64,000 nucleotides of DNA, taken from Mobula hypostoma. Its lineage: Eukaryota. A model generated the notes under the pieces. It was not told the DNA's origin. It saw only the letters and a program-made list of their open reading frames with translations, and searched no databases. The position numbers were made by a program, and so were the translations under genes. The stretch is taken from assembly GCF_963921235.1 (NCBI RefSeq), contig NC_086108.1, forward strand, positions 45,572,001-45,636,000, written 5' to 3'. Below, in pieces: positions 1-64,000 of the stretch; the first letter of the stretch is position 1, and each line of letters opens with the position of its first letter.

Positions 1-1120
1 GACAAACCTGTTCAAGTTCTTCAAGGGAGTAACAAGAAGGGTGGAAAAAGGAGAGGCAGTGCGTGTCATTTAGTTGGATTTTCAGAAGGCATTTGATAAA
101 AGCCACCCATGAGGCTGCTTAGCAAGATAAAATCCTAGGGCATTACAGGAAAGATACTGGCATGGATAACAGAATGGCTGACAGGCAGGAGGCAGTGAGT
201 GGGAATATAGGAGACTTTTTCTGGTTGGCTACTAGTGACCAGTGGTGTTCTTCTGGGGTCAGTATTAGGACTGTCACTTTTCACATTGTTTGTCAATGAT
301 TCAGATAATGAACTGATGGCTTTCTGGCAAAGTTTGCAGATGTTACGAAGATAGGCGGAGGGGTAGGTAGTGCTGATGAAGCAATGTGATTGCAGCAGGA
401 CTTAGACAAATTAGAAGAATGGGCAAAAAATTGGCAGATGGAACACAATGATAGAAAATCTATGATAATGCATTTTGGTAAAAGGAACAATAGTACGTAC
501 TATTATCTAAATGGGAAGGTTCAAACATCAGAGGTACAAAGGGACTTGGGAGTCCTCGTGCAAGACTCCCAGTAAGCTAATTTACAGGTTGAGTCTGTGG
601 TAAAGAAGGCAAATACAATATTGGCATTTATTTTCAAGGGGAATAGAATATAAAAACAAGGAGATAATGCTAAGGCTTTATAAGATGCTAGTCAGGCTGC
701 ACCGGGAGTATTGTCAACAGTGTTCGGCCCCATATCTCAGAAAAGATGTGTTGTCACTGGAGAGAGTCCAGAGAAGGTTCACAAGGATGATTCAGGGAAT
801 GCAGGGGTTAACACATGAGGAGCGTTTGGCTGCTTTGGGCCTGTACTCACTGGAAATTAGAAGGATGTGGGGGGATCTCATTGAAACCTACTAAATGTTA
901 AAAGTACTAAATAGGGTGGATGTGGAGAGAGGTAAGGAGGAATTTTTTTAGCCAGAGAATAGTGAATTGGTGGAATGTTCAGAACGCTTTGATCGGTCAG
1001 GGCATCAAGGGATATGGCAAGAAGGCACATTTTTGGGGTTGAATGGGATCCTGATGAAATGATGGAGCAGACTCGATGGGCTGAATGATGTAATTCTGCT
1101 TTTATGTCTTATGGTCTTAT
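1..1120 (+). mobile_element. CR1 LINE, decayed RT and 3' end
   Basis: LDFQKAFDK-like motif, [28 protein letters not shown]; ends in short tandem tail ttatgtcttatggtcttatg. Confidence 0.9.
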
Positions 1121-1122
1121 GT

Positions 1123-1611
1123 CATTCTCTCACCTCTGTTACATCCCTCCCTGCCCTTTTGAAACATCTACACCCCAGAACATCCAGCAGCCATTTCTGC
1201 CCTTTTGAGAGCCAAGACTCTGTAATGGCCACAGTGTTCTGGTTCCATATGCTGACCAATGCTCTAAGTTCTTGATTGTTCCTGAGACTTATATTAAAAT
1301 AGACAAACTTCAACCATCCAACTGACTGCAATTTATCTCTATCAACTCCCTATCTTTCCTCAGTCTCTCTACACACTACATCTACCTGCACACCTACTAC
1401 CTACTACCCCAACCTCTGACCTATCAAGCAGGTTTCCATCCCCCTGCCAAACTACGTTAAAACCTCCCCAACAACTCCAGCAAACCTGTCTGCAAGGATT
1501 TGGTCCCCCTCAAGATCAGGTATAAAATTTTGCACCAGTCATTCCTTCCCCAGAAGCGACCCCAATGATCCACTAACCTGAAACCCTCCCCTGTGCACCA
1601 ATTCCTCAGCC
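1123..1611 (-). mobile_element. CR1 LINE fragment (ORF1 esterase end and endonuclease start)
   Basis: WLRNWCTGEGFRLVDHWGRFWGR; VAITESWL. Confidence 0.8.
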
Positions 1612-2018
1612 ACTTCAAACTTTCTGCAGTTTCACTCAAAGAGTTGAACCGCACGTGCATGTAACAAGAGCTGTATAACTCATCTCCTTCTACCTTAGGC
1701 CACGAACTTATCAATCTCCCCTGCTGTGGACCACCTGGAGGTCCAAGACACTCTCGTTACATGCACGTGCAGTTCAACTCTTTGAGTGATAATGCAGAAA
1801 GTTTGAAGTTAATAACTCTTCTCCTTCTACCTTAGGCCACGAACTTATCAATCACCCCTGCTGTGGACCACTTCTACAAATAAGGGATCCGTATGCTCCA
1901 TGACTGCTGGACTAAGTGTGTACATGTAGGAGGGAACTATGTTGAAAAATAAACGTGCTAAGTTTCTAAAATTGACTCCTTCCACCTTAGGCCACTAACT
2001 TATCAATCACCCCTCATA
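1612..2018 (+). mobile_element. Mariner-derived non-autonomous element
   Basis: Transposase C-terminal relic FYK*GIRMLHDCWTKCVHVGGNYVEK* (1872-1952), followed by a terminal repeat ending acttatcaatcacccctca-TA. Confidence 0.8.
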
Positions 2019-5000
2019 TTTTTCCTGTGGTACAATTCCAAGGGTGCTGACAGACTTATTTTATCCATATACCTTTTTCCATTCATCACTGGATATTACC
2101 TGGAGACATTGTGGTTACACCACTGGGTGAATATTCAGAGACCTGGAAGTTTGATCCAAAGATATGAGTTACAATCCCCAAGCATGGCAGTTGAGGAATC
2201 CAAAGTTAAATGCATTTGGATTATGAAGTTCATTTCACTAATGACAACCAGGAAACAATAAAGATGTTGTAAGAATCTGTCCAATTGACGAATGCACTTT
2301 GAGAAAGGAGTATACCAATCTTAGCAGATCTTTTAGCTTGAAAACAGGCCAGTTAGCAGCAGAAAACCATGCATATTAATCCCACCTTTTAGCATTTGAC
2401 CATCGCCTTCTCTGCCTAAGCAATACTAATGCTCGTCTACATACTTCCTAAACGCTGTTAGCAATCGCTCCACCACTCTCTCAGGGACTGCATTTAGGTG
2501 CTAACACTCTCTAGGTGAAAAAGTTTCCCCTCAGCTCCTTTAGTCCCAGCCAGACCTCCATTTTTGCCTAGATGTGATTCTGTGCTGACCAATTTACTTT
2601 ACTTTTAACTGTTCACCTCAGTTCAAGGGCAAACTCCACAACTTGTGAATGAATACGCAAAAACAAAAGGCAGGTGTTTACTTTCTTTGTCTCTGGTGTT
2701 GAGACAGAGGCAATCTGTGGAATTGTTGCATCTATGCAGACTAAGATTGGTTAACTTAAACTGCTCAATTGATCAAGTTTGAGCTTGAGCCCTAATGAAG
2801 CATAAAGTTACTCGATGCAAATGAAATCTTGTTCTACTTTCAGAGAAGCGTGATAATCTACATGCACAAATGATCCAGCTGACTTAGCACTGTACTTTGC
2901 AGAAAGCTTATCATAAATACATATTAGAAATTGCAAACATGATTGATCTAGGACAGGGAGTGCTACATGTGTTGTTTTTCTTGGCTAGTGTGTGCATTCC
3001 CAATTGCAAGACAGCTGGTGGATGCAAAGGGCCAGAGTACTCTCATGCTATCCTACGCTGAGACCTAGGCAGAATAACCAGCATCCCTCTATTCTTCAGC
3101 TGTTTTTTTTCTTTCATGTTCTGTCCATTCAACATTCTTAATAAATAAAATCAGTTTTATGTGTCACATAGTTTTATAAAAAGACACCCTGGTCCAATAA
3201 CTTGTCCCTATAAAAAGGTGGAAGTGCATTCAGGGATGACATTTACAATCACATTACAGGCAAGCATGTCATTTTTCAGTTATGGACAACACTGCATTCA
3301 GTGCTTTGGGTTTAAACCAGTCTACTTTAATGCCGTCGAATGTATCCCAGTTGAAACCCTTCACAGGAAAGGCTATTTTTAGCTACTTTACAAGAGGATA
3401 ACTCACACGTTAGGTATAAAACCATGACAAGCAGCTGCTGCCTAAACCACTTCCCACTCTTGGTAATGCAGAAAATCTCATGGCTTAATTTAGCAAGAAA
3501 AAAGTAGAATGTTGTACATCATGAGAAAAGGCAATGAAATTACTTCAACGTAATTAAAATCTTTTACAAGAATATGTAACTTTGCCAAGCATAGCTTTGG
3601 CAATGTACAATTCTTTAGCCTACTTCTGATGACATTGGACAACAATTCTGCAAATATCACAGCTTTCAGTTATTTCACATAAGTGGCCATTCTTCATTTA
3701 GATCCCAACTAGGAGCAATTCACAGATTAGGCCATTGGATCATAACAGCTCACAGTTGAGCACTTTGATCTTACCCGACATTTATGTGTAAGTATATGTC
3801 CACATTCATACATGAACATGCAAAAAATTGTTCCTAACTGTTAACTCTTCTTAAAATATAATCATATATGACAAAGACACATTAATTTCAACTTCAGGAT
3901 ATGTTTGGACGAATTACTTCAAAGGTGCTCAGATTATAACTCTGATTTCACCTAAAATACTTAATACTTCAGCTAGTGTCTTTGCCCGTGAATTATCAGG
4001 CAAGGAGCATACTATCATATTAATCAGCTACTGATGAAATCTTCTGATTAAAATCTGCTCTCCTCAGCACCACTCTACATTTCTTTCTTCAAGCCCCTTC
4101 AGGAGCATATATTATCAGTGAACATATGGGCCAGAAGAAATGTTTAATTTGGCTGAATTCCCACTATTCATTTTATTTTTGAAACATTCTTTCTAAGTCA
4201 CCTGTGAGGTGCTTGTTATGAAAACATAATATGTTATCAGATGGGTTTAAGGTGTAGTGAAATTATGATAATCAAGGCATTGTAATCACATTTAAATCAA
4301 TATAAGAAATCTTATTTGTTACTCATGCCAACATCTAGTCCACTGCCTTTTTTATTACCTTTTTAAATACTTAAAATCAGAAGCTTTTACCTTAGAATTT
4401 GACTTATATCATTCACCAGCACAGTTCAATTCCAGTTCTGCTGCATACCAAATTCAAAGGACTTGACATTTGATTAAAAGTGTATTAAGTAACTATTTAA
4501 AGTTATGCAATAGAGATTCAATTATTTTAAATGCTTAAACTAATTTCAAGCTTCAGAAAACCTTAAGACATCCATTGTAATGTTAGATGTTATTCTATAA
4601 TTTCTCATTTCCTTGTGTTTTGTCCTCAGCGTTTCCTGTCCCACTCAGGCACCCCACACCAACATGATGAAGCTTAACAAACAAGAGAAAACCTGCAGAT
4701 GCTGGAAATTCAGGCAACACACATTTTCCAAAAAAAACTTTTCCAATATTTAATGCAGGGAAACTTTACGGCCACAAGACTTTAACAAAATGTCCCCAAT
4801 TATTGCAGGAAAGCGCTCAGGCTAGCGTGGAGCTTTTTTTTCGAACAGAATAGAACAGTGTACGAGGCAACATCTGCTTACCAACTCAGAAGATTAAATA
4901 AATTGTTATTATATTTAGATGATACCAACCTGAGGCACAGGAAGCATTAAAAGATTACAGGAAGAAGGAAATTGTGAGGCAGGTACGGGTGATTGTCTTG

Positions 5001-5167
5001 GTCATGGGTAGTGACAAAACATAGACAACTGACAGTTTACTGGCTATTCACAATTGTGCCTCTGCTTTTCTTTTGAAGTCTTCAAAATCCGTTTTGTGCT
5101 ACTGCCCAAATCTAAGGACTCGGACTTGAAATCTTTTGAGTGAGTTAAAGAGAATTTTACATTTAAC

Positions 5168-5565
5168 ATAGAAGCAAGATTAAGCCATTTGTCCCTTCAA
5201 GCTTGCTTCACCATTCATCAAGATCACAAGTGATCTTTTATCTCAGTGCCATTTTATCTGCACTATCAACATGTGCCATGGTTCCCTTAATAACCAGAAA
5301 TCTTCCTGTATTTTAAATGAACAGATTGATCTTTGTTCTGAATGAACACAATGTCTGTGCCTCTGCAGCCATCTGGGGCTGAGAATTCCAAACAATTACT
5401 ACCCTATGTGTGAAGAAAATTTTCCTTACACAGGCCTTTTCCTAATTTAGTAGTTTGAGAATAAAGGGCTGCTTTGGAAACCAGATTTTCCTAAACAGCC
5501 CTTTATTCTCAAACTGGTCCCAGACAACTCAGTCAGGAAAAAAGCCTCCCTGCATCAAGCCTTGG
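5168..5565 (-). mobile_element. Old CR1 3' fragment
   Basis: Reverse complement resembles the 3' ends of other CR1 copies in the window. Confidence 0.6.
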
Positions 5566-5567
5566 AG

Positions 5568-6160
5568 ATCAAAGTAAATTTATTATCAGGGTACATATAT
5601 GTCACCATATACAACCCCGAGATTTACATTCTTGCAGGCATTTACAGGAAAATAAAGAAATATGATGGAATATATGAAAATCTATAAATAACAAAGGCTG
5701 GCAAAGAACCAATGTGCAAAAGAAGACAAATCATGCAAAATACATTAAAAATTATAAATAAGTAATATTGAGTTGTAGAGTGCTTGAAAATGAATCTATA
5801 GGTGGTGAAGTCAGTTCAGCGTAGAGATGAGTGAAGATATCCACACTGGTTCTGAAGTCTGGCAATTGGAGGGTAATAACTGTTTCTGAACCTGGTGGTG
5901 TGAGACCCAATGCCCCTGTACCTCCTGTCAGGTGGTAGTAGCAAGAAGAAAGCATGGCCTGGATGATGGGATCCCAGGTGATGAATGCTGTTTTCTTTTC
6001 ACAGGGCTCCTTGTAAATGTGCTCGGTGATGGAGAGGGCTTTATCTGTGATGGACTGCATAGCATCCAACACATTCTGTAGGCTTTTTCCATTCCTGGGC
6101 TATGATGCGACCTGTCGGGATACTCTCCATTGTACAGCCTGACAAGCCTGCAAGAGTTTT
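5568..6160 (-). mobile_element. Rex1/Babar-like LINE 3' fragment
   Basis: Same 3' UTR and C-terminal relic as the copies at about 11.9, 24 and 57.5 kb. Confidence 0.7.
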
Positions 6161-7664
6161 TGAGTTTTGATATTTTCTTTCATTCTTCTTATGCAGCCCC
6201 ATTCCTCCCATCTGTGCTCATCTTTTGTTCAATGTTTGAATAACTCCCATTGGAGTTGGCTCCATGCCACAGTATAGTCACGTTCTGTGACTGTGAAGTA
6301 TCATCCTCCTTCATTCTTGTGAAATTACCTACAACCTTTGCTAAAGTGAACCAGCCATTCATCAACAACAATTCTATTGTGAAATTATTGTAATATATTC
6401 AGACAGAGCAGTCCTGGCATTCTGCCTGCAGAATGGGACAGATCTCTGTAAAGACTGAATTATGAGACTAAACCTCTGGACAAATAGCTTCCTGGACAGC
6501 CAATATACAGAAATGTGATTCCTGGAAGACTCAATGCATTAGGCTCTGCAATCCAGAATCCTCTGCTTCCGCTCTTCCTTTTTGTGGACTACTACCAAAT
6601 CTCCCCTTTATTGCTGTGAAATCTGCAAATTTTTGCTGATCAAAGTGTAGATTCATGGAATATCCCTACAGTCATGACCAGCTTTTCTATGTTTAGTCTA
6701 CATTGAGAGTTAATTATATCTTAATAGGACAAGCATTGATTGGATGCAAAGGATAAACGTCGCTCATGTCCTCCGCATGCTCCATGCTCAGGAATATAAT
6801 GTACCATGGAATCTGGCAGCTGAAGTTTCCATTTCTTCCATTATTTACCTTGCAGTACATGTTAATTTGAGGTGTATAAAAAAAACCTGTGTTATTCAAT
6901 TTAATTTCTATGCTGACATGCTTTTAATGTTTTAAAACGATGTGTTTACCTCTAGCTAAATTAAATGCCAGCATGTTCCACTTTTAACAATCTTTCTCAA
7001 GTGAATGGGCAGACATTTGACAAAGGCCTAAGTATATATTGTGCTCCTCAAGTCAAAGAGAATCTTTTCTTCGTCTTGTATAGACTAAGATAATACAAAA
7101 AATTATGAGTTTTCACCTAGGTGCTTAAATTTTCTAGCAATAAAGGCTATCTTGCCTTTCTGAACACTAACTCACCACTTTTTTACCACTTGTTTAATAT
7201 ACATATGTACATACCGCAATTCAGTTTTTTTTCTATATTTATCATACATTGCATTGTACTGCTGCTGCAAAGTTAACCAAATTTCAGGACATATGCCGGT
7301 GATATTAAAGCTGATTTTTATTCTGCTTGCCTGTTGCAATGAGCTTTCCATAACTTGTGTGCCGAAGGCTCAAATGTAAGTGGACACTTTGATCCTTCTG
7401 AACTTCAACATTCAGACCATTTAAAAAAGTACTCTGCATTCCTGTTTTACATCTGCTGTGTTGTTGCCCGCTCACTTACGAAATACGTGTCCCTTTGTAA
7501 CCTCTTTGCAGCATCCTTACAGCTCGCAGACCATTTAGATTTGTGTCAACAGCAAACTCCGCTAAATTGCTAGGAATATTTGTAGCCTAATGTTCCCACT
7601 AGTCACAGCCTGCCACTTTGTTTAGTCCTGCTCCTTATTTACTATTAATGAAGAAACTCTCAGT

Positions 7665-8360
7665 CTAGGGCAGCGAACAATCTGCTAGAGGTACTCAGCA
7701 GGTCAAGCAGTGCCAGTGGGAGGAAAGAAAATGCTAACATTTCAGGTTAAAACTTTACATCTGGACCGAGCGGGGAGAGGCAAGATAGCCACCATAGACA
7801 AGTGGCGGCAAGAAAGGATTCTGAGGCGATTGGTAGACTGAGGGGGTACTGGAGAAGGTTTGGAGCAGGAGCTGTTCCACGTAGGCAACAAAAAAGGCAT
7901 AGCTTGGGCCCATGCTAGTGCCGATGGCTGCTCTTCTGATTTGTAGGAAGTGAGAGGAATAAAACGGGAAGTTGTTTAAGGTAAGAAAAAGCTCAGCCAA
8001 GTGGTCGGGAATGTTTGTGGGGGGAACTAGTTGGGTCTGAGGGATTTTTGACCTCATTGATGGGGGGGATGGACATATATAAAGACTGGCATCCATTGTA
8101 AAGATGTGGCAGGGAATCAGAAGTTATCCAAATGATGGAGGGAATGCAAAGAATCCCAAATATAAATGGGAGGGGACTAGACAAGGGGAGATAGGGTGAA
8201 GTCAAGCTGTGAAGAGATAAAATAAGTAGGGCAAGAGCGGCCAGAAAGAGTGGGTCTATTAGAACAGTCTTGTTTATGGATCTTGGATAAGAGATTTAAG
8301 CAGGAAGTGAGCCCTTGAGGTACTATCAGGTTAGAGGCTGCAGAGAGGAAATCACTCATC
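7665..8360 (-). mobile_element. Penelope-like element, RT fragment and terminal repeat
   Basis: LAELFLTLNNFPFYSSHFLQIRRAAIGTSMGPSYA matches the Penelope RT motif. Confidence 0.8.
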
Positions 8361-8370
8361 TTAAGCTCTC

Positions 8371-8508
8371 TTTCTTTCTTTCTTTTTAAATCTTTTTATT
8401 GAGTAAGTATACAAAAAAGGTAAGCCATATAAACATTAATACAATGTTAAAGTATAATAAAATTCCAAAAGATATCAATACCAAAAAGAAATTACTACAA
8501 ACAATGTA
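8371..8508 (-). mobile_element. Short 5'-truncated retroposed 3' end with 10-bp target-site duplication
   Basis: TTAAGCTCTC at 8361-8370 and 8509-8518; minus-strand AATAAA and (GAAA)n tail. Confidence 0.65.
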
Positions 8509-8764
8509 TTAAGCTCTCAATCTATATTAGAATATTACTCCCAATTCCATATGCTCTAACCTTGTCCAACAATCTCCCTGTAGGACTGTATCAAAAGCAT
8601 TCTGGAAATTCAAATACACATATTTGCTCTTCCCCCCTCATGTACTCTACTTAATGCATTGTCAAAAAATTTTAACAGATCAGCTAAACACAATCTCCTT
8701 CTAAGAACTCCTATTAGCTCTGCCTAGTAGTTACTGTTATTATTATAATGAAAGTAGTAGTAAT

Positions 8765-9095
8765 ATTGCATGCCATCTTGGACAATGTCTCCCATCCACT
8801 ACATAATGTACTGGGTGGGCACAGGAGTACATTCAGCCAGAGACTCATTCCACCGAGATGCAACGCAAAGCGTCATAGGAAGTCATTCCTGCCTGTGGCC
8901 ATCAAACTTTACAACTCCTCTCCTGGAGGGTCAGACACCCTGAGCCAATAGGCTAGTCCTGGACTTATTTCCTACTATAATTTACGTATTACTATTTAAC
9001 TATTTATAGTTTTATTACTATTTATTATTTATGGTGCAACTGTAATGAAAACCAATTTCCCCCGGGATCAATAAAGTATGCCTATGACTATGAAT
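8765..9095 (+). mobile_element. Rex1/Babar-like LINE 3' end
   Basis: LHAILDNVSHPLH...RKSFLPVAIKLYNSS; AATAAA and a gactat-type tail. Confidence 0.75.
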
Positions 9096-10519
9096 ATTGG
9101 TAACACAAGGGATTCTGGTGATGCTGGAATTCCTGAGCAACACACATAAAATACTGGAGGAACTCAGCAAGTCAGGTAGTATCTAAGGAAATGAATAAAC
9201 ATTTGACATTTCAGGCCGTGGAGACCCTTCTTCAGGACTGAGCAGGAATGGGGAAGATGCCAGAATAAAAAGGCAGGAGGAGGAGCAGGAGGATAAGATA
9301 GTATGTTCTAGGTGGTCAGATAACAAATCCTTTGTTATAAGCTTAAGCATTTTCTCCAGTACTGATACTGGGCTAATAAGTCAATGGTTCCGTAATTTCT
9401 CTCTCGATCACTTCTTAAATAGTGGTTTCACATTTGCCACCCTCCAATCAGCAGGACCATGCAGAATATTGAAAACTGATAACTGGAGTATACACTGTCT
9501 CCATTGTCAGCTCTTTCAAAACATCAGGATTTAGGTAATTGCTCTAGGGACTTACCACATTTAAAGATTTATTTTTTCACTAATACTAATTATTTTATTT
9601 CTTTATGAACACAGGACACTTGGTGCAATTTTTCTGTGAAGTTTATATCACTTTTGATGAAGACAAACCCAAAATATTTATTTAGTTTTTCTGCCATTTT
9701 TTATTTCCCATTATAAATCCTCCTTTCTATGTCTGAGCTGTATTTAATCTGCCTTGATTGTTTCTTGCTAGCTGACTCTCAGTTTCTGTTTTCTTTTTAA
9801 CAACTCCTTGGCCATCCTAAAATGATCCCAATCTTCAGGCTTGCTTCTTTTCCAGGCAAGCTTATATGCTCTATCATTGCCATAATGTTGTAGAGATATA
9901 CACCATGGCAAGAGGCCATTCAGTCCATTGGGTCTGCACTGATTCTTAATTACCATTCACACCAATTTGGATGAACCCCATTTATATCAAGGTTTGCTTC
10001 TTCCGTAATCCAGGGTTGAACTTTGCTCTGTTGCCTGCACGCTTTCATAATTATTGAGAGTTGATCTCTCAATAATAAAATCACATGAGTAGTGGGATAT
10101 TGGTCTGGGAGAGGATTGAGAAGGTGATTGAGTTAATGTAAGGGTATTTTCAATAAAATAATAACACTAAGAAAAACCACCCAGACTCATAAAGCTCTTG
10201 AAGAGCTTGTGGGGCTTGACATAGGGAAAATATTCACCCTGACAGAGTAGTCTGAGACCAGTTTGAGAATAAAGGGCTGTTTATGAAAATGTGTAAGTAT
10301 TAACCAAGATGTCTTGGAGTGCCTGGAAGTAATCCAAATAAAATCAGGCCCCGTTGACAGTAAAGAATGCTGAAACAAATTCCAAATCTCCATTTATGTC
10401 TTCCTTAGCATGCAAAGCTATCAACATCCAAAATCTCAAAAGTATGTACGTATGTAGAGTATGTGTAGATCTAGTGACACAGGGCAGGACAGGCCCTTCT
10501 GTCCCAGTAAGCTCTGCTG

Positions 10520-10730
10520 CCCAGTTACCCACCCATCTAACACTAGCCTAATCAATGCACAATTTACAATGATCGTATCACTGTGGACTGTGAGAGGAGA
10601 CCGGAGCACCTGGAGGAAACCCATGTGGTCAGTGAGATTGTGCAAACTCCTTACAGACAATGCTGGAATTGAACTCGAACACCCCCCCCCCGCCATAATA
10701 GTGTCACACTAATCACTATACTACGCCCAC
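10520..10730 (-). mobile_element. V-SINE-like element
   Basis: ccggagcacctggaggaaaccca...tgcaaactccttacagac core; a related copy lies at about 60050-60210. Confidence 0.65.
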
Positions 10731-10785
10731 AGCAGCTATCTTTATTTTATTTTCATTACATTTATTATCTTAGCTTATTTTTATA

Positions 10786-11103
10786 GTGAGCACGTGGTCA
10801 AGTGGTTAAGGCATTGGACTAGCGACCTGAAGGTCATGAGTTCGAGCCCCAGCCGAGGCAAAGTGTTGTGTCCTTGAGCAATGCACATAATCACACATTG
10901 CTCTGCGATGACATTGGTACCAAGCTGTATGGGTCCTAATGCCCTTCCCTTGGACAACATTGGTGTCGTGGAGAGGGGAGACTTGCAGCATGGGCAACTG
11001 CTGGTCTTCCATACAACCTTGCCCAGGCCTGCGCCCTGGAGAGTGAAGACTTTCCAGGCGCAGATCCATAGTCTCGCAAGACTAACGGATGCCTTTTTTA
11101 AAA
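10786..11103 (+). mobile_element. tRNA-derived SINE, apparently full length
   Basis: A box TGGTCAAGTGG (10795-10805) and B box GAGTTCGAGCC (10838-10848); flanking direct repeat ATTTTTATA at 10777-10785 and 11104-11112. Confidence 0.85.
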
Positions 11104-11881
11104 ATTTTTATACGAATTAATCATCTCATTTGCCTTATATAAAGATTTTGGTGAAACAATATTTCCTTGAAGTACAATTCAATCGCAATCCCCTTATAAT
11201 ATGTTACATGGAGGAGAGCAGCAACAGAAATTTAAAAAAAAAGAATTAAAAGCATCATTATTAATTTTAAAAATAGGAGGTAGAATCTAGCTGCTATCTC
11301 TTTAATTCAGGTTAACAGCCCAGATGGACAGCATGAAAAAAGAATACTCAACCTTTTGGATAGAGTGTGGATGAAATGAATGTAGCCAGTTTTTAGTAGC
11401 CATCAGTTGAAAGAAAATAAAATTGCCCCAAAACTGCCAAGCTCATGCAGAAAGTAGGAGGTTGCTGTACTGGAAGGGAATGACATAAATGTAAAAGGCT
11501 AAGCTTATTGCTGGGATACAGTAAAGCAAGCTCTGTGCTGTGTAATCTGGGAGAGCTTCCTAATACTGGCATTCCCAAATTAAATGAATACAAAGATTTT
11601 CCACGCTGCAGATAAAGAGCGGGATAATCCTTGTATTTAAAGAAGTTGGCAGAACACAAGTACAGGACAACGTTTGATATAAATGGAAATTACATCCCAT
11701 TGTAAGCTGGAAATTGTTTCCTGATTTTTCCCTCTCCAGGTTTGGTCTGTGTCTGAGTATGATGATAATGAGTATAAGAACTCCTTGCACTCTGTAGCTT
11801 TGTGAATACTCATGGATAAAGAATGTTGGCATGTAACTATAATCAGCTCCTCTTTATTCAATTGTTGACAGATGGACAGAT

Positions 11882-14800
11882 GTTCAAAGTTCAAACTAAA
11901 TTTACTATCAAAAAACATATATGTCACCATATACAACCCTGAGATTCATTTTCTTGTGGGCATACTCAAAACATTCAATAACCATAATAGAATCAATGAA
12001 ATACTGCACCAAAGTGCGGACAACCAGAGTGCAAAAGCCAACAAGCTGTGCAAATGCAAAAAGAAAGAAATAATGAACAAGCAAACAAACAAACATATAA
12101 ATAAGTAAATAGCAAGAGCATATGATGAAGAGTCCTTGAATGTGAGTCCATAGGTTGTGGGAACAGTTCAGTGATGGGCAAGTGAAGTTGAGTGAAGCTA
12201 TCCCCTCTGGTTCAGAAGACTGATGGTTGAGGAGTAATAATTCTTCCTAGTGTGTGGGACCTGAGACTTCTGTACCTCCTTCCTGATGGCAACAGCAAGA
12301 AGAAAGCATGACCTTCATGATGGATGCTACTCTCCTGTAACAATGCTCCATGTAGATATGCTTAATGGTGAGGAGGGCTTTACCTGTGATGGACAGGGCC
12401 CATTCCATTTCTTTCTGCAGAACTATCCATTCAAGGGCATTGGTGTTCCCATACCAGGCTGTGAAGCAGCCAGTCAATATACTCTACACGAAGCACCTAT
12501 AGAAATGATAGATAGCATGCTGAGTCTTTGCAGACTCCTAAGGAAGAGGAGGAGCTGCTGAGTTCTCTTCAGAATTAAACTTACATGCTGGGTCCAGGAC
12601 AGATCCTCCGAGATGATAACCGTGAGGAATTTAAAGCTGCTGATGCTCTCCACCCCGATGAGGATTGGCTTATTGATCTCCATCTTCCTCCTCCTGAAGT
12701 CAATAAGTCCTTGGTCCTACTGCCATTGAGTAAGAGATTGTTATTGTTATCACACCACTCAATCAGATTTTCAATCTCCCTCCCATATGCTGATTTGTCA
12801 CCACCTTTGATTTAGCCTATGGCGGTGGTGTCATCAGCAAACTTAAATATGGTATTGGAGCAGTGCTAAGCCATGTAGTCACAAGTGCAAAGTGAGTAGA
12901 GCAAGGGACTAAGCACAAAGCCTGTGGCTGATGGAGATTGTGGAGGAGATGTTGTTGCCAATCCAAACTGACTGAGGTCAGCAAGTGAGTAAAGCAAAGA
13001 TCCAATTCCACAAGGAGTTATTGAGGCAAAGGCCTTGATAGTAGTAAGTGCCGAGCTATAGTTGATAAAGAGCATCTTGGTATATGAGTCTTTGCTGTCC
13101 AGACGATCCAGGGTTGAGTGAAGGGCCAAGGAAATGGCATCTGCTGTGGACCTGTTGTGCCAGTAGTCATACTGGAGCAGATCCAAGTTGTTTCTCTGGC
13201 AGAAGTTGATATGTTTCATCACCAGCCTTTCAAAATGCTTCATCACTGCGGATGTAGGTGCTACTGGACAATAGTCATTGCAGCAGGTTACCACAGTCTT
13301 TTTAGGCATTGCTATAATTGAAGCCTGCTTGAAACAGGTGGGTACCTCAGACAGCCCAAGTGAGAGGTTAAAAATACATAGTGAACACTCCAAATAATTG
13401 ATCAGCACAGGTCTTTAATTCTCTGCCAGGTACCCAGTCTGGGCTGGATGCTTTCCATAAGGTCGACCTTAGAGACTGAAATCACAGGATCATCAGAGGC
13501 TTTGGGAATTCGTGATAGTTCTTCCATGTTCTGATGGCCAAAGTGAGTATAGAGGGCATTGAGCTCATCTGGAAGGAAAGTCCTGTTGACATCTGTGCCA
13601 CTTAGTTTCACTTTATAACAGGTGATGGCATTCAATCCCTGCCACAACTGTTGAGAATCCTTCAGTGATTCAAGTTTGGTCTGGGATTGCCACTTCGTCA
13701 GTGAGGTGGCTTTCCAGAGGTGGTATCAGGACCTCGTGTAGCTCTCTTGGTCGCCGGGCTTGAGTGCCTCTGATCTGGTCCTCAGCAGATTGCAGATCTC
13801 ATGTTTCGTCCAGGTCTTCTAGTTGGGGAAAGTTCTGAATGATTTTGTGGGGGCACACTCATCTAGGACTGTTGTTATAAAGTCTGTGACAACCGTGTTG
13901 TATTCATTCAGCCTCACAGATAAATATGATTCAGTCCTCCAAGGCCATCCCATTGCCGCTTCTCTGCCTCCTGTGACCACCTCTGTCATCTTAATTGCTG
14001 GAGCCTTGCCCTTAAGCCTCTGCCTGTATGCAGGTCGGAGAAGGACTGCTAAGTGATCAGATTTCCTGAAGATGGTGTGGGCATGTTGATAGTAATTAGG
14101 CAGGGATTTCTTCAAGCAAGCCTGATTGAAATCCCCGACCACGATATGAAGTGTGTCAGGTTGGACTGTTTCTTGTTTGGTAACGGCATCATACAGTATC
14201 TCAAGAGCCTGATTACAGTCACCCGATGGTGGTATGTAAACTGCAGTCAGGATTACGGAGGAATACACTTGGTAAATATCATTAGATAGTTAGATCTTCA
14301 AGGTCAGGGGAACAAGAGTACGACAAAACTTCCAAATCAGAGCACCAAAGAGAGTTTATCATGAAATACACCTTTTGCCTTTTTCTGAACCAGCAGCTCG
14401 GTCCATCCTGTGTGTTGAGAAGCCTTGGGGTCCAATCGCTGTATCTGGTATACTCTGAGTAAGCCGCAACTCAGTAAAACACAGAACACAACAATCTCAC
14501 ATATCCTTTCGATACAGCAATCTTGCACTCAGGACCTGGGTTTCGTTTTCCAGTGACTGCACCTTTGTTAACAAGATGCTGGTAGAGGGGGCCACATCCT
14601 TCTGTGTTTCAGCCTGGCTTGGAGTCCCCCCCCCCAACCCCCTCACCCCCGCCTTGATTCCAGTCATGCTGATGAACCTTTGGCCATTTAAATGTACCGT
14701 ACCTGCTTGCTTGAGATTTAAGTCCGATGAGTCCTTTAGAAGATCATGAAATCTGTAGTTCATTAAGTTGATTTAAAGATACAGTGCTTCAAGGGAAATG

Positions 14801-14890
14801 ACATGCTGCAGCGTAATTCAAAAGAAATATATTTGGAAGTATTGTACGTAGCCCACAGAATGTCACAGTGGTTCACCTGACGGCATCATG
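11882..14890 (-). mobile_element. Near full-length decayed Rex1/Babar-like LINE (APE and RT)
   Basis: TAVYIPP..VVGDFNQ..SDH (endonuclease); NDYCPVAPTSAVMKHFERLV, RSTADAI, LSPLLYSL (RT); many stops; tttgaac tail. Confidence 0.9.
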
Positions 14891-16743
14891 ACTGTTCGGA
14901 CGTATTCAGACTGTTTCAGCTACTTAGAGCAGTTAATGAATCAAAACCTTAGAGTCACATGCACAAGCATATCATAGGCATTTCTGTCCTTGACTTCTGC
15001 TGGAGCAAAACTGCCTCCAACGTTGAAAACACTCATAAGAAATTCAGACATAATCTGGAATAATTTTCTCGCTAACCGTCAGAAAAACAACATGCGCCAC
15101 TTGAGTTTCTAAGATGCACCGCCAGCAACTACTGCCCTTTGGGAGACCTGAATCAGAAGGTGCCACACTGCTGTGTACCTCACTCAGAGTGTTTTAATGA
15201 GAAACTGATTAAGCTATTAAATACAGTATATTTATCTGTTTTTATTCAAAGGCAGTGCATTTTTGACTTATCCTAGTGGAAGTGATTTCAAATTGCTGAT
15301 ATTAAACCTTGTAATAACTACTTCTGAAATTAATTTATCAAATGTAGTTTCCAGGAGTTTCCTGCCAACATGTCAATGAGCTGTGAATTCTAAGTACCAA
15401 CCTATGTAATGACATTATGCCTTTCATTACCTCAGAATACCCAAAGAGCTTTGTGAACCATTAAGCAATTTTTGGCATGTAATCACTGTTGCAACATGAG
15501 AGATGTGGCAACCAATGTGTATGCTTCAAAGTCCCATTAATAGTCCCAAGATAATAACCAGAATATCTAGATTAACATTGTTGATTGAGGGTTAAGTATT
15601 CGCCAGTTTTCTAGAAAGTTCAACTCTGATATTTAAAAATAATGAAAGTGGACATTGGTCCTGCCAAAAGGTTTCGGCTGGAAACGTCGACTGTACTTTT
15701 TTCCCCAGATGCTGCCTGGCCTGCTGGGTTCCTCCAGTATTTTGTGTGTGTTGCTCGGATTTCCAGCATCTGCAGATCCTCTCTTGTCAGTGGACATTGG
15801 TATTGGTCTTGGTTTTTATTACTGTCACATATACCAAGATACAGAGAAAAGCTTGTCCTACAAACAGCTTACACAGAATCCGCAGTCACAGCTCAGTACA
15901 TCCCAGAAATCAGCCATCCTCCACAGACTGTCTACACTTCTCATTGCCTTGGTAAAGCTGCTAGCATAATCAAAAACCCACTCTTCCCTGGACATTCTCT
16001 CTTTTCCCCTCTCCCATTGGGTTGGACAAACTGAAGCCTGAAAGCATGAACTACAAGGCTTAAGGGTGGCTTCAGTCCTGCTGTATAAGAATATTCAATG
16101 GTCCCCTTGTACAATAAGATGGATTCTTGATCTCATAATCTACCTCGTCCTGACCTTACATCTTATTGTCTACCTGCACAACACTTTATGTAATGGTCAC
16201 ACTTTATTCTGCATTCTGTTTTCTGTTATTGTTTTACCTTGTACTATCACTGTTGTAATGAAATGATCCGGTATCCGAGACAAGTTTTCTCTGTACCTTG
16301 ATACATCAACAAAATGACCAGTTTACCGTTAAAATCACTGGGGGATTGCCCTGGTCCAATGGAGAGAGATGAAGGGCATGCCAGGGTCAGTACAGTAGTA
16401 AAACTGAAAGTTCACATGCAGTATCATTTATGTGCTAAAAGTGAGAAAAACATGCACTATACAGAGTTAAGCCATCCCACAGCCAACAGAGTTAAGTATA
16501 GGTATCCTCAGTAATGACAAGACAAGGCTGAAAGGAATGTAACCACATAGAGCTAGAAATGCAGAGCTATGGGTGCAGAGGGGACAATCTATCTTTGCTT
16601 TATATTGAGATTCCACTAGTATAGTAGCCAGTTCTCAGCCAATTCGATGCACATGATGGGATATTTAAAAAAAACTGCAGGGAGTAATTCACTTAATAAA
16701 GGCTATGAAGCTGGCCAACATCACAGCTATAGTATTGAGAATC

Positions 16744-16848
16744 AATACTGAAGAACTAAGTACACCTCTAACCAAGTTAATACTGAAGAACTAAGTACAC
16801 CTCTAACCAAGTTAATACTGAAGAACTAAGTACACCTCTAACCAGGTT
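16744..16848. repeat. Tandem repeat, 3 x 35 bp
   Basis: AATACTGAAGAACTAAGTACACCTCTAACCAAGTT starts at 16744, 16779 and 16814. Confidence 0.95.
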
Positions 16849-17879
16849 ATTCAAATACCATCATTCCAGCAAATATTCAACAATGTGGAAAAATACCTTG
16901 GTATATCCTGTCTGTGAAAACCAGAATAAATCCAACATGTCTGTAAAACTACCAATTTCTCCATAATTAGTAAAGCAGTGGAAAATGTCATAATCAGTGC
17001 GATCAAATGGCACTTAACCACTGATAAGCTATTCACTGTCACCCATTTTGGGTTTCACCAAAGCCACTTAGTTTCCTCAAAGGCTCAGTGTCAACATGGA
17101 CTCAAAGGCTGAATTCCAAAGGTGAGATGAGAGTGATTACCCTTGACATCAAGACGATAGTTAACCAAGAATAGCAGCAAGGGGCCCTGGAGATCTGAAA
17201 TCACTGGGCAGGAAGTGGAAAATACTGTAATGTTATTTGCCAAAGCTATTCTGACAGCAGCTCCCAAGTCTGCAACCTGTCCGAGTAAGGAGAAGATCAA
17301 CAGGCAAATGGAAACATCACATCCTGTAAGATCCGTGGTATGCCACAAGCCATTCTGATCCTGTTGTTTCAGGAGCTCCTTATCCAAGTTCACCAGAAAG
17401 AATGAAGTGGTTTGAAAAGGTGATTCACTACTGGGGCAGTTAGGACTGGGCAACACATAATGGCCTTGTCAGTCCTGCTCTGTACTTTGTGTCTGCCCTC
17501 TTTGCCCTCTGTACTGTTAAGCATTTATTTTGACCAGAGAAAGTAAGTCATCCTTGAAACAAGTATAAGTGCCTCATTTCTCTATCCTTAGCCAAATTGC
17601 CAACTGAATCACAACTGAGTATCAACATCTTTTACGCTTCTCTATTCCCCTTGCAACAAGCTAGTTATTACCAAGAAGGAGGAAGCCAATGTAGGTCATA
17701 GGAATTGCTAAAAGACTTTGTGGAACAGGATGCAGGCAACATAATTTTGAATGAGTTTGCGATGGGCAGGGTGGCAAATGGATTAGTACTTTGAATCACC
17801 CATACCATCTATATCTCTCTGCAGGTAGATATTTTGAGGTTCTATGCTTGAAAAGTAAAAAGATTTCCTTTTGCCAGAG

Positions 17880-19720
17880 AACATGCTGTCTGGGTAGGCC
17901 CATTGTCTCTGCCTGTTCCTGCCCCGCTGAACGTGTCCTCATGACTCGACTCCATTCTATCCCCCTTGGTTCAGTCCCTTCCCACCGACACCTGTGACAT
18001 TTCTCATGATCTTGATATCCCCACTAACCTTCATTTCCTGGGCCCTGACTGCCTCATTTTTGCTATGGATGTCCAGTTCCTATGCACTTCTATCCTCCAT
18101 CAAGGAGACCTTAAAGAACTCTGCTTCTTTCTCAATAAAAGAACCAATCGGTTCCTCTCCACCACTTCCCTCCTCTGTCTGGCAGAGCTGGTCCTCAGAT
18201 TCAACAATTTTTCCTTCAGCTCCTACCACTTCCTCCAGACTCAAGGGGTAGCCATGGACAACACGCTTGGGCCCCAGCTATGCCTGCCTTTTCATTGGCT
18301 ATGTAGAACAGTCCATGTTGCAATCCTTCTCTGGTAATGCACCCCAACTCCTTCTCTGCTACATTGATGACTACATTGGTGCTGCTTCATGCTCATCAAT
18401 TTCATCAACTTTGCCTCCACCTTCCTCCCTGCCCTTAAATTCACATCCATTTCTGACACCTCCTTCCCATTTCTCGATCTCTCTGTCTCCATCTCTGGAG
18501 ACAAATGTCAACCGACATCTTTTATAAACCTACCAGTTTCCACAGTCACCTGACTACATCTGGACCCACTCTATCTCCTGTAAGAATTCTATTCCCTTCT
18601 CTCAGTTCCCTCGTCTCTGATGCTTCTGTTCCCAGGATGTGGCTTTCCTTTGCAGAACATCAGAGATGTCCACCTTCCTGTAAAAGTAGGGTTTCCCTTC
18701 CTTCATTACTAATGCTGCCCTCACCCGCACCTCCTCCCTTCTCTGAACCTTTGCGCTCACCCCATCTTTGTGTCACCTTGACAGTGATAGAGTTCCTCCA
18801 CAACTTCTGCCATCTTCAAAGGTATCCTACCAGCAAACCTATCTTTACCAGCCCTTCCCACCATTGCTTTCAGCAGGAATTTCTCCCTTTGTGATTTCCT
18901 TGTCCATTCATCTCTCCCCATTAATCGCCCACCTGGCATGTATCCCTGCAAACAGCTGAAGAGCTATCTCTTCCCATTTACCTCCCCCTCACCTCCATTC
19001 AGGGACTTAAACAGTCCTTCCAGGTGTGGCAACATTTCACCTGTGAATCTGCTGGGGTTGTTTTATGGTTCCGATGCTCCTGATATTGCCTCCTCTACAT
19101 TGGTGATACTCGCCGTAAATTGGGCGACTGCCCTGTCAAGAACCTGTGCTCCATCTGCCAAAAGCGATATTTCCCAGTGGCCAAACATTTTAATTCCGAT
19201 TCCCACCCATTCCCATCCCAACATGTTGGTCCATGTCCTCCCCTTGTGCTACAATGAAGCTACCCTCAGAATGGAGGAGCAACACGTTATATTTTGTTTG
19301 TGTGGCATGAATATCAATTTCTCCTACTGGTTAAAATAAATTTACTTCCCCCTCCCCTCTTCTTCCATTCCCCACTCTGGCTGCTTACCTCTTCTCACCT
19401 GTCTATCACTTCCCGCTGGGTCCTTTTCTCCTTCCCTTTCTCCTATGGTCCACTTTCCTCTCCTATCAGATTCCTTCTTTTCCAGCCCTTTACTTTTTCT
19501 ACTCACCTGACTTCACCCATCATCTTCTAGCTATCCCCCTTCCCCTCCTCCACATTTTATTCTGACATCTTCCCCTTCCTTTCCAGTCCTGAAGAAGGGA
19601 CTTGGCACAAAACGTTGACTGTTTATTCATTTCCATATATGCCGCCTGGCATGCTGAGTCCCTGCAACATTTTGATGTGCATGGCTTTGGATTTCCAGCA
19701 CCTACAGATTTTCTCCTGTT
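17880..19720 (+). mobile_element. Penelope-like element (RT, GIY-YIG relic, terminal repeat)
   Basis: FAMDVQFLCTSI, QTQGVAM..GPSYACLFIGYVEQ, YIDDY, TDIFYKPT; frameshifted. Confidence 0.9.
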
Positions 19721-21454
19721 TATTAAAGGGTTATGCCTGATTACTTTTTTCCAACATCAAGGGAGAATTCTAATTGCACAGTTTCATTTTGGCACAATTG
19801 GCACTTTTATCTCTTTCAAGTACATCACATTCGTCCATTTTTCTCATTTTTCTTTAAAGATGACTTCTGTGTGTTTCCTATTTCCCCATTAATTTAAAAG
19901 AAATAAATGCATTTAGATCACTGTACTTCATTCCAATGAATTGAAACCAATGTTGTAATCTAAAAGATAATTTCCTTTGATTCATTTCCACTTCTCCTTT
20001 TATTTATTCTCACCTACAAATCTTGCAAGTACTGATAGTAATTAACATTTGACATCAAACATGAAAAACTATTATTTTGACAATGATTGTGAAACCAAGT
20101 CAATGCAGAATAATCATTAAGCTTCAAGAATCAAGATTGTTTAATGTCGTCATTTCTGGTACACAAGTGTAAAGCAGAACGAAATAATTGTTACTCTGGA
20201 TCTGATACTGCACAAAAAAGACACAATAAGATAAAGAACACAATAATTGCATAAGATAGTTTATATACGAAGATTGATTGCCTGTCTATAAGCTGAAGCT
20301 AGGCGCTAGAGTATCTGCACTTAAGCTGGCTGACAGGAAATTATAAAGTAGTGATAGTGCGAGGTGTGGAGGGGCACCAGCTTTAGGCATGATTTTTTAA
20401 ACCTTATTCATTGCTTGCTCATTTTGACAACTGGTTTACATTCAGTGCACAAACTACTTCTAAATCAAATAGCAAAATTTTCACCCTGCATTAAGATTAT
20501 ACACTTACTGAGTCTTAGTGCCTGCACAGGTAAGTGATGATGCTGATTTTGGAGAGATGCAGCCAAGAAAGTAAACTAGCTGGCGTGTGTTATTGACTAT
20601 TTATCTAAGGAGTACCAAGATCACTTTTGAATTCAGAAACTTGAAAGATTGCTTCATAGAAATAATTAAAACATAATTGATAATCAATCTTCATTTTAGT
20701 ATTGCACTTGTATCCAATTTCAAATGTTGATTGAAGTCTGATAATTTATATTATTGTCTGTGTTTGACCTTCCTAATTTGCTGGTTGGATATGTATGAGA
20801 AGTCAGGGCATGACAAGTTAATGTAAGCCAGGACAGGCTGACACTGAAAACGACATCTTGAATCATCCAAACAATTGAAATCTGAGCTAAGTGTCCTGCA
20901 GGTATTCTCAGTTGGAACTGTTGTCACAGCTGAAGCTGACTGACATAGTTTTGATCATCCAGGTTGCCAATAAATCACTAAACCTTCATAAACAAGGGCA
21001 TCAATTCATTATGTGGGACAGTTTTCGATTGCTCGCTCCGAACCTCCGGAATCCTGGATAAATGAAGCACATATTTGTTCATATCTGCTGATTTTCATCT
21101 TTATTATCTCTTTGAGAAATCTACATTGAATGCAAACAAGTGTGCTGCCAATTTTAAAACTGATGACCTGTGACTGACTTTTAATTTTTTTAATGAATCA
21201 TTGATAATCTTCTTCATGATGTGACCACTGCTGTGGTGATGCATATTAGCAGTTATAGACGCAGTGCAGCGTTACCACATGATGAACTTTATTATGCAAT
21301 GTGCCTTAACAAACTGTAAATCTTAGAAGAGCATCCGTTATATTTTGGCACTTTTGATTTTCAGGTTAAGTGTCCAAATTAAGATAATTATGTTATTTTG
21401 CAGAAGGCATTCAGTTGTGATCGCTCACTCATTCGTTCTCTCTTTTTCTAAGAC

Positions 21455-21960
21455 AGTCTGTCAGATCAGGGATGACAGACTTCCAGTCCAGTTTTATAGA
21501 TTCTGAAGTTGCTGGTTCATATGGGTGACTGCAGAGTCTTCCACAGCATAATGGGATGGGTGAGGTGTTGTGTTACTTCTACCACATACATAACGCCTCT
21601 GTCTGCTCTAGATGCATAAGGTCATACTTCTCAAAATCATCCTGCATATTCTTGTTCTATTTTAAATGGTTGTGAGTCAGAGGTTCCCAGGAGTTAGTAG
21701 GAATGTTGCATTTCTTCATGGAGAATTAGAGAACATCCTTTAATTTTCTGTTCCCATTGACTGTCTGTACTGGGAGTCTGTTGCTGGGCATGTGAACAAT
21801 ATGGTCTGCCCAACGTGGTCAGCTGACTCGACACTGGGAACATCTGTCTGGGGGAGGAAACAGATGTTAGTTTGCTTGTGCACTCAATAAGTTTGGAGGA
21901 TTTTGTCTGCTACAGGTAATCCAAGTGTTTGTGAGGCAGGGATTACTGCACTTCATCAGG
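21455..21960 (-). mobile_element. Old RTE-clade LINE fragment
   Basis: Minus strand near 21775-21825 reads RWADHIVHMPSNRLP, similar to the RTE motif QLRWAGHxxRMxxxRLP. Confidence 0.6.
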
Positions 21961-21984
21961 CGATATGGTATGTTCCAAATCAGA

Positions 21985-22021
21985 GGTCCTGATGAAGAGC
22001 CTCAGCCTGAAATGTTGACTG
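21985..22021 (+). ncRNA. Minimal hammerhead ribozyme motif, degenerate
   Basis: GGTC-CTGATGA-AGAGCCTCAGCCT-GAAA-TG-TT-GACTG. Confidence 0.5.
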
Positions 22022-22914
22022 TTCATTTTCCTCTATGCTCCTGCTGAGTTCCTTTAGCACCTTGTGTGTGTTGATCCAGACCTTTGAATTCCCTTTTTTC
22101 AGTCAAACATTGGTAGCTTGACAGTTTAAAGATGATAGTGAATTAATTCTGCCTTCACTGACGGGACGGGAAGTTGTACAGCAGGAAGATTCATTGTCTT
22201 TCAGAGAGTGGTGAATAATGTTAATGTCATCAGACAAGTGGCAGATTCCCAAGTCAATTAAACTGAAATTGCTGCAAAACATTACAAATCTGGTTCAAAA
22301 TACAGCTTTGTTTAAAATTATTTATCAGCAGAATTATTTATTTTATTCCATACAATTGGCTTACAGGTAACAACAATTAATGTTGTTGTCTGTAGATTCA
22401 ATCTGTTTCTGCATGTGGTTCTGATCTTAATATGTGATATAGACTTCACCAGAAGTAAGAATGCATAAGTATTATACTTTTTTATTATTTATTGGACACT
22501 AAAATGATCTATCATTCTCAGTATGCAGATATTGTGATTACTGAACAAAGAAATCAGATGAATGTTATCGTTTTGCCGACGCCATGTGGTCGAGAACACT
22601 ATAAACTATCTCTTCCTTGTATCTCCCACTTACAAGGACAGATAAAGTACTGAGACAGGTATCTAATCTTGTTCTTACATCCTATAGGGGCAGCAAAAGT
22701 GTTACCAAAGATAGGAAGGTGTTGCTACAGCAACGTATTTTTCTTTATCTATTTGAGTTAAGACGTGTTCTTTACCTCCAGCATTCTGACAAAGGCCAGT
22801 TTATATTTTGATTTTTCAATTATAAGACAAATTGGATGCTGGTACAATATTCTGAATTTATAAATACAAAGTAATTTGTAGCACAGCATTTCGTGTACCA
22901 TCAAGTAATGGAGA

Positions 22915-23290
22915 CATATAACACTTAGCACAGAACCAGGCTCTTTGGCCCATCTAGTCTGTGCCAAAGCTGCCTAGCCCCATCGACTGCTCCTGGACCA
23001 TAGCCCGTCGTACCATTACCACCCATGGACCTATCCAATTTTCTCTTAAATGTTGAAATCAATCCTACATCCACCACTTACGCTGGAGGCTCATTCCACA
23101 CTCTCATCACCCTCTGAGTAAAGAAGTTCACCTTCATGTTCCCCTTAAACATTTCACCTTTCGCTCTTAACCCATAACCCCTAGTTGTGGTCTCACCCAA
23201 CCTCAAAGGAAAAACCCTACTTGCATTTATTCTATCTAAACCCTTCATAATTATGTATGCCTCTGTCAAATCTCTCCTCAATCTTCTATG
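22915..23290 (-). mobile_element. CR1 3' fragment
   Basis: RRDLTEAYIIMKGLDR...TRGYGLR...NFFTQRVMRVWN. Confidence 0.85.
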
Positions 23291-23649
23291 ATAGTAGAAT
23301 TATCTGTTCAATCTCCATTAAGAAAGGCAGAGATGAAAGAGGAAGTAGCAGAAAGAATCATAGATGATTGAGGGTGTCGAGATGTTGGCAAGGCAATTTG
23401 GGGTTATGTCTGAGACTGAGTAGGAAGGTTTTGGGGAGATGCTATGTTCAGAAGAGAATTGGGAAGATTTGAACAGATGATTGAGGGAGCAGGAGGTTGA
23501 GGACATCAGGAATGAAAGAATGAAACAATCTCCAAAGGAGAAAAGTTAAAAAGGATAATTACTTATAAGATGGACTCCTCGGGCTTTCCAGAGCAGTCTG
23601 ATAGGATAAACACCATTAACTACTTTAAATTATTCCTTCTTCAGTATTC

Positions 23650-26600
23650 AAGGCATATTGCTTCCTTGGTGCCAGGGTTAGGGACGCCTTGGATTGAGTC
23701 CACAGCGTCCTTAACCAGGAGGGTGAACAGCCAGAGGTTGTGGTCCACAAAGGTACCAGTGGGATCAGAGGTGGAGAGGGTCAGCAACTTTACATTCCTC
23801 GGTGTTATCATTTCAAAGAATCTGTCCTGGGCCCAGCACGTTCGGTGCAAGTACAAAGAAAGCATGGCAGTGCATTTACTTCCTTAGATGTTTGTTAAAA
23901 TTCGGCTTGACATCTAAAACTTTGACAAATGTCTATAAGATGTCTGATGGAGAGTGTACTGACTGGTTGCATTATGGCCTGTTAAGGAAACACCAATGCC
24001 CTTGAATGGAAAATACTATAAAAATTAATGGATACGGCCCAATCCATCACGGGTGAAGCCCTCTCCACCAATGAGCACATCAGCATAAAGCATTATCACA
24101 GGAAAGCAGGATCCATCATCGAGGGCTCCATCACCCAGGCCTTGCTTTCTTCTTGCCGCTGCCATCAAGAAGAAGGTACAGGAGCCTCAGGAGCCACACC
24201 AACAGGTTCAGGAACAGTCATTACTCCTCAACCATCAGGCTCTTGAACCAGAGGGGATAACTTCACTCATCTTCACTTGCCCCATCACTGAACTTCTCCC
24301 ACAACCTATGGACTCACTCTATCTCATGTTCACAATGCTTATATGTTTATTATTGTTATTTCTTTTTTTTTCTTTTGTATTTGTAGATTGTTATCTTTTT
24401 CACATTAGTTGTTTATCCGTCCTGTTGGCAGCAGTCTTCCATTGGTTCTATCATGATTCTAGGATTTACAGAGTTTTCCTGCAAGAAAATGAATCTCAGG
24501 GTTGTATCTGGTGACATGTAGGTACTTTGATAATAAATTCACTTTGAACTTTGAACTTTGAACTTTGGTAGGAAGGGTGATGATCTCCTGCAAAGAGAAT
24601 TCAGGGAGTTGGGTGCTAAGTTAATGGCCAGGACCTCCAGGGCTGTGATCTCAGGATTATTACCCATGTCACGTGCTAGTGAGGCCAGAAATAGGAAGAA
24701 CATACAGTTCAACACATGGCTAAAGAGATGGTGCAAGAGGGAGGGCTTCAGATTTTTGTATCACTGGGCTCTCTTCCAGGGAAGGTGGGACCTGGACAGA
24801 TATGATGGCTTGCAGCTGAACTGGAGGGGAACTAAAATGCTTGCTGGGCAGTTTACTAGTGCTCCATCAGGGGTTTAAGACTTGTGTTACAGGGGTACAG
24901 GAACCAGGGTGCCAGAGCATATAGTGGAGTGGTTGTGGAGAAAGATATTTTAAAGCCTACATGCAAAGACAGGAATTGAAAGGTTGAGCATAATGGGAAT
25001 AGTGTTCTGAGGTGCATCTATTTTAATGCAAGGAGTATTGTGGGAAAGATGGGTGAGCTTAGAGCGTGGATCAGCACGTGGAATTACAACATTGTAGCCA
25101 TTAGTGAACGGTTGCAGGAGGGGCAAGAGTAGTAGCTGAAAGTCCCATTGATTCTGTTAATTTAGATGTGCTATCGTGGGAGGGAATAAAGGCGAGGAGG
25201 TGGCATTACTAGTCAGGGAAAATGTTACTGCAGTACTCAGCCAGGCCAGACTGCAGATCTCATCTACTGGGGATATACGAGTGGAAACTGAGGAATAAGA
25301 AAGGGAGGACCACGTTACAGGGATTATATTATAGACCACCCAACAGTCCGTGAGATTTTGAGGAGCAAGTTTGGAGAGAGATCACAGACAGTTGAAAGAA
25401 ATATGAGGTTGTTATAGTAAGTGATTTTAACTTTCCACATATTGACTGGAACTCCCATACTGTAAAAAGACTGGATGGAATGTCAAATATGTTCAGGAAA
25501 GTTTCCTTAATCAATATACATATAGAGGCCCCAACTAGAGAGAATGCAATACTGGATCTCCTATTAGGGAATGAAACAGGGCAGGAGACAAAAACGTGTG
25601 TAGGGGAACACTTCAGATCCAGCGATCATAATGCCATCATTATGTGAATGGGAATGGATAGGTTTGGTCCTTGGTTGAAATTCTAAATTGAAGAAAGGCC
25701 AATTTTAATGATATCAGAAGGAATCTGGCAAGTGTGGATTGAGGAAGGTTGTTTTCTGACAAAGTTATACTTGGCAAGTGGGAGAACTTCCAAAGTGAAA
25801 TTTTGAGAGTGGAATTTGTACATTTCTGTCAGAATCAGAGGCAAGTATAACAGGTTTAGGGAACCAGCTTTCAAGAGAGATTGAAGGAGGAGGTGCAGCA
25901 AGGAACAAATGAGGAGAATTACAAATACATGAGAATGCTGAAAATGGAAATCAGGAAGGCCAAAAGAAGGCAGGAGGTTGCCCTAGCATTCAAGGTGAAG
26001 GAGAATCCCAATTGCTTCTACAGATATTTAAGAGCAAAAGGATTGCAAGGGATAACATTGATCCACTTGTAGATTACAGTGGTTACCTGCTCATGGAGCC
26101 AAAATAGATGGAGGAAATCTTAAATAAATTTTTTGCATCCGTATTTACTCTTAAGACAAACACAGCTTCTATAGAAGTGAGGCAAATCAGTGGTGAGTTT
26201 ATGGACAGTATGCAGATTACAGAAGAGGAGGTGTTTGCTGTCTTGAGGCAAATTAAAGTGGATAAACTCCCAGGGCCTGACGAAGTATTCCCTCTAACCT
26301 TGTGGGAGGCTAGTGCGGAAATTGAAGGGGCCCTTGCAAAGATATTTAAAATGCCCTTAGCCAGGGGTGAGGTGTCAGAGGACTGGAAGAAAGCTAATGT
26401 AAGAAAGGCTCTAAGAGTGAGCTGGGAAATTATAGTCCAGTGATCCTGATATCAGTAGCGAGTAAGTTATTGGAAGGTATTCTAAAGGATCTAGGTATTT
26501 GGATGAACAGGGACTGATTAAGGATAGTCATTATAGCTTTGTGTGGTAAGTTGTGTCTAACCAATCTTATAGATTTTTTCAAGGAAGTTACCAGGAAAGT

Positions 26601-27770
26601 TGATGAAGGCAAGGCAGTGGATGGAGTCCACATGGACTTTAGCAAGGCCTTTGACAAGGTCCCACATAGGAGATTGGTCAGGAAGGTTCAAACACTTGAC
26701 ATTCAGGATGAGATAGTAAATTGGATTAGACATTGGCTTCACAGGAGAAGCTAGTGAGTGGCATTAAATGGTTGCATTTATGACTGGAGATCGTGACAAG
26801 TGGAGAGCCGATTGTTGTTTTTCATCTATATCAACGATCTGGATGAAAATGTAGTAAACTAGATCAGCAAATTTGCAGATGACACCAAGATCAAGGGTGT
26901 AGTGGACAGCAAGGAAGCCTGTCAAAGCTTGCTATGGGATTTGTACCAGCTTGAAAAATGGGCTAAAAAATGGCAAATGGAATTTAATGCAGAAAAGAGT
27001 GATGCGTTGCGCTTAGGGAGGATAAACCAGGGTAGGACTTACACGGTGAGTGGTAGGGCACTAATGAGTGTGGTAGAACAGAAAGATCCGGAAAGAGAGA
27101 TCCATAATTCCTCTAAAGTGGTATCATAGCTAGATAGGATTGTATAGAGAGCTTGCGGCATATTGGGATTCATAAGTCAAAGTAATGCGTACAGGAGTTG
27201 AGATGCTATGTTCAAGTTGAAAAAGATGCTCGGGAGGCCTAATTTGAAGTATTGTGTGCGGTTCTGGTCACCTACGTACAGGAAAGATATTAATAAGATT
27301 GAAAAAATACAGAGAAAATTTACATGATTGTTTCTAAGACTTAAGGACCTGGGTTATAGGGAAAGGTTGAATAGGTTAGGATTTTATTCTCTAGAATCTA
27401 GAAGATTGAGGGCAGAATTGATAGAGGTATACAAAATTAAGACGGGTATAGATAGGGTAAGTGCAAGCAGGCTTTTTCCACTGAGGTTGGGTGAGTCTGC
27501 AACTAGAGGTTATGGGTTAAGGATGAGAGGTGAAATGTTTAAGGGAAGTGTGAGGGGGAATTCCTTCACTTAGAGGATGTTGAGAGTGTGGAAAGAGCTG
27601 TCAGCATCAGTGGTAGATGCAGGTTCAATTTCCTAGTACCTGGATCGGAGTAACATGGACAGCTGTGGCCCAGGTGCAGGTGGATGGGACTAGGCAGGAT
27701 AATAGTACAGCATGGACTAAATGGGCCAAAGGGCCTGTTTTTGTGCTGTAGTGTTCTGTGATTCTGTGAC
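23650..27770 (+). mobile_element. Long CR1 LINE (ORF1 esterase and ORF2), decayed, interrupted by a Rex insertion
   Basis: ISGLLPMSRASEARNRKNIQFNTWLKRWCKREGFRF; CLTNLIDFFKEVT..MDFSKAFDKVPH; KFADDTK; 3' tail. Confidence 0.92.
23758..24566 (+). mobile_element. Rex1/Babar-like 3' fragment nested in CR1 ORF1
   Basis: VERVSNFTFLGVIISKNLSWAQH; AATAAA and (TTTGAAC)n tail; CR1 ORF1 sequence continues on both sides. Confidence 0.85.
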
Positions 27771-28957
27771 TCTAGGCCTAAGTCAGTTTGTTTTTGGTGG
27801 ACCACAGAAGTTTTGCTCTTGGATCTGTTGCTGGGAATTTAAGTAGAGCATGCAATACAAGGCGTTATGAACAACTGAAGAAATCTGTGTATTTTGAGCC
27901 TTATAATAGGCCTTATGTGTTATGTAGCTACAAAGGAAGTTTGGGTTCATGGCAGAGAAAGCATGGGATGCTTGAGGGAGAGGGTGCTAGTTGGGGAATG
28001 AGAAGATAGTGATTAGTGTTCTTTGACGTGCAAAAGAATCAGAATGATAGCTCACCGCCTCTCTGATAATTTTAACATTTAAAAGACGTTTAGGAAAAGT
28101 TTATAGAGATATGTTTCAATGCTGTATAACTGTGATTCTAATAATTTTCATAAAAGCATTAAGAAATGGAAAAGTGGCTGAGAAATTTTGAACTTTCTCC
28201 ATTACTTAGTAAAATAATAAATAATCTGATTTTGGCTTCAATTCCATTTTCATGTCTGGTCGCATAATCTTTCTCTCAGTTCTAAAATTCTGTCATTCTA
28301 ATTCTTGAGTACACTTAATCACTAAACTTTCATTGCTCTCCATGGTAGAGAAATACAGAAAAATCACAACAATTTGAGAGAAGAAATTCTTCTCACCACT
28401 GTCTTAAATGGCCAGCCCCTTATCCTGAACTAAGGCTTGTAGTTGTCTCACCAGAAGACATATCCTCTCGGTATGTTCATTATCAAACTTCCACGAGTTG
28501 TTACTTATTTAATTCAGATTACCTCTCATTCTCTTGAACATCTGAAAGTATGGGACCAACTTGTTTTTTTCTTTCCTCATAAAATAATCATTCAGACCTG
28601 GAAACAACATCGCTTTTCTGCATCTAAAGCATGTAGATATTTCCTTGAAGTATTATGATTTGGAGCAAGTGTCTTATACACCAAAATGCATTATAAAGAA
28701 GAAGATTGCTTGGACATTTAATTCTAGGAGATGGTCACACCCCTTAGATTAAGTACCGCAAAGGCCACTGTTCAGGGACAAGAGACTGTGGTTCTTTGTG
28801 ACAAATGGGGATCCAGTAGAAGGGAAGCTTCAACTTTTCAGCTTTTGGAGTTGCTCAGTAGAGCTGTTCTTGCAAGCTGTGAGAGTGAGAGGAAGAACTG
28901 TGCATTCATGCTGTCGGAGTAAAAAGGAACAGCAGGGGAAGGTAAACACGGATCGTA

Positions 28958-30042
28958 AACATGAGAAAGTCTGTAGATGCTGGAAATCCAAAGCAACACA
29001 CTCAAAATGCTGGAGGAACTCAACAGATAAGGCAGCATCTATGGAAACGGATGGGAAGTTGAAGTTTTGGGCCAAGACCCTTCTTCAGGACTGAGCAGGA
29101 AGGGGAAAGGTGTCAGAATAAAAAGGTGGGGTGAGGGGATGGAGGCTAGCTGGAAGGTGATCGGTGAAGCCAGGTGGGTGGGAAAGGTCAAGGGTTGGAG
29201 AAGAAGGAATCAGATGTCAGGGGAGAGTGGACCATGGGTGTAAGGGAAGGAGGAGGGGATCTTAGGGGAAGTAATAGGCAGGTGAGTAGGGGTAAAATTT
29301 CAGGGTGGGGAATAGAGGTGGGGGGGGGCAATTTGTTTACTGGAAGGAGAAACTGATTTTCATGCCATCAGATTGGAGGTTGCCCAAACAGAATACAAGG
29401 TGTTGCTCCTCCACCCTGAGGCTGTCCTCATCTTGGCACAAGGGAAGGCCTAGACAGACACATTGGAAGGGGAATGGGAATGGGAATGAAAATGTTTGGC
29501 CACCGGGAAGTACCCCTTGTGGCAGATGGTGTGGAGGGGCTTGACCAAGTGGTCCCCCAACTTACCACAGGTCTCACTAATGTAGGTGAGGCCGCATCGG
29601 GAGTACCCGACACAATAGATGATCCCAGCAGATTCGCAGGTGCAGTGTTGCCTCACCTGGGAGGACTGCCTGGGGCCCCGAATAGAGGAGAGGGAGGAGG
29701 TAAATGGACAGGGGCAGCACTTTGACTGCTTGCAGGGATAAATGCCAGGAGGGAAATTAGCAGGGAGGGATGATGGAGAAGGGAATCACGGAAAGAGCAC
29801 TTCCTGTGGAAAGCAGAGAGGAGCTGAGGTAAAGATATGTTTGGCGGTAGGATCCCTTTGGGGATGGCGGAGGTTGTGGAGTATAATGTGTTGGATGTGG
29901 AGGCTGATGGGGTGGTAGGGAAGGACACGAGGAACTCTATGACTGTTTAGGTGACGGGAAGATGTGGTGAGAGTGGATGTCTGGGAAATGAAGGCGATGT
30001 GGGTGAGAGGAGCATCAATAGTGAGGGAGGGAAGCCCCGTTC
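28958..30042 (-). mobile_element. Penelope-like element, 3' part (GIY-YIG)
   Basis: RQHCTCESAGIIYCVGYSRCGLTYISETCGKLGDHLVKPL..PVAKHF. Confidence 0.85.
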
Positions 30043-31729
30043 TTTCCTTGCAGCTGCAGACCTGAATCAGAATGCTGTGTTGTCTTCTCAGTGCCAGAGT
30101 TCAGCCTCTAGGGGAAAGATCCTTTCCATTACATCTGCCTGGATATTCTGGCGCTGGCTCACGTCAGGTTTTTAGCTCTCTCGTAAGCTATGGCAATACT
30201 GGAAGTGGTTTGCACTGGTGGCTTGATGCCAGGAGTGGCAGACATAGAGGTACCAAAGAGCCATTAATCATGGTCCAAATCCGTACCAATATTTTATCAA
30301 GGACTGATGGGGGTGTATGAGCTGCTTGGATGTAACGTATGCATAACTACAAAGAGAATATTCCTGTATTATGACTGTGCTTCATGCGAATTGGCAGAAG
30401 ATCAATAAAGTCAGACAGTTGAATAAGTGGTTTAAAATCTGGTGTAGGAGAAATTGGTTTTAATTAATTGGCTATTGGTACCGGTACTGCAGGAAGAGAA
30501 TGCTGTTCCCTTGAACTAGCTCATCAAATAATATGGGATATAGATCAGGCTTTAAACTAAATAATGGGGACTGCATTGAGGGGAGGTGAGATTTAGGAAA
30601 TTAAGAAGAAAGAAAGTGTGAGAATGATATAGCTTTGGATAACCAGAAGGTGGCAGGAAGGGAGATAATATACATACAATAAGTATACACTTAAGAATTT
30701 GGGAAAACTGATTAAAAATGCAATTAAGAACTTTTAACTGAAAGCATGTAATAAGTTAGCTCAACTGATGGCACGAGTAGAATGAAATGGGTATGATAGC
30801 ATTTGAGGTGCAGTTGGACAACTGCTCAAGTCTTGCAAAATGAACATCCTGAAGCACTTGGCATTTCAGAAAAATAAAACAGAAAGGAAAGAGATAGGGT
30901 AGCTCAGTTAATAATCACATCAGTAATGAAACTAATGAGAATAATGTCACTAAAAGGAGAAATTCTGCAGATGCTGGAAATCCAAGCAACACACACAAAA
31001 TACTGGAGGAACTCAACAGGCCTGGCAACATCTATGGAAAAAAGTAAACAGTCGATGTTTTGGGCTGAGGCCCTTCATCAGCGTTTTGTGTGTTGCTCGC
31101 AATAGTGTCGCTGAGGGTACTCTGGATGGTTTCTTCATACTGCACATTCTGGAATTACCCTGGGAATAGGTTATCTTTGAACTGGTCATGTGTAATGAGA
31201 CAAGATTAATTACTAATATTAGTACTTAAGTATCCCTAAGGACAGGACATGATAAAATTAAACAAAGGTATGAAAAGACTGTGAATTAAAGTAGACTGAA
31301 AAAATTACAGGGCTTGGTAATAGTTACATAGTTACAGAGATGTTAGGAGATACTGGTAATTATCATAAGACATCACTTGAGGAACTAAAAACTCCAGGAG
31401 AAGCATAATCCATCAATGGTTAACCATGGAAGCTAAGAATAACATCAAATTAATTGAAAGAAAATCTATGGAATGTTGCAAAGATTAGTTCTGGCTGAGA
31501 TGATTAAGAAAACAAAAGCAATTAATAAAACGAATGAAGCATCCAGTTAGAAATGTCTCTGTATTACATCGATTGTCCATCTTGTAATATCACCATCTGT
31601 ATTCCTCAATCTGCTGCTGTAGTTATTAGCAATGCTTTTTTTATCTTCAGGCACGATTGTGCCAGTGATCTTCTGCTCAGTCTTATCTTTTTTTGTGAAC
31701 TTGTCATTCAAAACCTGTCTCTTAATAGA

Positions 31730-32650
31730 GCATAGAACAGTACAACACATGATCAAGTGCTTTATCTCAACAATGTCTGTGGTGGGCATGCCAGACCAAA
31801 CTAATTTGCCTGGACATGATCTATATGCTTCTATTCCCAACAATACTCATGTGCCTACCTAAAAGCCTCTTGAATGCAACTATCGTATCTGCTTCCACTG
31901 CCACCCCGGCAGCACATACCACTCTGTGTAAAAAAAAACACTTGATTGCCCTGTACATTCCCCTTAAATTCCACCCCCCCACCCCACCTCAAGTACATAA
32001 CCTCAAATATTCAACATGTCTACTCTGGGAAAAAGATTCTGCCTGTGCAGCCTATTTATGCTTCATGTAGTTTTATAAACTTCTATAAGCGCTCCTCTCA
32101 TCCTCTGATACGCAAGAAGAAAAGACAGTCCACGTTTGTCCAACTCTCCTTTTAGCTAATACCCTCTAAAGCAGGTAGCATCCTGGCAAACCTCTACCAA
32201 ACCCTTTTTAAATCCTTCCTGTGATGGAGCAAACAGAACTGCATACAGTACACCAAGTGTGGAACTGTATAGAACTGTAACATAACTTCCTGACTCTTAC
32301 ATTCCATGCCTCTTGCAATGAAGGCAGTATGTCTTTTTACCACCCTATCTATTTGCATTGCCACTTTTAGGGAGCTATGGGCCTGGATCCCGATTCTTCT
32401 ATAAATCAATGCTGTTAAGGGCCCTGCCATTGGCTACAGACTTTCCCCTTACATTTTCCCTCACCTCCCACTTGCCTAAATGAAACTTCATCTACCATTT
32501 CTCCACCAATAACTGTAAATGATCTATATCCTTCTGTACCCTTTGACAGCCTTCTTCACTGTCCACAACTCCATCAATTTCTGTGCTGTCTGTGAACTTA
32601 TTAAACAATCCTTCCACATGTTCATCCAAGTCATTTATAGATACCATAAA
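31730..32650 (-). mobile_element. CR1 3' fragment
   Basis: IQAHSSLKVAMQIDRVVK..FIARGMECKSQEVMLQ. Confidence 0.8.
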
Positions 32651-35600
32651 CAAATTTCCCACTGTACCCATGTTTCTCTGACCAGCATTAATATCATTTT
32701 CATGAATAGCTCAATTTAAAAATTCTTTTCCATGTTTTCAAATCTCTCTAACGTGTAGTCCTTCTCTATCTTTTTAACATCCTCCCAGCCAATAGCCATC
32801 TAAAAACTTACATCTCTCAATGATTCCTCCCCTAGCTGGATGACAACTTTTGTCTGATAAAGCACAATGACCTATATTTGAGACATATTAATGAACATAG
32901 TATGTTATGTCATAGGCTGCCTGCTATTTCATGTTAGTATTAGTTATACACATCTCATGGGGCTAGTGACCGAGTAACATGAGACAGTGTGAGTGGAAGG
33001 GAAAATGGCAAGGGGTAAATTTGAACATGGTTGCAACATTAGACAAGAGAGGACAGAAATAATCGTGCTGTTTGTGTAATCATTGAAGACAGAGTCTAAT
33101 GCAACCAGAATACTGCATTGAGTCTTGGAATATTTAGGTGTTACAGACCTCAGGCTGGGTTGAGGACATTGCGATCAGAAGGTCTTGAAGTACCAGGCCT
33201 CAGACCTCAAAAACTGGGAATAAAGGTAAAACATTCGGTGGGGGATTCAGAATTGTAGAGACGAAAACCCAGAAGATAGATTAGTACCTGTTTCAGTGAA
33301 ATCCCATTCTGGTATGGGATTGTGAAAGCATTGTTAGTCGCTTCTAGAACAGCATGGACTAAAACACATGTTGCACAGAGAATGGCCTCGTTTGATGTAA
33401 TCCATTGAAAAATCTGCAATAAATAAGCAAAAAGATAAGAGAGCAAAACAGACTTCTGTAAAGATACTAAAACACTGAGATTCACTGGCAAAATCCATTA
33501 TGATTTAAAATTACTAAACTAAAATGAGATTATTGGTTTTTAAAATAATTATTGCAATCTGAAGAAACTGCAATACTGCATGCTTGTGTTTTACCCAAGA
33601 GTGCAACACATTTACGTAAATTTGTATTATACTTGTCCACTTTTATCAATGAGGGACTCTTCACAGTGAATTTTTTCCGAAACTCCATTTTTTAGTGGTA
33701 GATTAGATATGTTAGTAATTAAAATCACCCAAGGTAATTACTTCCTTTGGGGTAGTGATACTGGGCTCCATATTTTAATTTGCTCTGCAAAGTAGATGCC
33801 AAAGACATTTAACAAAAGTGAAAGAAGTCTTTTCAGTGTATGAATGTCAGATTCTGTTAATGTTATTGGATATTATTTTACCTGCAGACCTAAGTAGTTA
33901 AAGGCAACAAGCCAGAAATTCCACAATGGGAAAGGCTTAACTTGGTGCTAGGCATTACCTTCCATTTTACTTACAATGTAATGGAACATGGATCCTAGCA
34001 ATATTTTTTCCAATAAATAATGAGTTTTCTATGTAGATATATATATTTAAGACATATTTTTAAGAATCTTAAGCATTATTTTTATGCAAGAATTGGACAG
34101 TGGAATTCTATTGCACATGAAAGCAAAGCAGATACAGATATCTTTCACTAGAAACCTGGCATAATGCCTCTTCCTCCCATAACTGCATCAGACTGAAGCA
34201 ACATTAAGGCAACACAGGGTGGGCCATCTGATATTGCAGTACATTTGGAAGGTGGAACCATAAAGGATGGGCCATAACCGAATGCAGCAACGTTGGAGAA
34301 TGGAGCACCATCAGAAAATGGAGCCGTGTTGTGAAACCGAACAGCATTGGGCGAGGGGCCGTGGGGGAACGGAATAGTATGGATGGGTACTGGGATGGAA
34401 TAACATTGATCAATTGTATTACGTCAAAGTCTGGCATCATGGAATAGAGAATCAGAGAAGGTGACACTGGCTGTGAATCACATAAACAGGCTGGGAATAG
34501 AGAGATACAAAGCATGTTCAGGCAGATGGGATTAGTTTAACTCGGCATATCATTGGCAAAAAGCGTCTTTTCTGTGCTGTAGTGTTCTAAAACCTAAAGT
34601 TATACTGAACTGCAAGACAATGGTTGCCTCAGCAGCAAGCCGTATGATCTAATGCTGCTGAAGATCACATCAAAATTCATCTTGTGTCATTTGATCCGCA
34701 AGTAACCTCGGGCCATACTTGCACAAAGTGAATTTTAAATTTTAAACCCCATCAGGTTTTTGAACATCTTGAGTTCAGCAATGGTTTGTGGAGACATTTG
34801 AGTGTTGTGAGGTGAGATAATTTAAGTACATGAGAGATAAAGGAAATCTTTGAGTCGTTTGCAAAGTAATTAGTCCAAAAAATTGAATAGAGATATTTTG
34901 GGTAGGTTGCAAGGACACAATTCTACTGTGAATGAAGGTTGCTATAACAAATAATTCCTGCTGCATTAATAGATTGAAAGAATAGTAACGTACTTATTTT
35001 ACTAGTCGGACTACCAGGTAGGGTTTCGAATGCTCCCTTTTTCAGCAGATGTCCACCAAAGTTGGCTGGGACATGTAGCACATAGCTCCTTAGCTCTATG
35101 AAGCACAGAAAACATGTGACACTACTACATACGCTCAGAGTAGACTTCAAAGCTCATTTTTGTCGCTCAGTACTGTGACGGAGAACCATAATCAGATGGG
35201 TGTGCAGTTGAAAAGTAAGGCAAAGGTCATTTTAGACTTAGCATGGATCAGGCTTAAGGAATTCAAGGAGCTGTGAAACTCACCAGAGATGCAAGCGTGA
35301 AATGACATCTTGGAATGGTTCCTTCGAGGATGAGATGAAAACTTGGGAATGGAGGCTCGAGAAAGAGAGACAAAGGAATGGTTACTTGAAAAGAGTTCAG
35401 AGTCTGGACAATGGGAGCACAGAATATGCTTCAGAAACGGGTTCAAAGCAGAGGGAGTGGCATTGAAACTGAGAATCATATGGTGAGAGATGGAGGTTAA
35501 ACTGTAGGGGCTCAGGAATCCTAGTGAAAATAGGGAGTTAACATGGCGAAGTGTGGTTAGGGAAGAAATTGAATGAAGAATAGTTTTCAAAGATTGTGAC

Positions 35601-37594
35601 TGATGGAGGTTCAGTATAGGAAAGTTTGGAGAAAAAAGGTCTGGGAAGGTGAACTCTATGTGAAGGACATGATGAGGCACCGCCTGAACTTGAATCAACG
35701 GCAAAATATCACTTGATCAAACCTCCTGAGCGAATACAAACCAGAATTAGTAACCCTTGTAAGTAATTTGTATTGGAATGTGCATTAGTTTTGCTGCTGT
35801 CTTTCAATTCAAAGGGAAAAAGTATTTTCTTGCATCTTGGATTAAGTGGATAAACTGAAAATATTTTGATGGAATGTCGCAGCAGCAATTTTTGATTTCT
35901 TACTTAGTTGTTATATTCTCACATCAGAAGAGATTACTCCGGTAAGATTAATGCCTATATTTAATTGTTCTCGAGGAGATGGTAGAGAATAACCATGTCT
36001 AACCTTCTGATAATCTGTTGAGTTGAACATGCACACCAAAAAATATCCTCACTTTTGAGCAAAGATCATAGGGGAATCAGCTGAAAATGTTTGTCTCTAC
36101 GATAATGATCTGTGGAATGTCAGTGTCCGAGGACTTAAATATTTGTTCCCCAACAACCATAACAAGCTTCTCTTGTGTTGAATCCAGCACAAAGCACTGA
36201 CTTCAGTTTTACTGCGAGTCCCGAATGCCTTTAACATCACCACTGAAAGTCAACCCTTGCACTTGTTTGGATCTAACGTGGAGCTGAGGAATCTTGAAGG
36301 GACCCAGCCTGGAACAGTAAAGTCACTATTCACAATAACTTCTATCACTTAGCTAATGACTACCCAGACTGATGGGCAGTAATCGGCAGGTAGAATAAAT
36401 ACGACAGTTTAAGGTTAGTAATTCTCCACATTTTTTGTAGGGACCAGTGATGTTGCTCTACTGGAATACCTTATTTGGATGTGCAGTAAATTCTGAAAAG
36501 TGTCTTTGTTTACACTATATGGCATGTTGTTAACACCATACATTTTATTGTTTCCAATGCATTCAACCATTTCTTTGTCATTTAGGGTGATCCCCATTTA
36601 CCAATTTTGGCTTTATATTTATTGGGATTTGAGCAAAACTGTACAGATAAGTAAATTAGCATTTTTGGTTTTAGATCATTGAAAATGCTTTAGCCTTGGA
36701 TTTTAAATTCACAGGCTAACTGCACCATTAATGGATGCAGACTTCTTCACAAGTATTTGAGCACCCGACTTAAGTACAGCCTGTATTTATGAACAAGATT
36801 TTGGGAGACTACAAGATGAATTTGCTGGCTGCAGCAAGACTGCTGGCATCTTCTACATCAAGTGAACTCAGTTTGCAGCTGCATTTCTGACTTGCAAACT
36901 GTCTGGGCTACAAACAGTTCACAGAAGTGGAACTCTGGGCAGGACCTGTAATTGCCTGCCACCATTTTCAACTTGACATGAACTAGACTGAAGTTTGAAA
37001 TAATGTGTGCTCGCAGTAGGTTTACTGCATGGTTCTTAGTGCAGATTTGATGAGTATTTTCAGAAAGTTTATTACAAGTTTGCTTCTTGTTCTTGAGACC
37101 TTTAGATTTCCTGAAAATTTTCTGCCATGGAGCACACTGAGTTGTGTCAGAGTTACAAGCTCCAAGCCCTTGCTATCAATATCTGGGAATAATATTTACT
37201 ATATGCATTTGTAACAGGGGTTAGGAAACTTGGTGCACTTTGAATTTTTCTTAGAAACAATCTAGTTTTTAGATGTTTGTTATGTTATAAATTCTATTTG
37301 TCCATTCTATATAGTCAGTTGATTATTGCAATAGTTTCACATGAAAATAACTTGCAAATATGTTGTGTATTTCTTTAATTTGCAAACTGTCTTATTTATC
37401 CCAATTGTTGAGATTTTTGAATGTTAGTATCTTTCTATTTATAATTCTATACGATTGGCAGTTTTGTTCCTATTGTTATTTGTTCTTTGGTTTATTCCCT
37501 ACATACTAAAATTTAATTGCTTTTATTTTATGAATATAATACTTAAGCTCATTTGTGTGAAAATGTAGCAAACAGTTGTGAGGTGTCATTATTA

Positions 37595-38812
37595 TAGCAT
37601 AGAAAACAGGCCCTTTGGCCTAACATGCCCATGCCGACCTCATTGCCAAACTGAACTAGTCTCATTATCCTATGTTTGACCCATATCCCTCTACAACTTT
37701 CCTCTCCATGTTCCTGCCCAAATATCTTTTAAATATCATGATAGTACCCACCTCAACCACTTCCTTTAGTAGCTTGTCCTGTATATGTATCACTTGCTGT
37801 GTGAAAAATTTGCCCCTCGGGTCCCCTTTTAATTATTTCCGCTCCTGCTTTAAACCTCTGCTGTCTAACTATGGTCTCTCCTACCCTGGTGAAAGCACTC
37901 TGTCCCTCATGATTTTATAAACCTCTATAAGGTCATCCTTCAGTCTCTCCTTATAACTCAAACCCTCCAGTTCTGGAAACATTGATCTAAATCTATTTTG
38001 CACCTTTTCTACTTTGACACCCTTCCTAGAGCAGAGTAGCCTGAACTGTGTGTAATACAGTTGGTGATGTCTTACCACCATCTTGTACCTCCTTAAAATG
38101 ACCTCCCAACTCCTGTAACTGAACATCTTGACTCATGAAGGTAAGCATGCCAAACACCTTTTTTCACCACCTTGTTTACCTGTATTGGCAGTACCAAGGA
38201 ACTATGTACCTATACCCCCTGTACCCTAATATTTGTACCCATACCCCCTGTACCCTAATATTTGTACCTATACCCCCTGTACCCTAATATTTGTACCCAT
38301 ACCCCCTGTACCCTAATATTTGTACCTATACCCCCTGTACCCTAATATTTGTACCCATACCCCCTGTACCCTAATATTTGTACCTATACCCCCTGTACCC
38401 TAATATTTGGTGTGCAGGTCCGGCCCCGTTTCATCTCAGCAAAATGCAACACCTTACATATATCTGAATTAAACTCCACATGCCGCTCCTCAGTCCTCCA
38501 GCTAAGCTTCCCAAAATTTTAGACAACCTACACGCTATACCACAAATTTTAGTGTCATCCACAAACTTATTAACCATGCCGCCTGCATTCTCAACTAGAT
38601 TATTAACATAAATGACAAACAACTGTGGACCCAGCACCAATCCCGGTGGCACACTATTCGTCACAACCCTCCAGTCTGAAAAAACAACCTCCTACCACCC
38701 AATCTCTGTCTCATACTGTCAAACCAATTATGTATCCATTTGGCTAGCTCACCCTGGACCCCATGTAATCTAACCTTCCAGATCAGGCCTGCTATGCTAT
38801 ATCTTTTCAAAG
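37595..38812 (-). mobile_element. CR1 RT 3' half
   Basis: VPPGLVLGPQLFVIYVNNL..KFVDDTKI; EKVQNRFRSMFPELEGLSYKERL. Confidence 0.85.
38205..38407. repeat. Minisatellite, 7 x 29 bp, with alternating variants
   Basis: TGTACC[T/C]ATACCCCCTGTACCCTAATATT, period 29. Confidence 0.95.
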
Positions 38813-38814
38813 CC

Positions 38815-39845
38815 AAAGTCCAAAGCAACACACACAAAGTGCTGGACGATCTCAGCAGGTCAGGCGGCATCTAAGGAGATGAATAAACAATCGACTTTTC
38901 GGGCCAAGGCTCTTCTTCAGGACTGAAAAGGAAAGGGAAATAGGCCAGAATAAAAAGGTGGGGGGATGGGAAGGAGGCTAACTAGCAAAGTCATGGGTGA
39001 AGCCAAGTGGGTGGGAAGGTAAAGGGCTGGAGAAGAAGGAATCTGATCGGAGAGGAGAGTGGACCATCAGAGAAAGAGAAGGAGGAGGGGACCCAGGGGG
39101 AAGTGATAGGCAGCTGAGATGAAGTAAAACATCAGAGTGGAGAAAAGCAAAAGTGGGGAGAGGGACGGGGAGGGAAGGAGAAATCGCTGTTCATGCCATC
39201 AGGTTAGAGGCAACCCAGATGGAATACGAAGTGTTACTCCTCCACCCTGAGGGTAGTCTCACCTTGGCACAAGACGAGGCCATGGGCAGACATGTCGGAA
39301 CAGGAATGGGAATGGGAATGAAAATGTTTGGCCTCCGAGAAGTACCCCTTTTGGCGGATGACGCGGAATTGCTTGACGAAGTGGTCCCCCAATTTACGAA
39401 GGGTCTCACCAATGCAGAGGAGGCCTCATAGGGAGCACCGGACACATTGAGTGACCCCAGCAGGTTCACAGGTGAGGTGTTACCTCACCTGGAAGGGGTG
39501 TTTGTGGCTCTGAATGGAGGTGGGGGAGGAGGTGTATGGGCAGGTGTAGCACAATTGCAGGGTAAGTGCTGGGAGGGAGATTAGTGGGGGAGGGACGAAT
39601 GGACAAGGGAGTCGTGGAGGGAACAATCCCTAAAGAAAGCAGAGGGTGGGGGAGGTAAAGGGATGTTTAGTGGTAGGATCCCTTTGGAGATGGTGAATGT
39701 TGTGGAGGATGATGTGTTGGATGTGGAGACATGGGGTTGTAGATAAGAACAAGAGGAACTCTATCTCTTTAGATGGGGTGAAAGATGTTCGAGAAATGGA
39801 AGAGATGCAGGAGAGGGCAGCGAGAATGATGTGGAAGGGTGAGTT
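38815..39845 (-). mobile_element. Penelope-like element, 3' part
   Basis: Colinear with the 28958-30042 copy and carries the same terminal repeat. Confidence 0.85.
38888..38925 (-). ncRNA. Minimal hammerhead ribozyme motif, degenerate
   Basis: CAGTC-CTGAAGA-AGAGCCTTGGCCC-GAAA-AG-TC-GATTG. Confidence 0.55.
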
Positions 39846-39849
39846 AGGG

Positions 39850-40250
39850 GGTGGAGGTGTCAGACATCCTTACTGCATGGGGACTGTAACTGTTTTTGAG
39901 CCTGGTGGTTCTGGCTTGGATGCTACTTAGCTTCCTCCCTGATGGGAGTCGGACAAGCAGTCCTTCAGCAGGGTGGGTGGGACCCTTCTGTATGTATGTC
40001 CTTGATGGTGGGTAGGGTGATGCCAGTGATGTGTTGGTCAGCTTTGAATATTGCAGTTTCTGCACCAAGCAGTGGTACAGCTTCTAGGATACTGTGATTC
40101 TGTAGAATGATGAGAGTATAGATGTACATAGTCAAACTCTCTTCAGCTTCCTCAGAAAGTAAAGGCATTGGTGAGTTTTCCTGATCGTGTAGGATGTGTT
40201 CTGGGATCGTGAGAGGTTGAGCGACATGTGCACTCCCAGGAGTTTGAAAC
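39850..40250 (-). mobile_element. Rex1/Babar-like fragment
   Basis: SFKLLGVHMS..QCLYFLRKLKR; LPSGRKLSSIQARTTRLKNS. Confidence 0.8.
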
Positions 40251-40251
40251 T

Positions 40252-41135
40252 GTGATGAGACAGCCTATAGGGAGGAGGTTCAGCATTTGACAGAATGGTG
40301 TTGTCATAATAACTGGACTTGAACATCACAAAAACAAAGGAGCTGATAGTAGACTTCAGGAAATCAAAGCGCGTCGAGCACTCTGCTCTGCACATATACG
40401 GGAAAGAGGTGGAGACAGTAGAGAGTTTCAAGTTCCTCGACGTCCACATCTTGGCTGACCTCACCTGGACTGCCCATATCTCTTATCAGGTGGGGAAGGC
40501 CCAACAGAGGCTCTACTTCTTAAGGAAGCTAAAGCACGCTCTCCTCCCTCATCACCTGCTGATCAACTTCTATCGGACAACTATAGAGAGCCTCCTGACA
40601 TATTGCTGTGCAGTGTGGTTTGCCAGCTGCACAGAACAGAACAGGAAGGACTTGCAGTGGGTGGTGAGGGTAGCAGAGCGGGTTATTGGCACAACATTAC
40701 CCTCCCTCAGACACATTTATACTGGCAGACTTCAAAAGAAGGCTACTTGTATTTCAAAGGATCCCACTCATCCTGGACATCACCTGTTTTCCCCTCTACC
40801 TTCTGGGAAGAGATACAGAGCATTAAGGATGAAAACAAAGAGACTCCTTAACAGCTTCTACCCACAAGCAGTAAAATGTATAACATCTCCTTCCCTTCTC
40901 CTGCCCCCCTCCTAAGACGGCGGCAGCTAAATGCATCACACTTCAAGGAATGGCAAGCGTGAAATAATCCTACCCCCCCCCCATCCATATATTATTAATT
41001 TTGGACTGCACTCCTGAGGTTTTAGGGTTTATTTTATGTATATATTCTTTGTCATGCTGCAAAATATTGAGCTGCCAAACTGTGTTTCATTGCTTCACAA
41101 CAATGACAATAAAGATATTCTTCTTCTTCTTCTTC
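40252..41135 (+). mobile_element. Relatively intact Rex1/Babar-like 3' segment
   Basis: Open frame of about 198 aa (KTKELIVDFRK..QQRLYFLRKL..LPSGKRYR..SFYPQAV); AATAAA and (TTC)n tail. Confidence 0.9.
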
Positions 41136-41171
41136 CGACTGCTGTGATGCTGAGGTAAAGAGAGGTGTGAA

Positions 41172-41491
41172 TGGTCACTGCATGTTTTTAAAAATTTTTT
41201 GCACCATTCTCTGAAAACTTTAGAGACTGTTGTGTGTGAAAATCCCAGGAGACTGGCAGTTTCTGAGATAGTCAAACCACCCCATCCGGTGTCAACAATC
41301 ATTCCTCAGTCAAAGTCACTTAGATCACATTTCTTCCCCATTCTGATGTTTGGTCTAAACAACAACTGAATCTCTTGACCATGTCTGCATGCTCTTATGC
41401 ACTGAGTTGCTGCCTCATGACCGGCTGATTAGATATTTTGCATTAATGACCAGGTGTACAGGCATACCTAATAAAGTGGCCATTGAATATA
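41172..41491 (-). mobile_element. Tc1-like transposon 5' end
   Basis: Terminal repeat reading (minus) tatattcaatggccactttattaggtatgcc; HTH relic GLTISETASLLGFSHTTVSKVFREWC. Confidence 0.85.
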
Positions 41492-41919
41492 AGTGACCTT
41501 ATTGATATTTAAGGGACCATTTTTCCTCCATAATTACTCCTTTTCCCTGCCCCAGTTTTTATCAGTCCTACCCATTTCCATAATTACATTTAAAAACAAA
41601 AAAAATTACATTCATTAGCCCCACACTGCTGCCCCACTAACACTCCAGTCACTTATCCTGAGTTTTGTCCCCGCTGCAATAGAGCCATCTGCATATTGAC
41701 TGGGAAATTTTCCTCAAACAAGTAAGAAATCTCGTTGCTTTCAAGCATTCGACATTATGGCAATACCAGTTGATAGTTTGAAAGTTAAGTTATCTACTAC
41801 TACAACTCTATGATTGTTCACAGAGCTATGTGCAATATCCCTACTTATTTACTCCTTCAGTTCCTGCTGACTTTGTGGCGGGGGCGGGGGCACGGTATTA
41901 TAATACAGTCTCAACAAAG

Positions 41920-42630
41920 TGATCTTCTTCTTATTTCTCAATTGCATTACTGTACAATACCTTCAGGAATATCGTAAGTACAGCCGTGATGTTCTTCCTA
42001 ATCAAAAATGCAACTCTTCCTCCTAACTTACCTCCATCGTTATCCTTCCTATAGCATCTATACCGCAGAAAACTGAGCTGCCAATACTGTCCCAAGCTCA
42101 GACACATTTATTCTGTAATAGTTATAATATTTCAGTCTTATGAACCCTTTCATGCTCCGAGTTCACCTGCCTTACTTATCAAGCCCTTTGCATTGAAATA
42201 AATGCAGTTTAATTCATCAGTCTTCCCTTTGCTCCTGCCTGTCCTGTCTACCGAATCTGCTCTCTTTAACTCCTATACTTGTCTCAACTTTCTTTTCACC
42301 CTCTCTGCTGTTCTGGGTCCCACACTCATGGCTAGACTAGTTTAAATCCTCTCAAGCTACTCAAGCAGATCTCCCCACCAGAATATCGGGCCCCCTTGTG
42401 TTCAAGTTTCTCTCTGGTCACCTTTGCCCCAGAAGAGAGCCCAATTGTGCAAAAGTCTGAATCCCTGACCCCTGCACCAGCTCCTCAGCCATACATGGGT
42501 TGTCCCCTATTCCTACTTTCACTAGCACACAACCTTTGAGGCCTTATATTTTAACCTCTTGCCTAACTCCCGATATTCACTCTAAAGAGCCTCATCCAAT
42601 TTTCTCCCTGACTCATTGGTACCAATATGC
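41920..42630 (-). mobile_element. CR1 ORF1 / endonuclease fragment
   Basis: Similar to the 1123-1611 and 24600-25300 segments. Confidence 0.65.
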
Positions 42631-43339
42631 ACAAAATAATTAAATAATGCATTCTTTTCTTATAGTAGTAAGGAAGATTATTTTATTTGGATTATTCCTG
42701 TCTTTAAACCAAAGAATACATAATCAACGCTGTTATTTATAGCAAAACTACATAAAACTGTATTTAGAAACAGAAATGTCATATACAATTACATTTCATA
42801 ATTTCTTTCATATTTCTTTCTTTCATCATTTCTTTCTTATATATATATATATATATATCAAGTCATATGCAAATACTTATCAGCTTACTGAGGATTTAAG
42901 TAAAAATGTTTTGATGACTTTTTTCTCAGACAAACCAATTAATTAAGGAAATATGAAACTATGGATTTATAATATTTAATATCTGGAAATTCAGCTGTGA
43001 AATAGCTCCAGATTCACCGCACTTGAAATTGTGTCGTTGGCACATTTCCGAGTCTCATTTGTCATATTATTGGTGGAGTTGATCAGGTCATCATCTCGAA
43101 CGCTTCTTAGATCACTGTCATTCCAATTCAGAATTCAGATGGCAGTGAAGGTTTGCCCGTGTTCAATCTTTATTCCAAAAATACTTTAGTGGTTATATTA
43201 AAAGGCTTTCAGTTCCTCTCATCATTTTTTGCTCCTATTTCTTAACAGCAATGAATAAAAGAAAACTTTAAATATTGGAACAAAAAGATAATGCCAACAA
43301 TTAGTTAAATGATTAATTAACAATTAAAGTTTTTGTTAA

Positions 43340-46300
43340 ATGTTCCCCTCTCACCTTAACGCAATGCCCGCTGGTTCTTTATTCCCTGACACTGGAAATG
43401 GACTGAGTGCATTCACCTTATCTATGCCCTTCGTAATTGTATACACTTCTATAAGATCACATCTCGATATCCTAAACTCTAAGCAATAAAGTCCTGGCCT
43501 CTCTAACTTCTCCCTATAATTCAATCTCCCAAGTCCTGGCAGCATCACTGTAAACCTTTTCCGCACTTTTTCCAATTTGATAATATTTTTCCTACTGCCA
43601 TTTTTCTATAGCAAAACTGAGCATAATACACCAATGCAGCCTCCCCAGCATCCTGTACAGCCACACCATAACCTCCAAGCTTTTATAGTCAATGTCCTGA
43701 CATAATGTGCCACAGGCTTTCTTCATCATTCTTGTGACTTGTGACTCCACTTCTATGGAACCAGGTAGTTGTACTTGCAGTCCAAGGACCTTCTGTGCTA
43801 CGATGTTCTCCAGGGCTATGTGTTCATTGTGAGAGTCCTCCAGGGCCCTGTGTTCATTGTGGGAGTCCTCCAGGGTCCTGTGTTCATTGTGAGAGTCCTC
43901 CAGGGCCCTGTGTTCATTATGAGAGTCCTCCAGGGCCCTGTGTTCATTGTGAGTGTCCTCCAGGGCCCTGTGTTCATTGTGAGAGTCCTCCAGGGCCCTG
44001 TGCTCATTGTGAGAGTCCTCCAGGGCGTGTGTGTTCATTGTGAGAGTCCTCCAGGGCCCTGTGTTCATTGTGAGAGTCCTCCAGGGCGTGTGTGTTCATT
44101 GTGAGAGTCCTCCAGGGCCCTGTGTTCATTGTGAGAGTCCTCCAGGGCATGTGTGTTCATTGTGAGAGTCCTCCAGGGCCCTGTGTTCATTGTGAGAGTC
44201 CTACAGGGCCCTGTGTTCATTGTGAGAGTCCTCCAGGACCCTGTGTTCATTGTGAGAGTCCTCTAGGGCCCTGTGTTCATTGTGAGAGTCCTCCAGGGCC
44301 CTGTGTTCATTGTGAGAGTCCTCCAGGGCCCTGTGTTCATTGTGAGAGTCCTCCAGGGCCCTGTGTTCATTGTGAGAGTCCTCCAGGGCCCTGTGTTCAT
44401 TGTGAGAGTCCTCCAGGGCCCTGTGTTCATTGTGAGAGTCCTCAAGGGCCCTGTGTTCATTGTGAGAGTCCTCCAGGGCCCTGTGTTCATTGTGAGAGTC
44501 CTCAAGGGCCCTGTATTCATTGTGAGAGTCCTCCAGGGCCCTGTATTCATTGTGAGAGTCCTCCAGGGCCCTGTATTCATTGTGAGAGTCCTCAAGGGCC
44601 CTGTATTCATTGTGAGAGTCCTCAAGGGCCCTGTGTTCATTGTGGGAGTCCTCCAGGGCCCTGTGTTCATTGTGAGAGTCCTCCAGGGCCCTGTGTTCAT
44701 TATGAGAGTCCTCCAGGGCCCTGTGTTCATTGTGAGAGTCCTCCAGGGCCCTGTGTTCATTGTGAGAGTCCTCCAGGGCGTGTGTGTTCATTGTGAGAGT
44801 CCTCCAGGGCCCTGTGTTCATTGTGAGAGTCCTCCAGGGCGTGTGTGTTCATTGTGAGAGTCCTCCAGGGCCCTGTGTTCATTGTGAGAGTCCTCCAGGG
44901 CCCTGTGTTCATTGTGAGAGTCCTCCAGGACCCTGCATTCATTGTGAGAGTCCTCCAGGGCCCTGTGTTCATTGTGAGAGTCCTCCAGGGCCCTGTGTTC
45001 ATTATGAGAGTCCTCCAGGGCCCTGTGTTCATTGTGAGAGTCCTCCAGGGCTATGTGTTCATTGTGAGAGTCCTCCAGGGCCCTGTGTTCATTGTGAGAG
45101 TCCTCCAGGACCCTGTGTTCATTGTGAGAGTCCTCCAGGGCCCTGTGTTCATTGTGAGAGTCCTCCAGGGCCCTGTGTTCATTGTGAGAGTCCTCCAGGG
45201 CCCTGTGTTCATTGTGAGAGTCCTCCAGGGCCCTGTGTTCATTGTGAGAGTCCTCCAGGGCTATGTGTTCATTGTGAGAGTCCTCCAGGGCCCTGTGTTC
45301 ATTGTGAGAGTCCTCCAGGGCCCTGTGTTCATTGTGAGAGTCCTCCAGGGCCCTGTGTTCATTGTGAGAGTCCTACCTGATTTCATTTTACAAGATGCAC
45401 CACTTATCCGAATTAAACTCCAATTACCATTACTCATCTAAGATCCCCCTGTAATTTTTAATAACCTTCTTCATTATCCACTATACCACCTATTTTGGTA
45501 TCATCTGCAGACTTACTAATCATGCCTTTAACATTCTTATCCGAATCATTGATATAGACGATAAACAACAATGGACGCAGCACTGACCCTTAACCTTAAG
45601 GCATAGTGCTATCTTGGGCTTTCAGTCTGAGAAACCACTTTCTACTATCACCATTTGATTTCTACCATCAAGCCAATGGGTATCCAGTTAGCCAGCACTC
45701 CCAGGAATCCATGTGATCTAACCTTTCAGAGCTGCCTAGCATGTAGAACTTTACCAAAAGCCTTACTGATATTAAATAAACCACATCCACCACTCTGCCC
45801 TGATCAAATTTCTTGTTCGCCTGATCAAAAAACTCAATCAAGATTGTAAGACATGACACCACATGCACAAAGCTATGTCGACACTCCTAGTCAACCCCTG
45901 ACTTGTCTATCTTCCCCTTAGTCAAAACAGCGAAGAAGTATTCTTTAAAGACCTTGCCCATCTCCTGCAGCTCCTCTCCAAAGTGTGCCCTTTGGCCTTG
46001 AGGGGCTCTATATTCTCTCTAGTTACTCTTTTTTCCTTTACAAACATATAATCACTTTCAATTATCCTTAATCTTCTCTGCAAATGTTACCTCAGGTCCC
46101 TTTTTTGTCGTCCTGATTTCACTCTTATACTCCTCCAGGGGTTTATCCCAGCAGGCTGTACATGACACATGCCTCCCTTTTCCTGGCCAGGACCTCAATA
46201 TGCCTCACCATCCAGCCTTGCCCTTCACTCTAACAGGAACACGCAGACCCTGATCTCTCATGATCTGACTTTTAAAAGCTTCTTACTAGCCCGTCATCCC

Positions 46301-47000
46301 TTTGCCTGTAAACAACCTACTCCAATCAGCCTGAGCAAGCTCCTGCCTCATACTGTCATATTTTGCCTTGCCCCAATTTAGAACTTGAACCTGTGGGCCA
46401 GTTCCGTCCCTTTCCACAATTGTTTTAAAAGTAATAAAATTATAGTCCCTGGTTCCAAAGTGTTCCTCCACTATCACCTTGGTCACTTGCCCTGCTCTAT
46501 TACCCAAGAGTAGGCCAAGCTTTGCCCTCTTCCTAGTAGGGCACTCAATATATTGCACAAGGAATGTTTCCTGTACATGCTTAATAAATGCCACCCTATC
46601 TCAGCCCTTATTAGTGTGGGAGTCCCAGACTGTGTTAGGAGGGTTAAAATCCCCTACTATGACAACGCTATTGCTCTTACAACTCTGTATGATCTTCCTG
46701 CATATCTGTTCTTCCAATTTCCATTGACCATCTATCTGGTGGCTAATAGCACAATCCAAACAATGTGATCACCCCCTTCTTATTTATCAGCTCTACACAT
46801 AAAAGATCACTAGATGATAATTCAGTGGTTTAATCTCTAACTACTGCTGTGACAGTCCCCTTAATTAAAAATGCAACACTCCTCCTCTCTCCCCTGTTCC
46901 TCTATCCTGCCAAAATATTAAACTGCAAATCCTGTCCCTCGGCAAGCCAAGTCTCCATAAAGCCTATAATATCCCAGTTCCACATAGCTATCCAAATTTT
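43340..47000 (-). mobile_element. Decayed CR1 LINE containing a large minisatellite
   Basis: VQETFLVQYIECPTRKRAKLGLLLGN; SCLTILIEFFD; KVRKRFTVMLPGLGRLNYREKL. Confidence 0.85.
43806..45375. repeat. Minisatellite, about 52 x 30 bp
   Basis: Unit GTCCTCCAGGGCCCTGTGTTCATTGTGAGA, with 31-bp GCGTGTGT variants. Confidence 0.97.
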
Positions 47001-48729
47001 GCAGGCTATTGATGTGACATGGCTGAGTTAGTTGGAATTATCTGATCTGTTATAAAGTTGATTACAATTGTTCTCAGCACTTTAATTTAGCAAGAGGATA
47101 ACCAGTGATTTTTGTTGGAATTACCCATATATAATCTCTCATGATGTTTAAATAGGCGTTGGCAATTATGTTCCTTGTGACAACTCCACCTGCTAAAAGT
47201 GGTAGAGGTACAAAAGGTTCAAACATATATATCATCAGGAAAGGATGGGAAATAAAAGTGTTTATAAGCTAGTAAAATGCATTATCATTAAGGTGTCATC
47301 AAATAATGATTAAGAAATGTTAGCCTCTGATAATTGACTTAGTTTTACAGGGTGATCAATTTTCGTTGCCTCATCTGTCCTTCACTGAACCTGATACTCT
47401 TGAGATAACAAAATATTTCTGCCTTGTTGGTAAAAATATTTGAAAATGCTGGTATTTAAACAGACTGGGGCCAAACAGTGTCAAGAATAAAAATATGCTG
47501 ACAGGGGAGGCATGAAAGTTTCCATCTCAATTTTAAAAACAAAGCTCTGACACATGGATTGTATGACAGAGTGTTTTTACAGATATTTGCTTTAGATGAA
47601 GACGCCAGGCAAGATAAGGTGTGTGGATTTTATTTTAATATTCCAGGCACTGAGAAAGAATAGAAACAAATGTAATGAGAATTTAATTCAACACTGTGAA
47701 CATTCACAATATGAAATAGGCCTTGAAAATTGGCATATTTTGGAGATTAAAATGCATAAATGAAGGAAGTTCAATGTCTGTAATGAGACCAATAAGTAAG
47801 AGCAAATCAGGAAAGACTGTAAACAGAGATAGAGGCATTGAAGGGCAGAGGTGAGAGTGATTGCCAATCAAACAGCATGCATTTTCCTGTAACCTTGGGA
47901 TGAAAATCATAGTTTAGCACCTCACTAGGGATAGAAGCAAGCTTCAGATATTGGATAGATTATGACTTTATATAATTTCAACTGTTAAAGAAGCATATGA
48001 GTTAAAATAATAAGAGTATTGTTGGAATTTTTTCCACACAAAAGCAAATGTGTGCATCAAGTGACATCCATCTAAACAGCGATTGATTTAGAATTTGGTC
48101 ATGAGGCAGGTGTTTTACACATAGCTGTGCACCGTACACACCAGAGCTGCAATGATCAGAATATATGTTTTATGTTTGTATGTAGTAAGCACTGTTCAGA
48201 GAGAATTCCCATGTTGTTCCTATGTGCCTTGGTACATGCGTAACTCAGAAGGCCTTAGCAGCTCAACTCTGACAACAAACATCTGAAAGGTTGTATGTTG
48301 ACAGCATTAGATCTCTGAATGGTCCATGAGCCCATGAACACTGCAGCATTTCTTTGCTCTCTTTGTACATTAATTATTTATTGATTTATTTATTATATTT
48401 CATATTGTAACCTGCAGTAATTTTTTAGCTATTGCATTGTACTGCTGATAATAAACCTGATTCCAATTCTGATTCTGCAGAGCATTCCATTTGTACGATC
48501 TTGGAGTCCCACTGGATTATATATTCAGTTTTCTGGACTGAATCTTGAACCCATGACCTCCTGGCATTGAAGTAATGTAACCTACCTTTTGTAACTTTAT
48601 GAAGTGCTCATATGAATACATGCCTACTGTAAGTAATTCTTAAACTGGACGCAGTCAAATACTTTAGTGACTTAATTTTAGATAGATATTTTATCTGATG
48701 TATGCAGTACTGTTTCCAACTTAATAGAA

Positions 48730-48896
48730 GTGTGTGTGTGTGTGTGTGAGAGCGCGCGCATGCATGTGTTTGTGCGTGTGTGTGTGTGTGTGTGTGTGTG
48801 AGAGCGCGCATGCATGTGTTTGTGCGTGTGTGTGTGTGTGTGTGTGTGAGAGCGCGCATGCATGTGTTTGTGCGTGTGTGTGTGTGTGTGTGTGTG
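48730..48896. repeat. Compound (GT)n microsatellite with a triplicated GAGAGCGCGCATGCATGTGTTTGTGC spacer
   Basis: Direct reading. Confidence 0.95.
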
Positions 48897-50295
48897 GGAG
48901 TGTGGGAGGGGCATCCAATTTGTCTTTTCAGTGCAATTCAATAGCCCCTGGAATAGCTAGTTTTTAACTCTCAGAATGCCACCAACATACTACACTTTCT
49001 GAGCAGGATTTTTTGTTAGATTTTAAGTTGTGCACGTACACAAAACACCACTGCAATAAAGAGGCTACTCAAATATCAGAATTATCTTTATTACAATAAT
49101 ATTGTCTCATCCTCAGCAATTAAAATATTATTTTCAGAATAGTGTATTTTTAAGTATCCAAATGTTACTGGGGATTCACAGTTTAATTATGCCTTGCAGC
49201 CCATGCTGAAAAAAAACTGTATTCTACAACAAATATGGTATGAGTGTAATGCAAAACTTGGTGTTATATATACACAAGGCACCAGTAAGGAACTAGTGTA
49301 ATGAAGTAAACAACAACATCTCTCGCGAGGAGCTGTAGTTGGCTTAGGTCAGTGAACATGAGAACACTAATGAACTGGATGAGAATTGTTGGTAGCACAG
49401 CATTACTGACAGCATGAGGAAGTTCTGTCAATTAAATCATTAATAAATGATGTTAGCTGCAAGGCACATTTATACAATTACCCAGAGCTTTTTAGTAGAA
49501 TTGTACCCATTGTTGTACAATACCGATTTTTAATAGACATAATGAAGGAATGAAATTTATAGACCCTTACTTGGACCAAATTGCTGACATTAACAGAACT
49601 GACTTGGATTATTATTGATTATAAAGCCATCATTGTCACTGGATGCTGAATTAACATTGAAATAATTTAAATATTGTACTACTTGTTTTACCTCAAAATA
49701 AGCATCAAGAAATTATTTAGCTACAAGAGCAATAATTCTGTATAGTTTGCTCTCGGTTTTCACTGAAGGTTATCCTGCAGATAACGGAATGGAGGAAACT
49801 AGTTGAATAGAGGTAAAGCACATTAAGTGAGAGGTTTGGAGTTGCATAGATTTCTGCTGCTCATTGCACCCGCTCAGGTACAGGGACCGTGATCAGGAAT
49901 CACAATCCTACCTGATATTTAAAAAAATTCTTCCTTGCAAAGCATTTAAGTTTAATCCCTCCATGCCAAAGAAATACAGACCAACGGGTCATCAAAGAAA
50001 TTTTCCGATTAGCAATCCATTCAGTCATGGATTGTTGATTACAGAAATAAATGTGAACTCTATAGATTTGTTTCCATTTGTTTGAATATGTCAGCTGAAA
50101 TTGTATCAATTTTAAATGCAAGGGAAACAAAGGAACATTCGACACTTTCTCATTAGAAATTATTTTCTCAGTCTTTTCATACTCACTGAATTGTTCCAAG
50201 TTCAATAAAGGGATCAAAAATATAATTTCAACAACAATTATCTCCCTTACTCATGAAATTGACCACTTTGTTAGTTAGAAAGCACACAATAATAT

Positions 50296-50542
50296 TTTAT
50301 TTCCAAGTATATTTTAACATTCTTTTTAATAAAAATAGTAATTGGGTATGGAGAATATAAAATGAATTTAAAAGAAAATTAAATGACTTTGTAAATTGAC
50401 AATGGAAGAATCTCAAGGCTATTTTAATAATAGCAATTAAACAAACAGATATAAACGTTTTCAAACTATTAAGATGTGTCCAGGACATCAGTTCTTCCTT
50501 TTTCGTTTATCTGCACTAAGCAATATAATCTTGCACTTTATT
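50296..50542 (-). other. Candidate polyadenylation signals in the dmrt2b 3' UTR
   Basis: Minus-strand AATAAA at 50542-50537 and 50301-50296; another at 49092-49087. Which one is used cannot be determined. Confidence 0.4.
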
Positions 50543-50604
50543 TTACTTAAGAAAGAAAAGTGTAATTAAAAGGGATATTTTAAACTGAAATCAGACGCAT
50601 TATT

Positions 50605-51488
50605 TCATGTTTTCAAAAGAGATTCCACAGAAAATGGTAGCAGCTGTTTAGTTACTTTTGCTTGACTGCGAGAACAATGTTCCTGTGTTTTCTTTGTAAA
50701 ATGTCTTAAAGTTTCTCTAGCGATGAAACTGTCTGAAACAGATTTATTCGTTGGCTCCGGTGCTACCTGTGAGCCTGGGGGTAAGTAATTTCTAAAGGAA
50801 GCAAGTTCTTCAGACAGATCTGGGCATTGTAATGTTTGGCTCTGAGAGAAATAGAGAGCTGTATTTTCGGAAAATGAGTCAAAACCTGTTGTGACTTTTG
50901 CCTGTGTGTAATACTCTCCGTGACTGGAGCACGTCTCCTCTGAATCTAACATTCCCTGTGCAAGAATTGTCCTCGTAGCTTGTAATCGTTCAGGTAAACT
51001 GGTAGGGGTGTCTGTATAGAATGAATTGTTCACTGTAGCAGACTTCTGCCCCCAAATTGAATTATAGCCTGATGTGTGTTCAGAAATGCAGCTTGCTATA
51101 TTTGCTGTACAGGAACCCCTGGTTTGATCAATATTGCCTTGGCAACACTGCGATGAAAAGTCCCAGATGGCAGGGTTGGCGGGCACAAATGGAATGTAAA
51201 TATTTATTAACTCCTTGGCTGTGGAAGTGTTAAATTGTGTTGGTTCACAGAATTGATTGTAGTTGAGCCGAAGAAGGTTGTACTTGGGTAGAGTTTCCAC
51301 GCTGGGTCTCATGAACACTTGAAGTGAGGTTAATTCCTGTAATTCTCTCTCCCTATACTCTCTTTCCAGCATCACACTTTCCAGCTCCTTGTCTGCAAAA
51401 GCTCTCCTTTTCCTCATCCGGTCACTCAGCGGCGGGAGTAAGAAACGGTTTGGACAAAATAAACTGTCATCCTGTGGGGCGCGATAAC
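50605..51488 (-). CDS. dmrt2b: DMRT2-group transcription factor, last coding exon
   Basis: Acceptor tttactttgcag|GTTATCGC completes G-Y-R. Contains the DMRT2-conserved PPLSDRMRKRRAFADKELESVMLEREYRERE and C-terminal FSVESLLK. TGA at 50607-50605. Total CDS 381+106+884 = 1371 nt = 456 aa plus stop. Confidence 0.93.
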
Positions 51489-54093
51489 CTGCAAAGTAAA
51501 CATAACCGTGTATGCGATATGGAAATATGATCCCAAAACTGCATAAGCATTCCCGCTTTACGCTGTTTACAATATCCAATGGTAAATTTCAAAGCCACAT
51601 TACGAAATAATAAAGAGGCAACAGAAAAATTAAAAACATAACCTCAAAAGTAACACAGGAAAATGTAATCAAAACACAAGCATCATAGAAGTGGACTGAG
51701 AACCAAAGAAGCAATTAATTCTGAAACATCCCATCAATCAATAGTCCCGCTGCAGAAACGACCATGCATACAGCACTTTATCTTCTACTCGCACACTTAA
51801 ACTGACATGCTTAGACAAACTGGATCTGGACAAACAATGTATTTACATTCAGCCCTTTCAAGTTGTTTCAAAATTAAATCTGAGTTATACCCAAATCATG
51901 ATTTTATTTTTCTTTTGATACTTCGATAGCAGTATCTCCGTGAGAATGTACGCTTGTTTTTAATCGATTCATTTGAAGTAAGAGTGTAAACATGCTTTCA
52001 GTGGAGATTAGAAGCGCACTGTGGACAAAAAAAATTAGGATTGCTTAACTTTTCATGGACCAAGACCGTAAACAGCTCGTTAACGCTTTCCCAGTAGTTA
52101 AATCTGAACAATTATCGATTGCTTTTGTGATGTGCGGAAACTTTTGTTTTAAAGTGGATTGTGATACATTCATTCTACAACGAGCAGGTTGAAATTAGCT
52201 TCAGGCAGTCAGTACCTCACGATAAAACTGCAACAGTTCCGCCCAGGAGATAATCTTAAATCGATGTGAGTACACATTCAAAACTCAAAAGTAGGTGCTA
52301 AAACGTGAACGTAGGAGGGGGCGTTCACGTGTGTAAATTCTCTTGGAAAGAGTGTAAAGTCCAAAGCCACCGTGACACACATCACACATCAAAGTTGCTG
52401 CTGAACGATTCCCAGGTGGGGTTTTTTTGCCATATTGTGACGCTCTCTTCATTACAGGTAAATTTTCACCCGCTGCTTCATAACAGAATCAGATTTGGTC
52501 CAACTTCGGAACTATTCTGTAACTTTTGCTGTGCATAAATAGAAAACGTTTTGTACTGGGCAGTGGCCACAAAGATGCAGTGATGTCGTTAATAGAATCT
52601 TTTAGTTTATAAAGTTTAGCTCTAGCTCTTACATTTGTGTAGAAATAAAATGTAAAAAAATTGTTAAAGTTCCACACACATGCAAAGCTGAAATTGCTAC
52701 CTTGATAACACGTGCGATGCCAGAAATGCACGGAGTTCGGCTTTACATCGCCCTCTACAGATGGATGCCTTTATAAAAGTTGATGTCTGACGTAAATGGC
52801 GCGCTAACTCCGGTAAATAATACTGTGTCTTTTACGTATAAGACCCTCCTCACCGAGAGCTACAGTGCACATTTCAACACAATGAATGTATGCATGTGGT
52901 AGAAACTGGAGATTTAAGCTGTGTTGTGCTGTTATTTTGGTTCGGAAGCCAGGAATGAATGAACCGGTTCTCGCTGTCCACTGCAAATCCGTTTTGCACA
53001 ATATGCATGTCGACTGATACGGCCTCTTACAGCACGTTCAACACCATCGCCACGGGAAGATCCTTGCCAAGCTTCTGTACTCTGAATTTCAAACGCATTG
53101 GTACGCTCACTCGCGTACTCAGAACAATTCAAACATATAAAATAATTCGAATCATAAAGTATAAAAAGTAACAAATAAAAATGCAAATAAGTGGAAACAT
53201 TTGTCTATAAGAATGTAATACCAATAGTCATATATCACGAGACTGGCATCTAAACAGACATGTTATGAAGAAATCATCACTTCCCACCATTTTATTCTCA
53301 TCTGTAAAATTAGTCTGTATAATAGATGTCAATATTAGATTGCCGCAAATTAATCGAAAGGCAGTTAGCAATATTTAGCTGTACAATTATAAATCCGGGA
53401 TCTTGGAGATCGATGAATGATTTTTGGAATTGGGGTTGACAGCAATGGAATAATCTAACTTTTGTCGTGGAACACTGATAAAGATCGTGTTCTGGAGCAA
53501 AGTAAAGCTGCTTCAGAGCTGTTGGTCCAATGTTTGGCGTGGCTATCGGTCTGTGGTGGAGTAAGATACGCTTTGGTCCGTTTTCCCCGTAGTTTAATAC
53601 ACATTCGCCTAAATAAATCTGAATAAACATATAAGAGGCAAGAAAATGCTCGGCCCTATAAGTCTTGTAAAGTTACTCTTAAATTCTGATATTTATTTCG
53701 TAAATATGATGTGTACATATTATTCGACTGTAACTTCATATCTTATTTTACATCCCTTATACAGAATTCCCTTTTTATTTTCACTTAAACAAATCATTAA
53801 ACAAAAATATAATGCTATGATTGTTCTTTATGGATCATGAACATTGTTTATCGTTAAGAAACTTCAGTAAAGGATTAAAACGAAAAATAGGATAATTTCC
53901 ATAGTATGATTAAGAATTAGTTAGAATTAACCAGAATTGGGTATTGATTATGCGAATAGGATATTTCCTTGCATTTTAGAAGTTATGTACATTTCACTCA
54001 TTAAGAGATGAGATTTAAGGAAAGAGAGAGGATTACAAGGTTGGACCGTTGCACGCCTGATCCTTTACTCTAAATAGCTACTGTATAATTTAC

Positions 54094-54199
54094 CTTCCAG
54101 GATGTTTTTTGCCAGCAGGCTGGGAGTACGAGGATAGCGCTGGTAAGATGATCTGCGGGCTGATGCTGTGGACTCCTTGCCACTCACGCCTTTCTTAAC
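54094..54199 (-). CDS. dmrt2b: DMRT2-group transcription factor, coding exon 2
   Basis: Read by hand: acceptor tcttggtctcaaaaag|GTT, then VKKGVSGKESTASARRSSYQRYPRTPSLLAKNILE-G, then donor GAAG|gtaaat. 106 nt. Resembles the DMRT2 KKG...PSLLAKSILEG segment, and the phases fit both neighbouring exons. Confidence 0.92.
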
Positions 54200-55351
54200 C
54201 TTTTTGAGACCAAGAATATTTAATTAATTCTTCGTACAAATAGTCTTATGAAATGCTAAGTATTCAAACAATTCAAATATCGGCGTTACAAAATCAGTAA
54301 GTCCTTATTCTCTATTTCAACTTTTCTGAAGCAGGGGTGCTAAAACTGACTTCCTATCAATTTGTTTAAAATCTTGTTGATCATATTTAGCCGTTTTGTT
54401 ACTAATTGTGCATCTCTTTAATCCTTCGTGATTCCATAAAACTTTTTTAAGTTATGCTGATCACTTCGAATTGCCGGTTGAATTTTCTGCAATAACTTGT
54501 GTGCGATTTTATCTGTTTTTAATCTAGCGAGTGGCCTTTGACATTGTTTCAGAAATGGGCATCGGCACTGCGTGTGAAGTGTCAATCTAAATAAAAGTCG
54601 ATATATTCGCTGAATGGCGTGAAACAAATGTGCTAGAGCTAACATTTTATATCGCTAAATTAAAGGACATCAATTTCAATTACTATCACCAGTGTACAAA
54701 ATATTGAATGACATTAGGCCTTTGATTTCATTTACAACTACAAAGACCAGTGAAAATCAAATTGTGCGTATGAACAAATTATTCTGTTGGTTTTCCCACG
54801 TTTACGAGGTGGTTAAAGATGCAGGTGTAATTCATAAACTCATCGCCTTACTATGAAGTTGGCTTCAAGAGAAAAATTCGTATAAATTATTAAGTTTTAT
54901 TTAAATCTGATCTCCTGCTTATTGCATTAAACACCCCCATGGTGACGTCGAAATACCTCATTTTTAGGGGAAAAGAATAACGTTGTTTTAGTGAATCAGC
55001 TATGTTGCATGACCTTACAACCAGAGTCGATGACATTAAACCAATTGCAAATTTTCTAGCATCGGCAGCAGATACATATCAATTTGACTTTTAAATAAAA
55101 TCGCTATGAATTTGCCGATATTGTGTTTAAGAGTAATATATAGTTTGTCTATATATTACTAGACGGGCTATTTTAAGATTTATCGAAAACTGGAATTCGC
55201 ATTTGAAATAAATTCCGCAATATGTAATTAATCATGGTTCAGAAAATTCAACGGAGGTATTTCATACAGTTGATAATTGAATTATCCTGGGCTTCCGAAC
55301 TAGAAGTTTTAGATGAGATAGTGCACACTGGCTTCTTTCGTGTCGTCTCAC

Positions 55352-55732
55352 CTCGATAGCCTGTTGCCTCCTCAGTGCCACCTGGGCTGCCATCACCCTC
55401 TGCCTCTCCACCACCAGAAGACAGTTGGTACATTGGCAATCTCTCCAGCGACAGAACCTTTTGTGACCTTTTAGACAGGAGACGACGCCGTGGTTTCGGC
55501 AGCGAGCGCACTTGGGGCTCCTAGCCAGCCTTCGCTGCTCGGGGGCCGGTTTCTTTGCCTTTTTGTCCCTCTGAAGTATCCTCTTTCCTTCTTCCTCCTC
55601 CCCTTCCTCTACATACCCCAGACTGTCGGCTTGAGAAAAGCAGTTCTCCAAACTTTCCACATCGATTTCTTCCTCGTACATCCCATCGGATTGTTCGCAC
55701 AGAGAATCCGCCTCTGAAGATTGAACAGACAT
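55352..55732 (-). CDS. dmrt2b: DMRT2-group transcription factor, coding exon 1 (DM domain)
   Basis: ATG at 55732. Acidic N-terminus followed by [61 protein letters not shown], a DMRT2-type DM zinc module. Donor GAG|GTGAGA at 55352/55351, phase 0, 381 nt. The 2b versus 2a assignment is inferred from divergence. Confidence 0.95.
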
Positions 55733-55939
55733 CTGGAGTCACAAACAGGGTATAGGACTGCAGATTGAGTACGGTAATCGAACGGGCGTTTTATGCTGTT
55801 TGCAGCTCTGTATTGTACTTGTCTCCGGACACCCGTTGGAGTTTAAGAGGCAGAGAAATCTGATTCGAACTGACAGTCTGGCGGTAAGGCGACACAACAC
55901 TGAAATACATCGAACGGTCACCCAGCCGTACACGTATAC

Positions 55940-56100
55940 CTGAAACTTCAGACTTATCTCTTACGTCTCTCCTTGTATGTAACCAATCTTCCCTACCTCA
56001 CTGAGTAACAGCGACACACGCAACGTCACCAAGAATTTTTCTATTGGCAATCTTAACCCACGCGGCGCTGGAATTAGTGTTGCACCTTAACGCAACCCAA
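55940..56100 (-). promoter_or_regulatory. Putative dmrt2b promoter / 5' UTR exon
   Basis: CpG-rich, repeat-free DNA just upstream of the ATG. CCAAT boxes at about 55983 (plus) and 56043 (minus), a CGTCA half-site near 56024, and a candidate donor CAG|GTATAC at 55940/55939. Confidence 0.45.
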
Positions 56101-57075
56101 TTTCTATCATATATTGGAAGCGGTGATGTTTTTCGAGAGAAATCTCCGGAGTGTGTCAAATTAAATAAATTTGCATATTGTTCAGTTATTTCCCTTTAAA
56201 ATCCTAGCTGAAATTCAGAAAGGGGGAAAAAAGACGCGTAAGCATTCCATGACATTCCCCATAGTACTGAATGAAATTAATTTCATATTTACGTAGTTTC
56301 CTAGACAGTCAGTAAGATGCACTTGTTAAATGAGGACTGTCATTGTGTGATTAATTAAACCATGGCGTGAGATTGCCGTCCAAAAGTTGCTTACCTCTCC
56401 TCATTCTACTCCTTGTGAAATCATTTTTAATTCTGCTAATCCCGAACATTTTAAAAACAAAACAAAACGTAGCGTGGTTTGCTGTAAATAAACCCCGTTT
56501 AAAAATAACGATAAGAATGTTTGAGTTGATAGGATTCCCGGGCATTCAGTTCTGCCTCACCAAATCCACTTTTCTTTCTATTAGTAAACTTACAAATGTC
56601 GGTGTCTCATTCGTGATCTTCAATTATTGTATTTCTTTTCAGGTTTACAAAAAAAACACGCTGCAGATTTTGCTATGTTTTATTTGTTTTGAAATAAACT
56701 ACGGAGAAGAAACCCCGTTGACTCAGTATCAATCTGTGCAAGAATTCATGTAATCGCTGATCTTCTCCAAAATACTTTCAATCTCAAACTATTCGCCTGG
56801 AGAATAAATATGCAAACACGGCAAAAACATATTAATCTAAGTTTATATACATGCAACCACATAAATGCGTGTAACACATAGACTGCTATACACAGATACT
56901 TAAATTCAGGCGCACACGCACTCAAAATAGTGGGATGTTCTACGGGAACACGGGCTAAAAGTTCGTAATAAACGTATTATCAACAGTCTCCTTTACTTGA
57001 TACACTTTTAAACGTATACGCACAAATATTCGGATGCTAACGCAGGCTCAGAAACACATAAATGATTCTGCATCC

Positions 57076-57310
57076 TGGCGCAGCTAGTAGAGCTGGAAGC
57101 CGGTAACCTGGGTTGCATTGATCCTAAATTCTGTCTCTGCCGAGTTTTCGCCGCCTGGTAATTTTATGGGGTTCCTCCCACATTTCAAAGACGTGCATGT
57201 TGGTACGTTGGTGGGAATGTGGAGAGAATAAAGTTGGAGGAGTGTAAATGGGCGCTTGTTATTTGGCAAGAACCGGTTGAGCTAAAGGGTGCGTTTCTGT
57301 GTTGTATGAC
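57076..57310 (+). mobile_element. Degenerate V-SINE-like element
   Basis: tRNA-like head ggcgcagctagtagagct; gggttcctcccacatttcaaagacgtgc core. Confidence 0.55.
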
Positions 57311-57431
57311 TTCATTTACATTTTTGTACGCTCGCGTATACAAAGCCGCACTCACACAGCCACATCGAAATTTCATTAAAAATTACACTGGTGTAAACAA
57401 GTTTAGTTTTACTATTGACAAGTACAACGCT

Positions 57432-57930
57432 TCAAAGTTCAAAAGTAAATTTATTATCAAAGTACATATATGTCACTATATACAACCGGAGATTCATTTT
57501 CCTGTGGGCATACTCAATAAATCCACAAAAGAATGATAACCATAACAGAATCAATTAAAGACCACATGAACTCAGGTATTCAACCACTGTGCAAAAGACA
57601 ACAAGCTATGCAGATACAAAAAGAAAGAAAGAACAATAATAAATAAATAAGCAGTAAATATTGAGAACATGAGATGAAGATCCTTGAAAGTGAATCTGAT
57701 TTCAGTGAAGGGGCAAGTGAAGTTTTCCCCTTTGATTCGAACCTGAGGGGTAATAACTGTTCCTGAACCTGGTGGTGTGAGCCCTGAGGCTCCTGTACCT
57801 TCTTCCCGACGGCAGCAGTGAGAGGAGAGCATGACCTGGGTGGTGGGGGACCCTAATGATGGATGTTGCTTTCTTGCAACGATGCTTTGTGTAGATGTGC
57901 TCAATGGTGGGGAGGGCTTTACCCGTGATG
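57432..57930 (-). mobile_element. Rex1/Babar-like 3' fragment
   Basis: Same 3' UTR as the 11.9 kb and 24.5 kb copies. Confidence 0.8.
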
Positions 57931-57954
57931 GGTAGTTATTACGGTGATAACAGG

Positions 57955-59190
57955 ATATTTAAAAAATTATAAGTCAAACAAAGTCAACATGGTTTTCTGA
58001 AAGGGAAATCATGTTTGACATGTTTGTTAGAGTTCTCTGAGAATGTAACAAAGAGTATAGATAGGGGAGGACCAATCTATGCAGCCTGTATTAAATTTCT
58101 AGAAGTCATTCACTGTAGCATCCCGTTGAAGTTACTATACAGATTAAGAGCTGGGGGCTTGATTCACTGACAGAAAACAGAGCAATAGGATAACTGGATG
58201 ATTTTAATACTGGCAAGCAGTAACTGGTGAGGGGTCATGTGATTAATGCTGGGTCTCATCTACTTACATTCTGCATTGATAACTTGGATGAAGGCAATCC
58301 TGGGATGAAGGATATCTGCAGCTAAAGATAGACAGATTGTGGTGTGCACTCACAAAGTTTGTCAAGGAAAACAGAAAAGTGAGCGGTTAAGGAGTTGTCT
58401 GATGCAGCGTACCGTGGGCAAATAGGAGGTTATCCACTTCGGATGGGAGAATGAAAAAGCAAATCATGATTTAAATGGAATGTGACTGCAAAATGTTGCC
58501 AGTATAAAACTCCTGGAGCACCAAGCACAAAGTGTTAGCATGATGGCGCAACAAGAAATCAGGAAGTCAAATGGAATGTTGGCCATTGTAAGAAGTATGG
58601 AGTAGGAAGTAGGGAGATTGTGATAATTGTTTTCAATGCACTGATGAGACCATGCCTGGAGCACTGATGTAAGATTGCTTTCTATGTTTAAGGATGAATA
58701 GACTTGCATTGGAGGCTATACAGACAAGATTAATGGGTTGATCCCTGAAATTAATGAATTGACATATTCAATATTGAATATTGAGAAATATTGAGCAAGT
58801 TTGGCCAATACATGTTGGAATAGAAGAGAATGAGAGATGATCTCATGAAACATGTAAGATTCTGAGTGGGATTAGTATTGTGAATGCTGAGGCGATGCTT
58901 CCTCTAGTAAAAAAAATATAGCACAGTCTCGGAATAAAGGATTGTCCGTTTAAAACTGAGATGAGTCATTTCTCTTGGGGTCCCAAATCTTTACAACTTC
59001 CTGCCTTGGAGAGCTGTGAAGGCAGAGGCATTGAACAGCAGAGATTGACAACCAACTGAAGGGCAAGGAAGTTAAAGCGAGTGGATGGAAAGTGGGCAAG
59101 TCACGCTGAGGTCAGGCTTGGATTAGTTATGATTTTACTGAATAGTGCATCAGGCTAGGGAGCTGATTGGCCTATTCCTGTTCTGGAATC
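57955..59190 (+). mobile_element. Old, heavily decayed CR1 RT
   Basis: SQHGFLKGKSCLTCLLEFSENVT motif near 57975-58030. Confidence 0.75.
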
Positions 59191-61059
59191 TTAGACTGTG
59201 CCAGGCTAGACTCTACATAGTACCCTCAAATCTGTACATTTATTTTTTCACATTTTTTGTATTTCTTTTGTTGAGTTTTGGTAGATTTGTATGTTTCACG
59301 TTTTGACAGGTGTTAAAACTTTTTTTTGTTCTGGGATTTTGTGGTTTCCACTTGTTCAGGTCTGTTTACCTGAACACGTTATAAGGCACGAGGTGCTACA
59401 ACCATGAACCAATCCTGGCTTTCTTGTCCTAAAGTCCTGCTTTCCAGACATGAATCAGGTGAGTGCTTGATCTCAGAGACAGAGGGTTTTGGGCTGTGGT
59501 ACTGTAGCTTAAAAATGCTAATTGCCCTTGTTACTTATCAGCAGTTGCTGCAGCAACTCAGATGAAAATAGGTGCATAGTTTAATGAGGAAATTCAAAGT
59601 TGTTGTCTGAGAAGTTTTGTCAAAAACAGTGTCTTGCTGTCTGGTTCACCATTGATAGGGACTGAATTTGTGAAGTTGGAGTATTTGTGTTGTAGCTATT
59701 AAACAAAATCATCACAAAAAATTACATCTTATACATTTCATCTTAAGTATCCTTTTGGTGAAGATAATTATTCATTCCTTCCAGCTAACTCTCCAATAGT
59801 TAAATTAACTATCATTGCACAAGTAAAATATGGACACATTTCAAATTTCAATGACATTCCAATGTGTTTTTACAGTAATGAGGTTTTTAAAGTGTAGTCA
59901 CTATTGCAAAGAGGAATAAAGTCAGCTAAAAATATGACAGCAGATGTGCATGGAGATAGAGCACAGAAATAGGCCCTTCAGCCCACCAAGTCCATGCTGG
60001 CCATCACTTACAGTAATCTCATATTCTGTTCTCCTCAACTGCTCCCACTTTCTACCATTTAGCCAGCATTATTGTGGCTACCTAACCTACCAACCTGCGC
60101 ATTATGGGTTGTAGGAGAAAACTGGAGCACCCTAAGAAAATCAATGTAGTCACAGTGTGAATATGCAAACTCCATGCACACGGTACACGAGGTCAGGATT
60201 AAACACAGGTTTAATCCCAAAATGTTTCTTTTCCTGGGGGGAAGGGGGTGGGCGCAGGAAGGTATATTATATATCTGGTTCCACTGACAAACTGAGTGCA
60301 GAATAGCCATACACCAAATGTGTGCTTTAATTCAACGGCGGTCAGGAGTAGAAGTGAATTCACCAGGTTACTTAGTGACAACATTGTCTACTCCGTTTCT
60401 GTAACTATATGCAGCCTGCCAGAAATGCAGCAGCCAATTTGCATCCAGTAACCTCCTGCAAACAACCACAGGACAATGATCAGATTATTCTTTTTCACCT
60501 CAGTGGAAATGCAGATCATAGAGAAACAACTACTCTTCTTTAAAATAGTGCCTTAGGGTACTCTACAGCTGAGAGAGCAGATGTCATAGCTGATGATAAT
60601 GCAATTCTCTCTCACTACTGCATATATGTAGATATAATCCTGATTTTAGACTCAGTTCTCCAGAGTGAATCTTGACTACAGACTTCCAATTAAGAAGCAA
60701 AAGCGATACCTTGGGGGCCAAACCAAAACCATTATAAAAGTGTCCATAGTTCAGATATTGATTATTCCAAAAACACCAAATTTAAAGAATAACCATTTTT
60801 CATTCACAAATATGAGAGAATCTGCAGATGCTGGAAATTCCTCTAGCATTTCTGTTGAGTTCCTCAGTATTTTGAGTGTGTTGCTTTCAACTACTCTTCA
60901 TTTGTCAATTTCTCTGGAATCTCTGTCTGATATTGAATATTTGCATATCTTTCTCACTCTGCTCTGATAAGTTTACTCATTGCAAAAGACCCAAGCAATG
61001 AATCCAATAGTGGAGAGTCTCATCACTTCTCCTCATCATTCCATGCTGCCAGCATCATC

Positions 61060-61830
61060 AACACAAAATACTCTGCAGATGCTGGGGTCAAAGCAACACT
61101 CACAACACGCTGGAGGAACTCGGCAGGTCGGGCAGCATCCGTGGAAATGATGAGTCGTCGTTTCAGGCCGGAACCCTTCGTCAGGACTGAAGAGGGAAGG
61201 GACAGAGGCCCTATAAAGAAGGTGGGAGGAGGGTGGGAAGGAGAAGGCTGGTAGGTTCCAGGTGAAAAACCAGTAAGGGGAAAGATAAAGGGGTGGGGGA
61301 GGGGAGGCAGGGAGGTGATAGGCAGGAAAGGTGAAGAAGGAATAGGGAAAACACAATGGATAGTAGAAGGAGGTGGAACCATGATGGAGGTGATAGGCAG
61401 CTGGGGGAGGGGGCAGAGTGAAATAGGGATGGGGAAGGGAGGGGGAGGGAATTACTGGAAGTTGGAGAATTCTATGTTCATACCAAGGGGCTGGAGACTG
61501 CCTAGATGGTATATGAGGTGTTGCTCCTCCAACCTGAGTTCAGCCTCATCATGACAGTAGAGGAGGCCATGTATGGACATATCTGAATGGGAATGGGAAG
61601 CAGAGTTGAAGTGGGTGGCTACCAGGAGATCCTGTCTATCGGGGCGGACAGAGTGGAGGTGCTCAACAAAGCAGCCCCCAATCTGCGTCGGGTTTCCCCG
61701 ATGTACAGGAGGCCGCACCAGGAGCACCGAATGCAATCTGTTGGGTCTGTTGTCCTGTTGTCCACAGAATGAGTCTGTTGGGGTCATCTATTGCATTCGG
61801 TGCTCCCTCCTCCACATTGGGGTCACCTGA
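61060..61830 (-). mobile_element. Penelope-like element 3' end with an inverted piece at the truncation
   Basis: FVEHLHSVRPDRQDLLVATHFNS..LEEQHLIYHLGSLQPLGMNIEFSNF. Confidence 0.88.
61152..61189 (-). ncRNA. Minimal type I hammerhead ribozyme motif, best-preserved copy (cleavage-site U mutated)
   Basis: Minus strand: CAGTC-CTGACGA-AGGGTTCCGGCCT-GAAA-CG-AC-GACTC, i.e. stem I, CUGANGA, stem II, GAAA, minimal stem III, stem I'. Confidence 0.65.
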
Positions 61831-61847
61831 CGCAGGGTGGGGGGCGG

Positions 61848-61850
<3 letters not shown>

Positions 61851-61931
<81 letters not shown>
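61851..61931. repeat. (GA)n(GATA)n microsatellite
   Basis: Direct reading. Confidence 0.95.
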
Positions 61932-61932
<1 letters not shown>

Positions 61933-62014
61933 TAGTGTGCCAGCAGCACTTCTGCATCCCAGCTGCACAGTTGCGAGGGTCCTGAATTCTACAGTGAAAT
62001 CCAGCACCAAGTCC

Positions 62015-62565
62015 AGCAGCTCTATAAAACTCTGGTTAGGCCACACTTGGAGTACTGTGTCCAGTTCTGGTCACCTCACTATACGAAGGATGTGGAAGCA
62101 TTGGAAAGGGTACAGAGGAGATTTACCAGGATGCTGCCTGGTTTAGAGAGTATGCACTATGATCAGAGATTAAGGGAGCTAGGACTTTACTCTTTGGAGA
62201 GAAGAGGATGAGAGGAGACATGATAGAGGTGTACAAGATAATAAGAGGAATAGATAGAGTGGATAGCCAGCGCCTCTTCCCCAGGGCACCACTGCTCAAT
62301 ACAAGAGGACATGGCTTTAAGGTAAGGGGTGGGAAGTTCAAGGGGGATATTAGAGGAAGGTTTTTCACTCAGAGAGTGGTTGGTGTGTGGAATGCACTGC
62401 CTGAGTCAGATGGTGGAGGCAGATACACTAGTGAAGTTTAAGAGACTACTAGACAGGTATATGGAGGAATTTAAGGTGGGGGTTATATGGGAGGCAGGGT
62501 ATGAGGGTTGGCACAACATTGTGGGCCAAAGGGTCTGTACTGTGCTGTACTATTCTGTGTTCTAC
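62015..62565 (+). mobile_element. Well-preserved CR1 3' end
   Basis: RGDMIEVYKIIRGIDRVDSQRLFPR..TRGHGFKVRG..FFTQRVVGVWNALP. Confidence 0.9.
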
Positions 62566-63036
62566 AAACGTATGTTCTATATGTTAAGTCTAGGGCTTGA
62601 CACAGGCAAAGTATCCAGTTTGGTGCCTCTCTTCCACTTCCTGGCTGGTCAAAACCCTGATGCATCTTCATATTTATTGCAAATAGTGGGTTTATTGTCC
62701 CAGCTAGCAGCAGCCCAGATCAGAAATCACCTACTCAAGAGAGAGATAAACTTGGCCTAGTCCACTGAATACAGAGATGGCTGGAACTCAGAGTGCAAGA
62801 CACATTGGGTCAGGAAGTTGTGACATCAGGTTGAGGATCCATCTAAATAGTCAGGCATCGGAATCCTGGGTTCTGAGGGAGGAGGTTTATTGGTGAAAGG
62901 TTGCTATGACGAGACAGAGAGTTGGCTGAGAGCAGTCAGCAGGTTTCTTGCTCTTTCTGGATCACATAGTTATGTTGGAGGCCGACTTCCCTGAGGGGAG
63001 CAAACTCTGCTAGGTCAATCACTGGTTCACCCATCC

Positions 63037-63356
63037 CGTTAGGAAACGTAGAGGAGGCTTGACCCAAAAGCAGAACAGCAGAGACAATTTAGCAATGTAC
63101 GCTAGTTTTTATAACAGACTACGAAAATAACAGTCCAGGAGGGGCCACAAACTGAGAGAGAACAGATGCTAAACCCCACAGCCATCAAGGTAACTGAAGT
63201 CTAGAGTAACTAGTTGTGGCTGGCTGGTTTGAATGAGGGAACAAGGACTGTGGATGGGTTTAAATAGGGGGCATATGATGCCGTGGAAATGAGTGGCAGG
63301 TGATTCCTGTTAGATGAGTGAGACTGGAAAGTGCCTGCCTGAGCAAGCCTGATACA
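63037..63356. mobile_element. Possible solo LTR
   Basis: About 320 bp with termini cGTTAGG...CCTGATACA and internal gacccaaaagcag / tttaaatag / caggtg motifs reminiscent of fish gypsy-type LTRs. Weak evidence. Confidence 0.3.
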
Positions 63357-63910
63357 ATCACCTTTTAACTCCTTAATCAACAGTTTCATATACATCATGT
63401 AGAGTTGGAACTTGCCCAAACTTCTTCTGCTGCATCTATAAAACTCATCCTGAACTCACTACATATAGCCCTACTCCATTATTATCTTTAGATCAGTTTT
63501 TGAATTATCTATCTAACAGAACTGTGAGAATGTTATAAGCATTGATAGCAGTGATTCAAGAAAACAGCTCACTATCAATTTTACAAGGTCAACTAGAGGT
63601 ATCAATGCTTCACCAGCTCAGATGAATTAAAAAGCATTTAATCCTTCAGTTTGGTTAAGAAGGCTGCTCCAGTGTTTGAAAATTCACTCAGGAAATACCT
63701 CAATTCACTCATTGCAATGTTATCAGCTTCTTTCAGCAACTTTAAAAGTCATATGCATGCAAAACCAAGCATACTTCCATTTAGGAAGCCAGGATCAGAT
63801 GAGGCTCTACACAGTTGCCATTAGTCAGGAAGGAATTTAAGAATAGATTTAGGAAACCTAGAAGGGGACATGAGAAGACTTGGCAAATGGGATTAAGGAA
63901 ATCCCCCAAA

Positions 63911-64000
63911 TGTCATAAGGGTGGTGGCTGGGAACAGACCCCAGTGCAAGACACAGACACTGAAGTACTAGGGACAGGACTAGGATACAGGGCAATGGCA
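63911..64000. mobile_element. Possible LTR start, truncated by the window edge
   Basis: Begins TGTCA followed by a gacccc-agtgcaag motif similar to the 63037 element. Confidence 0.3.

Follow-up and report, generated by a model that had tools for sequence, protein, structure and literature searches.

At 61152..61189 of the window – the whole 64,000-nucleotide stretch of Mobula hypostoma DNA analysed here – lies a short motif laid out like a hammerhead ribozyme, with eight relatives elsewhere in the same stretch. Three questions follow: whether these motifs are what they seem to be, what kind of element carried them, and whether in their present state they are capable of anything, alone or together.

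The motif family and the copy at 61152

An earlier note, made from the letters alone, had listed nine motifs and read them as one dispersed family. All nine are found at the claimed positions and strands, to within a few bases, and all nine sites are copies of a single Penelope-like 3' pseudo-LTR (Table 1). Self-BLAST joins the copies over 90-210 nt (best E 8e-34) and four of them over 600-990 nt. An nhmmer profile built from eight copies recovers its own eight with E at most 2.4e-33, as it should by construction, and also the copy at 7733, which was left out of the model (E 5.1e-11), together with three tail-only pieces that lack the motif. The majority 38-mer, which derives from the same copies to which it was matched, finds seven sites with 5-10 mismatches; the best of 100 dinucleotide shuffles has 14. 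The copies are all single, at least 1.4 kb apart and never inside a tandem array; nine in 64 kb amounts to about one copy per 7 kb of window.

Core positions are numbered here by the hammerhead convention, and the cleavage site is read by the N-U-H rule. The motif has a minimal type I layout with the core C3-A9, G12-A15.1, U16.1 and H17, which is spelled out by the majority letters of the nine copies and of the aligned contigs, although no single copy has a complete motif. The minimum-energy fold of the majority motif consists of stems I and II (-10.5 kcal/mol); 79% of the cells in these stems are paired, compared with 12-44% for slid controls, and 15.1-16.1 is palindromic. The type I layout proposed in the note is borne out by its match to the metazoan Penelope consensus in Fig. 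S3 of PMC4209133, a match that includes the extra base after A9 and the palindromic 15.2/16.2 pair. The note had named an absence of stem covariation across genomic copies as a result that would refute it, and inside the window this is the outcome: in eight copies none of the pairs has changed on both sides, and shuffled sequences score equally well. The count is underpowered with so few copies, however, and relics of one family are not expected to covary.

Every copy carries lesions, as the note had also held. A strict minimal-hammerhead descriptor has no match in the window (shuffles gave one match in 9 of 100), and no intact, descriptor-passing copy was therefore found in the 64 kb. All 11 invariant core letters are kept in three copies (9200, 21985 and 38888), whose lesions are confined to the stems or the palindrome. 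An Rfam search of the window at E up to 10 returned 13 matches and no hammerhead; a scan for the motif pattern found nothing in viral contigs and nine matches in metagenome contigs, all due to chance and none with a profile match. We conclude that all nine are genuine examples of the known Penelope minimal hammerhead, each of them damaged, and that the window copies are most likely inert.

The copy at 61152 had been described as altered in its core at the cleavage-site U only. The part of this claim that holds is that U16.1 is the sole change among the 11 invariant letters; in addition, its pair at 10.1-11.1 is G.U and the outer pair of stem I is missing. Contigs of four public runs were aligned to the window at 80% likeness. 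At 16.1, U makes up 99, 97, 97 and 89% of contig depth, which marks the change as private to this copy. C11.1, by comparison, accounts for 50, 19, 23 and 33% of depth in the four runs, and several of the published minimal hammerheads described in PMC4209133 close stem II with G.U; the G.U at 10.1-11.1 is thus a family variant and not clearly a lesion. A very deep subfamily seemingly has G.U rather than G-C at this pair (61165, 61171-61172; in runs X11 and X15 it makes up 77-81% of depth). Few positions of the 61152 copy differ from the bulk of the aligned contigs, which argues that it is fairly young. Summed contig depth over its motif is about 1e5 times that of the unique flank, a ratio that is not a copy number; the family is very abundant in the genome, with copies possibly numbering 1e5 or more.

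Table 1. Features of the 61152 insertion and of the other family members in the window (positions are those of the window).
Feature	Position	Strand	Evidence and remarks
Minimal type I hammerhead motif, 61152 copy	61152..61189	-	Layout in the five rows below
Stem I	61189-61185 / 61156-61152	-	4/5 pairs (ungapped reading), outer pair lost
C3-A9	61184-61178	-	Followed by the extra A
Stem II	61176-61173 / 61168-61165	-	G.U at 10.1-11.1
GAAA	61164-61161	-	
U16.1 changed to A	61158	-	Predicted cut between 61157 and 61156
Downstream pseudo-LTR and tail of the 61152 insertion	61060..61151	-	Profile; contig depth ends near 61060
Pyrimidine-rich 3' untranslated part, upstream of the 61152 motif	61190..61463	-	Aligned with three other long copies
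Broken GIY-YIG endonuclease relic	61464..61735	-	tblastn E 2.6e-15 to full RT+EN protein
Probable inverted piece of endonuclease start, 5' end of the 61152 insertion	61770..61845	+	Weak, E 1.4 only; GA/TCTA microsatellite follows
5'-truncated element: linker, EN relic, 3' UTR, motif, shorter 3' end	38816..39845	-	Self-BLAST, tblastn; motif 38888-38925 (-): no change in the core letters, stem II with an A.C mismatch, C15.2>A disrupting the palindrome
Short insertion: motif preceded by an inverted tail piece of 19 nt, junction at C3	30952..31100	-	Motif 31081-31049 (-): G12>A, G16.2>A; 12-bp target duplication, 31112-31101 and 30951-30940, 10/12 identical
5'-truncated element, C-x4-C-x2-C linker and EN relic	28956..30045	-	Motif 29056-29093 (-): G12>A, G16.2>U, G1.1>A
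Short copy starting within stem I	21984..22100	+	Profile search; motif 21984-22021 (+): all core letters kept; stem II with A.C; C15.2>U, C17>U
Longest relic: RT, linker, EN, 3' UTR, motif, tail	17875..19722	+	Protein relatives; motif 19584-19621 (+): G12>A, stem II broken, C17>U
129-bp insertion starting at motif position 2.1 (15657 copy)	15660..15788	+	Substrate half of the motif intact, lesions A6>C and G8>A; 13-bp target duplication without mismatch, 15647-15659 and 15789-15801
Short copy that includes about 55 nt of pseudo-LTR upstream of the motif	9101..9296	-	Profile search; motif 9200-9240 (-): all core letters kept, loop II longer by 3 bases; C15.2>U, G1.1>A
Old element with an internal deletion that brings an RT relic next to about 35-60 nt of pseudo-LTR	7677..8368	-	Motif 7733-7770 (-): heavily decayed
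Tail-only piece without motif	4674..4723	-	
Two tail-only pieces without motif	60804..60887	.	Opposite orientations

The element and its surroundings

The coding relics identify the element. The note had placed the motif on their sense strand, at the 3' end, wherever a relic is attached, and this is so for five of the nine copies (7733, 19584, 29056, 38888 and 61152), each with RT or EN relics upstream on the same strand. The RT fragment at 17945-18334 has 718 relatives by HMMER, the named ones being whale shark proteins; in 7 of the 10 relatives scanned (the nearest full-length proteins) RVT_1 and GIY-YIG occur together. The same order, RT then GIY-YIG, is matched at 17875-19206, and EN relics were found at three further copies. 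The window's own RT and EN fragments are too decayed for direct Pfam matches, of which there were none, and a word-based protein search with the EN fragment scored none of 505 candidates.

A C-x4-C-x2-C linker is present in the relic at 29056 and in all ten long relatives checked. According to the sections of PMC8557442 used here, a CX2-5CxxC linker between RT and EN marks Neptune or Nematis, and the Penelope-like groups given for vertebrates in bioRxiv 10.64898/2026.07.22.740005 are Neptune and Poseidon. The element thus probably belongs to the Neptune clade, the linker motif being the one basis for this call.

Other traits agree with such an element: the copies are 5'-truncated, end in longer and shorter 3' forms, and are flanked by target duplications at 2 of the 11 insertions examined; an inverted tail piece lies at 31082-31100. 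Target duplications and inverted pieces are described as typical of Penelope-like elements (PMC8557442). The short copies start at 15660, 21986 and 31081, and two of them have G for A at position 2.4. A full element with two pseudo-LTRs, or a partial tandem, was sought within the window and none was found. Identity with a non-LTR retrozyme was ruled out, there being no tandem units and no motif in a tandem array; likewise ruled out was an origin of the 7733 deletion by splicing to the AG of stem I, since pseudo-LTR is kept upstream of that point. Judged by sequence, the source is an endonuclease-positive Penelope-like retroelement with the motif in its 3' pseudo-LTR.

The surrounding DNA has a GC content of 0.41 and a CpG observed/expected ratio of 0.29. 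It holds an intact DMRT2-like gene of three exons on the minus strand (55732-55343, 54181-54092 and 51495-50608). Over a match of 456 aa it shares 93% identity with a stingray protein that is uncharacterised, and it is separate from the dmrt2a matches; it is possibly the dmrt2b paralogue. Together with the whale shark relatives of the RT fragment, the gene indicates a cartilaginous fish, probably a ray, as host. Pfam, run on 70 of 206 frames (at least 70 aa, a length at which short exons could be missed), found no host-gene domain except DM. A second family of retroelements is represented by LINE relics at 11882-14289 (-), 5566-6100, 23770-24565, 40132-40915 and 57420-57958, with endonuclease-RT matches and an ALKBH8_N-like Pfam match near the 3' end. 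Repeats include a minisatellite at 43808-45374, in which a 30-bp unit recurs 52 times with 94% matches and several reading frames stay open, arrays of a 29-bp unit at 38205-38409 and of a 35-bp unit at 16744-16849, and a unit of 40-60 bp in three local copies, 92-97% identical, at 1675-2014. A near-perfect hairpin with 20-bp arms at 5446-5519, with a related copy at 10238-10293 and weak, sub-threshold matches to microRNA families, is probably the end of a small DNA transposon.

Decay, cleavage and the rival readings

If the motif functioned in the source element, then its letters should have been kept there and lost after insertion, and the pattern of decay fits this. The loss is largely one of CpGs, as had been proposed: 27 of 80 CpG-prone cells differ, compared with 89 of 575 in the tail, and the CpG-prone catalytic positions G8 and G12 are changed in 4 of 16 cells. 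At core positions outside CpGs only 2 of 72 cells differ from the majority, where base-matched tail rates lead one to expect 9.3 (p about 0.005); with the oldest copy (7733) included there are 4 such differences against 11.8 expected. The test is a modest one, the consensus coming from the same copies and the copies having first been noticed by their core. Among the variants listed for the aligned contigs, the main alternative letters fall in loop II and at N7, 11.1 and H17; that invariant core positions do not appear in that listing is no proof that they are constant. The retention of the core outside CpGs, together with decay of its CpGs, fits selection in the source elements and not in the window copies, with a core conserved among source subfamilies that decays freely once inserted.

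When an active element is transcribed in tandem, the two motifs on the transcript would swap stem I strands, and their ACGU palindromes would pair into a 4-bp helix III, with the cut falling after C17. Reverse transcription would start about 95-120 nt downstream of stem II. Because copying would thus begin downstream of the motif, on uncleaved RNA, nearly every truncated insertion longer than about 130 nt would carry it, and inserted copies would then decay without selection, mostly at CpGs. In the two copies bounded by target duplications, the distance from the start of stem II to the end of the insertion is 120 and 122 nt. Sequence on both sides of the cut site is present in all nine copies, and that site is the starting point of none of the 12 pieces, from which it follows that the templates were uncleaved at that point.

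Published work bears on these steps. The sections of PMC4209133 used here describe a motif without a stable helix III, a helix that can arise when two copies on the same RNA pair; single motifs did not cleave, and dimers cleaved weakly in vitro. In Anolis the motif cleaved only in the presence of the element's protein, which is predicted to dimerise; insertion in vitro took place without cleavage, and within the ORF that begins at stem II the start of reverse transcription lay at 111-118 nt (PMC11167929). Eight of nine Xenopus dimer elements gave no cleavage product (bioRxiv 10.64898/2026.07.22.740005). For the majority motif of the window, the double hammerhead is predicted to be 1.7 kcal/mol less stable than two monomers. 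That the source element self-cleaved as a dimer is plausible. Taking these lines together, we hold it very probable that the window contains inert relics of a minimal hammerhead from an abundant endonuclease-positive Penelope-like element.

A different possibility is that the letters are kept in active elements for some other job, as promoter or initiator, splice acceptor or protein-binding fold, with cleavage minor or absent and the motif marking the start of the template RNA. The edge of the motif does attract attention: its sequence is similar to a splice acceptor and to an initiator alike. Three of the nine copies (15657, 21985 and 31048) begin within about 3 nt of the stem I AG, although these short copies share no first-exon remnant upstream. 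Among the well-kept copies, the four that retain upstream sequence show a pyrimidine tract and a CAG that rank with the top 0.1-1.2% of 8679 AG sites; the entire 3' UTR, however, is pyrimidine-rich, so that the tract proves little. Contig depth drops at 61189/61190 in all four runs, a step that may equally stem from subfamily differences upstream. A transcript start or splice point at the motif edge would explain both the starts of the short copies and the depth step; a stall of reverse transcription, joining at microhomology or upstream subfamily differences may do so as well. Also in favour of another job, the intron of D. virilis Penelope ends at helix I (PMC4209133, PMC2377424), and in Anolis, where insertion in vitro did not require cleavage, no RNA ends mapped to the cut site (PMC11167929). 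Against this stands the conservation of the exact catalytic letters across animals, as set out in PMC4209133, which is best explained by catalysis. We think it unlikely that another job is the main reason for the letters, though such a job can coexist with the hammerhead reading.

The note had gone further and suggested that copies damaged in different parts complement each other as heterodimers, naming the pair at 61.2 and 38.9 kb. In a double hammerhead each site takes its enzyme half from one motif and the U-H with the 3' strand of stem I from the other, and, counted on paper, an intact enzyme half meets a U-H substrate half in 32 of the 81 ordered pairs; 4 of the 32 form all pairs of stems I, II and III. 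CpG loss can even turn ACGU into AUGU (9200) or ACAU (31048), which pair fully with each other, yet these partners, on the same strand, lie 22 kb apart. The named pair fares poorly: 61152 and 38888 form 2 of 4 helix III pairs at a predicted cost of +6.8 kcal/mol relative to the free monomers, and they lie 22 kb apart with the DMRT2-like gene between them. The corresponding costs are +8.1 kcal/mol for 61152 with 15657 and +9.3 kcal/mol for 9200 with 31048 (nearest-neighbour energies, which leave out tertiary contacts, Mg and protein). A variant of the idea has intact element RNA cut relic-bearing host RNAs in trans, perhaps through the element's protein; the dependence of the Anolis hammerhead on a protein predicted to dimerise (PMC11167929) and the roughly 1e5-fold contig depth over the motif, which is not a copy number, could be cited for it. 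Even intact dimers, however, are poor cleavers in vitro (PMC4209133), as the Xenopus elements again suggest (bioRxiv 10.64898/2026.07.22.740005), and in a family of such abundance there is nothing whose explanation calls for relics to be rescued. A literature search for complementation between relic hammerheads found nothing relevant. We find the named pair a poor one and regard complementation, whether between damaged copies or in trans, as unsupported and very improbable. Just as improbable is its most elaborate form, in which many host transcripts would carry a relic with its substrate half (U-H and the 3' strand of stem I) intact, and a dimer of the element's protein would join such relics to enzyme-intact motifs of other RNAs, so that trans-hammerheads, including those with complementary CpG-decayed palindromes, would cut host RNAs whenever the element is expressed; if true, a vertebrate would surprisingly possess, in its scattered relics, a latent system for RNA cleavage.

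Least credible of all is co-option of the 61152 copy as a regulatory element of the DMRT2-like gene, which lies 5.4 kb downstream on the same strand. Position and strand are what speak for it; the copy carries a private change at its cleavage site, lies outside the mapped coding exons of the gene, and is of a kind that occurs every 7 kb in the window.

Comparison with known systems

The reading of the motifs as inert Penelope relics places them among systems already known. The metazoan minimal hammerheads of Cervera and De la Pena (2014, PMC4209133), in the sections of that paper used here, have the same type I layout, with CUGANGA plus one extra base, a G-Y closing pair in stem II, GAAA, a palindromic 15.2/16.2 pair, and U-rich 5' and AU-rich 3' flanks; like those in the window they lie 3' of the RT/EN ORF, mostly in single, 5'-truncated copies. 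Stem II and the cleavage site are nearly identical in the Acropora Neptune entry of Fig. S3. The lists in Fig. S3 and Table S1 differ from the present case in naming no cartilaginous fish, and nine motifs in 64 kb imply a number far above the 4,000-9,000 motifs reported for coelacanth and Xenopus (PMC4209133), although those figures refer to motifs that pass a descriptor. A search of the literature for Penelope hammerheads in sharks or rays found nothing relevant, although the supplementary tables of the 2026 preprint may list the family.

Animal non-LTR retrozymes (PMC7229834; bioRxiv 10.64898/2026.07.22.740005) also have type I hammerheads, related to those of Penelope pseudo-LTRs, and the preprint, in the part used here, reports a requirement for dimers in vertebrates and the presence of retrozymes in one chondrichthyan genome. 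Retrozymes are tandem arrays, whereas the window copies are single. Poseidon of Anolis carolinensis (Frangieh et al. 2024, PMC11167929) resembles the ray element in having a hammerhead in its pseudo-LTR, an end about 110-120 nt downstream of stem II, an optional tail and, in the sections of that study used here, uncleaved RNA as template. It differs in clade, the element of the window having a Zn-finger-like linker and being known from its sequence only.

So large a family is good material for testing what Penelope hammerheads do, since it offers thousands of insertion ends, subfamily substitutions and RNA ends to count. The kind itself was described in 2014 and the copies in the ray are a further instance, which adds a ray genome, with a very high density of copies, to those known to carry the motif.
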